Made by a program: the position numbers and the translations under genes | NCBI GenBank assembly: GCA_029240075.1 | Contig: JARBTQ010000007.1 | Span: 28,750 to 92,749 of the forward strand | Direction of reading: 5' to 3' | DNA length: 64,000 nt | Source: Chlamydiales bacterium | GTDB lineage: Bacteria; Chlamydiota; Chlamydiia; Chlamydiales; JARBTQ01 | The notes under the pieces: model-generated | What the model was told of the DNA's origin: nothing | The model's database searches: none | What the model saw: only the letters and a program-made list of their open reading frames with translations | In this document: positions 1 through 64,000 of the stretch, in pieces | Layout of the letters: every line of letters starts with the position of its first letter | How positions within the stretch are numbered: the stretch's first letter is position 1

Positions 1-1517
1 AGCAGAGTAAATTTCTTATAAAAAATCGTATTGGATATACAACTCATTTAGTTAATTTTATTTGCCAATATATTAGAGCCTTAAAATGTGAACAAACTTG
101 CTTCAATAAAGTCCATAATTTGCTCTCTATGGGTCTTGGATTGGGATTATTAGGCTATCATGAGAAAAGAGCTCAGGAGGCTTTAGAACAAGTCTTATTG
201 CAGCTTGTAAATTCGCAGCAAGAATCTTTAATTTTGTATGCTATAGGCTTATTTACAGCCCAATTAGAGGAAGATAATCTCATTGTGAAAGATCCTCTAT
301 GGTGTGAATTGGTTGAAAAAGTGATTTATCAACTTGCACAGCTCGATTCTAAATTAGGTAACGAGCAGATTTTTAAATTTTTTAGTACTATTTTGAAGAT
401 TGAAAAGGACGAGCTTCATGTAAAGCTTTTAACTGCGGTAGCAGCTACACTAAGTAGCTTGCGCGCTTTTATTGTAAGAGAAGAGGATCGTGGGGCTAGT
501 ATTCAGCTTTTCAATTTATTAGAAAGTCGTAAAGAATGGCAGGTTGAAAAAATTATAAGAGCTAATTTCTATAAAGACATGATTAACAAGTACCTGCTAG
601 TGGCAAAAAAACTTGCTCCTAAATTTAGCTTGCAAGCTGCTCTGTTCCTAACAGGGGGATTAGCTAGAAATGCTTTGGATAAGACTTATGAAGGGATAGA
701 ACAGCTTTTTGTTAACACAATAAAATCTCTTAATAAGCCAGACCTTGCTGAGTGTATTGAAAAAGGCATAGAACTATTCAATCATTTTTGCCATCTAGGT
801 CTGCATATAACAGCTAGTCGAGAATGCAAATTAAGTTTATTAGATGCCATTGGCAATTTAAGGCTTTGTGTTGATGGCTTAGAAGAGGTAACTACCAATC
901 CCCATTTTCTGATTCAAATTAAACAATTTTGGCTCTCAACAACAAAGCTTTATAAAGAGATCTTAGATAATCATCTGCCACTTAGTGGGACAGTTAAAAA
1001 AGAGATGTTAGAGTTTTTTGCTTTTGCTTTAAGTGTTTCTATAGAAAAAATGCCAGACCTTCTCAATAAACATATTACAACCATTAAAGGAAACCAAAAC
1101 ACCCTTAGCGAAGTAGCAATACTGGCTGATTGTGAAATGCTCGATACTATTTTTGCATGTTTCAATGAATGTCAAAATAATATCTTTTCAGAGTTTCATA
1201 GCATACGATTAAAGTGTTACAAAACACTGTTTCTGGCGCTCACTCAATCTTGGTTAGACCAGGCGGAAGAGATCATTTCATATAACCAAATAATGAGCTA
1301 TGACTCGGTAAATCGCACATCTTCTATAGAAATACGGTCATTATCCTATGATTCCCAAGCTACACTTAGCTTATTAAAGCGCCGTATAAAAATTGGGGTT
1401 ATTGAGCACTACCTAACTCTTTTTCTAAAACTTATAGATCAAGAGAACTGGAATGAACCATCCCGCCAGGTACAAAAAGAAGCTTTTGAGTTTTATAGGA
1501 GCTGTTTAAAGTCTTAA
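1..1517 (+). CDS. C-terminal part of a very large protein (5' end lies outside the window); paralog of the 2096-aa protein at 54189..60479
   Basis: The reading frame is open from nt 3 up to the track ORF start at 120 with no stop, so the gene enters from the left edge. Its C-terminus aligns by eye with the C-terminus of the 54189..60479 product: RLKCYKTL/RLKCYKSL, QENWNE/QENWND, VQKEAFEFY/VQKEALEFY, LESRKEW..RANFY/LDKRQEW..RADLY. Confidence 0.75.
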   Translation, partial: QSKFLIKNRIGYTTHLVNFICQYIRALKCEQTCFNKVHNLLSMGLGLGLLGYHEKRAQEALEQVLLQLVNSQQESLILYAIGLFTAQLEEDNLIVKDPLWCELVEKVIYQLAQLDSKLGNEQIFKFFSTILKIEKDELHVKLLTAVAATLSSLRAFIVREEDRGASIQLFNLLESRKEWQVEKIIRANFYKDMINKYLLVAKKLAPKFSLQAALFLTGGLARNALDKTYEGIEQLFVNTIKSLNKPDLAECIEKGIELFNHFCHLGLHITASRECKLSLLDAIGNLRLCVDGLEEVTTNPHFLIQIKQFWLSTTKLYKEILDNHLPLSGTVKKEMLEFFAFALSVSIEKMPDLLNKHITTIKGNQNTLSEVAILADCEMLDTIFACFNECQNNIFSEFHSIRLKCYKTLFLALTQSWLDQAEEIISYNQIMSYDSVNRTSSIEIRSLSYDSQATLSLLKRRIKIGVIEHYLTLFLKLIDQENWNEPSRQVQKEAFEFYRSCLKS

Positions 1518-1590
1518 TTTACAAAAAAATAGGCTGCTAAAGGCCGTTTAGTTGGATGGGGGCTGAATATATATAGATAGAAACAAAGAT

Positions 1591-1614
1591 ACAGGGGGAT
1601 AAATTTCCCCCTGT
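1591..1614. terminator. GC-rich hairpin between convergent genes (candidate bidirectional terminator)
   Basis: ACAGGGGGA (1591-1599) and TCCCCCTGT (1606-1614) form a perfect 9-bp stem with a 6-nt loop. It is flanked by A/T runs and sits between a + gene ending at 1517 and a - gene ending at 1638. Confidence 0.6.
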
Positions 1615-1637
1615 AAAAAGTAAAGTAACTCTATGGA

Positions 1638-2510
1638 TTATTTATTAGAAATTCCTAGCTCTAGTGCAATATGATCTTTAGATGATGTGTCTTTTTCCAA
1701 AGCCTGCTGTTTATTTCTTTCGGTAGAAGCTAAATTGTCATTTCCATATATTTTATCTTTTATGGATCTAAGATCTTCGCTAATTGTTCTCAATAATGTT
1801 AATTCAGATCCACGTTTACTAGAGGGGGAAGAATCCTGTAAAAGTTGCGCTATAGCATTTTCAAGAGATTCTTGAACGCTTTTTTCAATTGTTTCAGGCG
1901 CATTTTTTAAAATATCTTCGTACAAAAATTCAGCTAGCGAATGTTTTTTTGCTATAGCATTCTTAGTATATTTTATGAATTCCCATGCTAATCGTAAGCC
2001 AGCCCCAATAAAAATAGTATCAACAGCCCAAGGAAGGGTTTCATCGAATTGCGAATGGTCAGCTCGTTTTTCTAGATAGTTTTCGAATTCTTTATGAAGA
2101 GCTCGTGTTCCTACTATACTTCCGGTAATCACACCACCAGCTAAGATAAGACCAAATGCGCCAATAGCAATTCTATTAATTTTTTGTTTGGTCTCAGCTG
2201 TAATACACTCTTCTTGATTTGCTGTGTAAACAGAATGGGGATCTTGATGTGGATACTGGGTTTGAAATAAAATTTCATAATCTTTTTGAATTTTTTCCCG
2301 AATGTCATCTACAGTCTGCGTTACATCTATACGCTTAATAACAGTTTTATCCTTATTAGTAATTTCACAAAAGTAGCAAGTCTTATTATATTCTTCACTT
2401 TTAACTTTATGTAAAATGTAACCGTTAAAATTGTAATGGTCTGATTGAATTTGCATAACATCCCCCGTCATGGCAAATAACTCTTCATTTTCAGGATAGA
2501 CCCCTGGCAA
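1638..2510 (-). CDS. hypothetical membrane protein
   Basis: 290-aa ORF with one clear hydrophobic segment (INRIAIGAFGLILAGGVITGSIVGT). The track start at 2510 is TTG, and an ATG alternative exists at 2471. I recognise no family. Confidence 0.5.
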   Translation of the reverse strand: MPGVYPENEELFAMTGDVMQIQSDHYNFNGYILHKVKSEEYNKTCYFCEITNKDKTVIKRIDVTQTVDDIREKIQKDYEILFQTQYPHQDPHSVYTANQEECITAETKQKINRIAIGAFGLILAGGVITGSIVGTRALHKEFENYLEKRADHSQFDETLPWAVDTIFIGAGLRLAWEFIKYTKNAIAKKHSLAEFLYEDILKNAPETIEKSVQESLENAIAQLLQDSSPSSKRGSELTLLRTISEDLRSIKDKIYGNDNLASTERNKQQALEKDTSSKDHIALELGISNK

Positions 2511-2513
2511 AAG

Positions 2514-2533
2514 CCTTTTTGCAGTGATCTATT
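2514..2533 (-). repeat. copy of the TAGATCTCTGCGAAA intergenic repeat family (variant AATAGATCACTGCAAAAAGG)
   Basis: The reverse complement of 2514..2533 reads AATAGATCACTGCAAAAAGG, about 60 nt 3' of the degT-like stop. It matches the cores at 6141, 12111 (rc) and 32225. Confidence 0.5.
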
Positions 2534-2592
2534 AGAGCCTCCAATAAAGAGTTATACAAAAGATTTAATATATTATTGCCATAACCAAGATG

Positions 2593-3777
2593 CTATTTAT
2601 TGCGCAATGCTTTTAATAATGAGTGACAAATGTGGTCAATTTGTCTTTCCTTAAGTTCATGAAATAAGGGTAAAGAGAGACTCTGGTTATAGAACTTTTC
2701 CATACTAGGAAAACTTTCGTGATTGAAGGATTTATAGCGATCAATTGCAGGATGGTGGTACAGCGGGATATGAATGACATGGCTTCCTACTCCCATGCGG
2801 GCTAAGCTCTCCATAACATTTTTACGCTGCTTTTTATACTGACTGAATTCAATCTGTATATTGCATGAGCTATAAGCTGCATAAGAATCGTATTCTTCAG
2901 AAATGTAGGTGAGATGAGGGATATTTTGCAGCCTTTGGCGATAGTATTGCAGTAACTCTTTTCGCTTTTGCACGAAAATCTCCAGTTTCTGTAATTGCGA
3001 AAGAGCTAATGCCGTCTGTGTATTAGTAGGATTAAAGTTTCCTGTAATATCTAAAACTTCTGCATAATTGGGGTAAGGAAGAGCTCTAGCCTGAGGATGG
3101 CGTTCGATCCCATTATTTCTGTAAAGGCGTAAACGGTGGTAGTAATCAAGGTCATTAGTAGTTACGACACCTCCTTCATTTGCAGAGACTAGACTAGAAG
3201 TTTGTAAGCTAAATACTGTCATATCACTCCACTCACAGCACCCAACAACCTTGTCATCATATCCCCTATATTTAGCTCCTATAGCATGTGATGCATCCTC
3301 AATAATCACAGGATTAGGATGATGTAACCCATTAAAAATCTCTTTCATATTTGCACTAAGCCCAGCAAAATGACTTACAAAAATAATCGGGCTTCCTCGC
3401 GCAGCTCTAAAGGTAGATAATTTTTCAGATAGCAATTGATTATTCAAAAGTCCTGTCAGAAACTCTATATCAATTAAATCTATTTTACTGCGGCGCTGTA
3501 TAGCACCTATAACTGCATTAATTGAAGAGTTAGGGCTCAAGAAAATATGGTCGTATTCAGTTGCATTGACTGCGTAATAAACTCCTTGAAATGCAGCTGT
3601 ATCACTATTAAAAAGCACCGCATACTTAGCACGGCACTTTTGTGCAAATTCTTGCTCAAAATCTTCTACTAGTCTTCCACGCGAAGTTTTGAAATAAGTT
3701 AAGGCTCGTGTTGTTGCGCGAATATCGTCGCTATCGATAAATTGTAGCGTATTTGGGATAAAATTCTTTGTATTCAT
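2593..3777 (-). CDS. DegT/DnrJ/EryC1/StrS-family (sugar aminotransferase fold) protein lacking the canonical PLP lysine
   Basis: Family motifs are present: EDASHAIGAKY (compare EDAAHAxG) and FSLQTSSLVSANEGGVVTTND (compare FSFHAIKNITCAEGG of ArnB). The residue aligned with the Schiff-base Lys is Ser. The track ORF runs to a TTG at 3939, but ATG 3777 (MNTKNFIPN...) gives the normal family length. Confidence 0.7.
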   Translation of the reverse strand: MNTKNFIPNTLQFIDSDDIRATTRALTYFKTSRGRLVEDFEQEFAQKCRAKYAVLFNSDTAAFQGVYYAVNATEYDHIFLSPNSSINAVIGAIQRRSKIDLIDIEFLTGLLNNQLLSEKLSTFRAARGSPIIFVSHFAGLSANMKEIFNGLHHPNPVIIEDASHAIGAKYRGYDDKVVGCCEWSDMTVFSLQTSSLVSANEGGVVTTNDLDYYHRLRLYRNNGIERHPQARALPYPNYAEVLDITGNFNPTNTQTALALSQLQKLEIFVQKRKELLQYYRQRLQNIPHLTYISEEYDSYAAYSSCNIQIEFSQYKKQRKNVMESLARMGVGSHVIHIPLYHHPAIDRYKSFNHESFPSMEKFYNQSLSLPLFHELKERQIDHICHSLLKALRNK

Positions 3778-3973
3778 TCTTGTTCTTAAGGTATATCTTT
3801 TATAAAGCCACAACTTAATTTTCTTCACAATTGCGTATTTAGCGGGGAAGAATAGAAGATTTTTCAACCACGCAAATTTGATGGAGGAAAAAGGGAGCTC
3901 TATTGTTCGCAATAAGCTAGCAATGCTGAATAAAATCAACGGGATTACCTGTTAAAACTATTTTTATCAATTA

Positions 3974-6088
3974 ATGTTTAATCTGCAAGTAATGACCATG
4001 CATGAGCCTATTTTTCAAAATTATGTCCAAACAGCACAGAACCTCATTGTTCGGGGAACACGCGACAAACAAGCCCTACAAGAGCTTGCAGAGCTGATAG
4101 AGCAGAAGCTACAGCAAGCAATAGGGGACTATGAATATGAACAATTTTTTTGTGGTGAAAAAGCCTTTTTCACGGGAGACTACCAACAAGCCTTAAAATA
4201 CTATGCTTTAGCACCTAGCATTCCAAATATTTTATTTTTTTCGTATCGAGTTAAAGCCTTTTTATGTCAGCAATTAGAGCGAAAGCAAGAAGCTATTCAA
4301 TTTGGCAACAAAGCATTGGCTTTAGAGCCTACAGATTATATCACCCTACAATTATTACAGTTGCTCTACAAAGAGGGTGGAGATAAGCAGCAAGAGCAAT
4401 TAGTGACGCAGAAGATGGCAGATTTATCACAGGAACAAACGAAGAATGGGGTTGACAAAACTTCAGAAGAAATATCTGATAAATTATTTGATAGGCAAGA
4501 CAAGCAACTAGAGGAATCAACAGATGAAACTCCAGTAGGTTTGTCACAAAATGAATTATCTGATTTTCAAAATCTTTTTGAAATTTATGAAATAGAAAAA
4601 GAACGTTTTCAAAAAAACTTATTAGATTCGATGCAAGATAAGCAAGAAAAACTGGCTAAAAATACGCCGATATCAAATGAGACTGACTTCACGCCATCTA
4701 GCTGGATGCATCTTAATGAAGAGGAAATTGTAAAATCCCCTTTGTTCAACTTTATGCTAACTCAGCCTTTAGATGTTACCAACACAGAATATCCCCTTAA
4801 AAATTTAGAAAGCTTAGAGTTACCTATGCTGCCAAATTCTCCAAATATCTCTTTTGGGAGTTCATTTAAGGATCAAACAAAAACTTTAGAACCAATAATG
4901 CCATATCATAATTCCCAGGGAGGGGGGGCCAACCTAGAAAAAAGGCTAGAAAATTTCCAACACAGACAGTCAGAGCTAATGGATGATTATATGTCAAAGT
5001 CGGAACAACGGCATCAATTAGCTGATAATGGACTTTATATTTTGAATGGCTGGACTTTTGCGCAAGCTTGGGGACGTTCTATAGAAGAATCCAAGAAGCA
5101 CCCTATTCCTAGTGTTCTTTTACCTGAATATTATCGAAAGACGTCGGGAGGTTTCTATCTACGTTGGAATCGTAAGGGGATTGTCATTAATCCTGGTATG
5201 AACTTTTTACAAGCTTTTCATCAACAACAACTCTATATAACAGATATCGATTACGTTATTATCACACGTGATGCTATGGATTCTTATGCTGATGTTAAAG
5301 GAATTTATGACTTAAACTATCAGCACAATACTATCCGTGGAGGTTCTAGTAATCCTCATGTTATAAACTATTATTTGACACAAGAAGTCTTTCGTAACCT
5401 TTCCTCTGCTCTTAAACCTAACTTTAAGCAAGAGAGGCATATGCTACATTGCTTAGAGTTATATATTGATTCCCCAAATGAAGAAACAATCTCAATTGCA
5501 GAAGATATCCATTTATCTTACTTCCAAACTATCTTAGCTGACTCTAAGACCCAGAAGAGAACTAATACAGCATTAGGGATTCGATTAGATCTATTTACAG
5601 CTCCACCAAGAGAGATAAGCAAAAAAGCAGATCGCGCTATCGGGTTTGTGCTAGGGGCAGGATGGTCAGAAGCTTGTGTGGCCCCTTTAAAAGATGTAGA
5701 TGCGCTTATCGCTGGATTTGACAAGACCAATGCTGATGACTATAACAAGCTACAGTACCAAGCAGATTGTCTTGGTTATTATGGAACTTATAGCTTATTC
5801 ACAGAGTTGTACCCTAAACTTTTAATCTGCTGCGAATTTGATGGTAAGGATGGAGATATTCGATTGGAAGTCATTAAGAAAATTCGAAAAGACCTTTTAC
5901 TTAAAGGGCAGGGAAATGCAGAAGGAATTATTTTGCCTGGGGATACTGGATGTTACTTAAATTTACAACATCTAAAGATGCGTTGCTCTGTATGTAATGA
6001 ATGTGTTGCACCCGAGAGAATACATGTAGTTAAAGCACAAGAATCTTTTGGTTCGCTTCATTATCTTTGCCCCGATTGCCTTCTATAA
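3974..6088 (+). CDS. TPR-containing protein with a degenerate metallo-beta-lactamase-like core and a C-terminal CxxC..CxxC zinc ribbon
   Basis: The N-terminus has TPR-like repeats (ALKYYALAP, AIQFGNKALALEP). A central segment, GGFYLRWNRKGIVINPGMNF...DIDYVIITRDAMDSYAD, follows the MBL pattern, but HxHxDH is replaced by RDAMDS. The C-terminus reads CSVCNEC...CPDC. Confidence 0.5.
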   Translation: MFNLQVMTMHEPIFQNYVQTAQNLIVRGTRDKQALQELAELIEQKLQQAIGDYEYEQFFCGEKAFFTGDYQQALKYYALAPSIPNILFFSYRVKAFLCQQLERKQEAIQFGNKALALEPTDYITLQLLQLLYKEGGDKQQEQLVTQKMADLSQEQTKNGVDKTSEEISDKLFDRQDKQLEESTDETPVGLSQNELSDFQNLFEIYEIEKERFQKNLLDSMQDKQEKLAKNTPISNETDFTPSSWMHLNEEEIVKSPLFNFMLTQPLDVTNTEYPLKNLESLELPMLPNSPNISFGSSFKDQTKTLEPIMPYHNSQGGGANLEKRLENFQHRQSELMDDYMSKSEQRHQLADNGLYILNGWTFAQAWGRSIEESKKHPIPSVLLPEYYRKTSGGFYLRWNRKGIVINPGMNFLQAFHQQQLYITDIDYVIITRDAMDSYADVKGIYDLNYQHNTIRGGSSNPHVINYYLTQEVFRNLSSALKPNFKQERHMLHCLELYIDSPNEETISIAEDIHLSYFQTILADSKTQKRTNTALGIRLDLFTAPPREISKKADRAIGFVLGAGWSEACVAPLKDVDALIAGFDKTNADDYNKLQYQADCLGYYGTYSLFTELYPKLLICCEFDGKDGDIRLEVIKKIRKDLLLKGQGNAEGIILPGDTGCYLNLQHLKMRCSVCNECVAPERIHVVKAQESFGSLHYLCPDCLL

Positions 6089-6138
6089 AATTTAATGACT
6101 TGAATAAAGAAGCCCTTTCAAATTTTTTTAGCTGACTT

Positions 6139-6186
6139 AATAGATCTCTCTGCGAAATAGGTTTTGAAAAAGACCTATTTCCCTAA
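6139..6186 (+). repeat. reference copy of the intergenic repeat family (TAGATCTCTCTGCGAAATAGGTTTTGAAAAAGACCTATTTCCC)
   Basis: It lies 50 nt after the stop at 6088. It contains an internal 9-bp hairpin, GAAATAGGT (6154-6162) / ACCTATTTC (6173-6181). Confidence 0.6.
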
Positions 6187-6447
6187 TTTCGAGTATTGGA
6201 AAGCAAGAGAAGTACTATGCTAATAATTAGCTAAAATCGTAACTTTTACAAAAATGATTCCTCTTTTCCATCTGGCTTAATGCAGCATAACCTGCTGCTA
6301 TTGGTGAAGCCTATTAACGGACCTCCAAACTTTCAAACTGCTATCATAAAAAATAATAATAATAAATTTATTCTCAATTTTTTTAATAATTTATATTTCA
6401 TTAATTATATTAATTTATAAATTTACTTTAATGTAACATTGGATTTT

Positions 6448-8352
6448 ATGGTAATTATGGATAACCCTAGTCTTTACAAAAGTATAGAAACCCATTTAGC
6501 AGCTCACGGAATAAACGATTTAGCAGATTCAAAATTGACCCTATTAAAAGGTAAAAATAATCAAAATAATATTATAGTTACAGAAGCAGATAGCACGGGG
6601 AAAAGATATGCATGGATTAGAGTTGATGTAAAAGGGGACAACAATCAATGGATAGAGACTTCGACTACGTCAAAAGCTGACCTTAAGGCTCTCTTAAATT
6701 GTCTATTAATTGCTCGTAAACAATTTGATTCGTTTGCAAAAAAAGAGCATGGAATAGCTCAGCTAGGTTCTGTGCTGCAAGAAGCTAAGCAAATGACGTT
6801 TAATATTAAATCTATTGGTACAACTCAAGGACAACAAACAACGGTAGCGAACCTTGCTGAACATAAAAATCATAAGCTTCTTGTTCAGAACTGGGAAGAG
6901 ATAAAAGAAGCAAAGAGAGGTAAGGACGCAGAGAAAAGTTACATCGAGTATGTAGCGGCCAAAAGCGATAAGAAGTATCAGGAAATAGTTAAAAATAGTG
7001 GGCACTTAACTGCCCCTAAATCAGCATCTAAGCAAGAAGAAAGTTTTAGTAACACGGTCGCTAATCCGTCTTTAACGGAAGAAAAGCTAAATGCAGAAGA
7101 AAGAGAAGAAGTTTCAGTAATCGATAAGAGGCAACTAAAGACTACGGATAGGAATAATCTAAGAAAAAACCAATCTAAATTTAGACAAAAGTTACCTTTA
7201 ACCAACCCTATATTTTATGAAAAAATAAAAAGAATGGTACAAACTGAGCATGTTCCTAAAAAAGATCTAAATATAGATTCTGAAGTAAGGAACAGGATAG
7301 AAAATTATTTGAATTCTGATGAGATAGAAACTTATACCCCATATTCAAAAGGTGAAGAGGCAAAAAAATTCGATGAGTATTTAATTGAATATTTGAAAAG
7401 CAAATTGGTAGCTGATTTCCCTCTATTAAATAAAGAATTAGAGAAACCAAATTCTGATATTTTAAAATTTATTAATAACAAAAGCAGAAAGTATATCTAT
7501 AGGCAAGAAATAATTGAAAAAGCTATCCAAGACGCAATAAAAGTGATCCCTTCTGTAAAAGATTTTTATTGGGCTCTCCCTTTGCAAGTAAAGAGTAGAG
7601 ATAAAAATATTTCTGAAAATCAAGCAGATATCATACTGAATAAGCTCGAATTAAAAATAAAAGAATTTATTTATGAAAAATTAGAAAATAAAGGCATAGA
7701 TTTAACTAGTCCCTCAGTAAAGAAGTTATTAGATGTTGAAGTTGATAGATATTTAAATAGTTTGCGCTATTTTAGAAGTAAACCACGTGACCCCGCTAAT
7801 GTTAAAGAGGTACATAAATTTTTTGATGAACATGAAGCTAAAATGTTTGAACGCCTTAAAGTTTCTTCTGCTAGAGGAAGTATCGAGCGTAAGGCTGCTG
7901 AGCTACACACTTTCATTTATAATCAGTATTTGACGGGTGATAGCAGCGATCATTTTCCTATAGAGAAAAAAATGATAGCAAAAACGGTTCAATTCATAAT
8001 TCAAAATTTTGAAAAACTTCCAGATAAGAAAAAAGAACAAATTATAGAAAAAATTAAAGGCATAGTCAGTACGAAAGAACCTTCAGAGCTTAATAAAAAA
8101 AGACCGCATTACAAAAACATGGTAGAGAAATTACAGAAGCTTAGAATAGAAATAAATTTAGAGCTTTATTTAGAAACAATAAACACAGAGCTGACATTAC
8201 AAGAGAAAAAGACGATTTTCAAAGAACTTAAAGCAAATAATACGGAAGCATTCTTAAAAATAATTTTTAAAGATAAGCCCAAAAAATATGGTGATTATGA
8301 TTCAGGATTCTTAGAAATACTAAAGCGTCTTATTCCGTTAAAAATAAAATGA
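6448..8352 (+). CDS. Lys/Glu-rich hypothetical protein (effector-like)
   Basis: Long ORF preceded by a nearly pure A/T upstream region. The track start is TTG 6439, with ATGs at 6448 and 6457. I recognise no family; the composition is low-complexity and K/E-rich. Confidence 0.55.
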   Translation: MVIMDNPSLYKSIETHLAAHGINDLADSKLTLLKGKNNQNNIIVTEADSTGKRYAWIRVDVKGDNNQWIETSTTSKADLKALLNCLLIARKQFDSFAKKEHGIAQLGSVLQEAKQMTFNIKSIGTTQGQQTTVANLAEHKNHKLLVQNWEEIKEAKRGKDAEKSYIEYVAAKSDKKYQEIVKNSGHLTAPKSASKQEESFSNTVANPSLTEEKLNAEEREEVSVIDKRQLKTTDRNNLRKNQSKFRQKLPLTNPIFYEKIKRMVQTEHVPKKDLNIDSEVRNRIENYLNSDEIETYTPYSKGEEAKKFDEYLIEYLKSKLVADFPLLNKELEKPNSDILKFINNKSRKYIYRQEIIEKAIQDAIKVIPSVKDFYWALPLQVKSRDKNISENQADIILNKLELKIKEFIYEKLENKGIDLTSPSVKKLLDVEVDRYLNSLRYFRSKPRDPANVKEVHKFFDEHEAKMFERLKVSSARGSIERKAAELHTFIYNQYLTGDSSDHFPIEKKMIAKTVQFIIQNFEKLPDKKKEQIIEKIKGIVSTKEPSELNKKRPHYKNMVEKLQKLRIEINLELYLETINTELTLQEKKTIFKELKANNTEAFLKIIFKDKPKKYGDYDSGFLEILKRLIPLKIK

Positions 8353-8465
8353 CATACAAAATAGATTGCCAGGGAGATCAAACTTTATCTATTTGATACT
8401 TAAAATATAGTGGATTATGGAAAAATATTGAGCTTGGGTTTAAATCTTTACTATTGGTAACTCGG

Positions 8466-8501
8466 TAGATCGTTACGAGATGAGTTTCGAAAAAGATATA
8501 G
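8466..8501 (+). repeat. copy of the intergenic repeat family (TAGATCGTTACGAGATGAGTTTCGAAAAAGATATAG)
   Basis: It aligns by eye with 6141..6180 (TAGATC..CGA.AT.GGTTT.GAAAAAGA..TAT). It lies about 110 nt 3' of the stop at 8352. Confidence 0.45.
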
Positions 8502-8634
8502 TCTAACTTCAAAATTAGATTATCTAGCTAGTTGAATCTGCCACTTATGCAAGCTACAAAAGAGACCATTTAAGCTTCAGTGTCTCTAAAAAAACTTCTT
8601 TAGATAAGAATGTTAAAAGATATTTTACTCCCTA

Positions 8635-9090
8635 TTATTTTGTTTGTCCAAGTGGGCTTTCTAAGATCATTGTAACGGGTCCATCATTGATTAGGGTAAC
8701 TTCCATTTTAGCAGCAAATTGTCCCGTCTTGACTATGGGAATTTTCTGAGTAAGCTGATGAACAAACTCATTGTATAGAGGTTGGGCAACTGCTCCTGAT
8801 GCAGATTTTGTAAAAGAGGGGCGTCTTCCTTGTGCACAATCACCATAAAGAGTGAATTGGCTGACTACCAAAATTTCCCCTTTAACTTCTTGGATATCTC
8901 TATTCATTTTGTCCTGCTCATCGGCAAAGATTCGCATATGAATGAGTTTATGGATCATCCAGGGAATCGTTTCTATAGCATCAGTAGGCTGAATGCCTAA
9001 TAGTACAAGAAGCCCTTTATCGATAGCACTGTAGGTTTGCCCCTCTATAGAAACACTAGCAGATTTAACTCTTTGAATGACTAAACGCAT
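8635..9090 (-). CDS. dtd: D-aminoacyl-tRNA deacylase
   Basis: MRLVIQRV..., SQFTLYGD and GRRPSF are hallmark Dtd motifs. ATG at 9090 gives the usual length of about 150 aa. Confidence 0.9.
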   Translation of the reverse strand: MRLVIQRVKSASVSIEGQTYSAIDKGLLVLLGIQPTDAIETIPWMIHKLIHMRIFADEQDKMNRDIQEVKGEILVVSQFTLYGDCAQGRRPSFTKSASGAVAQPLYNEFVHQLTQKIPIVKTGQFAAKMEVTLINDGPVTMILESPLGQTK

Positions 9091-9248
9091 GATGAAATAG
9101 TATAGCTTATACAAAATGGTAAAGGTTTGACGGTATGCCCTTTAGACGTAGATAACACAATAAGAAATAAATAGATTGATGTCACTATAAATGTTAAAGA
9201 CCTAAAGTAAGGAGAGATCTAAATGACCCCTCCCGCTGCGAAATTTGT

Positions 9249-26062: not shown

Positions 26063-26391
26063 AGAAATATAAGCCTTTTCAGTCTAATAAAAATATTTTT
26101 TATTTCAGTTAGAGGAACCTTTTCCTTTTATTTAGTTGTTTTTACTATAAATGCTCAATTTACGTTTTTTTGAAAGGGATATTTTAGCTTTAAATCAGTA
26201 CTTCAAAAGTATTTTTGATCAATTAGAATAGACTAAAATATGTGGTTGCAAACAGGTAGATGATCACGTACACTAGAATTTCTATGGTAGGCTTAACGCG
26301 AAATTTTATCTTAAAAAAATTTAATTAAAGGTCCTACAATATAGCCTTATAAGTGATTTTATTTTATGAGCTTTTGGAGTCATTAACAAGT

Positions 26392-27228
26392 ATGTATACA
26401 ACTCGACAAATCCCTGTTAAAAACTTTTTTATTGGAACTGGAAATCCTTTAGCTATTATCGCAGGCCCCTGCGTTATAGAGAGTGAATCTGCAAGTCTAT
26501 TTGCAGCGGAAGCCCTGCAAAAAATGATGTCAAAACATCATCTCAATTTCATATTCAAATCGAGTTATGATAAAGCCAATCGTTCTGCGGGCAGTTCTTT
26601 TCGCGGACCTGGTATACAAGAGGGATTACGTATTTTGGAAAAAGTTAAGAAAACTTTTGATATACCTGTAATTACTGATGTTCATTCTCCTGATGATGCA
26701 AAAATGGCTGGCGGTGTGTGCGATATCATCCAAATACCTGCATTTTTGTGTCGTCAAACTGATTTGATTCTAGCGGCGGGTGAAACGGGAGCTGTTGTTA
26801 ATGTTAAGAAAGGGCAATTCTTAGCCCCTTGGGATATGAAAAATGTCATTGATAAATTAGTTTCGACTGGTAACCATAATATCATCTTAACAGAACGAGG
26901 GGTAAGTTTTGGTTATAATCAGTTGGTTACTGATATGCGCAGTATTCCAATCATGCAAAAAATGGGTTATCCTGTATGCTTCGATGCTTCTCACTCAGTT
27001 CAAAAGCCTGGTGGGTTAGGACATGCTTCGGGCGGAGAACGGGAATTCATACCTATGCTGGCCTGTTCAGCAGTTACCGCAGGTTGCAATAGTGTGTTTA
27101 TTGAGTCTCATCCTAATCCTCCTGAAGCTTTAAGTGATCGAGATTCTATGATCTCATTTACAGACTTGCCAAAGCTCTTGATGAAATTAGAACGCTTACA
27201 TGCAATTGCACAGGAAGATGTTCAATAA
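26392..27228 (+). CDS. kdsA: 2-dehydro-3-deoxyphosphooctonate aldolase (KDO-8-phosphate synthase)
   Basis: IAGPCVIES, FKSSYDKANRS, IPVITDVH, IQIPAFLCRQTDL, NVKKGQFLAPWDM and FDASHSVQ. The track start is GTG 26353; ATG 26392 gives the normal N-terminus. Confidence 0.9.
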   Translation: MYTTRQIPVKNFFIGTGNPLAIIAGPCVIESESASLFAAEALQKMMSKHHLNFIFKSSYDKANRSAGSSFRGPGIQEGLRILEKVKKTFDIPVITDVHSPDDAKMAGGVCDIIQIPAFLCRQTDLILAAGETGAVVNVKKGQFLAPWDMKNVIDKLVSTGNHNIILTERGVSFGYNQLVTDMRSIPIMQKMGYPVCFDASHSVQKPGGLGHASGGEREFIPMLACSAVTAGCNSVFIESHPNPPEALSDRDSMISFTDLPKLLMKLERLHAIAQEDVQ

Positions 27229-27317
27229 ATTTTCCAAAGTTATATTTGTATAATCTTTGTTGTTGTTTTGCACATAGGTTTATGCAGAAGATTTAATTAT
27301 TTATTTTAATTGTAGTT

Positions 27318-28037
27318 ATGTTAAAGCGTTTAAGCTTCATTATTATTGCATTAAGCATTTTGCTTTTTGCTTTCCAGCTAATTGGCAAAATCTACTGGGT
27401 AGATCAAACTACAATCGCAGAGTATCGCAAGATTGTACAAGTAGATAAATCTTTAAAATCTCCTCCAAAAGATCTTAAAGGTGATGATAGTATTAGACAG
27501 CAGAATAGAGTCAATGTCACGAAAGATATTTGGCGCATTTTGAATCAGCAACGTTTACATGGGTTTTTATCAAGCGCAGAATCCCAAATTGTTACCACAG
27601 CGGAAACTGAACAAGTTCTTGAGCAATTAAAGGATGTAACTATTTGGTTACAACAAGAGCTTTACTACCGTTTACCTAATGACAAAGAGGGACTCTTACA
27701 ATCCAATGGAAAAATTTTAATGAAAAATGGGAATCCAGAAGATCCTAATGCTTGGTTCAAGCTTGATAAACGGTTTAAACCAATGCAAAAAGTAGACTTA
27801 ATTCAAGCTGAAGCTGCGATCTATCATATCTCTTCTAACCGCCTTGTAGCTTATAATGTAAAGTTATACCGTTACCTTCTGCCAACTCATACACTTCCAA
27901 CTAATAATCAGCATTTAGAACCTATTATGGTAGGAACAACGGCAAAATTGGAATTATCTTTGCTTGATAGTGAAGGATGGTCTTTTAAAGCTAATCAACT
28001 TAAAACAACATTTTATTCTCCAAAAGGGATGTTTTAA
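27318..28037 (+). CDS. hypothetical N-terminally anchored protein in the LptC position
   Basis: It has a single N-terminal TM (FIIIALSILLFAFQLIG). It sits between kdsA and an OstA/LptA-like gene, and its stop overlaps the next start (TAATG). The function is assigned from context only. Confidence 0.35.
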   Translation: MLKRLSFIIIALSILLFAFQLIGKIYWVDQTTIAEYRKIVQVDKSLKSPPKDLKGDDSIRQQNRVNVTKDIWRILNQQRLHGFLSSAESQIVTTAETEQVLEQLKDVTIWLQQELYYRLPNDKEGLLQSNGKILMKNGNPEDPNAWFKLDKRFKPMQKVDLIQAEAAIYHISSNRLVAYNVKLYRYLLPTHTLPTNNQHLEPIMVGTTAKLELSLLDSEGWSFKANQLKTTFYSPKGMF

Positions 28038-29587
28038 TGAAATATCTCAAATATTTTAATAGCTTAGCTATAGGGTCATTAATCCTCAGCCCTCTTACCT
28101 ATGCACAGGATGAGGAGCATATGACCATTACTTCAGAATTTGCAAACTATGAAAATAATCACTTAAAACTAACTGGAGATGTTATACTAGATTACCCTTT
28201 GGGCAAGCTTCAGGCTGAAAATGCTGTCATTGAAAAGGGGGGACAGGAGCTATCTTTGCCTTTTAAGCAGCTTGTGATTGAGGATAAAGTTCATATTGAA
28301 CTTCGAGAAGGGGGAGAAATTGATTGTGACCATGCTATTTTGGATTCAATAAGCCAGAAAGGCTTATTAACACGCAAGCAATCGCATGAGAGAGTAAATT
28401 ATAATTATGGGTATTTAGATGCTAAAGGGCAATCAGTAAAATTAAGATTGCAAAGTCAACAGATGGAAATTGATTTAGAAAATTTGAAACCATCTAAAAA
28501 GCATGTGGGAAAAATGGTCATCCAAAGAGTGTGTAAAATTGATGCGATAGATAATGTTTTAGCAAGTTATAATGAAGAATTTACAGCCTTTGCTGATCGA
28601 GCTATATATACTGTGCCATTACGTAATCAGAAACTAAAGCCTACAAATAGGGCTAAAGTAGAGGGACAGATCAAACTTTTCCCAAAAAAGAGTGAGGGAA
28701 TCTGTCGCATTGAACGTTTAAACTCGGGTAGTATTGATGCCCTTAAAATTTTGATTGATCCAGAACAGCGTGTTATTAATTTTGACAAACCTGAAGGTTT
28801 CATTACGACTGCTGAGCAGGGGAAAGACCTGATGCGCGACGTTTGCTTTCAATCCAATAAGTTGATTTGGAATGAGCTCACTAATATTTTTACTTTTGAA
28901 CAAAATGTGCATATAGTTGATCCTATATTAGGAGCTATGGAATGTGACGGACAGGTCCTTATAAAAGATAGTCCCTATACTGAGAAAGCAAGGAAAGGTA
29001 TTGAGCGTATTGAGGCTCTTGGCTACACGTTATTGAATTACACAGATCCTAATAATCATATCCAACAAAATTTAACCTGTCCTGGTCAAGTAATAATCAA
29101 TCACAAAGAATTTACAACGACTTTGATTGGTAAAAATAATGGAAACGGAGGGGGATTAATTAAAGAAAATCAAGTCCTTCTGAAAGATTATTTAGGTGAA
29201 ATTTTTGCAGATAAGGTACGTATACTCTATAATGTTGAAGGAGACAAAATAACTCCTAAGAAAATTATATTAGAAGGAAATGTTTATATCTTAAATAATG
29301 CTCCATTTGATCCTTCAGACTCAAAAGAGGTTTTTCAAGTAGCGTACGCGGATCGAGTTGAGCATACCCCCATGACTGGCGAAACTCATCTTTTTTCCCA
29401 AGGAGATACGCGTGTATTATTTTATGATCAGGTTAGACAAATGCAAGTTAGTGCTAAAGAGCTGATTATGCAGAGACATCAGACTATGGGAAAGAATGCC
29501 GTACAAGGAATAGGTCAAGTGCGATTTAATTTGAGCAAAGAAGAGTTAGGACGTTTGAAGAAAAGGTTTGTTATCAATGAAACGTAG
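28037..29587 (+). CDS. secreted OstA/LptA-like protein, unusually long (516 aa)
   Basis: Signal peptide (LILSPLTYAQD). OstA_N-like strands near the N-terminus (HLKLTGDVILDYPLGKLQAENAVIEK) and again near the C-terminus (IILEGNVYILNN...AYADRVEH). It lies immediately upstream of lptB and overlaps it. Confidence 0.45.
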   Translation: MKYLKYFNSLAIGSLILSPLTYAQDEEHMTITSEFANYENNHLKLTGDVILDYPLGKLQAENAVIEKGGQELSLPFKQLVIEDKVHIELREGGEIDCDHAILDSISQKGLLTRKQSHERVNYNYGYLDAKGQSVKLRLQSQQMEIDLENLKPSKKHVGKMVIQRVCKIDAIDNVLASYNEEFTAFADRAIYTVPLRNQKLKPTNRAKVEGQIKLFPKKSEGICRIERLNSGSIDALKILIDPEQRVINFDKPEGFITTAEQGKDLMRDVCFQSNKLIWNELTNIFTFEQNVHIVDPILGAMECDGQVLIKDSPYTEKARKGIERIEALGYTLLNYTDPNNHIQQNLTCPGQVIINHKEFTTTLIGKNNGNGGGLIKENQVLLKDYLGEIFADKVRILYNVEGDKITPKKIILEGNVYILNNAPFDPSDSKEVFQVAYADRVEHTPMTGETHLFSQGDTRVLFYDQVRQMQVSAKELIMQRHQTMGKNAVQGIGQVRFNLSKEELGRLKKRFVINET

Positions 29588-30329
29588 TAATCATTATGTG
29601 GATCCCCAATCAGCTCTGCGAGTTAATAATCTAGTTAAAAAATTTAATGATCAAGTCATAGTTAACGATCTTTCATTCTATGTAAATCCTGGAGAAGTTG
29701 TAGGTCTTTTGGGACCAAATGGAGCTGGGAAAACTACCGCTTTTTACATAACAATGGGATTGATTCAACCCGATGGCGGACATGTTTATTTCCAAAATAA
29801 CGATATTACAAATAAGCCTATTCATGAACGTGCACAGATGGGATTAGGTTATCTCGCACAAGAGCCTTCAATTTTTCGTCATCTTACAGTGGAAGAAAAT
29901 ATCTTGTGTATTCTTGAAAATATGCCCTTACCACGTGCAGAACGTAGATATCGACTTGAGCGTGTTTTAAAAGACTTGCATCTTGAGAAATTAGCTAAAA
30001 AATTAGCGATAAGTCTATCAGGAGGAGAGCGACGTCGGCTTGAAATTACTAGAGCCCTAGTCACCAATCCCTCTTTTTTACTGCTTGATGAACCTTTTGC
30101 AAACGTTGATCCGCTGACTATTCAGGATGTCAAGCAGATGATAAGAATGCTAGCAAAGCGAAATATAGGAATCCTTATTACAGATCATAACGCAAGGGAA
30201 ATTCTATCGATTGTTGATCGCAGTTACCTGATACGCGAGGGGAAAGTGATGTTATCAGGAACAGTTGATGAACTTCTAGCAAGTGCTGAGGCTCGTCGTT
30301 CTTATTTAGGAGAAAATTTTACTTTATAG
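29577..30329 (+). CDS. lptB: lipopolysaccharide export ABC ATPase LptB
   Basis: Walker A GPNGAGKTT, GLGYLAQEPSIFRHLTVEENI, signature LSGGERRRLEI, and Walker B LLLDEPFANVDP. ATG 29577 lies inside the track ORF, which starts at TTG 29568. Confidence 0.85.
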   Translation: MKRSNHYVDPQSALRVNNLVKKFNDQVIVNDLSFYVNPGEVVGLLGPNGAGKTTAFYITMGLIQPDGGHVYFQNNDITNKPIHERAQMGLGYLAQEPSIFRHLTVEENILCILENMPLPRAERRYRLERVLKDLHLEKLAKKLAISLSGGERRRLEITRALVTNPSFLLLDEPFANVDPLTIQDVKQMIRMLAKRNIGILITDHNAREILSIVDRSYLIREGKVMLSGTVDELLASAEARRSYLGENFTL

Positions 30330-30357
30330 CTGCATTAAATGAAGGAAAGGGGAAGTT

Positions 30358-31713
30358 ATGTTATCTCTACAAAAATTAGGAAAACTATTTCACTTAGACA
30401 TTAAGGACGATCTGTTGCTGAGAGGTGCTAGTATCGATAGCAGACAAGTAACTTCTGACAGCTTATTTTTTGCTATAAAAGGGGCTAGAGTTGATGGCCA
30501 TTCCTTTTTAGGGGATGTGGCAGCAAAGGGGGCTAAGGCAGCTGTAGTAGATCTTAGTTATAATGGCTCTAATCATGGAATGTACCTTCTACCTGTAAAA
30601 AATGTAACAGAAGCTCTACAAAAAATAGGGCAGCAACTCCTCCAAGAACGTCAATATCGTGTTATTGCAGTAACAGGGTCTCTAGGAAAAACAACAACTA
30701 AAGAATTTGTTAAGCAATTATTGTCAAAACGATACAGCGTTGCAGGTACAAAGGGGAATCAAAATACGCAGTTAACTTTGCCTTTAACAATAATTAATGC
30801 TGACCCTAGTGCTCAATTTCTAGTATTAGAAATGGGGATGACCCATACAGGGAATATTGCCCAATTAGTCTCTATAGCCCCTCCTGAGATAGCAGTAATA
30901 ACTAATATTTCTTATTCTCATGGGGTAAATTTTAGTAAGTTAGAAGAGATTGCAAAGTCTAAAAGTGAAATCCTTAGTCAACATGCTACAAAAAAAGCCA
31001 TACTATGGCAAGAAACTCGCTGTCTAAGTGATATTGAAAGCTCTGCAAATTGTAACCGCATCTATTTTTCAACAGACAACCCCCGTGCTAAATATTTTTT
31101 TAAGGTCACAAATATTGAAAACTTAGAAGTTGAGTTTTGGGAGAGCGGACGGCTATGTTGGTCAGGTAAACTACCTTTTAGAGGAAAGCATAATGCTCAA
31201 AACTTACTTGCTGCAATTGCCTGTGTAAGAGAAGTTGGATTAGATTGGGCTCTTATTGGAGAGGCTATCAATGATCTAAAATTGCCTGAATATCGACTTG
31301 AAATAATCGATTATCAAGGAGTCACTATCATCAATGATGCTTATAATAATTCTAGTCCTGATGCAGCCTGTGCTGCTTTAGACAGCATTCCAAAACCAAA
31401 TGAAGGAGGAAGGAGGATCGTTGTTTTAAGTGAAATGCGGGAATTAGGGCAGTGGTCAAGAGGAAGTCATGAGCGATTAGCAGAGTACGCTCTTTCTAAA
31501 GTTGATATAATGCTTTGTATTGGAATTGAATGCGAAATCATGCGTTCTTATTGGAAAAACTCTGGAAAAGTTTTTGAAATAGCGTCTTCTCGTGAAGAGC
31601 TTTTAGAACTAGTGCGAAAATATGTGCAAAAAAAAGATATCGTGCTTTTTAAAGGATCTAAATATTACGATTTTCCTAATCTTATTCAAGCATTTACAGG
31701 AGAAACAGCTTAA
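30358..31713 (+). CDS. murF: UDP-N-acetylmuramoyl-tripeptide--D-alanyl-D-alanine ligase
   Basis: IDSRQV..LFFAIKGARVDGHSF, VTGSLGKTTTKE, LEMGM, GKHNAQNLLAAIA and INDAYNNSSPDA. Confidence 0.9.
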   Translation: MLSLQKLGKLFHLDIKDDLLLRGASIDSRQVTSDSLFFAIKGARVDGHSFLGDVAAKGAKAAVVDLSYNGSNHGMYLLPVKNVTEALQKIGQQLLQERQYRVIAVTGSLGKTTTKEFVKQLLSKRYSVAGTKGNQNTQLTLPLTIINADPSAQFLVLEMGMTHTGNIAQLVSIAPPEIAVITNISYSHGVNFSKLEEIAKSKSEILSQHATKKAILWQETRCLSDIESSANCNRIYFSTDNPRAKYFFKVTNIENLEVEFWESGRLCWSGKLPFRGKHNAQNLLAAIACVREVGLDWALIGEAINDLKLPEYRLEIIDYQGVTIINDAYNNSSPDAACAALDSIPKPNEGGRRIVVLSEMRELGQWSRGSHERLAEYALSKVDIMLCIGIECEIMRSYWKNSGKVFEIASSREELLELVRKYVQKKDIVLFKGSKYYDFPNLIQAFTGETA

Positions 31714-31737
31714 CTAAAAGCTAAGCTGCTAGCTATG

Positions 31738-32169
31738 TCAATTTTTTAAGGTTAGATAAGGAACAGCTGCTTTTTTCATATGAAAATAGATACTTGCAAG
31801 TCCATTAGCCCGATTGGGAGTAAGACTTGTAAAAATACCTAATTCCTGCAAATAAATAGGTTCATTTTGCAAGATAGTAATAGGATTTTCTCCCGAATAA
31901 ACAGCTACCAGCAGCGCAGCTAAGCCCGCAGAAATCAAAGCATCAGAATTAGCTTTAAAATGAACCTTTCCATCCCGATATTCAGTTTGAACATATACTT
32001 GACTTTGACAACCATTAACTAGATTAATAGTTATTTTACTTTCTTCAGGAAAATGGGGAGACTCACGGCCAAAGGCAATGATTTGTTGATAAACTTCTTC
32101 AGGACCTTGGCAGTGCTTGAATCTAGCTTTGACAGCAGCTATTTTATCTGAGAAATTGGGGGATTCCAT
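31738..32169 (-). CDS. sufE: SufE/CsdE-family sulfur acceptor protein
   Basis: The GCQSQVYV active-site Cys context, the SDALISAGLAALLV helix, and NRANGLASI near the C-terminus. Confidence 0.8.
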   Translation of the reverse strand: MESPNFSDKIAAVKARFKHCQGPEEVYQQIIAFGRESPHFPEESKITINLVNGCQSQVYVQTEYRDGKVHFKANSDALISAGLAALLVAVYSGENPITILQNEPIYLQELGIFTSLTPNRANGLASIYFHMKKAAVPYLTLKN

Positions 32170-32224
32170 ACTAGCCTTTTTTTACTTAAAAATGGGTAAC
32201 TTTTCTTTTATGACTCTAGTCAAG

Positions 32225-32257
32225 TAGATCTCTGCAAATAGTATTGCAAGAGATCTA
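32225..32257. repeat. palindromic copy of the intergenic repeat family (TAGATCTCTGCAAatagtaTTGCAAGAGATCTA)
   Basis: A near-perfect inverted repeat around a 7-nt centre. It has the same termini as the 12111..12145 copy and lies 3' of the MarC gene stop. Confidence 0.65.
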
Positions 32258-32287
32258 TTGATACATTTATTGCATGTAAATTTAGGC

Positions 32288-32899
32288 TTAATTACCTTTA
32301 AAATAGTAGATCAAGCCGTTAAGAAAGCTATTAACAGCCAGCATTAATACAAGCAATCCCATTAGTCGTTCACAAGCAGCTATACCCGCTTTTCCTAATA
32401 ATTTACTAAGTTGGGGTAGGAAATATAGAATGATTGTGGACAGTAACCATGCAACAAGTAGAGAAGAGGTTAATAAAGTAACGCTAGGCAGTTGTTGTGC
32501 ATAGATCATGATCTGCGCGATTACACCAGAACCTGCGATAAGGGGAACTGCAATAGGCACAATAAAAGGCTCTTTGTCTTGTGTATTAGCGGAAGTATTG
32601 CTAGTTGCATGGGCTGGAAAGATAATACTTAAAGCTGTAAAGAACAGCACAATAGCTCCCGAAAAATAAAGTGTAGACTTTGAAATTTGCAAGAAGTTTA
32701 ATATATATTCGCCAGTGAATTGCGCTATAAGCATCACTATCAAAGCGATTACCATTTCTCGGATGATCACTGCTTTCTGCCGTTTAACATCTAGTCCTTT
32801 GATTAGTGTTAAGATAACAGGAATAACCCCTACAGCGTCCATGATCAAAAAGAGCTGGGTAGTCATGGAGATAAAAGAGTCTAAATCGAACGTTTCCAT
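32288..32899 (-). CDS. MarC-family (UPF0056) integral membrane protein, copy 2
   Basis: FLIMDAVGVIPVILTL near the N-terminus, about 6 hydrophobic segments, and a PIAVPLIAGSG motif. Confidence 0.8.
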   Translation of the reverse strand: METFDLDSFISMTTQLFLIMDAVGVIPVILTLIKGLDVKRQKAVIIREMVIALIVMLIAQFTGEYILNFLQISKSTLYFSGAIVLFFTALSIIFPAHATSNTSANTQDKEPFIVPIAVPLIAGSGVIAQIMIYAQQLPSVTLLTSSLLVAWLLSTIILYFLPQLSKLLGKAGIAACERLMGLLVLMLAVNSFLNGLIYYFKGN

Positions 32900-32920
32900 A
32901 GGTGCAACCTTTCTATTTGA

Positions 32921-33541
32921 TTAATGAGGGAGTGTATGCATGAAAGCGGTAAAAGAGCGCAATCCTTCCGTTAGCATTTGTATAGACAGAAGTAATAGCA
33001 CTAGTCCCATTAATCTTTCTGCAGCATTAACTCCTTTATCTCCTAGAAGGTGGTGGATATGGGAAGCTAAAAATAGTATAACCCCGGAAAGGAGCCAGGC
33101 AATACAAATTCCTATATAAGTATCGTTCCAAAAACCAGTAGATTGGCTTGAATAGACTATGATAGCAGCTAAAGCAGATGGACCAACTAGAAGTGGTGTA
33201 GCGATAGGTACTAAAAAAGGTTGCTCTTTATCTTCTACGTTATCAGGGATATGCCCCATGTTAGGGAAAATCATTTTTAATGATTTCAATAAAAGAATAA
33301 TTCCACCTGAAATTTGCACCGCAGATTCTTGAATGTGCAGCGTTGCTAAAAGTTTGCCCCCTATTGAATAAAAGACAACCATGAAGATAAAAGCGATGCA
33401 GAGCTCTCTCAACATAATACGATTATGGGAATCAATAGGAGCGGGCTTCAAAGCTAAGATGAAGGCGGGGATATGTCCTACAGAATTCATTATAAGAAAT
33501 AAGGATATTGCTATATAAAAAGTGGAAAAAGAGTGCTCCAT
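32921..33541 (-). CDS. MarC-family (UPF0056) integral membrane protein, copy 1
   Basis: LFLIMNSVGHIPAFILAL, PIATPLLVGPS, and a C-terminal AAERLMGLVLLLLSIQM that parallels ACERLMGLLVLMLAVNS of the neighbour. The two are tandem paralogs. Confidence 0.8.
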   Translation of the reverse strand: MEHSFSTFYIAISLFLIMNSVGHIPAFILALKPAPIDSHNRIMLRELCIAFIFMVVFYSIGGKLLATLHIQESAVQISGGIILLLKSLKMIFPNMGHIPDNVEDKEQPFLVPIATPLLVGPSALAAIIVYSSQSTGFWNDTYIGICIAWLLSGVILFLASHIHHLLGDKGVNAAERLMGLVLLLLSIQMLTEGLRSFTAFMHTLPH

Positions 33542-33781
33542 TGGTAACCTTTTGAGTTAGTCATTGCCAAAAAAATTGGACAATTGGGTTCAGTTCATCT
33601 AATTTATAGGCCTATCTTAATAAGCATAAACTGCTTAAACGTTTTAATCTCTGTTTATAAAGTTTAAAAAGGCCTCAATATAGGAAGAAAAATCCTAAAT
33701 TTTTTCATATGTCACTAAAATGGTATGGCATTTGCTAATTTTAAGCAACCTGTCGAACTTCTCATATAAAAAGTGATCGTA

Positions 33782-34933
33782 ATGAAAAATAAGCTTCTCT
33801 ATACCCTATCTTTTGTGGTGTCGGTAGGAATTCTCGGATATGCTCTCTACTGCTGGTATATTTCTAAAAATCTAGAAATAACAGACAATGCTTATGTCTG
33901 TGGTCATATTCTAGATATCAGTCCCCGAGTTTCCGGGCACATTAAAGTCGTTCCTTTTAAAGAATTTGAGTACGTAGAAGAAGGACAGATCATATTTGAA
34001 CTAGATCAAACATCTTACATGATTGAACATGCCAAAAGTTTAGCTAATCTAGAACTTACAATTCGGCAAATTTTAGAGTTAGAAAAACAGATACAACAAC
34101 TCCGCTCAGTTTCTCGTATAAAATTAACTAATTTAGAGCGTTGCCAACGGGATTTTTGCAAAAGAGAGGAATTAATCGGCATAAAGGCAATATCACAGGA
34201 GGAATTTGAGCATGCACAGTCTAACCTGGATACCGCTTTAGCTGACTACCATCAGACAAATGCTCAACTGAGTGCTTTAAAGGTGAAAAGAGGTGACTTG
34301 GAGATTCAGTATCACCCGCAGATTCTACTTGCTAAACAACAGTTGAAACAAGCCTCCTTGAATCTCCTTTATTGCCAGGTAAGGGCCCCTACAAGTGGGT
34401 ATATAGCAAAAAAAGAGCTTGACCTTGGAGAATGGGTATCCCCCCAATCTAAAGGAATTAGCTTAGTTCCATTGGATAGAGTATGGGTAGAAGCAAACTT
34501 AAAAGAAACGCAGTTATCTAATATTCGCGTAGGGCAACATGTAGAATTGTTTTCAGATCTATACAATAAAAAGGTCAAATTCAAGGGGACAGTAGAAGCT
34601 ATCAGCATAGGAACAGGTTCCGTCTTCTCTCTATTGCCCCCTCAAAATGCTACAGGTAATTGGATTAAAGTGGTTCAACGCGTTCCTGTAAGGGTTAAAT
34701 TAGATGCTGAACAATTAAAACAATACCCATTGTTGGTTGGATTGTCAATTTCTGCTACATTTAATACTTCATCTCAGCCTTTAGAAAAATTGATCGTTCC
34801 GCAGCAATACCATGTAAGCGATGAAGTCTCATCTTTAAAGATATATCCAATACAGAGTGTAGAGCAAAATATTGAAAATTTAGTTGATAATTTGATTAAA
34901 CAAGCTAGTCTATACTCCCATTTTGTGGAGTAA
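33782..34933 (+). CDS. HlyD/EmrA-family membrane fusion protein
   Basis: N-terminal TM, TDNAYVCGHILDISPRVSGHI, a coiled-coil centre, VRAPTSGYIAKK, VWVEANLKETQL, and LLPPQNATGNWIKVVQRVPVRV. Confidence 0.9.
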   Translation: MKNKLLYTLSFVVSVGILGYALYCWYISKNLEITDNAYVCGHILDISPRVSGHIKVVPFKEFEYVEEGQIIFELDQTSYMIEHAKSLANLELTIRQILELEKQIQQLRSVSRIKLTNLERCQRDFCKREELIGIKAISQEEFEHAQSNLDTALADYHQTNAQLSALKVKRGDLEIQYHPQILLAKQQLKQASLNLLYCQVRAPTSGYIAKKELDLGEWVSPQSKGISLVPLDRVWVEANLKETQLSNIRVGQHVELFSDLYNKKVKFKGTVEAISIGTGSVFSLLPPQNATGNWIKVVQRVPVRVKLDAEQLKQYPLLVGLSISATFNTSSQPLEKLIVPQQYHVSDEVSSLKIYPIQSVEQNIENLVDNLIKQASLYSHFVE

Positions 34934-36465
34934 TGATGTCAAATATTCAACCAACCCTTTTAGATAAAAAATCGCTCTTAATATTGACAATAGGAATGGG
35001 ATTAGGGACCTTTATCCAAGTTCTAGACAGTTCTATCGCCAATGTTTCGATTCCCGCTATAGCTGGCAGTTTAGGGGCTAGTGTTCATGAAGCTTCATGG
35101 GTTATTACATCGTTTGTGGTAAGTAATGCAGTTGTTTTGCCTTTATCTGGTTGGCTATCAAAGCGATTTGGTGAAGTAAACCTTTTCATCTACTCTACAA
35201 TTTTATTTGCTTTAACATCATGGCTGTGTGCAGAGGCTGCTAGTCTCTATATGCTTATACTATTTAGAATTTTACAAGGTGCTGTAGCTGGATCACTAAT
35301 TCCACTTTCCCAAAGTATTTTATTAGCAAACTATCCTCCTGAAAAAAAAGGGCTTGCCTTAGGGTTGTGGTCTATGGTTGTGATTATTGCGCCTATTGTA
35401 GGTCCTGTTTTGGGAGGATGGATCACAGACTATCATGGATGGCCCTGGATTTTTTATATTAATATTCCTTTAGGATTTTTATCAGCATTCTTAACATACA
35501 ATGTACTAGGGCATAAAAAAATACCAGCCGATGAAAGGCCTATTGATAAAATAGGGTTTGTTATTCTTGTTATTGCTGTTAGTAGCCTACAGATCTTTTT
35601 AGATAAAGGGAATGAATTGGACTGGTTTGATTCCCACTTTATTAGTGGATTGTGCATCATTTCGATTGTTGCATTTATAGCTTTTATAGCGTGGGAACTC
35701 TATTACCCTTATCCTATAGTTAATTTATCATTCTTTAAAAAAAGAAGCTTTGTAGTTGGTTCTGTTTTGACAAGCTTGGGTTTCATGATGTTTTTTGGTA
35801 GTACTGTCTTGGTTCCAGTGTGGCTACAAACACAAATGAATTACACAGCTTTTTGGGCAGGAATTGCCTTAGCTCCGATTGGAGCATTTTCGCTTATTCT
35901 TATGCCTTTGATTGGCAAAAATTTGCATAGAATTAATTTACAGCTAGTGATTAGTTTTAGCTTTCTAATATTTGCCATAACTTTTCATTGGTTTAGCCTG
36001 TTAAATACTCAGGCAAGTCTCGCACAAATTATTACCCCTCGTCTGTTTCAAGGAATTGCTCTGGCTTGTTTTTTTCTCCCTCTGACGACTATGTCCTTAT
36101 CGGAATTACCAAAGGAAGAAACTGCTAGTGCAGCAGGAGTTTTCAATTTTGTACGCTTAGTAATTGGAGGAGGAGGAGGAGCTTCCATCTTCGTAACGAT
36201 TTGGTCTCGCCGACAAACTGTCCACCAAAATTTTCTTTGGGAAATTGCCAGTAAAAATCGTTCTTACTTAAACAGTAGTCTTTTAACGGAAGAAAATCCC
36301 TTAAGTAACCAGATCATAGCTCACCTGATTGCAAAGCAGAGTGGCATGTTAGCTATTAATGATATCTTTTACCTTTGTTCTATCCTATCTATAGTGTTGG
36401 CTGTTGGGGTATGGATTGCTCGCCCTAAAACAAATCATGTACAGCATCAGGTAAGTGCTGAATAG
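34933..36465 (+). CDS. EmrB/QacA-type (DHA2, 14-TMS) MFS efflux transporter
   Basis: LDSSIANVSIPAIAGSLGAS, VLPLSGWLSKRFG, FRILQGAVAGSLIPLSQS, and many TM segments. Its start overlaps the upstream stop (TAATG). Confidence 0.9.
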   Translation: MMSNIQPTLLDKKSLLILTIGMGLGTFIQVLDSSIANVSIPAIAGSLGASVHEASWVITSFVVSNAVVLPLSGWLSKRFGEVNLFIYSTILFALTSWLCAEAASLYMLILFRILQGAVAGSLIPLSQSILLANYPPEKKGLALGLWSMVVIIAPIVGPVLGGWITDYHGWPWIFYINIPLGFLSAFLTYNVLGHKKIPADERPIDKIGFVILVIAVSSLQIFLDKGNELDWFDSHFISGLCIISIVAFIAFIAWELYYPYPIVNLSFFKKRSFVVGSVLTSLGFMMFFGSTVLVPVWLQTQMNYTAFWAGIALAPIGAFSLILMPLIGKNLHRINLQLVISFSFLIFAITFHWFSLLNTQASLAQIITPRLFQGIALACFFLPLTTMSLSELPKEETASAAGVFNFVRLVIGGGGGASIFVTIWSRRQTVHQNFLWEIASKNRSYLNSSLLTEENPLSNQIIAHLIAKQSGMLAINDIFYLCSILSIVLAVGVWIARPKTNHVQHQVSAE

Positions 36466-36672
36466 GTAAAATTAGATTTAATTTCAAAGAAACTTTACAT
36501 TTTCGCTTCTACTTATAGGTTAAGTACTTCTTTCTAATAAAAAGCTTTTGAAATTTGATTATTACACTCTCATCAAAAAAAGAGCTTGCCTTTCCACGCA
36601 AATTAAATTAAATAGACAAATCCAAGAAGAACTGTGCCTAGCTAGTTAAGCTAGGCTTATAAAAAGTAATCC

Positions 36673-37782
36673 ATGGCTGACGATTTTCAAGATAAAACAG
36701 AAGATGCAAGTTCCAAAAAATTAAGCGATTCCCGTCGTAAAGGAATGGTTGCGCAGTCTCGCGATTTTACATCGGGAACACTTCTGTTAACGAGTGTACT
36801 ACTTTTGTATTTCTTCTCCAGTTTTATGTTTGATTATCTGCAACAAATAACAGTAGGGGTATTAACACACCTTGATGAACCTTTCAGTGAAGTAGAGGCG
36901 ATCACTTACTGGCTAAGACAAGGACTTTTAACCAATTTAGCAATGATGGCTCCTTTCCTAGGCCCACTTTTGATAATCGGGGTGGGTATTAATGTTTACC
37001 AGGTGGGCTTTGTTGTTTCTACAGAAGGAATTACGCCAAAATGGAACAAACTTAATATATTTGATGTAAATAATTTGAAAAAGTATTTCAGCCTACAAGC
37101 ATGGATGCGACTTGTATTAGGCTTAATTAAAATGACGATTATAGCTGTTATCAGTTACGTAATGATCACAAATTCTTACGTCCAATTTATGGAGCTTATG
37201 GAAGCTCCTGTAAGACAAATGTTTGCTTATATATGCAACGAGTTCTTTTGGTTGGCTGTTGTTCTTTCTATACTGCTGCTGGTTCTTGGAATTGTCGATT
37301 TTACCTTCCAAAAGTGGAAGTTCATGCAAGATATGAAGATGACCAAACAAGAGGTTAAAGAGGAACATAGGCAATCTGAAGGGGATCCAAAAGTTAAGTC
37401 AAAGATGCGTTCGATGATGCAATCGATGTTATCTAATCGTATGAAAGCTAATATTCCAAAAGCAGATGTAATTATTGCCAACCCAGTACACTTTGCAATA
37501 GCTATCAAATATGACGCTGAGAAGATGGCTGCGCCGATTTGTGTTGCTAAAGGGGTTGAAAATATGGCTATCATGATCAAAGAGCTTGCCAAGGAGCATA
37601 AAGTGCCAATTGTAGAAAATCCCCCTTTAGCCCGTGCTTTATATAAAGTTGTAGACGTAGGAGTCGCAATTCCTGCTAATTTTTATCATGCTGTTGCTGA
37701 AGTGCTAGCTTACGTTTATCGACTCAATGATAAGTTAGGCAAGCAGCACGCTAGACCAGAAAATCCTTCACATAAGATATAA
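36673..37782 (+). CDS. flhB: FlhB/SctU-family type III export switch protein (flagellar-type by context)
   Basis: N-terminal KTEDASSKKLSDSRRKGMVAQSRDF, four TM segments, an autocleavage-site region ANPVHFAIAIKY (NPVH instead of NPTH), and a C-terminal VAKGVENMAIMIKELAKEHKVPIVENPPLARALY. Confidence 0.85.
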   Translation: MADDFQDKTEDASSKKLSDSRRKGMVAQSRDFTSGTLLLTSVLLLYFFSSFMFDYLQQITVGVLTHLDEPFSEVEAITYWLRQGLLTNLAMMAPFLGPLLIIGVGINVYQVGFVVSTEGITPKWNKLNIFDVNNLKKYFSLQAWMRLVLGLIKMTIIAVISYVMITNSYVQFMELMEAPVRQMFAYICNEFFWLAVVLSILLLVLGIVDFTFQKWKFMQDMKMTKQEVKEEHRQSEGDPKVKSKMRSMMQSMLSNRMKANIPKADVIIANPVHFAIAIKYDAEKMAAPICVAKGVENMAIMIKELAKEHKVPIVENPPLARALYKVVDVGVAIPANFYHAVAEVLAYVYRLNDKLGKQHARPENPSHKI

Positions 37783-37798
37783 GAAGTAAGGAGAGTTC

Positions 37799-39886
37799 AT
37801 GCTAGGTAGTTTGAGTCAAAAAGTCAATAAATTGTACGAGTATAGCGATGTTGTATTGGCTTTATCAGTTGTCTGCATTGTTTTATTACTTGTAATTCCA
37901 TTACCTCCTATTCTACTTGATGTACTACTGTCAATTAGTATTGTGCTCTCAGTTACAACACTACTTATGACGATGTATATCCATGAGTCCTTAGATTTTT
38001 CATCTTTTCCATCATTACTGCTGTTTTTAACACTGTTTCGGTTATCGTTAAATATAGCTTCAACACGTATGATTTTGGCCGAAGCACAGGCTGGTGATAT
38101 TATCGAGACATTCGGTAACTTTGTTACTGGAGGAAATCAAGTAGTTGGAGCTATTATATTTATCCTTTTAACTATCGTAAATTTTGTGGTAATCACCAAA
38201 GGTTCAGGGCGTGTAGCTGAGGTTGCAGCTCGTTTTACCCTAGATGCAATGCCAGGGAAACAAATGTCAATTGATGCAGACCTGAATGCTGGATTAATTG
38301 ATGAGCAAGAGGCAAAAGTACGACGTGAGAAAATTGCGTTAGAAGCAGACTTTTATGGGGCTATGGATGGTGCGTCCAAATTTGTACGAGGAGATGCTAT
38401 TGCGGGTATCATCATGACAATCGTCAATGTTATTGGTGGATTTATCATCGGAATAGCCATGAAGGGGATGAATTGGAAAGAGGCCTTGCACACTTATACA
38501 ACTTTGACAGTTGGTGATGGCTTAGTTTCTCAAATTCCTTCTCTACTAATCTCTGTAGGTGCTGGTATTCTTGTGACTAGAGCTTCTTCTAAAGAAAAAC
38601 TCAGCAATATGATTCATCAGCAAGTATTTAATAACCCTAGAGTTTTATACTTAACTTCTATTGTTGTTTTTGTCTTAGGTATGGTTCCTGGAATGCCTTT
38701 AATGGTTATTACCCCTATTTCAATAGCTATAGGCTTGTATGCCTATTCCTTACAAAAAATGAGCCATACTGAATTAGGATCTTTGGACACAACATTAGCT
38801 AAGACCCAAGAAGTGGAACAGGCTCAGCAACAAGCTGAAACAGTTGAAAAAGCCCTATTTATCGATCCAATGGAGATAGAGCTGGGTTATACGCTCATAC
38901 CTTTAGTGGATCAAAGCCAAGGCGGTGACCTTCTTAATCGAATAACTGTTATTCGTCGTCAGATAGCATCTGAGTTGGGGTTAATTGTGCCACCTATACG
39001 TATAAGAGATAATATGTCACTTGACCCTAATTCTTATATTATCAAAATAAAGGGGATTGATGTAGCTTCTGGAACTTTACAAATCGATAGTTATCTTGCA
39101 ATGAACCCTGGAAATGTAAGCAAACCTATACCAGGGATTAAGACAACAGAGCCAGCATTTGGACTGCCTGCTATTTGGATTAGTGCTGGGCAAAAAGAAA
39201 ACGCCGAATTATTAGGTTATACCGTAGTAGATACATTATCTGTACTTGCTACCCATTTAACAGAAGTTATACACGTGTATGCACATGAATTATTGAACCG
39301 ACAAGAAGTGTCTCGTCTAATTGATAACGCAAAAACTTATGCTCCAGCTGTGATAGAAGAACTTATACCTGCAAGATTGAGCCTAGGGCAAGTTGTAAAA
39401 GTACAACAAAATTTATTGCGTGAGCGGATTCCTATCCGCGATATCGTCACTATCCTGGAGATTTTAGCAGATCAGAGTTCACGCACAACTGATACAGATA
39501 TTCTTACAGAGTATGTGAGGCAAGGTCTTGCACGCAGTATATCAAAGCAGTATGGCGGTGATAAAAAAATTCTATATGCCATTACTTTTGATCCAAAAGT
39601 AGAGCAGATGATGGCCGAAAGTGTGCAAAAGAGCGATTTTGGGCACCGTATAGTTTTAAGACCAACAACTACACAAAAAATTATTGATGAATTAGATAGA
39701 ACAATACAAGAAAGCGCCAAGCAAGGGTTACAGCCTATTGTACTTACCTCCCCATCCATTCGTCTATACGTCAAGCATCTTATAGAAAGAGGATTACCTA
39801 GATTACCGGTGGTATCCTTTAATGAAGTTGTATCTGAAGTTGAGATTCAAGCGGTTGGAGTTGTTTCTAGCGAAGTGCTCATTTAA
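37799..39886 (+). CDS. flhA: FlhA/SctV-family type III export gate protein (flagellar-type by context)
   Basis: FPSLLLFLTLFRLSLNIASTR, VVITKGSGRVAEVAARFTLDAMPGKQMSIDADLNAGLIDEQEA, YGAMDGASKFVRGDAIAG, and a large cytoplasmic C-domain. A strong SD (AAGGAG) precedes the ATG. Confidence 0.9.
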   Translation: MLGSLSQKVNKLYEYSDVVLALSVVCIVLLLVIPLPPILLDVLLSISIVLSVTTLLMTMYIHESLDFSSFPSLLLFLTLFRLSLNIASTRMILAEAQAGDIIETFGNFVTGGNQVVGAIIFILLTIVNFVVITKGSGRVAEVAARFTLDAMPGKQMSIDADLNAGLIDEQEAKVRREKIALEADFYGAMDGASKFVRGDAIAGIIMTIVNVIGGFIIGIAMKGMNWKEALHTYTTLTVGDGLVSQIPSLLISVGAGILVTRASSKEKLSNMIHQQVFNNPRVLYLTSIVVFVLGMVPGMPLMVITPISIAIGLYAYSLQKMSHTELGSLDTTLAKTQEVEQAQQQAETVEKALFIDPMEIELGYTLIPLVDQSQGGDLLNRITVIRRQIASELGLIVPPIRIRDNMSLDPNSYIIKIKGIDVASGTLQIDSYLAMNPGNVSKPIPGIKTTEPAFGLPAIWISAGQKENAELLGYTVVDTLSVLATHLTEVIHVYAHELLNRQEVSRLIDNAKTYAPAVIEELIPARLSLGQVVKVQQNLLRERIPIRDIVTILEILADQSSRTTDTDILTEYVRQGLARSISKQYGGDKKILYAITFDPKVEQMMAESVQKSDFGHRIVLRPTTTQKIIDELDRTIQESAKQGLQPIVLTSPSIRLYVKHLIERGLPRLPVVSFNEVVSEVEIQAVGVVSSEVLI

Positions 39887-39924
39887 AATAGTAGTTCAGG
39901 GCCTGATACACAAAGGAAAAGAAG

Positions 39925-41466
39925 ATGATTATAAAAAAATATCGAGCTAGTAGTGTAGAAGAAGCTCAAAGTCTTGTTAGAAAGGAATTAGGGCCAGACG
40001 CTATCATTTTAACTACAAGCTATCTAAAGGAAAATGGTCTAAAAGGATTCTTTTCAACTAGTAAAGTAGAAGTAACAGCAGCAGTTGAAGAAGAAGAACT
40101 CGCAGCGTATCAAGCCAAGATCAACTTTCAAAGTGATGAACAACTTCTTTCCCAATTAAGGCAGGAACAGGCTTCACAGCTTCAAGATGAAGATAAGATG
40201 GTTACGCAAGGGGGAGATCTTGTTAGCTTAAGCTCTGCAGCAAGAAAAAAAATACAAGCTGCAAATTCTGTAAGTCAAGACATTAACCACCTAGCTGCGT
40301 ATAAGCCAGTTGTAGGGAATGATAGTACAGTAGACGCTGCGGTTCAACAACCGTCAAAAGCTCAGGCAGAACATTTTATAAGATTAACACAGAACTTAGT
40401 AACTCAATTTGGTCAGGTAAATCAAGAGGAAGTTAGCAAGCCGGTTCAAAAGATAGTTTTTACCGAACCCTCTTTTGCTAACCATTCATCTACTTATGAA
40501 AAATCATTAGAAAACAAAGCCAACCCAATCAACGACTCAGTGCAAGATTTGATGGCTTTACGTAATATCATCAGAGAAGAGCTAAATTTAGTACAAAAGA
40601 ACGTAACTCCCACTTGGACAGATAAAGGGCTTGAAGGATCGGTTTTAAATTTTCTTTTAGATAAAGGTGTCAAACATTCTGTAGCTACAATGATAGAAGG
40701 ACGGATACATGAAGAATTTGGACCTGATTATATGGCACATACTGAATATGAAAAGTCTATTAAAATTAACTCTTTAAAAAGGGAGTTAGCTCGATTATTT
40801 AATGCGGGTAAAACAATTCAATTTCAAGAGAATCAACGTTCAGTAGTTGCTTTAGTCGGTGCAACTGGAGTCGGTAAGACAATGGCTGCTATGCGATTAG
40901 GATTAAGATACCAGCGATCATTGCGTAAGAAAGTAGCCATCATCAGCATAGACCCTTATCAGAATAAAAATGAAGAGTACCTCCTATCACTCATACCACC
41001 ACATAGTGATATTAATGTTATGATTGTTGAAAATATGGAAAGACTTAATAAAGCCTTAGAATCATTTGAGGACAAAGATTTAGTAATCATAGATACATCT
41101 AGCATTAATCCCTATGATGAATGCGCAATTGAAAATCTACAACAGTACCTTGAGACAATCGATGATCTCCAATTATTTTTGACACTGAGTGCGACAACAA
41201 AGGATGTTGATACTTACGGTATTATTAAATCTCTTTCAGTTCTTGAACCGCAAGGAATTATCATGACAAAATTGGACGAGACCATAGCTTATGGAATCTT
41301 AATAAATGTGTGCAATGTTGCAGCTCATCCAATTAGTTACGTGACTACAGGGAATGATATTAGCGAGGATCTCGTAGTTGCTGATAAACACGATTTAGCA
41401 CGTCGCTTGCTTGTTAAATATAATGATACACGCTCAAAGCACGTTAGAGAATTAGCTATGAAATAG
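39925..41466 (+). CDS. flhF: FlhF-type SRP-like GTPase with degenerate G2/G3/G5 motifs
   Basis: The FlhF-specific N-terminus MIIKKYRASSVEEAQSLVRKELGPDAIILTT. G1 is GATGVGKT and G4 is TKLDET. However, G2 is IDPYQ (expected TDTYR), G3 is DTSS (expected DTAG) and G5 is TTGND (expected GQ). Confidence 0.8.
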   Translation: MIIKKYRASSVEEAQSLVRKELGPDAIILTTSYLKENGLKGFFSTSKVEVTAAVEEEELAAYQAKINFQSDEQLLSQLRQEQASQLQDEDKMVTQGGDLVSLSSAARKKIQAANSVSQDINHLAAYKPVVGNDSTVDAAVQQPSKAQAEHFIRLTQNLVTQFGQVNQEEVSKPVQKIVFTEPSFANHSSTYEKSLENKANPINDSVQDLMALRNIIREELNLVQKNVTPTWTDKGLEGSVLNFLLDKGVKHSVATMIEGRIHEEFGPDYMAHTEYEKSIKINSLKRELARLFNAGKTIQFQENQRSVVALVGATGVGKTMAAMRLGLRYQRSLRKKVAIISIDPYQNKNEEYLLSLIPPHSDINVMIVENMERLNKALESFEDKDLVIIDTSSINPYDECAIENLQQYLETIDDLQLFLTLSATTKDVDTYGIIKSLSVLEPQGIIMTKLDETIAYGILINVCNVAAHPISYVTTGNDISEDLVVADKHDLARRLLVKYNDTRSKHVRELAMK

Positions 41467-41498
41467 AGTAGACTAAACAGTAGTAAGGAGCTCAATGA

Positions 41499-41822
41499 AT
41501 GGATAAACGTTATCTATTTAGTTTTGTTTTTTTAGTTACTTTAGCGACTACAGTGGCTGTAGCAGCTATAAGTATTTTTTTTCAACAACAGTTGATGTAC
41601 ACGGTAATTTACTCTTTAACAGCAATGTGGGTGATGGGGATCGTTAGTCAAATTATGGTTAAGCAGCTCTATATAAGTATTGTAAAGCCCTTAGAATTAT
41701 CTAAGTTAGAGGCTGCAAAAAACCAAGCAAATTCTTTAGATCTAAATATCAACGAAATAGAAGCTATTGATTCGGTTATAGAAGAAGCAGAAAAAAGTAC
41801 ATCAGCTAATTTAAAGAGATGA
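41499..41822 (+). CDS. small two-TM protein of unknown function in the flhG slot
   Basis: 107 aa. AAGGAG lies about 10 nt upstream of the ATG. It has two hydrophobic segments followed by an acidic, coiled tail. Confidence 0.55.
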   Translation: MDKRYLFSFVFLVTLATTVAVAAISIFFQQQLMYTVIYSLTAMWVMGIVSQIMVKQLYISIVKPLELSKLEAAKNQANSLDLNINEIEAIDSVIEEAEKSTSANLKR

Positions 41823-41995
41823 TTACTGAGGCTTAGTGGACAAACAAAATTTATTCTTAAAATGAAATAAAGAATTGCACTCTATTGACAGATTCCTATA
41901 ATGCACAAATATAGGCAGCCCTAAAAGAGGGGGTTAGCACACTTCACTGAAATTTCAGACGGTGTACTAGCAGTACTAATCACAATAACCGATGA

Positions 41996-42799
41996 ATGAA
42001 GGATGAGCAGATGGATGAACGTCTAGATCCATCAACAGTTCAAGCACTGTGGGCGGAATATAAGACTAAAGGATCTATAGCTGCAAGGGATCAAATAATC
42101 ACCAATTATTTGTACCTTGTTAAATGGGCCGTCAATAAATTGACTGCAGGCTTTCCTGCTCATGTTCAGTTTGATGATTTGTATTCACCAGGTGTCATTG
42201 GACTGATCAAGGCTGTTGATAAGTTTGACCCTAGTCTTAAAAATAAGTTTGAGACCTACGCTCTTTTAGTTATAAGAGGAGCTATTTTAGATGAAATTCG
42301 TGAACTAGATTGGGTTCCTCGTAGTGTGCATAAAAAAGCTAACCAAGTGGCTCAAGCGCAGGATGAGTTATCACAAAAGCTTGGTCGAGAACCTACAGAT
42401 CAAGAATTAGCAAAGCATCTGAAGGTTGATGCAGAAGAATTAGAGGAGATGTTAGCTTATATAAAGCCAGCAGTTCTTATTCCTTTAAATGCCCCACAAG
42501 ACGAAGAGAGTGAACAGGCTACAATCGCTGAGCGCATTCCAGATGAAAAGAGCCCTTCAAGCTTTGATGTAGCAGACTATAATGAATTTAAAAAATTATT
42601 AGAAGACGCTATTGGTGGTCTACCAGAACAAGAACGAATTGTACTTGTGCTGTATTATTTTGAAAATATGATGCTCAAAGAGATCGGGCAAATCATCAAT
42701 GTGAGTGAATCTAGAGTTTCTCAAATTCATACAAAAGCTCTCATGCGCTTACGCAAACGCTTAGAATCTGTAAAAGCTGAATTTGCTGATATTTTTTAG
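41996..42799 (+). CDS. fliA: sigma-28 (FliA/WhiG-type) RNA polymerase sigma factor
   Basis: Region 2: DDLYSPGVIGLIKAVDKFDP..FETYALLVIRGAILDEIRELDWVPR. Region 4: LPEQERIVLVLYYFENMMLKEIGQIINVSESRVSQIHTKALMRLR. Confidence 0.9.
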   Translation: MKDEQMDERLDPSTVQALWAEYKTKGSIAARDQIITNYLYLVKWAVNKLTAGFPAHVQFDDLYSPGVIGLIKAVDKFDPSLKNKFETYALLVIRGAILDEIRELDWVPRSVHKKANQVAQAQDELSQKLGREPTDQELAKHLKVDAEELEEMLAYIKPAVLIPLNAPQDEESEQATIAERIPDEKSPSSFDVADYNEFKKLLEDAIGGLPEQERIVLVLYYFENMMLKEIGQIINVSESRVSQIHTKALMRLRKRLESVKAEFADIF

Positions 42800-42847
42800 A
42801 GACTTAAGCATTAGACCTCTTCCGAATCTTTTGTATTGGAGATTCGA

Positions 42848-42878
42848 TAGATCTCTGAGAAATAAGTTTCTAGAAAGG
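42848..42878 (+). repeat. copy of the intergenic repeat family (TAGATCTCTGAGAAATAAGTTTCTAGAAAGG)
   Basis: It lies about 50 nt after the fliA stop and aligns with 6141..6172. Confidence 0.55.
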
Positions 42879-43083
42879 TTAACTACTAGAATCTCTTTAC
42901 AATCTAGTTTCTAATTGGCTAGGTAAATTTCTAAAAATGTCGTTCTATAAAAAAATCATATACATATTTACCCCTATTGTCTTCTGCTGAGCTCAGCTAA
43001 AGTGGAGGGAAGGGGGCATGTATGTACGCATTTTTAGATTCTTCTCTTGAATTTTCTTAAAAAGTATTTATTATTTACTCACC

Positions 43084-43990
43084 TTACGCAATGTCGTAGG
43101 GTTTGTGAATTTTTACTAATCTCTGATAAGCCATAAGGTTTGCTTTAATGGCGAGCTTATATTTAAGAGCAAAGTGATTCAAACTTGTTTTAATTTTTAA
43201 AAATTTGAGCTGGCAATAAGCTATCAGAGATGCAAAAATATGGTTTTTCTGAGAACGGACTACCTTAGTAGGAGATTTTGCAAGGCTAGCATTCTACTTA
43301 ATTGAGATGAAAAGTTTCTTTATATCATAGTGAATATACTTTAGATTGTCTTTAGAGATAAACTACTTGTCAGCAAGTACGTAACTAAATTTAATTGGGT
43401 TCTTTACAGCTTTGTTTAAAAGATCTCGAAATAATTCATTCCTAGTTTTACTAGATTTTCCTTTCTCTTTTTTAATTCCTATCTCGCCATAGTGTAAATC
43501 TTTAGTAATTACTTCATAACTGATAGGTAAAGATGCTTTTCCCTGAACAATCAAACCAGAAACAATATTGATCCCCTTATCCCTTTAACACAGCGTCCTT
43601 TTGCGTGGCTGTAATACCAATTATTGACTTCATTTACATCTGTATATGGTTTTTCCTCTATACAATCATCTATGACTAAAAATCCCTCAAAACATGTCTT
43701 AATTTGGCGTATTTTTGGTTTTAGAACTTCCTATAGCAGCTTTGCATTTCCTTCATAGTTATTCAAAAAAAGAATCACTTTATCATAACTGACCTCGTAA
43801 TCGAGCATAGAAGCTAATCCTGTAGCTGAGCCTGCTGATTTTGGCAAATAAGATAGTCGTTGTAAATGTCTAAAAGTTGTAATGCCATTATAATACCCTT
43901 TAGTAGTAGACAAAGGTATTTTACTGACCTTAAATATACCAGGCAATCTCAGTTTGCGTAAGGCGGATATATGAGTTTTTGACTTATTGA
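43084..43990 (-). mobile_element. decayed IS transposase gene (DDE-type, IS701/IS4-like by motif impression), no intact ORF
   Basis: The minus-strand reading gives ...GLASMLDYEVSYDKVILFL..NAKLL, then TAG (43731-43733), then EVLKPKIRQ..FLVIDDCIEEKPY. A frameshift follows at the imperfect 8-nt tandem ATCCCCTT/ATCCCTTT (43571-43586). It continues GINIVSGLIVQGK..VLADK, then TAG (43363-43365, where W is expected), then F... through to ...NHIFASLIAYCQLKFLK... and the stop at 43084. Confidence 0.6.
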
Positions 43991-44022
43991 GCTTTTTTCA
44001 ATCTTTAACGCTGAAAAGTTGG

Positions 44023-44052
44023 TAGATCGCTATAAAATAGGTTTCAAGGGAA
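44023..44052 (+). repeat. copy of the intergenic repeat family (TAGATCGCTATAAAATAGGTTTCAAGGGAAA)
   Basis: It shares TAGATC.CT...AAATAGGTTT with 6141..6165. It lies between the IS remnant and the 3' end of the F-box gene. Confidence 0.5.
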
Positions 44053-44261
44053 ATTAATTGATGATGTTATTTGATTCAGAAGATTGTTCCATTTAACTTC
44101 ATGACTGTATTTAACAGCCACGAAGTAGTATAGAACGCTTGGCAATATAGAAAGTAAACTGTAGTCAAATCCAACCACGCTAGTGCATACCAATTGCTTT
44201 CCTTGTTCGATATTAGATTACATACTTATTGCTAAAGTGATTAAGCATAATTTTTATAAGG

Positions 44262-46007
44262 TCATGGTTTTTGTTGTACTATTAGCAAATCAAACATACT
44301 AAGTTCATCTTTTCCATTAGAAAGTACAAGGGAAATGTTTGAGTTTTGCAGTAAAGGTAATGATTTGCAGATCTGTATGTGATTAGCCTCTTCATCAAAA
44401 GACGGGGTCCAATTATTATTGATATTGCAGTAAACAGGACATAATTTCTTACGGAGCTCTAATTTAGTAGGCTCTAAAAAGTTCAGATCTTCCATAAAAG
44501 CAGTATCTTGTTCAAAGCTTTGGATCCGTTTTTCTAATAATACAATACTTTCGTTAAGGTAAGTTAAGTTTTGTTCCATTAGACCACTGTCATTACCCCT
44601 ATAATTTTGTATAAATGGTAGCTTAGAGATAAAATCAACCATATCAGATTTTATTTCGACTTTTAATTTGTCATTATTAAGGAAGGGGATATCAAAAGTG
44701 TGTTTTAAATCATCAGAATGACTAGCCGAATCTAAAAAAGAGTTATTTAATTTTTGGATATTCATAAGCTCTAATAGATCCTTTGAGGATACGAAATAGG
44801 GGGTTAAGCAGTATTTTTTAATTTTCTGGCTATTTGTATCGATAGCTGTAAACTCTAAATCTTCTAAATTTTTGTAGGAGTTTAAGATAATATAAGATCC
44901 TTGTGGAGATAAGGTTACTGGGCTTCCTGGTTTGTAACCGCACTGTGCGACTAAATCTGGAACAATTATGTTTTCTTCATAGGAACCTATATAGTCTTCT
45001 TTCAAGACATTCCAACGACCAGTTTTATCTTGTTTGATTGTATATATCCAATCTTCCCCGCTCTGAGGGTCCCACACTTCACCGATTTTAAAACAGGTCT
45101 CCTTAACACTATTTTCTATTTCTTCATAGGATCTAAAATTATTGCTTTTACTTGTTAAACCAAATTGGGTGCAACTTTCATTGTTTTGTATATTTTCAAG
45201 GTTATTGATTGCAGTAATCATTTGTCTAAGTAAATGATTTAAAATGGCGGCTAGACAATCAAGCTCTGCATTCATCTCAATTTGTTTAGTCTTCGTTAAG
45301 GTAGGAGCAACATTATTCTGTGTTATTTTTGCAACCTGAGCCATATTTGCCAGTATGTTCTTAGAATAAACTAGAGAAATTTTAAAGTTTTGAATAATGA
45401 GAGCTAAATTGTTATTTTCAAAAAAACTATTTTGTACTCCTCTTAATAAGTGTTGTAGGTTGACAAAATCACTCAATTTAAATCTGTGAATTGGTAGTTG
45501 GGTTTCAAATAAGTGGCTTAAAGTATAAAAAACTTGTTGGATTAAAGCTTTATTGAATTTTAGTGGATATGCAGTACTATGATCATTTTGAGATAGGCCC
45601 TTACTAATAATTAGCAGAGCTCTTAATTGCTTTGTAAGTTCTATGTAAAAGTTAACAGGTCTAAAAGTATGCATTTTGCAGAACAAGTCCAAATCTTCTG
45701 TTAACTTTTCTATAACCAAGGATGCGTCAACACAGATAGAACTGATAAATGGGACCGCGCTAGGTAATACTTTAATGCGATTCCAGTGTTTTAAGAGACT
45801 TTTAACGTTAGGTTTTGAAAATAACAAATCATACGATGCATATTGCTCAATAAAATTTTTAATGATTTTTTCTGATCTTTCTATGACTAAGCGCCCCGTC
45901 GTATAAAGGCTACGATTGCATTGTGTAACCGTAGTCAAGTCCTTTGCCTCTAAATAATTCAAAATTTTTTGACTAATCTCTGGAGGTAAATTATTTATCG
46001 TACTCAT
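44262..46007 (-). CDS. F-box domain protein
   Basis: N-terminal INNLPPEISQKILNYLEAKDLTTVTQCNRSLY matches the F-box consensus LPxEIxxxILxxLxxxDL...V. I recognise nothing in the remaining roughly 530 aa. Confidence 0.75.
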   Translation of the reverse strand: MSTINNLPPEISQKILNYLEAKDLTTVTQCNRSLYTTGRLVIERSEKIIKNFIEQYASYDLLFSKPNVKSLLKHWNRIKVLPSAVPFISSICVDASLVIEKLTEDLDLFCKMHTFRPVNFYIELTKQLRALLIISKGLSQNDHSTAYPLKFNKALIQQVFYTLSHLFETQLPIHRFKLSDFVNLQHLLRGVQNSFFENNNLALIIQNFKISLVYSKNILANMAQVAKITQNNVAPTLTKTKQIEMNAELDCLAAILNHLLRQMITAINNLENIQNNESCTQFGLTSKSNNFRSYEEIENSVKETCFKIGEVWDPQSGEDWIYTIKQDKTGRWNVLKEDYIGSYEENIIVPDLVAQCGYKPGSPVTLSPQGSYIILNSYKNLEDLEFTAIDTNSQKIKKYCLTPYFVSSKDLLELMNIQKLNNSFLDSASHSDDLKHTFDIPFLNNDKLKVEIKSDMVDFISKLPFIQNYRGNDSGLMEQNLTYLNESIVLLEKRIQSFEQDTAFMEDLNFLEPTKLELRKKLCPVYCNINNNWTPSFDEEANHIQICKSLPLLQNSNISLVLSNGKDELSMFDLLIVQQKP

Positions 46008-46330
46008 ACAATTGCCTTAGTTTTTTGTTTTTAACATTGCTCTGAGTCGATCTAATTTAAATCGCTCATACAAACAGAGGGTTAGCCTGTAAAAAATCGA
46101 ACTCTATTTGTTGTTAATATAAATTGGTAAATGCAATTTGCTTGCCTATTGAAATAGGACTTAATAGAAGTATTGAAAAAAGATTTTATTGGGACTCCTA
46201 TAAAATATCGCTGTGGCAAGCACTAAGGTACAAAAATGCTATGGACCTAGAGATTGGCATTGCTGCAATCTACTATCGATTTTTTTTAATAAATAGACAA
46301 TGGTTCCCATACTTTTAATGGAATAAACTC

Positions 46331-46437
46331 CATACAAAAAGCTTGATTGTATTGTATACAAAGTGCGGCTATGTTTGGTTTTTTTCAGTAGCAAGAAAAT
46401 GGTTAAGTTGCTCATATTCTGTATATATAATCCCATC
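46331..46437. repeat. second copy of the about 100-nt element at 24785..24890
   Basis: See 24785..24890. Minus-strand translations of the two copies are also similar (NLTIFLLLKKTKHSRTLYT versus YLTVFFYW*KKGKPSRALYS), which suggests a gene fragment. Confidence 0.5.
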
Positions 46438-46824
46438 TAAAAGATAGATGAGAACCTTTTATAATTAATTAGTTTAATTTGATTTTATATAATTATTATG
46501 TCAGAATCTTATTATTGTTTGCTTGATTGGTTATAGAATAAGCGGATAGAAGATTCAAATAGGTGTAAGCTTATCTTTAACAAAGATCAAAAATATTTAG
46601 CTTTTCCAGAAAATGGCAGGCTTAAGTTGGTCTTTTGGCCTATCTGAAATTGGTTTGATTTATTTAAGATCCCCACATACAATGGGTCTCGACATTTGTT
46701 GATTTTTCTTTTGCTTCTTCGATTTTAATTTGCTATATCGAATCTTAGTAAACAGACCCTAGTAATAGGGGTAATAGATGCGCATTCTTTTGTAGCTAAA
46801 AAACTTAAATTTTAGTTTGTAATT

Positions 46825-48909
46825 ATGACAAAACCTGGAACTTATTTACCTGTGCTCCAAGGCATTCAGAAGAATAAAGATTTTCATCGACTTGAAACAC
46901 TTTTTCAACCAGATGTGCTTCAACAAATGGCCGAAGATGAAAGATCTTTATTATCTTCTTTACTGCTCGATCAGATAACAGTTGTGGACAACTGTAATGA
47001 AGAGAGCATTGCGGAGATTTTAGAGAGAGCTTTTGCCATAATGCCAGATGCTTTCGATCTCGTTTATCGTCAAAGCCTCATCGGATTAGAGCAAGGAAAA
47101 AAAGCGAATCAAAATAACCTCTTATTGCTTGCTAGGCAACGGATTCAGCATGCCGTTAAGCTAGAGCCAACTAATATTCATGCATGGGCTACTTATGCCA
47201 AGATTTTGCTATGCCTGGTTTCCAGAACACAGCAACCTGAATACTTTGAGGAGGTCCAGGCAGCTTTAAGTGAAGCTAAGAAATTAGCTATTGGAAATGA
47301 GGATCTTTTAGTACTTGTTAAAAGTTTGCAAGCTACCTACTATTTCTATAGTGCACAAGTTTCAGAAGAACCCATCGATTATATTCAGGCGCTGGAAATC
47401 TATAACAGCATAGAAACTCAAATTGGTCCCGATGCTAATTTTTTGATAGATTATACTCGTTGTATCATGGCCTTATACAATTTAGTAGGTAGCATAGGTT
47501 ATCTACAAAAAGCGGCTGTTATCGGGAAAAAAATAGCTTATCACTATCCACAAGTTGCTAAATATTGGTATGAGATAGGTCTTATCTATCAGCAATATTA
47601 TCGAATGACAGAAGAACACCTTTATTTCCAAATTGCTGATGAATCGTTTAAAAAAGCGGAAGAATTGGGAGAAAATAGTCTAGAATTATGGCTTAATTGG
47701 GGAATACTGCACTTTGACTTAGCTCAGCAAAAGGAAACCATAGAAATTTTAGACTCTAGCGTTCGTAAATTATCGCTTGCAGCTCAGTTTAGTCCTCATG
47801 AACCACAAGTTATTGCAGCATATACGCAGGCAATCTCTTTAATGGGAACTTTATGCGATAGTTTGGAGTTTTTAAATCAAGCAAAGCTTAAGATTCAAAC
47901 AGCGGTAGAAGCATATCCTACAGATTCCTACATTAGTTATGCCTATGCAACTTGTTTGGCAGCTTGGGGAGAGTACTTTAGCGAAGATGAGTTTTATTTT
48001 GACGCTGTGGAAATATTAAAACAAGCATTAAATGTTCCTGTAAAAAACACACAAATACACTCTAAACTATGGTATCAGCTTGGGAATCTGTACTATGGAA
48101 TAGGGGATATGCTTAACGACTCCTACTATATAGAGCAGGCTATTATTAGCTATCAAAGGGCGGTTAGCCTAGAGCGTGACCGCGCCAAGATCTGGACTAA
48201 TTGGGGCGTTGCATTGGCAAAAATGGGCCAGTTAACCCTTGAAAAATGTTATTTCGAACTCGCTATAGAGCGTTTCCAGCATGTTATTTATACTCTTTGT
48301 GCAGGGGAAGAGAACGCAGATTTAGAAACACTTTATCAATATGGCTCTGTTCTTGATCTACTAGGGGATTTTGATCAGGATGAAGAGGACCATTATAATT
48401 TAGCTGTAGGTGTCTTAGAACGAGTCGTAGAGCAGGATCCAGAACATTTACAAGCACGTCATAGCCTAGCTTTAGCCCTTTTTCATAGAGGAGAAGTTAC
48501 AGCTGAAATTGTAGATTTTCAGGATGCTGCAGAGCATTTTCAAAAGTTAGCAGAATTAAATCCTGAGGATGATGTTCTATGGCATGACTGGGGGGTAACG
48601 CTGCTACATTTAGCTGCTTTTGTAGATGATACGTCCCATACTTTTAATTTTGAACAGGTTGTTATTGATGCTGAATCAAAGCTACTAGAAGCTGCTAAAT
48701 TAGGAAATATTTATGTGTTTTACCATTTAGCATGTTTATATGCTTTGAAGGAGCAATACGAAGACGCTATCAAATGGCTTACACATGCAGATCATTATGA
48801 AGCATTACCTTCAATTGATGAGCTTATGAGTGACGATTGGTTAGAAGATTTACGGGAAACAGATCTTTTTCGAAATTTTATAGCTCATCTAAAAATAAGT
48901 AATGAGTAA
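46825..48909 (+). CDS. large TPR-repeat protein
   Basis: 34-aa TPR-like units recur throughout (AWATYAKILL, YWYEIGLIYQQY, LWLNWGILHFDL, LWYQLGNLYYGIGD, IWTNWGVALAKMG, LWHDWGVTLLHL). Confidence 0.75.
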   Translation: MTKPGTYLPVLQGIQKNKDFHRLETLFQPDVLQQMAEDERSLLSSLLLDQITVVDNCNEESIAEILERAFAIMPDAFDLVYRQSLIGLEQGKKANQNNLLLLARQRIQHAVKLEPTNIHAWATYAKILLCLVSRTQQPEYFEEVQAALSEAKKLAIGNEDLLVLVKSLQATYYFYSAQVSEEPIDYIQALEIYNSIETQIGPDANFLIDYTRCIMALYNLVGSIGYLQKAAVIGKKIAYHYPQVAKYWYEIGLIYQQYYRMTEEHLYFQIADESFKKAEELGENSLELWLNWGILHFDLAQQKETIEILDSSVRKLSLAAQFSPHEPQVIAAYTQAISLMGTLCDSLEFLNQAKLKIQTAVEAYPTDSYISYAYATCLAAWGEYFSEDEFYFDAVEILKQALNVPVKNTQIHSKLWYQLGNLYYGIGDMLNDSYYIEQAIISYQRAVSLERDRAKIWTNWGVALAKMGQLTLEKCYFELAIERFQHVIYTLCAGEENADLETLYQYGSVLDLLGDFDQDEEDHYNLAVGVLERVVEQDPEHLQARHSLALALFHRGEVTAEIVDFQDAAEHFQKLAELNPEDDVLWHDWGVTLLHLAAFVDDTSHTFNFEQVVIDAESKLLEAAKLGNIYVFYHLACLYALKEQYEDAIKWLTHADHYEALPSIDELMSDDWLEDLRETDLFRNFIAHLKISNE

Positions 48910-48915
48910 ATAAAT

Positions 48916-48950
48916 GTATATGAGTTCTTTAGAGTAAAGAACTCATATAC
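48916..48950 (+). terminator. perfect 16-bp AT-rich hairpin right after the TPR gene
   Basis: GTATATGAGTTCTTTA-gag-TAAAGAACTCATATAC, beginning 7 nt after the stop. Confidence 0.6.
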
Positions 48951-49020
48951 CAGATGGGTTTGTTATCAGATCTTCTTCTATCAAGCAGCTTCTTCAAAAT
49001 CTTTACTTTTGGAAACTCAA

Positions 49021-49063
49021 TAGATCCCTGTAAAATAATTTGTGAAAGAAACCTATTGTCCCT
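49021..49063 (+). repeat. copy of the intergenic repeat family (TAGATCCCTGTAAAATAATTTGTGAAAGAAACCTATTGTCCC)
   Basis: It is collinear with 6141..6183 along its whole length, including the ACCTATT..CCC end. Confidence 0.6.
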
Positions 49064-49150
49064 ATTTGGTCGTTAATTTTATAGGCCTGTAATTTTTCAT
49101 CTAATACCTTTATTTGAAGTTTAGGGTGTTTTAGAAATATTGCACCTAGA

Positions 49151-49188
49151 TAGATCTCTAAAAACTACTTAAGGTAAATAGGTTTCCT
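49151..49188 (+). repeat. copy of the intergenic repeat family with an internal insertion (TAGATCTCTaaaaactacttaaggtAAATAGGTTTCC)
   Basis: It has both core blocks, TAGATCTCT and AAATAGGTTT. It lies 3' of the minus-strand F-box gene stop at 49211. Confidence 0.5.
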
Positions 49189-49210
49189 ACAATGAGCATA
49201 GATTGTTATT

Positions 49211-50668
49211 CTAAGGTTTAGTAAAGTCTTGCTTTGAAAAAAAAATGCCCCATGCGTTGTAAAAACCTTTATACCATTTGCTAATAGTGCTTTCGGTAGT
49301 AGCTTTGGGATGGGATTTATTATTCCATATTTCAATTCGTCCATTTGAAGTTGCTGCTGCAAGGCAAGCCTCATCTTCATCAGTATTGAAGCTAAGAGTC
49401 AGTTTAGCTACACCTTCTTTTGTATTGAAAGTGTGAAGAAGTGTTAAGTTTGTCAAATCCCAAACCTGAATTAACTTTTCACTACAGAAACTTGTGAAAA
49501 GATAGTTACATTCAGATGCCATCACGGTAGCTCGAATAATCTTTTTAGAAAGGCCACCTTGCAGATCTAAGATGCTAAGAGTATTGCTTGATAGAAGGCA
49601 AAGAGCATGATTGTTACGGACTACTAGATCTTTAATAAAAAAATCTGTAGTTAAGACATCATTTTCTTGTGGGATGCGATCTAGCTTATGTTCAATTTCT
49701 AAACTTTTTGCTCCAAGGATAAGGATTTTATGATTAATTGTAATAATGATTCTTTCGGTGTTAGAGGCAAGCTTCCAACTTGTTATCTTGTAATCGGATG
49801 ATACTGTTTTCGAACATAAGATATCCCCTGTCTGAGAATCATAACTTCTAACTATACTACTAACAGTTTTATCTTGATCAAAACTTAAAAAGCCTATGAT
49901 TAATTTGTGGTCTGAAAAGCTGATACCCATACATTTTAAATCGTAGCTCGATTCAGTAATATCAAAATTTTTTAGAGATAAACTACTTAGATTAATAACA
50001 GTGATTGTTTTTTGCTGCGCAGTGCTTACGGCAAATGTAGCTATAAGGTTTTTGGCATCATTAAGTGCATAAAAGTTTGCAGCAGATTGATGAGGAAATT
50101 CCTTAACAATACGATCAAATTCATATTCTTCTTTGGCATCCACTGTTAAAGGAATCGTATGAAAGCTCAATATATCTGAACTAGTATCAGTATAGCCTCT
50201 ATCTGTATCAAACTTTTCTCCTATAAGGAGATACTTATTAGTAAAGTGAAGAAATGGCGATTGATGAGTTCTATACTCATAAAATCTTTCTGTAGTATCT
50301 GCTATTGAATGTAGAGTAACGTTTGTTCTAGGACAATTGAATGTAGGGGAATTTGTATATCGGGTATAGACAATATGGGATTTTGAACAACTTAGATGCA
50401 TTATAGACGATTCCACTTCTTCAGTAAGTAATGAACCAGGTCTTAGGAGCCGAACAATGAGCCTAGTGGAACTAGATAGCATCTCTTTAACTATACAGTT
50501 CCATTGCTTACAGACGCAACTTGCATTAGCTTTATTGGGTAATGTTAATCTGTTAAATATATCTTTAATAATATCAGATGGTAAACAAACAACTGGTATT
50601 ATCTGCTGGTCAAATTTCAAAACTTGGTTTGTTTGTTCTGGATCAAATCGATTAGTAGGAAACGTCAT
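49211..50668 (-). CDS. F-box protein with a beta-propeller (WD40-like) C-terminal region
   Basis: The F-box is CLPSDIIKDIFNRLTLPNKANASCVCKQWNCIV. Later units are WD-like: SIVRSYDSQTGDIL, NTLSILDLQGG, KLIQVWDLTNLTLLHTF and SNGRIEIWNN. Confidence 0.65.
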   Translation of the reverse strand: MTFPTNRFDPEQTNQVLKFDQQIIPVVCLPSDIIKDIFNRLTLPNKANASCVCKQWNCIVKEMLSSSTRLIVRLLRPGSLLTEEVESSIMHLSCSKSHIVYTRYTNSPTFNCPRTNVTLHSIADTTERFYEYRTHQSPFLHFTNKYLLIGEKFDTDRGYTDTSSDILSFHTIPLTVDAKEEYEFDRIVKEFPHQSAANFYALNDAKNLIATFAVSTAQQKTITVINLSSLSLKNFDITESSYDLKCMGISFSDHKLIIGFLSFDQDKTVSSIVRSYDSQTGDILCSKTVSSDYKITSWKLASNTERIIITINHKILILGAKSLEIEHKLDRIPQENDVLTTDFFIKDLVVRNNHALCLLSSNTLSILDLQGGLSKKIIRATVMASECNYLFTSFCSEKLIQVWDLTNLTLLHTFNTKEGVAKLTLSFNTDEDEACLAAATSNGRIEIWNNKSHPKATTESTISKWYKGFYNAWGIFFSKQDFTKP

Positions 50669-50938
50669 TTCTCTTATAAAAATGGGAGGTTATAAATGGT
50701 TTCTATATTATTTTGTAGTATCTTACTACATTAGTAAAAAATATAACAGCCATTTACTAAAATGCTTTTTAGCGCTTATTTCATTAGGACAAAGCAGGTC
50801 GGATCGACATATGGGTGAAATTACATAGCATTTGCATTTTATTTGATTGTTTAATTTTTCTATTTATTAATATTAAATTAATAATTTTCATTTATTGAAT
50901 TGATTTGTTTTATTTAATTTCAACTCAATAGGTGATAG

Positions 50939-53773
50939 ATGCAAGCTTCATTTCATAATTTTCTAAATACGATTAATAAATTTGCAGGGGAACTCAGCCT
51001 TAAGGGGAACAAATTGACTTGCTTTAAAGACTCTAGTGAAAAAGCAGAAGAAAATTTAGAGAAAGTGCGAGCTGTAGTTACCTTTATCCAAGATAATGAA
51101 CGTTTTTTGAATGAAACTGATTGTAAATCCTTAAAGCAACTTAAAGAAACATTAAGTTGTAAAGTTGAGACCCCCGCTCACAAAGAACAAATTCAAGCGG
51201 TCTTTGATAAGTTTATAAAAATGGCTGAAAATACAAAGAAGGATGGGCCGGCCCCAACGAATTTAACATTTAAACCTTATGAATTAAGCATTTTGGTTGC
51301 TAAAGCTGCTTCTACACAAGAAGAAGTCTTAGCTAATTTAAGTTTAGTTGCAAAGTACTTCCCACGCTATCAGCTAGGAAATAATTTTGCTGTTTATGAT
51401 ACAAATAGTGGGGTTCTACCATCTGATACAGATATAAATATGGTGCGTTATGAATTGAAGTTTTTTCTGGAAAAGCTTAAGCAATCAAATCTGGAAGTTC
51501 TAGAAATTGCTCAGGTCGTTTATTCAGCAATTAAACCTTACACAGTTGTACCATTGGCTATACGGATTGCTGAAGAAGAGGGGAAGGAGAATCAAGCTGG
51601 CCTACTTCATTGCAAAGATGCTGTTACATACAAGTATCCACTACTTCTGTCTAAAACATTTTTGCATTGCTATGACGCAGATCAGCAAAAATTCGGGATA
51701 GAGTTGGCTGAAACATTTCAAGACTGTGACATTTACAACCCTCCGTATAACACTTTTATTGTCGTGTTTCCAAAGGGGAGTGACCCCCATAAACTTGGCC
51801 TTAATTTGGATCCCACTATGAAATGGGATAGAGCTCTGACCGAGATAAAGAAAGTAGCAGCAGGTAAAGTTGCGGAGTCATTAGTAGATTTATCTTTGCA
51901 GGATACAGAAGATCACGGATTCTATCGGCTTTTTGCTATCTCGGGGCATGGGTTACCCGGTAATATAGCCAACCTTCCACAAGAGGAAATAGAAAAAAAA
52001 ATATTCCCTGCCTTAGAAACGGTTCATACGAAGGGAACACATTGGAGTAGTTGTTTTGCAGGGGGAGCCAATTCGCTTGCATTTAAAAATAAAGCGGGGC
52101 AGGTTCCCTTCCCAGTATTCATTCAAGGAGCACAAGAAGAAGTTACGTTTGTTAGTAACCAAGCTTTTGTACTTTTAGAAGAGTTGAATAGAACCTTATT
52201 TGAAAGGCCTTTATCTGATTATTCAGATTATATTCCGCAGATTAAAGCTTTAAACAGAAAAGAGATCGCCAAATGGGATCTCGAAGCAGATGATAGTGAT
52301 GAACGTGATAAAATTTTGACATTTATCCCAGCAGTTAAACAAGAAGATCTAAAAAGGTATTATACCTCAATCCATGCTTCTAATATCTCTAGTATTGACC
52401 AGGAGATTAAAACGGCTAGAAATGATGAGATCCTCACACCTATCTTAACGGCTAAGCAAAAAGGGTTAAAAGAGCACTCTGCCCTAATTCTTACTTCTAA
52501 TATCTCTACTACTGAGCAGGGGATTGAAACAGCTAAAAATGATTTAGGGGCAGTAGGGGATGATACAGAACTTTGTATAAATATTACACAAGCAAACGAT
52601 TACTATTTTCTAGAAGACCCCATTGTAGAATATAAATTAATCTTCCAGCAAACATCCCCTTTTGCGTTCATTTCGCGAGGAAGTGCTTCTCATCATGTCA
52701 TCAGAGGTATGGAAGCTCCGAATCTTTCTATTGAAAAGCTTTGCGAAGCCACTCTTAATTCCCATAATGACAAAAGAGGTGGGTATCCTTCTAAAACATT
52801 TGTAATTGGGCTGCTGACTTGTCAGATTGAAGGAGATCTTGATACTGTAGTAAATGTTGTTCTACGGAAAAGTGGCCAGGAATGCTTTGTCTGTTATAAG
52901 AAGGGTGATCAATATTATGAAACCACTTATCTAGAAAAAAAGAAATTCCTTGATGAATTTCCTAAGAAAAAATTTAAGGAGTGGGTTCTAGAAAGGAAGA
53001 AAGTTATTTCAAAAGCTTTAGCAATAAGTAAAACTTACTATGCTTTGCTTGATTCTACTCCTTCTAAGGGGATGTTAGACCAGCTTAGCAAAGGAAAACA
53101 GACAGAAGAAGATTTTTATACAGCTATAAAAGACCTCTTTTGGGAAGGACAGGTTCCTATAGAAGCCACTCTAATTCATTATCTAGCGACTCATGGTTTA
53201 GGAAATGGGCAAAGCTCTTTCGATCCAAAAGAAATAGAAGATCTCATCAATAAGATGGATGTGAAAGAGAAGGCTACTGCATTTAGCACTCTTAGCGAAT
53301 TTATAAAATTATTAGATCGTTCAAAATATAATGTAGATAGAATTATAGCTAACTTTAATTCCTATCTCTATACTCCGCTTATGCAAGCCATCACAAATAA
53401 TAGAGTGGAAGAGATAGGGCAAATTTTAGAACTATCACCTCAAACCCTTAATCAATCGACTGTTTTTAAAACCACCTCTCTGGGAATTGCAATCAATACT
53501 GAACAAATAGAATTAGCTGAGTATTTATTGAAACAGGGAGCTCAATTGGAGCTTAAGGAAAGGATTAACATACCCAATTTCATAAGTATCATGTTCTATT
53601 ATATAGAACAGAAAGGGGAGTTTACTAAAGAAAACCGCAAGGCTTTTTTAGATAAGATCAAGCAAATGAGGGATGGTGAAAGTATTCTCGAATATAGAAG
53701 TATTGGTATTCGAAAAATTTCGAATAGTTTAAGGAGCTTACAAGATATAATTGAAAGGTTCCCGGATAAATAA
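50939..53773 (+). CDS. large hypothetical protein with a possible His/Cys (caspase-fold-like) dyad, an internal 39-aa repeat and C-terminal ankyrin repeats
   Basis: RLFAISGHGLPGN is followed 34 aa later by HWSSCFAGGAN. The unit SNISSIDQEIKTARND / SNISTTEQGIETAKND is repeated. C-terminal YTPLMQAITNNRVEEIGQILE and SLGIAINTEQIELAEYLLKQGAQLE are ankyrin-like. Confidence 0.6.
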   Translation: MQASFHNFLNTINKFAGELSLKGNKLTCFKDSSEKAEENLEKVRAVVTFIQDNERFLNETDCKSLKQLKETLSCKVETPAHKEQIQAVFDKFIKMAENTKKDGPAPTNLTFKPYELSILVAKAASTQEEVLANLSLVAKYFPRYQLGNNFAVYDTNSGVLPSDTDINMVRYELKFFLEKLKQSNLEVLEIAQVVYSAIKPYTVVPLAIRIAEEEGKENQAGLLHCKDAVTYKYPLLLSKTFLHCYDADQQKFGIELAETFQDCDIYNPPYNTFIVVFPKGSDPHKLGLNLDPTMKWDRALTEIKKVAAGKVAESLVDLSLQDTEDHGFYRLFAISGHGLPGNIANLPQEEIEKKIFPALETVHTKGTHWSSCFAGGANSLAFKNKAGQVPFPVFIQGAQEEVTFVSNQAFVLLEELNRTLFERPLSDYSDYIPQIKALNRKEIAKWDLEADDSDERDKILTFIPAVKQEDLKRYYTSIHASNISSIDQEIKTARNDEILTPILTAKQKGLKEHSALILTSNISTTEQGIETAKNDLGAVGDDTELCINITQANDYYFLEDPIVEYKLIFQQTSPFAFISRGSASHHVIRGMEAPNLSIEKLCEATLNSHNDKRGGYPSKTFVIGLLTCQIEGDLDTVVNVVLRKSGQECFVCYKKGDQYYETTYLEKKKFLDEFPKKKFKEWVLERKKVISKALAISKTYYALLDSTPSKGMLDQLSKGKQTEEDFYTAIKDLFWEGQVPIEATLIHYLATHGLGNGQSSFDPKEIEDLINKMDVKEKATAFSTLSEFIKLLDRSKYNVDRIIANFNSYLYTPLMQAITNNRVEEIGQILELSPQTLNQSTVFKTTSLGIAINTEQIELAEYLLKQGAQLELKERINIPNFISIMFYYIEQKGEFTKENRKAFLDKIKQMRDGESILEYRSIGIRKISNSLRSLQDIIERFPDK
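52376..52543 (+). repeat. two about 51-nt direct repeats 117 nt apart inside the 944-aa CDS
   Basis: gcttctaatatctctagtattgaccaggagattaaaacggctagaaatgat (52376-52426) compares with acttctaatatctctactactgagcaggggattgaaacagctaaaaatgat (52493-52543). Confidence 0.8.
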
Positions 53774-53905
53774 AAGAGTTACCTTTTGTTTCCTTTCAGT
53801 GCCCTGTCCCCCTCCGTAAAGAGGTGCTTTATGTTAGTTAAACTATCTTTAGCTCTGCTATAAGGGCTAATCGGCCTTTAATTAGTTGCCTAATAACAAC
53901 AAATA

Positions 53906-53949
53906 GATGATTCTACCTTTTTTTATGAGTAGAAAAAAGTAGAATCATC
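53906..53949. other. long hairpin in the 415-nt intergenic region
   Basis: GATGATTCTAC (53906-53916) pairs with GTAGAATCATC (53939-53949), a perfect 11 bp. The stem can extend through T6/A6 if one C is bulged. Confidence 0.5.
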
Positions 53950-54188
53950 AGAGCTTTGTATATGCGACAAGGCTAATATCGATTTATTCTAAGCCTTTTA
54001 ATTTTAAAAATGTACTTTTCCTTTTTTAGAAATGAAAAATTATGATAATTTAATCATATTCTGTTTAATCTATTTAAATCGCTATTAGATGTCATTCCTT
54101 TTGTAGCCTCTATATAAATTCTTGATTTTATAAAGATGGCGTTACGATTTTATTTAAATTTACTTATTTTACCTAACATAACTTAGTC

Positions 54189-57100
54189 GTGAAGCCTTTA
54201 TCTTTTTTACCAACTCCGTTATCTGCAGGGAATAGTTATAATCAGCTCCATATAGATACTGCTGAAATATTTACACAGGTATCTAGCTGCTTTAGCTATA
54301 ATCCCACCACAACTGAAGCTCAACTTACAGAGCTCGGAAAGCAAAGATTCCTACAAGTTCTGTCTAGTACTATCCATATTGCTCCCAATCCGTTCAAAAA
54401 AGCTTACACTGATCCAGAATTTGCTAACTATTCTTTTGAAATAACCTGCAGCAATTTAGTGGAGTGTGTTTTAAATTGTTTTCTAGAGCAGATAGCAGAG
54501 GTAAGATTAGGAGGTAGCGCGGTTAGATACGTGCTAGATGATGAAGACAATGGTCCAAGTTTTAATGATATAGATATTTCGATTTATCTAAAGCCATCTG
54601 CGTGTCAGCAAAAATTAGACCTGTATAAATGCTTATCAGCTCTAATTAGAAAGCTTGATCCTGATCATTGGATAAAAAAAACAGATAGAAAGGACATGGG
54701 GGAGCTTTATATTCAAAAATTTCTCCAATGCCCTGATTGGACATTAGTCAGTGTAGGGGTGACAAATGAAAAGGGTAAAGGGATTGATTTCAAATTTATA
54801 TTTGGAGATATGCGAGAGTATATATTTGATTTCGATTCTCAATATCTTATTTTAAATCCTGTAATATTACATATAATAAACAGCGTGACTACAGATAAAA
54901 CTTCTATGCTTACCGAGATAGCTGTTCCAGTCGGAGCTTATAATGGTGATGTAATAGGCAGCTTTAAAGATTTTAAAAATAAAATATTTCGAACAAGTAG
55001 CCCAGAAAAGGTGCAGCGGGGAGGATGGGTAAGAGCCAATTATTTGAGCTCGCTCAAAGGATACACAAGCCATGAATTTAAATTAAAAAGCTTTCAGCCA
55101 CAATTTTGGAGAAATAACGAACTAGCGATCGCACTGTTGAATCATAATGAGAAAGGTCAAACTGATCATTATGTAGCAGCGGTTTTTAGCTATGTTCGAA
55201 AAAATTTGATGGATACTCTTACGACACATCGAATAGGATATTCAACGGACGATCAAGGGGCTTATCTATTTCAATGCTGGTGGATGATGAAACCTTTGTC
55301 AACAGATGAGTTAAAGCAAATCTTGCCAAGAGAGCATAATTTTTTCAAAAGTCAAGAGGAATGGACCTCCCTAGCTACTAGAGCACAACAAGTCGTATCC
55401 ACTGTTCAATCAAGTTTAGCTAAGCTTATTACTGATAATAGCTATTCCAATACTTTGCTCGAAAGCATTAAAAATAGTTTATTAGTCGTACCAGTACCCT
55501 TGCTTAAATCATATTTAAAGGTTTGTACAGAGCTACTTTCTTTTGCGCCTGCAACATCTATGGTTTTTCATAATGGTAAACTTCACCTCAGAATAAACCA
55601 TAGGGCTGTTCAATCAGATAAGATACAAACCTTGTTATTTCCCTATTTTTCAAAAAGTATCTTGGAAACATTTATAGCTCTTACTACTCAGCATAGTGAT
55701 GAAAGGATAATTTGGGAGCAATTAAATACTATTTATTCGGTCATTTTATCGTACCAAGAGGTTGAAACATATACCGTAAAGAATTTTATTCAAATAGATG
55801 AACAACAACTTCAATCGATTTGTAAAATGCCTTGGCATTATTCTTATCATCTTGCATGCTGGCTTGCTTTACGATCAGACTCTTTAGAGAATAATCAGAA
55901 TTTAAAAGCTTTTGTGACTGTTATTTTCCCCGAGGCTCTTCATGCCTGTTTTAGTCCAGGACAAAAAGCGCTATTAAAGAAAATATTCAATGAACGAGTC
56001 TTGCTACCGCAAGAATTACAATATGCTTTAAAGTTTTCTGTAAGCAGCGAAGAGCAAGCAATTGAAATGAATGTTCAACATATACTAACAACGTACATTT
56101 CTTCCAACTCTGCATTATCCTATGATGTAGTTATCTTTTATTACCATTATGCTGATTACGTTGACTCATATCATAAAAATTCTCTAAGGTCCTGTTTAAG
56201 AGCTTTTCTGTGTGCACAATTTCCAAGGCTTTTGTATGCATGCCAATCTAATCATGAAAGAGGGGTCTTAATAGCAGCTTATTCAAAGTGCTCAAAAATT
56301 GATAAGGGTATGCTAACCAGCAGTTTGCAGATAAATGCAAATAACAAATCAAGCATAGTTGAGATAGCTCATAAAGCTCTTACCCTTTATTTAAACAACG
56401 ACACTAATCAAATCATTACAACAGACTTTTTAGAGAGTTTTATCGAATATTCTCAAAGGTATTTTGATCATGACGGAAAAATTTACCTAGAGTGGCAGAC
56501 AACTTGTCTAGAGTTTTTTATAAATCAAAAGAACTGGTTAAGTGCTTTAAAAAATCTAGAAAGCTTTTCTTTTAGTCGACTTGATATGCTACATAACAGT
56601 GTTAAGCTTGTAGATTTGCTGGTAAAACTTTACCTTAATAAGGCAAAGGAACTCTCTGCATATGTCTTGAATGATTGCCAACTCAAAATATTTGAAGATG
56701 TAGCGCTATTTCTACTTAGTGATAGAGAGCCTATTGACCCTCAAATGAAAAGCTACCTGCTTCAGACACAACAGAAAAATGAGATAAACAAGCTCTATGT
56801 AGATAGTGAGACAGGTGTAGCTCTAAATCAATCAGCTGTGGGCCATGCAGAAAAGATCTATTTATATGGAATTGCTAGAGCATTAATTAGCTCAGCGATT
56901 GATTATCAGCAGATCAATAAGGCTTTTCAATTCTTAGTAGCTTTGGATTTTAAAAAGGTAATTACAAATTTAGGCAATAGAAGAAGCTCTCTATACTTGA
57001 TGATAGCGGAGAAATTACTTAAAACAGGAGAGTGTTTCCCTTTAGCGCTGTTAAGCATAATAAAAGCTTCCAAGTCTATGACTATCAGTGAAGCTGCTGC

Positions 57101-60100
57101 TCAATGTAATCTATTTAAAGAGCTAGCTAGATTGCCAAAGCAAAAGAAAATATTAGATGATGTCGGAATACAAATTTGTAATGCAGTAGATGATAGCTTA
57201 AATCTGCATGATATATTGAATGTATTAATAGAGCATGAAAATTACGATAAAGATTTGGAGACCGACAGTATAAGTATAAATTTAGTAGAATTAGCTGAAG
57301 AGCATAAACTATGGAGCTGCTATTATGAAAAATTTGCCAGCTATATTAAGATATTAGTTAAAGAAAGGTCTCTAGAACCATTTCAAAAAACTAGTAATTT
57401 GCAGTCTAGCTTGCAAATTACAGGCCCATCGATTTCAGCCAATGAAACTATTTTATGCTTAAAGTTTGTGCTAAAACAGATCAACGAGTTGAAAAAATAT
57501 AAGAAAGAATGGAGGAGAGATCTCTATTCCAGACTATTTACGCTCGTAATACCTATAAAATGGTCAAATGATAAAGCTTGCCTGCCCTCTAAAATACAAC
57601 TAGCTCAATTTATTGGTTCAAAAGGGTGTAGAGTATTTGATTTCGAGCAAAGTATTGCAATTGTAGAGAGTGGAGAAACTAGTGGTTATTTTTTTGGTAT
57701 TGAGACAAATTTAGCAGATCTTTACACTGTAATTCTAAATAAGATTTTATTAGATCTTTTTATGCAAAAAACCTCTTTGCAAGAGGGATTACAACGTATA
57801 CAACTTATAGTAACTAAAATTTGCGATAAAGGGTGGACTAATTACTTTACACCTGGGGCTCTATCATCAATAGTGGTTAGGTCGAGTCAAATATTGCTAA
57901 ATGCAAACTTGTATCAACAAGCGTATGAATTTATGACTCAAATAGCTGCTTGGAATATCTGGCATGATCGAATAGAAGAGTATCAGCATCTAGTCAAAGA
58001 GTTAGTATATGGAGTTGAAAGTAGCCCTAATGATACATTTTTATTAGGTAAAATAGTCCAAAATCTGTCCTTGCCTATTAGCTCTGAAGATAGAATAGAA
58101 TATACCGCATCTTGGTTAAGAAAGTGTTGTGAAATCAATAAAGTAGATGAAGCATTTGAAATTTTCTCTAATTTCTACAAAGTCTTATTAGCACAGAATG
58201 ATCCTGTCTTAGATAAAGCGGAGATCGTTCCTAAATTAAGGGACTGTATCCATCATAGATCTGGAAAGGCTACCGATCAAGAGTTAGAGATTTCGGAAAT
58301 CGTTAAAAGCAGATGGAAAACCATAACAAACTATTTTAATTGGAATCGAACATTTGATCCTAATCATCTTGATTTTGAACAAGAAATTATTTGTCCATTT
58401 ATCATTTCTTGCTTAGAGCGTTCAGAAACTATTTTCAGTAAATTTGCGTGGAATTATCTTAAAGAATATTTGACTTTTACAGATGTCAATAATGATTTGA
58501 GATCTTTTTGGCAGGATTATATTGCTGAAGTTGTCACTACAGCTATTATAAAAAAACGTACAGAACTTCTAAAAAATATTTATGATGAAGTTTTCGAAGC
58601 AAAGAAAACTTCTAGCTTCATAAATCGCTGGTTTTCTAAAATCTCTTATTTTCTCTTGGTAAGATATACTCTGGATAATTACATAAATTTTACAGTTAAA
58701 CATGTTGGGAAAAAGAATAGCTGGGAAAAACCTTTAAAGAATGTGATTCATTATTTATTAACTTGCGACTCTACTGTAGATGTGCAACAGCATTTACCTT
58801 GGCTTCATGAAAATTTGCCTACCTATTTTCGACAAATTTATTTTAAAGTCATGGATTTACTTATTTCTACAAAAAAAATTGAGGATTTAAATCTAGCCTT
58901 CCAACTATGGTTTCAGCGTAGCGATGTGTTGTTAAGCGATTCTGAATCTTATATCAAAATTTTAGATAGAATGATTTATCATCATATTACTTGGCTTAAC
59001 TCGAATAGATCAAAAACGTCCATCGTAAATGAAATAAAGGTTCTTTTTGCTAAGGCAATCGAGCTTCACTTATTTATAGGAGAGGAGACTTATCGCAGAG
59101 ATTGTTTGGCAAATATCTTAGGCTACCTTATAGATACTCAAGAGACTACTTTAATACAGCAAGTAAGTCAGTTCTTAATCGAATATAATCAAAACAATCC
59201 ATTGCTTCTAAATGATGAGCATTGGTGTGACTCGCAAAATTTTTTACTTCTATCAATGGCCCAAAAACGGGAAATATCTAGCTATATCGAGATATTCAGA
59301 TTTTTTAGTGAACAAGTTAAGCGTGCAGATATTAAATTTCCTGAGAGATTTTTACACGTCATGTGCAGCATATTAGCTAATGCCCCAATTTTTTATGGAA
59401 ATTACCATATAAAGGCATGCCTTCGTATTATTTGTAGCGATTTAGATAAACGGCAAGAATGGCTTGAGCATGCAGAGATGCGAGCAGATTTGTATATAGC
59501 ACTTATCAAAAGATCAGTTGAAGAAGCTATCCATTTTGACGCTGTGCAGATTATGCATGCTGCTTCATTAATGGAAGAATCTATAGAAAAGGGGATTATA
59601 GAACATTGTAGCGATGAAGATTTGGGTAAGTCATTTACAGAAGTCCTTAGAAATTTAATTGGTTATAATTTGGAGACTTCACTTTTGAAAGCTGTTTCTT
59701 TATTTAACCTGATTCTTACAAAAAAAAATCATCTAAGACTGAACCCTTTTTATAAAGTTCTACTATTATCCTTAGCAGATAGTTTACATGCTTTTGTAAC
59801 TACAAGGGATCGGCCTGATACCAATTTTGTACAATTACAACTGTTTAGAAGATTCAGACTTGCATATATCGAAGTGTACTTATCATTCTTTGGCACACAA
59901 GAGCTAAATAATCATAATTTTGAGGAGCAATTTTTGACAGGTCTCCAATTTAATATAGTTAGTAGTATTAGACGATTACCCGATATTGTAAGGGAGGGGC
60001 TTGAACCATTGCTTTCTGAAGATTTTATTGTTTGGAATGAGACTAAGACTAAGAATGACCTTCGAATACTCTGGGCAGATGATAAATTACTAGATCAGAT

Positions 60101-60479
60101 TTTAAAATCTTTGAAAGATTATCAGACTACTAATTTCAGCGCTTTTCCAGCGTTACGACTTAAGTGTTATAAAAGTTTATATAAGCTGCTTACAAATAAA
60201 TCAGTTAAAGCAGCTAAGTGTTTAGTACCTTGCACTGAGATCATCCAAGTAATAGATATACCCACTGTGATATCTGAAAAAGCGATTATAAGAAGTCCTA
60301 CCATTTTTATAAGTGACCTTAGCTTTCTTAGTGAAGGTAAGGGCATTGATCTCGTTAAGATGAGCCTTACAAAAGTACACCAACTTGTAGCTCAAGAAAA
60401 CTGGAACGACCAAGCTCTGAATGTGCAAAAGGAAGCGTTAGAATTTTATGAGGAGTGCACCAAGGTATTGAATAGCTAA
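54189..60479 (+). CDS. giant (2096 aa) hypothetical protein with an N-terminal nucleotidyltransferase-fold signature
   Basis: Uninterrupted 6.3-kb ORF with a GTG start. Residues around 100-135 read EVRLGGSAVRYVLDDEDNGPSFNDIDISIYL (G[GS]...DxD, resembling the GGxVRD...DxD head of CCA-adding/poly(A) polymerases). A later GIDFKFIFGD is a possible third carboxylate. The remainder is helical-repeat-like. The C-terminus is paralogous to 1..1517. Confidence 0.7.
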   Translation: MKPLSFLPTPLSAGNSYNQLHIDTAEIFTQVSSCFSYNPTTTEAQLTELGKQRFLQVLSSTIHIAPNPFKKAYTDPEFANYSFEITCSNLVECVLNCFLEQIAEVRLGGSAVRYVLDDEDNGPSFNDIDISIYLKPSACQQKLDLYKCLSALIRKLDPDHWIKKTDRKDMGELYIQKFLQCPDWTLVSVGVTNEKGKGIDFKFIFGDMREYIFDFDSQYLILNPVILHIINSVTTDKTSMLTEIAVPVGAYNGDVIGSFKDFKNKIFRTSSPEKVQRGGWVRANYLSSLKGYTSHEFKLKSFQPQFWRNNELAIALLNHNEKGQTDHYVAAVFSYVRKNLMDTLTTHRIGYSTDDQGAYLFQCWWMMKPLSTDELKQILPREHNFFKSQEEWTSLATRAQQVVSTVQSSLAKLITDNSYSNTLLESIKNSLLVVPVPLLKSYLKVCTELLSFAPATSMVFHNGKLHLRINHRAVQSDKIQTLLFPYFSKSILETFIALTTQHSDERIIWEQLNTIYSVILSYQEVETYTVKNFIQIDEQQLQSICKMPWHYSYHLACWLALRSDSLENNQNLKAFVTVIFPEALHACFSPGQKALLKKIFNERVLLPQELQYALKFSVSSEEQAIEMNVQHILTTYISSNSALSYDVVIFYYHYADYVDSYHKNSLRSCLRAFLCAQFPRLLYACQSNHERGVLIAAYSKCSKIDKGMLTSSLQINANNKSSIVEIAHKALTLYLNNDTNQIITTDFLESFIEYSQRYFDHDGKIYLEWQTTCLEFFINQKNWLSALKNLESFSFSRLDMLHNSVKLVDLLVKLYLNKAKELSAYVLNDCQLKIFEDVALFLLSDREPIDPQMKSYLLQTQQKNEINKLYVDSETGVALNQSAVGHAEKIYLYGIARALISSAIDYQQINKAFQFLVALDFKKVITNLGNRRSSLYLMIAEKLLKTGECFPLALLSIIKASKSMTISEAAAQCNLFKELARLPKQKKILDDVGIQICNAVDDSLNLHDILNVLIEHENYDKDLETDSISINLVELAEEHKLWSCYYEKFASYIKILVKERSLEPFQKTSNLQSSLQITGPSISANETILCLKFVLKQINELKKYKKEWRRDLYSRLFTLVIPIKWSNDKACLPSKIQLAQFIGSKGCRVFDFEQSIAIVESGETSGYFFGIETNLADLYTVILNKILLDLFMQKTSLQEGLQRIQLIVTKICDKGWTNYFTPGALSSIVVRSSQILLNANLYQQAYEFMTQIAAWNIWHDRIEEYQHLVKELVYGVESSPNDTFLLGKIVQNLSLPISSEDRIEYTASWLRKCCEINKVDEAFEIFSNFYKVLLAQNDPVLDKAEIVPKLRDCIHHRSGKATDQELEISEIVKSRWKTITNYFNWNRTFDPNHLDFEQEIICPFIISCLERSETIFSKFAWNYLKEYLTFTDVNNDLRSFWQDYIAEVVTTAIIKKRTELLKNIYDEVFEAKKTSSFINRWFSKISYFLLVRYTLDNYINFTVKHVGKKNSWEKPLKNVIHYLLTCDSTVDVQQHLPWLHENLPTYFRQIYFKVMDLLISTKKIEDLNLAFQLWFQRSDVLLSDSESYIKILDRMIYHHITWLNSNRSKTSIVNEIKVLFAKAIELHLFIGEETYRRDCLANILGYLIDTQETTLIQQVSQFLIEYNQNNPLLLNDEHWCDSQNFLLLSMAQKREISSYIEIFRFFSEQVKRADIKFPERFLHVMCSILANAPIFYGNYHIKACLRIICSDLDKRQEWLEHAEMRADLYIALIKRSVEEAIHFDAVQIMHAASLMEESIEKGIIEHCSDEDLGKSFTEVLRNLIGYNLETSLLKAVSLFNLILTKKNHLRLNPFYKVLLLSLADSLHAFVTTRDRPDTNFVQLQLFRRFRLAYIEVYLSFFGTQELNNHNFEEQFLTGLQFNIVSSIRRLPDIVREGLEPLLSEDFIVWNETKTKNDLRILWADDKLLDQILKSLKDYQTTNFSAFPALRLKCYKSLYKLLTNKSVKAAKCLVPCTEIIQVIDIPTVISEKAIIRSPTIFISDLSFLSEGKGIDLVKMSLTKVHQLVAQENWNDQALNVQKEALEFYEECTKVLNS

Positions 60480-60535
60480 GTTACAGAGTTGCCTGCTAGA
60501 GACCTATAGAAAGTCAAATTTTCATAAAAAAACAA

Positions 60536-62032
60536 TCACTCTTCTTCAGTACTGGGAAGTTGTGGCCCTAAAGCTTTTGCTAGAGAGACCAAGTTTATCC
60601 ATATCTCAGTCTGGCTCTGTACTAACGATAAATGGGAATTAAGAAAATTATTTTGAGCTTCAAGCACATTTAAAAAAGGCAATATACCTTGACTATAAAG
60701 CTCCTTTGCCAATTTCAAAGATCGGTTGTTTGCATCAACCGCTTTTTCAAGTGAGCTGACTTTAGTTTTAGTATAAGAGTAGTTAGTTAATCGATTCTCG
60801 ACTTCTTCTAGAGCTTTGTAAATGACCTGTTCATAGCGTACAAGAGCGGCTTCTTGTCTAATTTTATGTACATTTACTTTTATTCTAACTCTTCCAAAGT
60901 CAAGTAAAGACCAGTTGACAGAGGGACCAAAGCTCCAAAAGGAGCTATTAGATTGTAAAATTTGATCATGATGAGAGCCTAATTGACCAATTGACCCTAT
61001 GAGACTAAAATGTGGAAAAAAATCAGCTATAGCAGCTTGAGTGCGTGCTGTGGCTGCGGCAAGTTCATATTCAGCCTTGCGAATATCAGGACGTCGCCGT
61101 AAAACCTCTGAGGGAGTATCTATTGGGATAACCCATTCAGGTGTTAACCACCAAGACTGTATCGTTTCTTTGTTCTTATTGCAGTGTAATTGTTCCGTGA
61201 CTTGTTTAGGATTTTCCTTTAACAAGGTTGCTATACGGTAAATACAGGAGTCATAGAGCTTTTGTAAAGCTGGTAATTGGGCGTATGTCATAGCTAGCTG
61301 AGCTTCCGATTGTAAAACGTCAAGCTCACTTATTAACCCAGAGCGAAGCTTTGCTTTAGCTAAAATTAGAGTTTCTTCCTGTACTTCAGAATGTTGCTTA
61401 TGAATACTTATTTGCTGTTGCAAACTGCGCATAGTAATATAAGAATTTATTAATTCAGCTAATAGAGTAGCTCGTAGATCTTGCTGACTTGCTAAAGCTC
61501 CATAAATTTCTTTGAGTGAAGCTTGCTTTGCGTTTCCTATGGCTCCAAAAAGGTCTAATTCCCACTGAGCATCAAATCCTATTTGAAAAAGATGGTTTTT
61601 ACGCGAACTTCCGGAGGTGAAAGCTGGCGGTAAATTAATCCTAACAGGACTATTTAAACTTTGTTGTTGTTTAGCCGCTTGCCCCCTTGTTTGTAGATGG
61701 GGATAAAGCTCTTTTTCAGCGATGTTGTACGTAGTACGTAGTTCAAGTATATGTAAAGCAGCTAATTTAAGGTCTAAATTATAAGTTTGAAATTTCTGTA
61801 TCCAAGCCTCAAGTAAAGGGTCTTGCAAAAGTTTGCCCCATCCATTTAAGTCTGTAACCAATTTATGTGAAAATGAAGTTGATTTTGGCCTTTCGTAGAA
61901 GCTTGTCCAATCTGTGGCAATAGGTATGTTAGGTTTTTGATAATCTAATTTAGAAACACATCCTGAAACGAATGTAGTAAATAGGAAATGGATTGAAAGA
62001 TAGGTATAACTTAGTCTATTTGAAAATTCCAT
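60536..62032 (-). CDS. NodT/OprM-family outer membrane efflux lipoprotein
   Basis: Lipobox FVSGC after a hydrophobic leader. Two TolC-like repeat halves with coiled segments; RRRPDIRKAEYELAAA is typical of the family. Confidence 0.85.
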   Translation of the reverse strand: MEFSNRLSYTYLSIHFLFTTFVSGCVSKLDYQKPNIPIATDWTSFYERPKSTSFSHKLVTDLNGWGKLLQDPLLEAWIQKFQTYNLDLKLAALHILELRTTYNIAEKELYPHLQTRGQAAKQQQSLNSPVRINLPPAFTSGSSRKNHLFQIGFDAQWELDLFGAIGNAKQASLKEIYGALASQQDLRATLLAELINSYITMRSLQQQISIHKQHSEVQEETLILAKAKLRSGLISELDVLQSEAQLAMTYAQLPALQKLYDSCIYRIATLLKENPKQVTEQLHCNKNKETIQSWWLTPEWVIPIDTPSEVLRRRPDIRKAEYELAAATARTQAAIADFFPHFSLIGSIGQLGSHHDQILQSNSSFWSFGPSVNWSLLDFGRVRIKVNVHKIRQEAALVRYEQVIYKALEEVENRLTNYSYTKTKVSSLEKAVDANNRSLKLAKELYSQGILPFLNVLEAQNNFLNSHLSLVQSQTEIWINLVSLAKALGPQLPSTEEE

Positions 62033-62214
62033 TTCTTAGATCAGACCTTTTTTAAAATTTAACAAATATTGTAGCTCTTTTAGCACCTTCTATAAATACA
62101 GTTGTAATAGGCAGTAGAGGGGTAAAATATTTTAAAAGTTGTTTATCTTTTATTGCGATAAGTGTGCCAAGTTTCGAACCAAGTTTACCTTATCTATCTC
62201 GAAGGTAAAATTGA

Positions 62215-62288
62215 GTAATATCTTTTGCAGAACCCTTTTTCGGTTGATTTTATAAATTTTCTATAAAAGATATTTAGCAAAAGATCTA
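62215..62288 (-). repeat. expanded copy of the intergenic repeat family
   Basis: The minus strand reads TAGATCTTTTGC[34-nt AT-rich insert]CGAAAAAGGGTTCTGCAAAAGATATTAC. Compare TAGATCTCTGCGAAAAAGGTCCCAAAAGAGATCTATTC (the reverse complement of 12111..12148). Confidence 0.45.
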
Positions 62289-62510
62289 CTTTGAAAGATA
62301 ATAAATTGCTGAAATGGCATTAAGATGCTATATTACTAGTACTAAAGTTAAGGAGAATGAATGAGTTGCTTTTTTCATACTTCTAGGTTATGACCTAAAG
62401 TGTAGGGGAAAGACTTTTTATAAGAGGCGCAGCTTGAAATTGCCTCTTATCATTTCGAATACATATTAGAAGGTATTGTTTGGAGTTTTATTAGGGGGAA
62501 AGCCGGAGAT

Positions 62511-63899
62511 ATGTCTGAAGAAGATCGGCTATTTACATCATCATCATCATATGGGTCAGATCATCCTTTAATTGCACGTAACCGTCTATTAGGGCAATTT
62601 CTTTTTGTAAGCTTAGGAATTAATCTAGCAATGGTTGCTACATTTTGCTATATGAGTCTAGCACAGAAAGATCGTTCTCCAATTGCATATGACCTTAAAC
62701 CAGCTACGGTAGACCAACAACAGCCCCCTTTAATAGAAACCAGTTTTACAAATAGAGAAATCCTTTCTAATTTTAAAGAGATGGCTTTTGAGCAGCTGAT
62801 TGCTAAACTGAATGATACTAAGCTGGTGGAAGAAGGATTTACTCAACGTGATTTAGCTTTGGCCGCCTTGGTCAGCTTTCACAATTTTGATTTAGAAAAG
62901 TCATTACCAGGCATAGCTTTACAACAACGTCAAATTGCTTTATCTGAAGATTCACAAAAGATAACAATTTTCCCAGGGCTAACGGATCAACAATACCAAG
63001 CTATTACAACTTATACGAAAGTGGAAAAATGGCCTATCAAAGACAAAGGCATCTTTAGACTACTAAAAGAACGAAGTTTTGATTTTAATCCCTCTTTGGC
63101 GGAGACTTTTTATCTATCACAAGAATTTTTAGCAGTAAAAACTCTTTTGCAAAGGTCTGAAACCTCAATTGATAATAAACAGTTGCTACGTTTATTACTT
63201 GACGGAACTTGGGAGATGCTTGAAAGCTTTACGCAAGGGCAAAGAATTGCTCAAGATCTTTCTGAGGCGCGCAGACAAAAATTTTTACTTGATTATATTG
63301 AGGTGGGCTCTAGAAATGGTGCCTATTTGCTATTAAAAATAGACAGTGCTTTTGCATCTAAAAGGCTTAATGATACCCAGACTATTAAAGTGCTTAGCTT
63401 ATTAAATGAAAAGACCGAAGAAGCTGAGTTCTTTGCCCAATGCTTGCTTATGAGCTTGCGTAGCGATGCTGTGAGAAAACAAGCTGCAGCAACTCTATAT
63501 GCTTTTGCAGGGGAAAATATTCCTGAAAAATATGAACATATCCAAGCTTTAGCTCGTTTTATCCCGCAAGATGTTTTAAAGCAGCAAGCTCAGCTAGTAA
63601 ATAAGAGTATTCCGGTACTAACGCCCACACCTGTATCAAAGTTGATGAACGAGAAAGCTACCACAATTCCTAGTTCTACCTCAGCTAAAGCAGCTATATT
63701 TTCCAGAGTTGAACCTACTAAAAAAAATGATGGTTTTTTTTCCTTTCAACGCAAGGAGCGAACTTATATTATCCAAAAAGGGGATAATTTATGGAAAATT
63801 GGCCGTAAATATAATATTGATGTAGATAAGTTGCGAAACCACAATAAGCTTTCAGATGATCGGTTGCAGATAGGTCAAGTGATTAAATTACCTCAATAA
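62511..63899 (+). CDS. membrane-anchored protein with a C-terminal LysM domain
   Basis: N-terminal TM (LLGQFLFVSLGINLAMVATFCYM). The C-terminal YIIQKGDNLWKIGRKYNIDVDKLRNHNKLSDDRLQIGQVIKLP is a canonical LysM motif. Confidence 0.75.
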   Translation: MSEEDRLFTSSSSYGSDHPLIARNRLLGQFLFVSLGINLAMVATFCYMSLAQKDRSPIAYDLKPATVDQQQPPLIETSFTNREILSNFKEMAFEQLIAKLNDTKLVEEGFTQRDLALAALVSFHNFDLEKSLPGIALQQRQIALSEDSQKITIFPGLTDQQYQAITTYTKVEKWPIKDKGIFRLLKERSFDFNPSLAETFYLSQEFLAVKTLLQRSETSIDNKQLLRLLLDGTWEMLESFTQGQRIAQDLSEARRQKFLLDYIEVGSRNGAYLLLKIDSAFASKRLNDTQTIKVLSLLNEKTEEAEFFAQCLLMSLRSDAVRKQAAATLYAFAGENIPEKYEHIQALARFIPQDVLKQQAQLVNKSIPVLTPTPVSKLMNEKATTIPSSTSAKAAIFSRVEPTKKNDGFFSFQRKERTYIIQKGDNLWKIGRKYNIDVDKLRNHNKLSDDRLQIGQVIKLPQ

Positions 63900-63923
63900 G
63901 TATTTTAAATGTATAAATAATCT

Positions 63924-63947
63924 ATGGGGGGCTTTCCCCCTATTTTA
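63924..63947 (+). terminator. rho-independent terminator after the LysM gene
   Basis: ATGGGGGG-cttt-CCCCCTAT (an 8-bp stem with one G-T pair) followed by TTTT, starting 25 nt after the stop. Confidence 0.7.
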
Positions 63948-64000
63948 AGAATTACTATTTTTTAGGTGAAGATTTGGTAGGATCTGGTCTATCTCCCTCT

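What the first reader, a model, noticed from the sequence alone, without database searches (positions are those of the whole stretch)
6139..6186. Dispersed, partly palindromic intergenic repeat family with core TAGATCTCTGCGAAA (at least 12 copies in 64 kb)
By-eye alignment shows related 25-75 bp elements at 2514-2533(-), 6139-6186, 8466-8501, 9918-9960, 10099-10122, 12111-12145, 32225-32257, 42848-42878, 44023-44052, 49021-49063, 49151-49188 and 62215-62288(-). Weaker candidates lie near 9205-9245, 24721-24757 and 36491-36530.

The copies share TAGATC(T/G/C/A)CT..GC(G/A)AAA. This is followed either by an inverted copy of the core (AGAGATCTA; copies at 12111 and 32225 are near-perfect palindromes) or by AAATAGGTTT..GAAAAAGACCTATTTCCC, which folds into its own 9-bp hairpin.

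All copies are intergenic, and most lie within about 250 nt (several within about 60 nt) 3' of a stop codon. This resembles a REP/MITE-like element or a recurrent protein-binding or terminator motif. I cannot assign it to any element family I know.
Basis: seen in the sequence. Interest (0 to 1): 0.65.

Follow-up and report, generated by a model that had tools for sequence, protein, structure and literature searches.

The report
Dispersed palindromic repeat in a chlamydial genome
The flagged motif is the centre of a real non-coding repeat of about 90-105 nt that forms an imperfect palindrome, is scattered behind genes in an uncultured soil chlamydia-like bacterium, and looks like an ordinary selfish MITE/REP-type element of a family not described before.

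Summary

**What is there.** The core TAGATCTCTGCGAAA is the left arm of a hairpin. That hairpin sits inside a 90-105 nt imperfect palindrome with consensus TATTGAGCCTCTTTCAAATCTTTACTATTGGTGACTCGA-TAGATCTCTGCGAAA-loop-TTTCGAAAGAGATCTATT.

**Copies in the window.**
- Eight copies are statistically robust (leave-one-out nhmmer E 8e-17 to 5e-4).
- One is borderline: 62210-62307.
- Two are marginal fragments: 49142-49166 and 9913-9956.
- 10099 and the three "weaker candidates" have no support.

**Copies elsewhere.** At least 25 other contigs of the same soil metagenome carry copies at the same ~36x depth, so the family is genome-wide. No trace turned up in 185,579 reference genomes, JGI metagenomes, plasmids, phages or Rfam.

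**Placement.** All copies are intergenic. Six of eight start 9-74 nt after the stop codon of a gene on the same strand. None lies between divergent genes.

**Interpretation.** Copies are 45-67% identical to each other, only half still fold well, and pairing tracks sequence conservation rather than compensatory change. The best reading is a decaying, lineage-specific MITE/REP-like selfish repeat that is co-transcribed with upstream genes. A dedicated terminator role is not supported. This is a new member of a known kind, of modest interest.

The parts
12080..12186 (-). Full-length element, the copy closest to the genome-wide consensus. It runs from TATTGAGCC to CTCAAC and contains the near-perfect palindrome 12111-12145. 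It fills 107 of the 131 nt between the stop of the response-regulator gene (12199) and the ABC-F start (12067).
   Evidence: Leave-one-out nhmmer E 8e-17; CM 89.7 bits; RNA fold -18.9 kcal/mol, z -2.3. Twenty other contigs at about 36x match 12108-12187 at 80% identity or more, with a sharp boundary at 12183/12184.
48981..49071 (+). Full-length but degenerate copy in the convergent spacer between the TPR gene (stop 48909) and the F-box/WD40 gene (stop 49211). It lies 71 nt after the stop, behind a separate strong hairpin at 48916-48950.
   Evidence: Leave-one-out E 1e-12; CM 81.4 bits; fold z +0.84; no close relatives in X1; upstream hairpin -20.3 kcal/mol, z -5.6.
42807..42897 (+). Full-length copy that starts 9 nt after the stop of the sigma-28-type sigma factor gene (42799). 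It forms the left flank of an IS701-like transposase pseudogene.
   Evidence: Leave-one-out E 1.4e-11; CM 77.5 bits; two related contigs in X1.
8423..8516 (+). Full-length copy forming a 94-nt imperfect palindrome (AATATTGAGCTT...AACTTCAAAATT). It lies in a convergent spacer, 71 nt after the stop at 8352.
   Evidence: Leave-one-out E 2.3e-8; CM 75.9 bits; self-complementarity alignment; two related contigs.
43983..44071 (+). Degenerate copy between the IS701-like pseudogene and the stop of the F-box gene (44262). It has the same orientation as the copy at 42807.
   Evidence: Leave-one-out E 7e-8; CM 72.1 bits; fold z +0.84.
6104..6193 (+). Copy that starts 16 nt after the stop at 6088. This is the finding's own locus. 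Its right arm AGACCTATTT pairs with AAATAGGTTT rather than with TAGATCT.
   Evidence: Found at E 7e-9 by a profile that did not contain it; leave-one-out E 5e-8; hairpin -14.3 kcal/mol, z -2.4. Three other contigs share 6146-6179, and one of them has TAGGTCT as its left arm.
2481..2573 (-). Copy with a duplicated 5' segment and a long hairpin. It starts 19 nt after the DegT-family gene stop (2593). It overlaps the mechanically called TTG start (2510) of the next ORF, whose in-frame ATG at 2471 lies just past the element.
   Evidence: Leave-one-out E 4.6e-4; CM 72.3 bits; fold -25.3 kcal/mol, z -3.0; sequence read.
32192..32272 (+). Short-form copy: the near-perfect palindrome 32225-32257 with a weak 5' arm. 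It lies between two minus-strand genes (MarC stop 32288, SufE start 32169).
   Evidence: Leave-one-out E 2.7e-4; CM 59 bits; palindrome scan; fold z -2.2.
62210..62307 (.). Borderline relic: a hairpin with arms TAGATCTTTTGC / GCAAAAGATAT and a 45-nt loop, in a divergent spacer.
   Evidence: CM 24.9 bits, E about 0.05; nhmmer E 0.37 in intergenic-only search; fold z -3.4.
49142..49166 (+). Marginal fragment (TAGATCTCT plus a later AAATAGGTTT) with no inverted partner.
   Evidence: nhmmer E 0.2 on the whole window and 0.018 on intergenic DNA only; not found by the CM.
9913..9956 (.). Marginal short hairpin TAGACCTCTTGCA...TGCAAGAGATTC, which resembles the 32225 palindrome.
   Evidence: nhmmer E 0.56 on the whole window and 0.048 on intergenic DNA only; fold -14 kcal/mol, z -2.7; not found by the CM.

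Best explanation
This is a lineage-specific family of small, non-coding, imperfectly palindromic dispersed repeats. It belongs to the MITE/REP kind, in the genome of an uncultured Chlamydiales-like bacterium from soil.

**Shown**
- The unit is about 90-105 nt.
- It has a sharp 5' end (TATTGAGCC).
- A roughly 45-nt arm can form a weak stem (TTGAGCY with RACTCGA).
- It has a central hairpin TAGATCTCTGC-loop-GCAGAGATCTA followed by ATT(T).
- In the better-preserved copies the rest of the 3' side is a degenerate inverted copy of the 5' arm.
- Copies are homologous to each other, and there are at least about 35 loci in the genome.
- They are confined to intergenic DNA, mostly just behind stop codons of same-strand genes or between convergent genes.
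- Window copies are 45-67% identical to each other.

**Inferred**
- The family spread by a copy-and-insert process, driven in trans by a transposase encoded elsewhere. That enzyme could be a DDE type or an HUH/Y1 type acting on single-strand hairpins.
- Insertions survived only where they do not break genes or promoters.
- The copies are now mostly decaying relics.
- Because of where they sit they are probably co-transcribed into mRNA 3' ends. Their hairpins may then incidentally affect 3'-end stability, processing or read-through.
For: **Homology beyond chance**
- Leave-one-out E-values run from 8e-17 to 5e-4 for eight copies.
- PWM scores are 27-56 against a shuffle maximum of 9.

**Genome-wide family at single-genome depth**
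- 20 other contigs at about 36x match 12108-12187.
- Ten of them end exactly at 12183/12184.
- Five more contigs match other copies.

**Palindromic build**
- Self-alignments show it.
- Reverse-strand CM hits fall on the same loci.

**Placement**
- All eight copies are intergenic. The chance of that is about 1e-8 if placement were proportional to length.
- Five are in tandem spacers, three in convergent spacers and none in divergent spacers, although divergent spacers make up 35% of intergenic DNA.
- Six of eight start 9-74 nt after the stop of a same-strand gene.

**Decay rather than maintained structure**
- Pairwise identity is 45-67%, about equal in the arm and the hairpin.
- Four of eight copies fold no better than shuffles.
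- The hairpin stem is 79% paired, but shuffles give 76%, so pairing follows sequence conservation.

**Lineage-specific**
- Two degenerate patterns found no true match in GTDB genomes or JGI metagenomes.
- Syntenic loci of relatives lack it.
- There are no plasmid, phage or Rfam matches.

**Fit with known elements**
- The placement pattern matches what is reported for REPs (PMC3733652) and for several MITEs such as QMITE2 and 3'-end ERIC copies (PMC10969869).
Against: - No target-site duplication could be defined.
- Terminal inverted repeats are only recognisable in two or three copies.
- No cognate transposase was found. None is in the 71 kb available, and the only IS remnant (DDE_5) is single-copy with unrelated ends.
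- No presence/absence polymorphism could be tested, because the related strain X2 has too little coverage.
- No identical copies were seen; the best is 6 mismatches in 79 nt. Current mobility is therefore unproven.
- The tight clustering 9-20 nt after stop codons in four copies could reflect function rather than tolerated insertion.
- One stem pair shows a 4:4 C-G / U-A split.
- One outside copy has TAGGTCT matching AGACCTA.
- These last two observations hint that pairing may matter.
Confidence: 0.68

Rival explanations
1. The elements are a family of functional 3'-end modules. Their hairpin plus the short T-rich tail would act as a terminator (bidirectional in convergent spacers) or as an mRNA-stabilising 3' hairpin. 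They would have been spread and kept because they work, like SPRITE-type terminator-like repeats.
For: - Six of eight copies start 9-74 nt after a same-strand stop codon.
- All three convergent spacers of 190 nt or more carry one, and no divergent spacer does.
- Copies close to the consensus end in a hairpin followed by ATTT(T). This is seen in the loose-end consensus sequences and in 12145, 32225, 6141 and 2531, with z -2.2 to -3.0.
- Canonical terminators are not enriched in this genome: 13 found against 11.6 expected.
Against: - Stems are AT-rich, tails are short, and the terminator scan flags no element.
- Four of eight copies fold no better than shuffles.
- Whole-element consensus folds have z -0.2 and -1.2.
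- The copies at 12080-12186 and 2481-2573 fill short spacers between same-strand genes that look like operons.
- The 48981 copy sits behind an independent strong hairpin.
- There is no compensatory evolution in the main stem.
Confidence: 0.15
2. The elements are recurrent binding sites for a DNA- or RNA-binding protein, such as a nucleoid-associated protein, a regulator or a recombinase. That protein would recognise TAGATCT half-sites and the AATCTTTAC...TTGG...ACTC arm. The copies would then be a set of functional sites, not selfish DNA.
For: - There are blocks of invariant sequence: AATCTTT, TGG and TAGATC.
- Three TAGRTYT-like half-sites recur in fixed order: TAGATCT, TAGGTTT and the inverted AGACCTA.
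- The hairpin stem sequence recurs with variable loops.
Against: - Homology extends over 80-100 nt with a sharp end, which is far more than a binding site needs.
- Conservation is about even along the element.
- Copies avoid promoter-bearing divergent spacers, so a transcription-factor operator is unlikely.
- No protein partner is identifiable.
Confidence: 0.08
3. Each copy is a small-RNA gene of a multi-copy family, with its own promoter in or before the 5' arm and the hairpin as its terminator.
For: - The 5' boundary is sharp.
- TTGAGC and TACTAT hexamers occur in the 5' arm.
- The 3' end is a hairpin plus a T-rich tail.
Against: - The hexamers are only 14-15 nt apart.
- The promoter scan lists no site inside any of the four elements in the region it covered, window 1-20000.
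- Upstream flanks are not conserved: loose-end agreement is 0.56.
- Indels and decay differ between copies.
- Rfam gives nothing.
- No RNA data exist.
Confidence: 0.03

Closest known systems
REP / BIME elements (repetitive extragenic palindromes; GTAG- and CGTC-tagged families, PMC3733652; RAYT-associated, PMC2817692)
   Same: - Both are short palindromic intergenic repeats in tens to hundreds of copies.
- Both lie mostly downstream of genes, between unidirectional and convergent ORFs.
- Both are probably transcribed as RNA hairpins.
- Head-to-head arrangements occur in both.
- The hairpin module here (33-35 nt, 9-bp stem, variable loop) is REP-sized.
   Different: - The repeated unit here is 90-105 nt, not 20-40 nt.
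- The TAG lies inside the stem.
- The preceding base varies: GTAG occurs in only 3 of the 8 robust copies, and A predominates genome-wide.
- There is therefore no unpaired, conserved GTAG or CGTC tag.
- Stems are AT-rich.
- No RAYT gene was seen in the DNA available.
Bacterial MITEs that are long imperfect palindromes: ERIC/IRU (127 bp), Correia/NEMIS (100-155 bp), Coxiella QMITE2, Rickettsia RPE (PMC10969869, PMC3184786)
   Same: - Size is about 100 nt, with no coding capacity and an imperfect palindrome over the whole length.
- Location is intergenic and probably transcribed, often in 3' untranslated regions (QMITE2, 3'-end ERIC copies).
- The family is lineage-restricted.
- The host is an intracellular bacterium, as with QMITE and RPE.
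   Different: - No sequence similarity is known.
- No clean terminal inverted repeats or TA/target duplication could be shown.
- No promoter or IHF site was recognised.
- Unlike RPE, no in-frame intragenic copies were seen.
[quoted passage not shown]
   Same: Both are repeats found downstream of genes that carry a hairpin followed by a T-rich stretch.
   Different: - Here the hairpin is AT-rich, and it is degenerate in half of the copies.
- The tail is only ATT(T).
- Some copies lie inside apparent operons or behind separate terminators.

Membership tests
REP (GTAG/CGTC-tagged) | Unit is a 20-40 nt palindromic stem-loop | tested here: not met
   The hairpin module is 33-35 nt (12111-12145, 32225-32257). 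The homologous unit, however, is 75-105 nt with a 45-nt 5' arm.
REP (GTAG/CGTC-tagged) | Conserved GTAG or CGTC tetranucleotide at one end, not base-paired and present in over 90% of members (PMC3733652) | tested here: not met
   The base before TAG is G in 3 of the 8 robust copies, A in 4 and C in 1. In X1 contigs it is mostly A (12146 G>T on the plus strand in 11 contigs). TAG pairs with CTA inside the stem.
REP (GTAG/CGTC-tagged) | Associated RAYT (Y1/HUH) transposase gene flanked by the repeats | not testable with these tools
   Pfam found no transposase family among the window ORFs scanned. Only about 71 kb of the genome could be reached, because the other contigs cannot be fetched.
REP (GTAG/CGTC-tagged) | Located downstream of ORFs, between unidirectional or convergent genes | tested here: met
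   Five tandem spacers, three convergent, none divergent. Six of eight start 9-74 nt after a same-strand stop.
MITE | Small (50-500 bp), non-coding, multi-copy | tested here: met
   Elements are 81-107 nt. Indels between copies break every reading frame. At least 25 extra contigs carry copies, in addition to 9 local copies.
MITE | Terminal inverted repeats | tested here: inconclusive
   TATTGAGC... pairs with ...CTTCAAAAT at 8423-8516 and with ...CTCAAC at 12080-12186. Other copies are too degenerate on the 3' side.
MITE | Target-site duplication flanking each copy | tested here: inconclusive
   Flanks are AT-rich with no consistent direct repeat. The 3' ends are not sharp enough to decide.
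MITE | Parent IS with matching ends, or presence/absence polymorphism showing mobility | not testable with these tools
   The only IS remnant (DDE_5, 42990-43950) is single-copy and its ends are unrelated. The related strain X2 is covered at only 3-5x with contigs under 0.7 kb.
Intrinsic (Rho-independent) terminator | G+C-rich stem directly followed by a T run | tested here: not met
   No element is among the 13 terminator-like sites in window 1-20000. Stems are AT-rich and the tail is ATT(T). Four of eight copies fold no better than shuffles.
Integron attC array | Co-oriented imperfect palindromes after each cassette in an array next to an integrase | tested here: not met
   Copies lie on both strands among housekeeping genes. 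No integrase family turned up among the window ORFs scanned.
Any Rfam RNA family | Match to a curated covariance model | tested here: not met
   No gathering-score hits in the window. At the elements there are only chance-level hits, E of 0.4 or higher.

The most novel reading that the evidence does not exclude
The element could be a maintained two-hairpin cis-element at mRNA 3' ends, or on single-stranded DNA. A specific chlamydial protein would recognise it, and stem pairing would be preserved by compensatory change.

Two observations hint at this:
- One stem pair is split 4:4 between C-G and U-A.
- The main stem TAGATCT/AGATCTA appears as TAGGTCT/AGACCTA in another copy.

On this reading the element would be co-opted for transcript stability, processing or developmental-stage control in an environmental chlamydia, not mere selfish DNA.
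Probability: 0.1. Interest if true: 0.6.

Novelty: new member of a known kind. Interest (0 to 1): 0.3.

Why it matters
Classical Chlamydia genomes are reported to almost completely lack repetitive elements (PMC2878342). My literature searches found no small palindromic dispersed repeat described for Chlamydiae.

A MITE/REP-like family with at least about 35 copies in an uncultured soil chlamydia would matter in three ways:
- It adds to the picture of more fluid genomes in environmental chlamydiae.
- It gives a marker for strain typing and for finding assembly breaks in such metagenome-assembled genomes.
- It flags about 11% of this window's intergenic DNA as repeat-derived, which matters for promoter, terminator and sRNA prediction.

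It opens no new mechanism unless the 3'-end placement proves to be functional.

Tried and rejected
**Alternative readings of the element**
- *Promoter.* TTGAGC and TACTAT are only 14-15 nt apart. The CCGATA/TAAAG order is wrong for sigma-28 and occurs in one copy only. There is no GG-N10-GC for sigma-54. The promoter scan (window 1-20000 only) lists no site inside the four elements there. Three strong copies also have no downstream same-strand gene.
- *Small ORF.* Indels between copies break all frames.
- *Ends of the neighbouring IS.* The IS701-like (DDE_5) pseudogene is single-copy. It is flanked by two direct, not inverted, copies, and its weak inverted ends are unrelated.
- *Integron attC, DNA-uptake sequence, Dam/GATC cluster.* There is no array or integrase, and GATC occurs at the expected frequency (ratio 1.03).

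**Searches for relatives**
- Two degenerate patterns were scanned against GTDB genomes and one against JGI metagenomes. The results were 0, 4 and 1 hits, all chance.
- Syntenic loci of three Chlamydiales relatives lack the element.
- blastn against plasmids and phages found nothing.

**Attempts to reach more of the genome**
- I tried to fetch other contigs of the same genome through paralogous proteins. The 2096-aa protein and the F-box/WD40 protein returned only themselves, and one query failed twice.

**Data that were missing or too thin**
- RNA evidence: only two soil DNA runs hold the sequence.
- Insertion polymorphism in the related strain X2: coverage is too low.

**Corrected impressions**
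- I first thought the organism was a Dependentiae bacterium, from the ABC-F hits. The FHIPEP (FlhA/SctV-type) protein corrected this to Chlamydiales: 70%, 67% and 60% identity to Chlamydiales and Parachlamydiaceae genomes.
- I also first thought the 5' arm was better conserved than the hairpin. Measurement gave 0.65 against 0.64.

Full report

At 6139-6186 the sequence reads AATAGATCTCTCTGCGAAATAGGTTTTGAAAAAGACCTATTTCCCTAA, as described.

The short core alone is weak evidence:
- TAGATCNCTNNGCRAAA at up to 2 mismatches gives 5 hits against 1.5 expected, and 2 of 100 shuffles reach 5.
- The 11-mer TAGATCTCTGC at up to 2 mismatches gives 29 against about 23.

The context tells a different story:
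- The repeat finder ranks as its top direct-repeat family a 51-nt unit, AAATCTTTACTATTGGTAACTCGGTAGATCGTTACGAGATGAGTTTCGAAA, at 8442, 42824, 43999 and 48997. It also finds 52-71 nt inverted matches to 12108-12179.
- A PWM from seven copies scores them 27-56 bits against a shuffle maximum of 9.
- An nhmmer profile built from five copies finds 6109-6187 at E 7e-9, and also 2566-2493, 32223-32266 and a copy just outside the window (L005:12370-12408).
- Leave-one-out profiles recover all eight window copies with E from 8e-17 to 4.6e-4.
- A covariance model with two helices scores the eight at 59-90 bits. The next hit is 62210-62307 at 24.9 bits (E about 0.05), followed by reverse-strand hits on the elements themselves.
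- In a search limited to intergenic DNA, 49142-49166 (E 0.018) and 9913-9956 (E 0.048) are marginal.
- 10099, 9205, 24721 and 36491 never score.

The verdict is eight robust copies, one borderline, two marginal and four unsupported.

**2. Anatomy**

Alignments and self-complementarity alignments give this unit: TATTGAGCCTCTTTCAAATCTTTACTATTGGTGACTCGA | TAGATCTCTGCGAAA - variable loop - TTTCGAAAGAGATCTATT.

- In the better-preserved copies (12080-12186, 8423-8516, 2481-2573) the 3' side continues as a degenerate inverted copy of the 5' arm. It ends in ...CTCAA(C) or ...CTTCAAAAT.
- The whole element is therefore a 90-105 nt imperfect palindrome.
- 12111-12145 and 32225-32257 are its near-perfect central hairpins.
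- In 6104-6193 the right arm AGACCTATTT pairs with AAATAGGTTT instead of with TAGATCT.

**3. It is genome-wide**

The window is part of JGI metagenome 3300042923, contig Ga0456365_0000444 (93.9 kb). The same organism is present in a soil run at about 36x.

I laid that run's contigs on 12080-12210:
- Twenty other contigs match 12108-12187 at 80% identity or more. Those whose lengths and depths were listed are 8.7-43 kb at 35-38x.
- Summed depth is about 780, which is about 21 copies.
- Ten alignments end exactly at 12183/12184, the T/A of TATTGAG, and the sequence beyond is unrelated and AT-rich.
- Five further contigs match other window copies.

With the nine local copies this gives at least about 35 loci. 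The true number is probably higher, because window copies that are under 80% identical to each other are not cross-detected. The best outside copy differs at 6 of 79 positions, and no identical copies were seen.

**4. Where the copies sit**

All eight are intergenic, although 90% of the window is coding. The chance of that is about 1e-8 if placement were proportional to length.
- Five lie in tandem spacers and three in convergent spacers.
- None lies in divergent spacers, although these hold 35% of intergenic DNA. The chance of none of eight is about 0.03.
- Six start 9, 14, 16, 19, 71 and 74 nt after the stop codon of a same-strand gene.
- Two (12080-12186, 2481-2573) nearly fill short spacers between same-strand genes.
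- Elements make up about 11% of the window's intergenic DNA.

**5. Structure and selection**

- As RNA, four copies fold significantly better than shuffles (z -2.2 to -3.0). Four do not (z -0.7 to +0.8).
- Consensus-like full elements give z -0.2 and -1.2.
- The main stem is 79% paired against 31-51% for slid controls. Column shuffles give 76%, and only two pairs show double changes. Pairing is therefore explained by shared ancestry.
- A second weak stem, TTGAGCY with RACTCGA, is 63% paired against 30-42% slid. One of its pairs is split C-G 4 to U-A 4. With nine related sequences this is not proof.
- One outside copy carries TAGGTCT opposite AGACCTA, which is a possible compensatory variant.
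- Mean pairwise identity is about the same in the arm (0.65) and the hairpin (0.64) for the five best copies. That fits roughly neutral decay.

**6. Is it a terminator?**

- The consensus scan finds terminator-like sites at chance level (13 against 11.6 expected), and none is an element.
- Ordinary hairpin terminators do exist in this genome: 1615-1590 on the minus strand and 48916-48950 (-20.3 kcal/mol, z -5.6).
- The second of these lies between the TPR gene's stop codon and the element at 48981, so that element is not needed to end the transcript.
- A dedicated terminator role is therefore not supported. An incidental effect of the hairpins on mRNA 3' ends remains plausible.
- No RNA data exist for this organism.

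**7. Relatives and known families**

- Two degenerate patterns, each matching several window copies, were scanned against 185,579 GTDB species genomes, and the first of them also against JGI metagenomes. Only chance hits resulted, and none extends beyond the pattern.
- Syntenic loci in three Chlamydiales relatives (FHIPEP protein 60-70% identical) lack the element.
- Rfam, plasmid and phage searches are negative.
- Literature searches found no small dispersed palindromic repeat described for Chlamydiae. Classical Chlamydia are said to almost lack repeats (PMC2878342).
- Against the REP definition (PMC3733652) the placement fits, but the unit is too long and there is no conserved, unpaired GTAG or CGTC tag.
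- Against the MITE definition (PMC10969869) the size, lack of coding capacity, copy number and intergenic location fit. Clean terminal repeats, a target duplication and a parent IS could not be shown.

**8. Conclusion**

The finding is a real, previously undescribed family of MITE/REP-like imperfect palindromes, specific to one lineage of environmental chlamydiae. It most likely spread by transposition in trans, is tolerated only behind genes, and is now largely decaying. Confidence in this reading is about 0.68.

The mobilising enzyme and any RNA-level function are unknown. It is a new member of a known kind, of modest interest.

Noticed in passing
window 42990-43950 (-): A frameshifted, stop-interrupted IS701-like transposase pseudogene. 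The read-through translation hits Pfam DDE_5 at E 7e-9. It is single-copy in the metagenome and sits between two same-orientation copies of the repeat (42807-42897 and 43983-44071).
   Followed up: partly
window 36673-42799 (+): A cluster of export-apparatus genes: FlhB/SctU-type (Bac_export_2), FlhA/SctV-type (FHIPEP; 70% identical to a Chlamydiales MAG), an FlhF-like SRP54-type GTPase, a 107-aa ORF and a sigma-28-type sigma factor. This cluster is what identified the organism as chlamydia-like.
   Followed up: partly
window 10166-12067 (-): The ABC-F protein's best named database relatives are Dependentiae/Babeliales (about 50% identity), while the FHIPEP protein points to Chlamydiales. This could be database composition or horizontal transfer between amoeba-associated bacteria.
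   Followed up: no
window 44262-46007 (-), 49211-50668 (-), 24926-25761 (-), 3974-6088 (+), 46825-48909 (+): Eukaryote-like proteins typical of amoeba symbionts. They include two F-box proteins (one with a WD40-like propeller), ankyrin-repeat ORFs with a 93-nt DNA periodicity (repeat finder D2) and large TPR proteins. The F-box/WD40 protein has no detectable homolog in the 5.8-billion-protein search.
   Followed up: partly
window 54189-60479 (+) and L006:1506-7544 (ends at window 1517): Two giant paralogous ORFs (2096 and 2012 aa). Their C-terminal parts are 23% identical. They have no Pfam domain, and the 2096-aa protein has no database homolog other than itself.
   Followed up: partly
window 48916-48950 (+) and 1590-1615 (-): Strong conventional terminator-type hairpins directly after stop codons. 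The first has -20.3 kcal/mol and z -5.6. The second has a 10-bp stem with 6 G-C pairs followed by a T-rich tail. The genome therefore has ordinary terminators that are independent of the repeat.
   Followed up: partly
window 15342-16008: Assembler depth jumps to about 556x in X1 and 490x in X2, against a 36x/4x baseline, inside an ORF of unknown function (15371-17203). An A-rich low-complexity stretch lies near 15825-15860. This is probably a short match to an abundant unrelated contig.
   Followed up: no
whole window: CCGG is half as frequent as a Markov model expects (14 against 28.8), while other 4-nt palindromes are near expectation. This may be avoidance of a restriction-modification site.
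   Followed up: no
window 52306-52539 (+): A tandem 117-nt duplication (70% identity) lies inside the 944-aa ORF 50939-53773, which has no Pfam domain.
   Followed up: no
window 8355-8394 (+): Right after the stop at 8352 there is a short hairpin, AAATAGAT...ATCTATTT. Its arms resemble the element's stem (nhmmer E 0.086 in intergenic-only search), but it folds weakly (z -0.5). It may be a tiny relic or chance.
   Followed up: partly

Follow-up and report, generated by a model that had tools for sequence, protein, structure and literature searches.

In Firmicutes, spirochaetes, Campylobacterota, Pseudomonas and Vibrio, the genes flhB, flhA, flhF, flhG, in some cases flgV, and fliA follow one another in a canonical segment of a flagellar superoperon. 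The Chlamydiaceae are not known to have flhB or flhF. In C. trachomatis, flhA (CT060) adjoins the sigma-28 gene fliA (CT061; PMC10597470), as the sequence-only reading of the DNA analysed here had stated, and besides this pair the Chlamydiaceae retain fliI (CT717) and fliF (CT719; PMC10597470, PMC5604735). Their FlhA is described as markedly divergent (PMC5604735). Flagellar gene sets of marine chlamydiae were described in 2017 for SCGC AB-751-O23, AG-110-M15 and AG-110-P3 (Collingro et al., ISME J, PMC5604735), the single-cell genome SCGC AB-751-O23 encoding 20-28 flagellar genes, and further MAGs of flagellum-encoding environmental chlamydiae are reported in PMC8242063.

The window that we analysed, a stretch of 64 kb, belongs to a JGI metagenome contig of 94 kb (source metagenome 3300042923) that is chlamydia-like in character, with a GC content of 35% and genes for F-box, TPR and ankyrin proteins. 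Five intact, closely spaced open reading frames on the + strand span positions 36673-42799 and encode FlhB, FlhA, FlhF, a 107-aa membrane protein and FliA. The four named identities proposed from the sequence alone were correct, with Pfam and NCBIfam matches far beyond chance. Successive gaps measure 16, 38, 32 and 173 nt; the short gaps (16-38 nt) among the first four genes suggest co-transcription, while the last leaves room for a second promoter 5' of fliA, and the unit is therefore a presumptive operon. We consider it probable, at roughly three chances in four, that these genes form the flhB-flhA-flhF-(FlgV-like)-fliA operon of an environmental chlamydia, as yet uncultured, with a flagellum most likely encoded in its genome and the remaining flagellar genes dispersed there in separate small clusters.

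Both export-gate proteins are of the flagellar and not the injectisome (SctU/SctV) type, as had been argued earlier, and HMM placement against NCBI equivalog models bears this out. FlhB (36673..37782, + strand, 369 aa), the flagellar type III export switch protein, matches Bac_export_2 (Pfam, E = 5e-119), passes the flagellar model TIGR00328 (383.6 bits, cut-off 349.25) and fails the SctU model TIGR01404 (311.2 bits, cut-off 358). FlhA (37799..39886, + strand, 695 aa), the export gate protein, matches FHIPEP (Pfam, E = 1e-269), passes the flagellar model TIGR01398 (874.7 bits, cut-off 772.1) and fails the SctV model (647.9 bits, cut-off 692). Solved structures rank in the same way: flagellar FlhB is the best match (196-210 bits) and SpaS reaches 89 bits, and FlhA chains reach 497-570 bits against 350-464 bits for full-length SctV. 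Compared with solved C-terminal domains of flagellar FlhA, that of the window protein reaches 225-357 bits; a 387-residue fragment named 'Low calcium response locus protein D' (6wa6), presumably Chlamydia CdsV, scores 129 bits against FlhA.

The two proteins are also well preserved. FlhB is 52% identical to the chlamydial FlhB of locus L002 and outscores it on TIGR00328 (L002, 347.2 bits). FlhA is 67-71% identical to chlamydial FlhA, the AB-751-O23 lineage included, which is the range seen among the other lineages, and relatives score 860-872 bits on TIGR01398. FlhA keeps R94, R147, R154, D158, K203, D208, D249, F459 and T490 (E. coli numbering), and D456 is replaced by E in all chlamydial copies, so that, of three chaperone-pocket residues examined, F459 and T490 are kept. 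Against the 584-position model NF004571 (PRK05910), which we take to represent the relic FlhA of Chlamydiaceae, it reaches 318 bits (cut-off 670), with only the membrane domain matching. The FlhB autocleavage motif does read NPVH (residues 270-273) in place of NPTH; relatives read NPIH and the solved flagellar FlhB 8z5s reads NPEH, and NPVH is typical of the lineage and no sign of decay.

Within the five-gene unit, only FlhF (39925..41466, + strand, 513 aa) looks unusual in sequence. It carries an SRP54 GTPase domain, its best solved relatives are the FlhF structures 8r9r and 2px0, and its N-terminus, on which its first assignment had rested, is real and matches those of FlhF from chlamydial and Firmicute loci. 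Its closest proteins are chlamydial FlhFs, SCGC AB-751-O23 among them, at 31-35% identity. It falls below the TIGR03499 cut-off (131.2 bits against 174), as do all but one of four chlamydial relatives (137-183 bits; AB-751-O23 lineage, 137), so that its divergence is largely lineage-wide. Of its motifs, G1 (GATGVGKT) and G4 (TKLD) are intact. Reference FlhFs have DTYR at G2, where the window protein has DPYQ, and all other aligned chlamydial copies have DT[ASG]G at G3, where it has DTSS. The glycine of G3 and the arginines of both motifs are missing, and the combination of DPYQ and DTSS occurs in no other of the 14 aligned FlhFs of chlamydial type. FlhF, the 107-aa protein and FliA are slightly more divergent in the window than among the other lineages.

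The 107-aa protein (41499..41822, + strand), which matches no Pfam or NCBIfam family, had been set at the flhG place of the gene order. It is not FlhG; it belongs to a conserved two-helix membrane family in the position of FlgV. Homologues with 39-42% identity lie between flhF and fliA in six related loci (L002, L003, L004, L005, L016 and L017), and another lies immediately 5' of fliA on a 1.4-kb contig (L018); the family comprises only 32 cluster representatives among 1.84 billion proteins. The AlphaFold model (mean pLDDT 87.6) predicts a helix at residues 3-27, a turn and a helix at 32-106, consistent with a two-helix hairpin followed by an acidic cytoplasmic tail. FlgV (the BB0268 family) is a two-transmembrane protein encoded between flhF/flhG and the sigma-28 gene, reported also from the PVC group including Chlamydia, and its genes have been reported solely within flagellar superoperons (PMC11607428). 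We found no sequence homology between the chlamydial family and the Firmicute two-transmembrane proteins of the same slot (hhalign probability 2%), and we call the protein FlgV-like by position and architecture.

FliA (41996..42799, + strand, 267 aa), of the FliA/WhiG family of sigma factors, has sigma-70 regions 2, 3 and 4 and is 57-59% identical to the fliA products of chlamydial clusters. It passes TIGR02479 (248.8 bits, cut-off 189.6), and among single models NF004572 ('RNA polymerase sigma factor sigma-28') scores highest (263 bits, under the cut-off of 378). The flagellin gene of AB-751-O23 has a sigma-28-type promoter, TAAAGTTT-N12-TTCGATAT; the window holds no convincing sigma-28 promoter (three weak sites against 1.8 expected).

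From what is known of these families, FlhB and FlhA would act as the substrate-switching and gate subunits of a flagellar type III export apparatus. FlhF, an SRP-type GTPase with a predicted degenerate catalytic site, would position or nucleate the basal body; an FlhG partner is missing from the cluster. The 107-aa protein may be a basal-body accessory, and FliA would turn on late genes such as flagellin.

The unit and part of its synteny are conserved across chlamydial lineages. The five-gene order is complete in L002, L004 and the 47-kb JGI contig carrying the AB-751-O23 FlhF, and partial in L003, L005, L016 and L017, where it is truncated by the end of the contig or locus. On the 47-kb contig a MarC gene lies immediately upstream of flhB; the window has two tandem MarC-family membrane protein genes (32288..33541, - strand; Pfam MarC), a remnant of this synteny. 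Between them and flhB sits an efflux pair outside the flagellar unit (33773..36465, + strand), EmrA-like (HlyD family; HlyD_D23/HlyD_3) and EmrB-like (MFS_1, 14-TMS), which is missing from the equivalent position in related loci. Downstream lies a decayed IS701-like (DDE_5) transposase remnant (43087..43997, - strand), four consecutive fragments in three frames that, once joined, reach 22.4 bits (E = 1e-4), under the gathering score of 27. The pump and the decayed insertion sequence described earlier as flanks are thus the one well founded and the other weakly so. Where the remnant lies, relatives have Sua5/YrdC or, at a greater distance, genes for a PLD protein and a flagellin. Flagellin is encoded 7-8.5 kb downstream of the unit in L004 and in the AB-751-O23 lineage; the region that bears it in these two lineages is occupied in the window by the remnant and F-box, TPR and ankyrin genes.

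The sequence-only reading saw in this isolation a genome context of otherwise non-flagellate appearance, and in the unit either a fuller relic of the C. trachomatis arrangement or part of a repurposed secretion and regulation unit. Filament and most structural genes would have been lost, and the FlhB/FlhA gate, sigma-28, the 107-aa protein and a catalytically degenerate FlhF kept for non-flagellar secretion and developmental (late-gene) regulation. Such an organism would stand between the flagellated marine chlamydiae and the Chlamydiaceae, in which flhA-fliA, fliI and fliF are all that is left and which show that such reduction occurs. As that reading had stated, there is no further flagellar gene in the 64 kb, nor in flanks of about 7 kb (about 71 kb in all), by Pfam on all ORFs of at least 120 aa and by phmmer with 46 E. 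coli and 13 chlamydial flagellar or chemotaxis-region seeds against all ORFs of at least 35 aa. The replaced flagellin region and the unique G2 and G3 motifs of FlhF also agree with loss, and no chlamydial-type flagellin was traced to the window's metagenome (all three JGI-sourced matches came from other samples) by a search that was demonstrably incomplete, since it also missed the flagellin of L004. We nevertheless consider such a relic unlikely, if a serious contender. None of the five ORFs is disrupted, FlhA and FlhB are free of signs of relaxation, scoring as high as or above flagellum-encoding relatives and keeping their critical residues, FlhA is not of the NF004571 type, and the divergence of FlhF is largely shared by its lineage. 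Moreover, the same unit stands isolated amid housekeeping genes in other chlamydial assemblies, including the AB-751-O23 lineage, so that isolation is normal for flagellum-encoding chlamydiae and no sign of a relic. Chlamydial flagellar genes are generally dispersed in small clusters; other contigs carry flagellin with fliFGHIJ, or flagellins with fliW-flgL-flgK. The remaining flagellar genes are, by inference, most likely present in the window organism too.

Recent transfer from a flagellated non-chlamydial bacterium, or a chimeric assembly, could be suspected from the adjacent IS remnant and the inserted efflux pair, but is very improbable: all five proteins have their nearest relatives among chlamydiae, cluster GC (37-39%) is near the window mean of about 35%, the MarC synteny is common to another chlamydial lineage, the contig structure was independently reassembled in a Logan run, and Collingro et al. 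(PMC5604735) concluded that the flagellar genes of chlamydiae are ancestral and were passed on vertically. Slimmer still is the chance that FlhB and FlhA are the SctU and SctV of an injectisome with an associated sigma factor, for although all chlamydiae have such a system and Bac_export_2 and FHIPEP are common to both types, the equivalog and C-terminal domain scores above point the other way, and FlhF, a FlgV-position gene and sigma-28 do not belong to injectisome loci.

Compared with the canonical segment, a chlamydial flagellar operon of this kind has the same order (flhB, flhA, flhF, then fliA) and a small two-transmembrane protein immediately 5' of fliA, as in the Lachnospiraceae loci L007 and L008, but lacks flhG (the MinD-like ATPase), upstream fliPQR and che genes, and lies outside any large superoperon. 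The small protein resembles FlgV (BB0268, Cj0062c, HP1033b; PMC11607428, PMC10655999) in size (about 100-160 aa), in its two transmembrane helices with a polar or acidic cytoplasmic tail, and in its slot between flhF(/flhG) and sigma-28; unlike Type-1 FlgV, the chlamydial family has an S-Q pair in place of the conserved TM2 arginine. With the Chlamydiaceae remnants the window shares the flhA-fliA linkage and a sigma-28 of one family (NF004572), but it encodes full-length proteins of the canonical flagellar type; the CT060-CT061 adjacency is best read as an eroded remnant of an ancestral five-gene operon.

The closest known systems are the flagellar gene sets of marine and environmental chlamydiae such as SCGC AB-751-O23, with the same five genes in identical order, set apart from other flagellar clusters (identities: FlhA 67%, FliA 58%, FlhF 31%, small protein 41%), a MarC gene upstream and a low-GC chlamydial genome with eukaryote-like repeat proteins. 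The window represents a distinct, deeply divergent lineage from another metagenome. It differs in its inserted EmrAB-like pair, its degenerate FlhF G3 (DTSS) and, over the next 10 kb downstream, effector-like genes and an IS remnant in place of flagellin; besides the five genes on this contig, the 20 or more remaining flagellar genes are presumed in the window organism. Flagellar gene sets of this kind were already described in marine chlamydiae in 2017, and the present unit adds one more instance to a known oddity without constituting a new system.

The five ORFs that a sequence-only reading had placed at 36673-42799 were recovered at exactly these coordinates and all on the forward strand: flhB (36673-37782, 369 aa), flhA (37799-39886, 695 aa), flhF (39925-41466, 513 aa), a small FlgV-like ORF (41499-41822, 107 aa) and fliA (41996-42799, 267 aa), with intergenic spacings of 16, 38, 32 and 173 nt from flhB to fliA. 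Pfam and NCBIfam searches bore out its gene calls. The window sequence lies within metagenome contig Ga0456365_0000444 (JGI 3300042923; 93,924 bp), of which it takes up ~28.8-92.8 kb, and an independent assembly from run SRR35179801 gives the same arrangement. We consider it likely, with a probability of roughly three in four, that the cluster is an ordinary member of the chlamydial flagellar gene sets already described. As such, its genes would form the operon for export gate, placement and sigma-28 in an environmental chlamydia that encodes a flagellum, and the remaining flagellar clusters would lie elsewhere in the genome.

Several features fit an environmental chlamydia as the source organism. 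The window has a GC content of ~35%, and its contig encodes murB, murF and kdsA as well as proteins of the F-box, F-box/WD40, ankyrin and TPR types, along with ORFs of giant size (at least 2,000 aa) that belong to no family (Pfam). Eukaryote-like repeat proteins follow one another downstream of the cluster in the order F-box (44262-46007, -), TPR (46825-48909, +), F-box with WD40 (49211-50668, -) and ankyrin (50939-53773, +). Such proteins are typical of amoeba-associated chlamydiae, and those of this run are candidate host-interaction effectors. Two giant ORFs of 2096 aa and 2012 aa, at 54189-60479 (+) of the window and at 1506-7544 of L010, a locus on the same contig, match no Pfam family. 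Scanning the window for Rfam families and tRNA genes gave no match. A PhoB/OmpR-type response regulator is encoded at 12199-12897 (-) with no adjacent histidine kinase gene, and a tyrosyl-tRNA synthetase gene occupies positions 1-1238 of L010 (contig ~22.7-24.0 kb, left of the window), ~43 kb from fliA. In C. trachomatis, tyrS (CT062) comes directly after fliA (CT061); its presence on this contig may be fortuitous or a relic of ancient gene order.

The same flhB-flhA-flhF-small ORF-fliA order was found in an ENA contig (L002), in the contig of the marine chlamydial single-cell genome SCGC AB-751-O23 (L003), in a 77%-related Logan contig (L016) and in a chlamydial contig within assembly GCA_041294345.1 (L004), and parts of it in the GTDB MAG 'Chlamydiales bacterium Mix_sand11' (L005) and two short metagenome contigs. 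A scan of GTDB genomes with a chlamydial FlhF alignment yielded a single chlamydial MAG besides three Firmicutes; a scan of JGI metagenomes with a small-ORF alignment yielded two short contigs; the window's own genome and contig, respectively, were not among the matches. On L004, flhB is broken up into a 63-aa and a 309-aa ORF that overlap (6456-7537), through a frameshift or an assembly error, and a flagellin gene starts at 21331. In each related assembly the unit is flanked by housekeeping genes and not by other flagellar genes. A MarC gene lies directly upstream of flhB in a 47-kb JGI contig carrying the AB-751-O23 FlhF; the window has two MarC genes upstream of flhB, with an EmrA-like/EmrB-like efflux pair (33773-36465, +) inserted between these and flhB. 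Together with a TolC-like outer-membrane factor encoded 24 kb from the pair (60536-62032, -), the latter could form a tripartite pump.

The AB-751-O23 single-cell genome holds 20-28 flagellar genes, from which an ancestral chlamydial flagellum has been argued (Collingro et al., PMC5604735), and later work added more MAGs with flagellar genes (PMC8242063). The scattered layout is seen in other chlamydial contigs: one has a flagellin gene with fliF-G-H-I-J a few kb off (L024, SRR29270390), another has flagellins with fliW-flgL-flgK (L022, ERR2391723), and a third has three flagellin genes amid sugar-metabolism genes (L012). A NiFe hydrogenase adjoins the flagellin-fliW-flgL-flgK group of L022, a YjbH-family gene lies 5' of flagellin in L024 and also in L011-L014, and a conserved ~180-aa protein is encoded 3' of flagellin in both L022 and L024. 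Since chlamydial flagellar genes are scattered and the unit stands alone, the lack of rod, hook, ring and fliPQR genes in 64 kb is uninformative on flagellation. The description of the context as non-flagellate was thus unwarranted, the unit standing alone in flagellum-encoding chlamydiae too.

No further flagellar or chemotaxis gene was found in the window, ~6 kb to its left or ~1 kb to its right; the search there covered fliF/G/M/N, fliPQR, fliI, rod, hook, motAB and flagellin. In two lineages a flagellin gene lies 7-8.5 kb downstream of the unit, after a PLD gene; the corresponding region of the window holds a decayed IS701-like transposase and the eukaryote-like repeat proteins. The remnant (43087-43997, -) consists of four consecutive ORF fragments in three frames, at a position where relatives have Sua5/YrdC and, further on, the PLD and flagellin genes. 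Its earlier description as a decayed IS is weakly borne out: the ORFs are fragmented and, once joined, weakly match DDE_5 (IS701-like), but the two longest ORFs taken alone match nothing in Pfam, and blastn against plasmids found no match. Searches with the AB-751-O23 flagellin and a chlamydial flagellin profile found ~17 flagellins, and the five looked up (P0124, P0165, P0174, P0167, P0172) all came from other samples; the profile search missed the known flagellin of L004, and this negative result carries little weight. We regard a reduced, repurposed module instead of a full flagellum as unlikely; such a module would be of interest as an intermediate on the way to the Chlamydiaceae.

FlhF, an SRP-type GTPase, is the one member of the cluster that looks unusual. 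It scores 131.2 bits against TIGR03499, below the cut-off of 174.15, and FlhF-specific models all outrank Ffh and FtsY. Relatives reach 137.4 (AB-751-O23 lineage), 153.7 (L002), 139.3 (L004) and 183.0 bits (L005); three of these four fail the model and only L005 passes, so most of the divergence is shared. The family-specific N-terminus noted from sequence is real, the motif MIIKKY..A...EEA....ELG.DA.ILTT being common to the window protein and to chlamydial and Firmicute FlhFs. The SRP54 domain spans residues 306-496 (Pfam), and the nearest FlhFs, among them that of Chlamydiales bacterium SCGC AB-751-O23, are 31-35% identical. The G1 (GATGVGKT) and G4 (TKLD) motifs are preserved. In G2 the sequence is DPYQ (residues ~343-346), compared with DTYR in reference FlhFs and D-x-x-K-x-GAREQ in chlamydial relatives, and in G3 it is DTSSI (residues ~390-394), compared with DT[ASG]G, mostly with R as the next residue, in all the other aligned chlamydial copies. 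The canonical motifs (G2 D-x-x-R, G3 D-T-A-G-R) are therefore incomplete, the G3 glycine and both catalytic arginines being gone, a state unique among 14 aligned chlamydial-type FlhFs. These substitutions suggest that the protein binds GTP with little or no capacity to hydrolyse it. The usual stimulator of the FlhF GTPase is the ATPase FlhG, and no flhG was found in any chlamydial cluster examined; the catalytic motifs may have relaxed because these clusters are without FlhG.

One could picture a chlamydia midway through flagellar loss, with an intact gate, a GTPase-dead FlhF, a FlgV-like protein, sigma-28 and no filament, in which the module would act in secretion unrelated to motility and in the regulation of development. 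We hold this to be quite unlikely. If true, it would provide the missing intermediate that explains the flhA-fliA adjacency kept in Chlamydiaceae.

The gate proteins FlhA and FlhB show no decay in their scores or residues. FlhA scores 874.7 bits against the flagellar equivalog TIGR01398 (cut-off 772.1), compared with 860-872 in three relatives among the chlamydiae, one of them the flagellum-encoding lineage, and its identity to other lineages (67-71%) is at the level seen among those lineages. FlhB scores 383.6 bits against the flagellar equivalog TIGR00328 (cut-off 349.25), compared with 347.2 for the FlhB of L002. All of R94, R147, R154, D158, K203, D208 and D249 (E. coli numbering), the charged residues required for FlhA gate function, are kept. 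In the chaperone-docking pocket of the C-terminal domain (D456, F459 and T490 in Salmonella), F459 and T490 are kept, and position 456 holds E instead of D throughout the chlamydial copies. Against NF004571 / PRK05910, presumably the model of the Chlamydiaceae relic FlhA, the window protein gets 318.5 bits, below the cut-off of 670, and only residues 22-323 match. The FlhB autocleavage loop reads NPVH rather than NPTH at residues 270-273, as had been noted, and retains Asn, Pro and His. The equivalent loop is NPIH in L002 and L004 and NPEH in 8z5s, the top-scoring solved flagellar FlhB; as all three variants occur, the third position can vary freely, and NPVH is a lineage-typical motif.

An injectisome SctU/SctV pair would share the general families, which FlhB (Bac_export_2, E 5e-119) and FlhA (FHIPEP, E 1e-269, spanning 1-656 of 657 profile positions) match in Pfam. 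Yet both proteins pass the flagellar cut-offs and fail the injectisome ones, with 311.2 bits for FlhB against the SctU model TIGR01404 (cut-off 358) and 647.9 for FlhA against the SctV model TIGR01399 (cut-off 692.25). In comparisons with solved structures, too, the flagellar proteins score above their injectisome homologues; the FlhA C-terminal domain, for example, gives 225-357 bits against solved flagellar counterparts and 129 bits against 6wa6, a 'Low calcium response locus protein D' fragment that we take to be Chlamydia pneumoniae CdsV. By these profile and structure comparisons the flagellar assignment, proposed earlier from sequence, is secure, and the injectisome reading is very unlikely. 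Recent horizontal transfer into the lineage is likewise very unlikely, and the nearest relatives of all five cluster proteins are chlamydial.

FliA passes the FliA/WhiG model TIGR02479 (248.8 bits, cut-off 189.6) and matches Sigma70_r2, r3 and r4 (Pfam). The strict sigma-28 promoter pattern does not occur in the window, and a relaxed pattern matches at chance level with no convincing site. At L003 12345-12372, ahead of the AB-751-O23 flagellin gene, lies a near-consensus sigma-28 promoter, TAAAGTTT-N12-TTCGATAT, which fits a role of the cluster's FliA in driving chlamydial late flagellar genes.

The fourth ORF belongs to no Pfam or NCBIfam family. A decayed flhG was considered and ruled out, the protein being a member of a small, conserved family of its own. 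Among 1.84 billion proteins this family has 32 cluster representatives, almost all 90-140 aa long. Homologues occupy the same flhF-fliA slot in chlamydial clusters (L002, L003, L004, L005, L016, L017 and L018). Shared features of the family are an MD+R N-terminus, two hydrophobic helices with the sequences F..VF.FTL.ST... and TVLYSLATMW..GI.SQ, respectively, and, in an acidic tail, the motif (N)L.EVE.ID. In the AlphaFold model (pLDDT 87.6) the protein forms a hairpin of two helices (3-27 / 32-106), the second of them long, and Foldseek of this model against the PDB gave no meaningful match. In one source the copy of the window is annotated as starting at V19 (89 aa); homologues align from M1.

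FlgV, the BB0268 family, is a small two-TM protein encoded between flhF/flhG and fliA. In Campylobacter, Helicobacter and Borrelia it forms part of the basal body; its reported range takes in Firmicutes, spirochaetes and the PVC group, Chlamydia among them, and its gene lies 'without exceptions' in flagellar superoperons (PMC11607428, PMC10655999). The supplements of PMC11607428 do not mention chlamydiae. The chlamydial family resembles FlgV in size, topology and position. Type-1 FlgV, however, has a TM2 arginine that is present in none of 29 members of the chlamydial family, which have a conserved S-Q pair instead, and hhalign against Lachnospiraceae two-TM proteins of the same slot gave no signal (probability 2%). 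Because the arginine is absent and no homology to the Lachnospiraceae proteins was detected, we call the protein FlgV-like and not FlgV.

Flagellar genes in chlamydiae came as a surprise in 2017, the group having long been held to be non-motile and obligately intracellular, and they support a motile chlamydial ancestor. The window adds one more deeply divergent lineage with the flhB-flhA-flhF-x-fliA unit and leaves current understanding unchanged unless the rest of the apparatus proves missing. Its contig makes it easier to test whether chlamydial clusters have a small two-TM protein in the FlgV slot without FlhG, whether canonical catalytic residues are missing from the FlhF of at least one lineage, and whether the flhA-fliA pair of the human pathogens is a stump of this operon. 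In Chlamydiaceae, flhA (CT060) adjoins fliA (CT061) (PMC10597470), and set beside the chlamydial units described here, this pair looks like the stump of an flhB-flhA-flhF-x-fliA operon.

Follow-up and report, generated by a model that had tools for sequence, protein, structure and literature searches.

A giant protein of an uncultured soil chlamydia with a FAM46/TENT5-type nucleotidyltransferase head, a candidate host-directed effector

The gene and its genomic setting

The window analysed here is a stretch of 64,000 nucleotides from a single contig, and it holds the complete gene for a giant protein as well as the 3' end of a paralogous gene (Table 1). A giant open reading frame of this length with a conspicuous N-terminal motif had been proposed in the initial annotation, and both the ORF listing and the translation bear this out. 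The motif, EQIAEVRLGGSAVRYVLDDEDNGPSFNDIDISIYL, corresponds to residues 100-134 of the 2096-aa translation and GIDFKFIFGD to residues 198-207; a second check confirmed the positions of GS, DID and D200. The GTG at position 54189 is the sole ATG, GTG or TTG codon within the first 90 codons, and NCBI nr holds an identical protein starting at M1. The G+C content of the gene is 33.8%, compared with 35.4% for the window. Scans for promoters and terminators near the gene gave scores no better than those of shuffled sequences, and no transmembrane segments were found in the 2096-aa protein.

Table 1. Coordinates of the gene, its domains and catalytic residues, and the neighbouring paralog (positions in the window)
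Feature	Position	Strand	Remarks
Whole gene	54189..60479	+	2096-aa product; GTG start; stop codon 60477-60479; single uninterrupted ORF
N-terminal residues 1-44, predicted unstructured	54189..54320	+	pLDDT <50 for residues 1-41
FAM46/TENT5-type nucleotidyltransferase catalytic domain (NCD), residues ~45-295	54321..55073	+	PF07984, TENT5 structures, alignment, AlphaFold, Foldseek
G109-S110, hG[GS] motif, strand-to-helix turn	54513..54518	+	Equivalent to FAM46C G73-S74; invariant in 30 sequences
D127-I128-D129, metal-binding DxD on beta strand	54567..54575	+	Equivalent to FAM46C D90/D92; invariant in 30 sequences
D200, third carboxylate in GIDFKFI	54786..54788	+	Equivalent to FAM46C E166; D in both paralogs, E in TENT5
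PEKVQRGGW, residues 272-280	55002..55028	+	Counterpart of FAM46 motif PEEIRGGGL; P, E, G, G invariant
Residues 296-400, helical	55074..55388	+	21% identity between paralogs; place of TENT5 helical domain; low pLDDT
Residues 401-800, best-conserved orphan part	55389..56588	+	25-35% identity to paralog; predicted all-helical; no family match
Residues 801-2000, divergent orphan region	56589..60188	+	15-27% identity to paralog; 801-1200 predicted helical; no family match
Residues 2001-2096, conserved C-terminal tail	60189..60476	+	32% identity to paralog; ends QENWN..VQKEAxEFY..C.K
3' end of paralogous gene (P0002, 2012 aa)	1..1517	+	Gene start ~4.5 kb before the window, same contig

The fusion of head and tail is not an assembly artefact, because an independent Logan contig (40,199 bp, depth 36.5) spans positions 53000-61500 with 0 differences. 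In a second strain, the gene differs by about 1% and the spacer upstream of it by 5.5%. Synonymous changes numbered 12 and non-synonymous ones 6, and this strain shows that the gene is under purifying selection.

The methionyl-tRNA synthetase (MetRS) of the genome is 60-67% identical to those of Parachlamydiaceae and other chlamydial MAGs, and the source is a soil chlamydia of the Parachlamydiales type that has not been cultured. The four genes directly upstream encode F-box, TPR, F-box plus WD40, and ankyrin domains. A eukaryote-like repertoire of F-box, ankyrin, WD40 and TPR proteins is described for amoeba-associated Chlamydiae (PMC4209131), and an effector role is plausible for our candidate on the grounds of this genomic context; nothing found speaks for a toxin, the other role suggested initially. 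The first 44 residues of the protein are rich in Ser, Thr, Pro, Asn and Leu and poor in acidic residues, K2 being the sole charged residue among the first 22, and may constitute a candidate type III secretion signal. Within the window, no type III secretion genes were identified; the FlhB and FlhA genes present score as flagellar type. A C-terminal E-block of the Dot/Icm type was also considered and was dropped once MetRS had proved the genome to be chlamydial.

The N-terminal head is a FAM46/TENT5-type domain

With residues 1-400 or 1-300 as queries, PF07984 (NTP_transf_7) matched residues 83-294 with 70-71 bits (E 1e-19 to 2e-19; gathering cutoff 27 bits) and was the only family matched in the Pfam scan of the head. 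A full-length Pfam scan misses this domain, shorter N-terminal queries being needed, and the precomputed annotation of the 2096-aa protein lists no domain at all. In a sequence search of the PDB, the head matched only TENT5A, TENT5B and TENT5C (E 3e-13 to 6e-11), the E value for the TENT5C structure 6w36 being 3.3e-13 with the N-terminal 300-400 aa.

Identity to TENT5 over the catalytic domain is 20-28%. An alignment with 28 TENT5 proteins reaches back to L46/L58 in the N-terminal helix, and positions specific to the family are kept, namely Y174, K177, W184, K202, S217 and PE..GG. D200 aligns with TENT5C E166, a column that holds Q in the mutant chain 6w3i, so that GIDFKFIFGD, suggested earlier as the source of the third carboxylate, is borne out in this role by the alignment. 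In FAM46C, alanine at any of the positions G73, S74, D90, D92 and E166 abolishes activity (PMC8286142). Aspartate in place of glutamate at the third carboxylate is a conservative change for metal binding. The head is thus a FAM46/TENT5-type nucleotidyltransferase (NTase) domain of the Pol-beta superfamily, catalytically intact as judged by the residue set in the alignment.

An AlphaFold model of the head (core pLDDT ~65-85, mean pLDDT 54) places a strand at residues 102-108, a helix at 109-116, a strand at 128-134 with D127 and D129, and a further strand at 198-204 that carries D200. The predicted structure thus displays the pattern of the Pol-beta superfamily, i.e. a strand-hG[GS]-helix unit, a DxD strand and a carboxylate on a later strand. 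When the model was submitted to Foldseek, the top 10 matches were FAM46A, FAM46B and FAM46C with E values of 1e-9 to 1e-12, a fold match that is partly circular because the alignment behind the model is dominated by TENT5 sequences. The next NTases followed at E >= 0.026, so that about 7 orders of magnitude in E value separate them from FAM46. The TM score to 8eqb_B, a chain consisting of the catalytic domain only, was 0.68, and weaker matches included Cid1, TUT4, CutA, CD-NTases and Pol beta. Pfam, PDB and Foldseek searches therefore all give an NTase fold, in agreement with the Pol-beta-type signature recognised initially.

That first description had likened the head to CCA-adding and poly(A) polymerases or to AMPylators. 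The NTase head itself was upheld; membership of those families was not, the relationship being to FAM46/TENT5 instead. Neither the head nor the neck/body of class II CCA-adding enzymes and PolyA_pol gave a Pfam or PDB match at E <= 10, and these enzymes were absent from the significant fold matches, so this identity was rejected. AMPylators of the GlnE/DrrA type have a G-x11-D-x-D spacing. The distance from G to D is 17 residues here (G109-x17-D127) as against 16 in TENT5C, and Pfam, PDB sequence and Foldseek searches produced no match to GlnE/DrrA-type enzymes; an AMPylator identity was likewise rejected.

A diverged paralog and a giant orphan body

The overall identity of the paralog is 25%. 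It matches PF07984 with 36.7 bits, which is above the cutoff, and it keeps the catalytic residues in the strings LVGSA, DVDIE and SMDMKF. Conservation of G-S and D-x-D, put forward initially as a check on the assignment, is therefore seen in the sole paralog and also in the 28 TENT5 proteins. Retention of all five catalytic positions in both deeply diverged paralogs would be unexpected without selection for catalysis. The existence of a second, highly diverged copy suggests two specificities.

When residues 331-1530 were compared by HMMER with 1.84 billion representatives in a full scan, one relative was recovered, the 2012-aa paralog. In an indexed homolog search, the full protein found only itself and residues 1-400 found nothing; with the head as query, the best 120 matches listed were all vertebrate. 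GTDB genomes, JGI metagenome contigs and IMG/VR were also scanned with patterns based on the paralog or NTase alignment. No relatives were found, but these are weak negatives because they used two short peptide patterns only and missed the source contig itself. The head had no tblastn match among plasmids. The protein type is known from a single lineage, in two copies.

In TENT5 enzymes, a C-terminal five-helix domain (HD) forms the other half of the active-site cleft. Comparison of the TENT5 HD with residues 272-446 by hhalign gave a probability of 0.2%, and the Pfam match ends at position 241 of the 321 positions of the PF07984 profile. The corresponding region of the model consists of low-confidence helices, and the Foldseek alignments run across it. 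Since the TENT5 helical domain is undetectable, substrate binding may differ.

Searches with the C-terminal 1,700 aa against Pfam, NCBIfam, PHROGs and the PDB gave nothing significant. Blocks conserved between the paralogs in residues 401-800 are HNGK, PWxYSxHLACWLA and QFPRLL. The HLACWLA and YHY blocks both lie in the middle of helices in the model, and a catalytic Cys-His reading of them was rejected for this reason. AlphaFold predicted residues 400-1200, from a two-sequence alignment, to be almost wholly helical at low confidence (mean pLDDT 51). With this model, Foldseek returned generic alpha-solenoids (exportins, karyopherins, mTOR and Ctr9) at E > 1e-3 and TM < 0.25, matches that, for a model of this kind, are uninterpretable beyond 'helical'. 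Matches in a BFVD fold search were weak (E 3e-4, TM ~0.2) and came from uncharacterised proteins of giant viruses. Self-BLAST of the protein found no internal sequence repeats. Of the helical repeats lacking a recognisable motif that had been proposed for this region, the helical character (in the low-confidence model) and the lack of a motif were confirmed, whereas the repeats were not.

Alternative explanations

Could the locus be an artefact, either a eukaryotic FAM46 fragment joined to bacterial DNA or a non-functional reading frame? The metagenomic source and a precomputed annotation devoid of any domain would fit such an origin, but the same sequence was obtained from two assemblers, the G+C content of the gene is uniform with that of the contig, a paralog built in the same way is found on this contig, and the second strain reveals purifying selection; this explanation is effectively refuted already. 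If the gene is real, its head might nevertheless be inactive and serve as a binding module, for example as a mimic that titrates host TENT5 partners, with the whole protein acting as a scaffold. The missing TENT5 helical domain and the E to D exchange at the third carboxylate are in line with this, and solved TENT5 complexes include the non-catalytic partners Plk4 and BCCIP. Against it, all five catalytic positions are kept in both paralogs across very deep divergence, and D for E is conservative where metal binding is concerned. We therefore deem a pseudo-enzyme highly unlikely.

An active head need not act on host RNA. A host-directed NTase might AMPylate or nucleotidylate a host protein or a small molecule, as DrrA/SidM does, given that the whole Pol-beta superfamily has this catalytic core in common, that the TENT5 helical domain, which aids RNA binding, is undetectable, and that the large helical body, with weak solenoid-type matches only, could serve to bind proteins. 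The sole significant sequence and structure matches, however, are RNA-tailing FAM46 enzymes, features specific to FAM46 are retained (the N-terminal helix with L46/L58, Y174, K177, W184 and PEKVxRGG), and the GlnE/DrrA-type families remain unmatched, which makes a non-RNA acceptor rather improbable. The enzyme might also be endogenous and non-secreted, tailing the RNAs of the chlamydia or acting otherwise in its RNA metabolism, a notion in keeping with the fold and behaviour of FAM46, both of which resemble those of class II poly(A) polymerases of bacteria (PMC7049688). We hold this to be unlikely as well, considering that 1.84 billion representatives contain no homolog of the tail region beyond this genome, that 25% identity between paralogs is ill-suited to a housekeeping role, that the family is otherwise confined to eukaryotes (PMC4857005) and that the gene adjoins F-box, ankyrin and WD40 genes.

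A tentative model of host-directed RNA tailing

We favour, with a probability of roughly 0.45, a translocated effector whose TENT5-like head attaches nucleotides, probably as poly(A), to RNAs of the host, the helical body serving for targeting. This reading is put forward because a head from a eukaryotic family, FAM46/TENT5, is joined to an orphan body of ~1,800 aa in a chlamydia. In this model, the unstructured N-terminus would direct the protein into the eukaryotic host cell, with the type III system of the chlamydia as the probable route. D127, D129 and D200 would hold two metal ions in the head, which would add nucleotides, most likely AMP, to the 3' ends of host RNAs in the manner of TENT5 enzymes, and the giant helical body may replace the missing TENT5 helical domain as an RNA-binding or targeting platform. 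Counted against this model are the undetectable TENT5 helical domain, the aspartate as third carboxylate, the moderate confidence of the fold model, the window without identified type III secretion genes and the single known lineage.

The closest known system is FAM46/TENT5 itself, with which the head shares a homologous catalytic domain including G-S, DxD, a third carboxylate and the N-terminal helix, and which provides the best structural match. That family, however, is described as eukaryotic or metazoan (PMC4857005, PMC7049688) and the host here is a bacterium; its members have ~390 aa compared with 2096 aa, a Glu instead of an Asp as third carboxylate and a helical domain that is undetectable here, and only the chlamydial protein has ~1,800 aa of orphan helical sequence appended. 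Bacterial poly(A) polymerase I and CCA enzymes of class II have the Pol-beta NTase core in common with our protein, and its GGxVR-like string resembles their motif A. FAM46B is reported to be topologically similar to these enzymes (PMC7049688).

Legionella DrrA/SidM is a secreted effector in which an NTase head with a G...DxD motif is joined to other domains. An NTase-fold head is common to both proteins, without a sequence or fold match between them, and the nearest relatives of our head tail RNA. A possible functional analogue is PieF (Lpg1972) of Legionella, a translocated protein that blocks CCR4-NOT, thereby changes how the poly(A) tails of host mRNAs are metabolised, and so establishes this metabolism as an effector target (PMC11774319, PMC12255788). 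PieF, a small protein, inhibits the CCR4-NOT deadenylase; it adds no tails and is not homologous to the 2096-aa protein. The eukaryote-like proteins of amoeba-associated Chlamydiae (PMC4209131) follow a common logic in that an obligate intracellular bacterium carries a eukaryotic domain, and our gene has the same kind of neighbourhood; those proteins carry binding or adaptor domains and form large gene families, while the domain found here is an enzyme present in two copies.

The FAM46 family has been reported from eukaryotes only and is present in all sequenced Amoebozoa (PMC4857005). An ancient acquisition of the head from a eukaryotic host is probable, the G+C content of the gene now being in line with that of the genome. 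The reverse, in which the patchy eukaryotic spread of 'prokaryotic-like' FAM46 would reflect transfer from intracellular bacteria into early eukaryotes, appears very improbable.

Implications

The domain escapes both the full-length Pfam scan and the precomputed annotation, so similar fusions may hide in other very long proteins, and the case exposes an annotation blind spot for domains in such proteins. TENT5/FAM46 proteins are tumour suppressors in myeloma. In animals they confer stability on mRNAs, in particular on those that encode secreted and innate-immune proteins (PMC9668313). It is possible, if doubtful, that the protein described here is the first bacterial member of this family, a translocated effector that tails or lengthens the 3' ends of host RNAs, with the paralogs acting on different RNA sets. 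With an intact TENT5 head on a giant orphan scaffold, this obligate intracellular bacterium would add a new example of host-enzyme capture. If the model is true, host gene expression would be reprogrammed by tailing, which is undescribed for any bacterium, and a symbiont or pathogen would write the poly(A) tails of its host, whereas PieF merely blocks their removal.

The N-terminal catalytic domain

When the first 300-400 residues of the 2096-aa protein were scanned alone, a single Pfam family was matched, PF07984 (NTP_transf_7), at residues 83-294 with 70-71 bits (E about 1e-19; curated cutoff 27 bits). The family comprises the FAM46/TENT5 non-canonical poly(A) polymerases, and the Pol-beta-type nucleotidyltransferase head of the initial annotation was therefore correct and can be sharpened accordingly. 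The domain went unreported in hmmscan of the whole protein, as against 70 bits for the N-terminal part alone, and the precomputed Pfam field was empty; routine annotation may miss such domains in very long proteins.

A sequence search of the PDB matched only TENT5C, TENT5B and TENT5A (E 3.3e-13 to 6e-11). Residues 100-134 read EQIAEVRLGGSAVRYVLDDEDNGPSFNDIDISIYL and residues 198-207 GIDFKFIFGD (translation, coordinates rechecked). RLGGSA aligned opposite RLNGSA, NDIDISI opposite KDLDLIF and GIDFKFI opposite NVELKFV, in which the mutant chain 6w3i carries Q instead of E. The aligned residues are G73-S74, D90/D92 and E166 of FAM46C (chain offset 11), the consensus catalytic set in which alanine at any of the five positions abolishes activity (PMC8286142). 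The pairing of D200 with E166 bears out the proposal that GIDFKFIFGD supplies the third carboxylate. Upon alignment of the giant protein and its paralog P0002 with 28 vertebrate TENT5A/B/C, G109, S110, D127 and D129 were invariant in all 30 sequences, as were Y174, K177, W184, K202, F203, S217, P272, E273, G278 and G279. At the third acidic position the two bacterial proteins have D, whereas every TENT5 has E. This alignment reaches N-terminally to L46 and L58, indicating that the head also has features specific to FAM46 beyond the generic core.

The AlphaFold2 model of residues 1-480 was of moderate confidence (mean pLDDT 54; about 65-85 in the core, 45-250) and had the canonical order: strand 102-108, G-S, helix 109-116, DxD on strand 128-134 and D200 on strand 198-204. 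The fold check suggested earlier, by Foldseek against the PDB, returned FAM46A/B/C in all top ten places (E 2.7e-12 to 2.2e-9, probability 1.00; TM 0.68 to the catalytic-domain-only chain 8eqb_B), with other nucleotidyltransferases (Cid1, TUT4, CutA, CD-NTases, Pol beta) at E of at least 0.026. Because most of the alignment behind the model consisted of TENT5 sequences, the fold match is partly circular; the sequence evidence, which points to a FAM46/TENT5 head, stands independently of it. We conclude that the head almost certainly belongs to the FAM46/TENT5 catalytic-domain family. A chlamydial protein carries this domain intact, and the head is probably catalytically active.

Profile tests rejected a class II CCA/PAP enzyme and a GlnE/DrrA-type AMPylator; the likeness to CCA/poly(A) polymerases and AMPylators noted at first holds for the nucleotidyltransferase type and not for membership in either group. 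A BFVD fold search with the head (model m2ca8420dfd68) weakly matched uncharacterised amoeba giant-virus proteins (from Yasminevirus, Satyrvirus and Pandoravirus; E 3e-4 to 2e-3, TM ~0.2).

The helical body

The PF07984 match stops at profile position 241 of 321, and when residues 272-446 of the two paralogs were compared, profile against profile, with the TENT5 helical domain (27 proteins), the probability was 0.2% beyond the shared PE..RGG motif. These two results suggest that the helical side of the active-site cleft of TENT5 has either been replaced here or has diverged too far to be recognised. The ~1,700-1,800 residues following the head had no significant match in Pfam, NCBIfam, PHROGs or PDB profiles. 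Modelled by AlphaFold from two sequences, residues 400-1200 were nearly all helix (about 40 helices of 10-20 residues) at low confidence (mean pLDDT 51), and the fold matches of this model were generic solenoids (E > 1e-3). The helical, motif-free remainder described initially is thus supported; the repeats are not, as self-BLAST found no internal sequence repeats. The giant protein has no transmembrane-type hydrophobic segment.

The giant gene and its paralog

A full HMMER scan of 1.84 billion representative proteins with residues 331-1530 found, apart from the query, P0002 alone (2012 aa, E 2.6e-81), which is colinear with the query end to end at 25% identity. P0002 scores 36.7 bits on PF07984, above the cutoff, and retains LVGSA, DVDIE, SMDMKF, PEKVIRGGW and the C-terminal QENWN..VQKEAxEFY tail. 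The catalytic domain is conserved in this deeply diverged paralog, and the G-S and D-x-D positions are kept in the sole paralog found as well as in the 28 TENT5. Identity between the paralogs is 31-35% in the head, 28-35% over residues 401-700 and 32% in the last ~100 residues, dropping to 15-25% elsewhere; few parts of the two proteins are as well conserved as this C-terminal segment, which ends QENWN..VQKEAxEFY..C.K. Each gene apparently stands alone, not in an operon. No further relatives emerged from pattern scans across GTDB genomes and across metagenome and viral contigs, which are weak negatives. This protein type is so far known from one uncultured lineage, and other bacteria may also carry the head domain.

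The open reading frame with its motifs was confirmed (Table), GTG at 54189 being the sole candidate start within the first 90 codons. An artefact as the explanation of the giant gene is effectively excluded by the colinear paralog, by a 40,199-bp Logan contig from a soil-metagenome run that is identical to the window over 53000-61500, and by a related strain from a second soil run with mostly synonymous changes. NCBI nr contains the same protein with M1 instead of V1. The related strain diverges by ~1% inside the gene and by 5.5% in the upstream spacer; 12 of the 18 coding differences listed are synonymous and six non-synonymous, which indicates purifying selection. G+C (giant gene 33.8%, head 36.3%, window 35.4%) does not point to a recent import. 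The ankyrin and giant genes are separated by a 415-bp spacer with an AT-rich near-perfect hairpin (gattctac...gtagaatc) that may be a terminator; a consensus scan did not call it. Divergence between the strains is about 5 times higher in this spacer than in the coding sequence.

Coordinates of the giant gene, its paralog and neighbouring features
Feature	Sequence	Position	Strand	Remark
Giant ORF	window	54189-60479	+	uninterrupted, 2096 aa
Conserved C-terminal part	window	60189-60476		also P0002 C-terminus
P0002 gene	L003 (contig stretch holding P0002)	10001-16039		same 93,924-bp JGI contig, ~52 kb upstream of giant gene
P0002 3' end (ORF)	window	120-1517	+	last ~465 codons; window 1-1517 inside gene
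RRM_1 gene	L003	6597-6929		~3 kb upstream of P0002
Tandem pair	window	15371-17203 / 17271-18998
Tandem pair	window	32288-32899 / 32921-33541
Adaptor, pump and channel genes	window	33773-36465 and 60536-62032
Flagellar-type genes	window	36673-42799
F-box gene	window	44262-46007		upstream of giant gene
TPR gene	window	46825-48909		upstream of giant gene
F-box + WD40 gene	window	49211-50668		upstream of giant gene
Ankyrin gene	window	50939-53773		944 aa; immediately upstream of giant gene
Hairpin	window	~53918-53958		in 415-bp spacer

Genomic setting

MetRS encoded in the window shares 60-67% identity with its counterparts in Parachlamydiaceae, Simkania, Waddlia, Rhabdochlamydia and other chlamydial MAGs, versus about 44% for Bacteroidota, which marks the genome as that of an environmental chlamydia with no near sequenced relative among those compared. 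The four genes with eukaryote-type domains at 44262-53773, in a run just upstream of the giant gene, look like a small effector-gene neighbourhood; PMC4209131 describes such a eukaryote-like repertoire for amoeba-associated Chlamydiae. A 110-aa RRM_1 protein (eukaryote-type RNA-recognition motif) is encoded near P0002. FlhB/SctU-family, FlhA, FlhF-like GTPase and sigma-28-like genes lie in a row; with 875 bits FlhA passes the cutoff of the flagellar model, but it misses that of the SctV model, and the row may represent either a genuine flagellar export gate or the chlamydial 'flagellar-like' orphan set. Genes for an HlyD/EmrA-type adaptor, an EmrB-type MFS pump and a TolC-like outer-membrane channel were also found, the last convergent with the giant gene at its 3' end. 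Two tandem paralogous pairs share 40% identity over ~100 N-terminal residues (15371-17203 / 17271-18998, without Pfam or NCBIfam match) and 37% (32288-32899 / 32921-33541).

Proposed role

We tentatively propose, with a probability of roughly 45% for the whole model, that the giant protein is a host-RNA-tailing effector. A disordered, acid-poor N-terminus, an enzyme family otherwise described from eukaryotes, effector-like neighbour genes and lineage-specific rapid divergence suggest that it would be translocated into the host. There it would extend host RNAs at their 3' ends with nucleotides, AMP most probably, and the helical body may bind substrate or determine localisation, standing in for the undetected TENT5 helical domain. 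An acceptor other than RNA, with AMPylator-like action, appears unlikely, and we judge tailing of the bacterium's own RNA to be just as improbable. That the protein is a pseudo-enzyme or mimic, with its five catalytic positions occupied as in TENT5 apart from D for E, is a still slimmer prospect.

Among effectors that act on host poly(A) tails, Legionella PieF, a CCR4-NOT inhibitor unrelated to the giant protein, comes nearest as a functional precedent (PMC11774319, PMC12255788). In the literature consulted FAM46 is a eukaryotic family: it has been reported from Metazoa, choanoflagellates, Giardia and 'all sequenced Amoebozoa' (PMC4857005) and has even been called 'metazoan-specific' (PMC7049688); our literature search found no paper tying FAM46/TENT5 to Chlamydiae or Legionella. 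The head is of the same family as the FAM46/TENT5 catalytic domain and would work like it; the protein as a whole is no TENT5, since it has no detectable TENT5 helical domain, is five times longer and belongs to a bacterial host. The novelty lies in finding a known enzyme family in another domain of life and within a new architecture.
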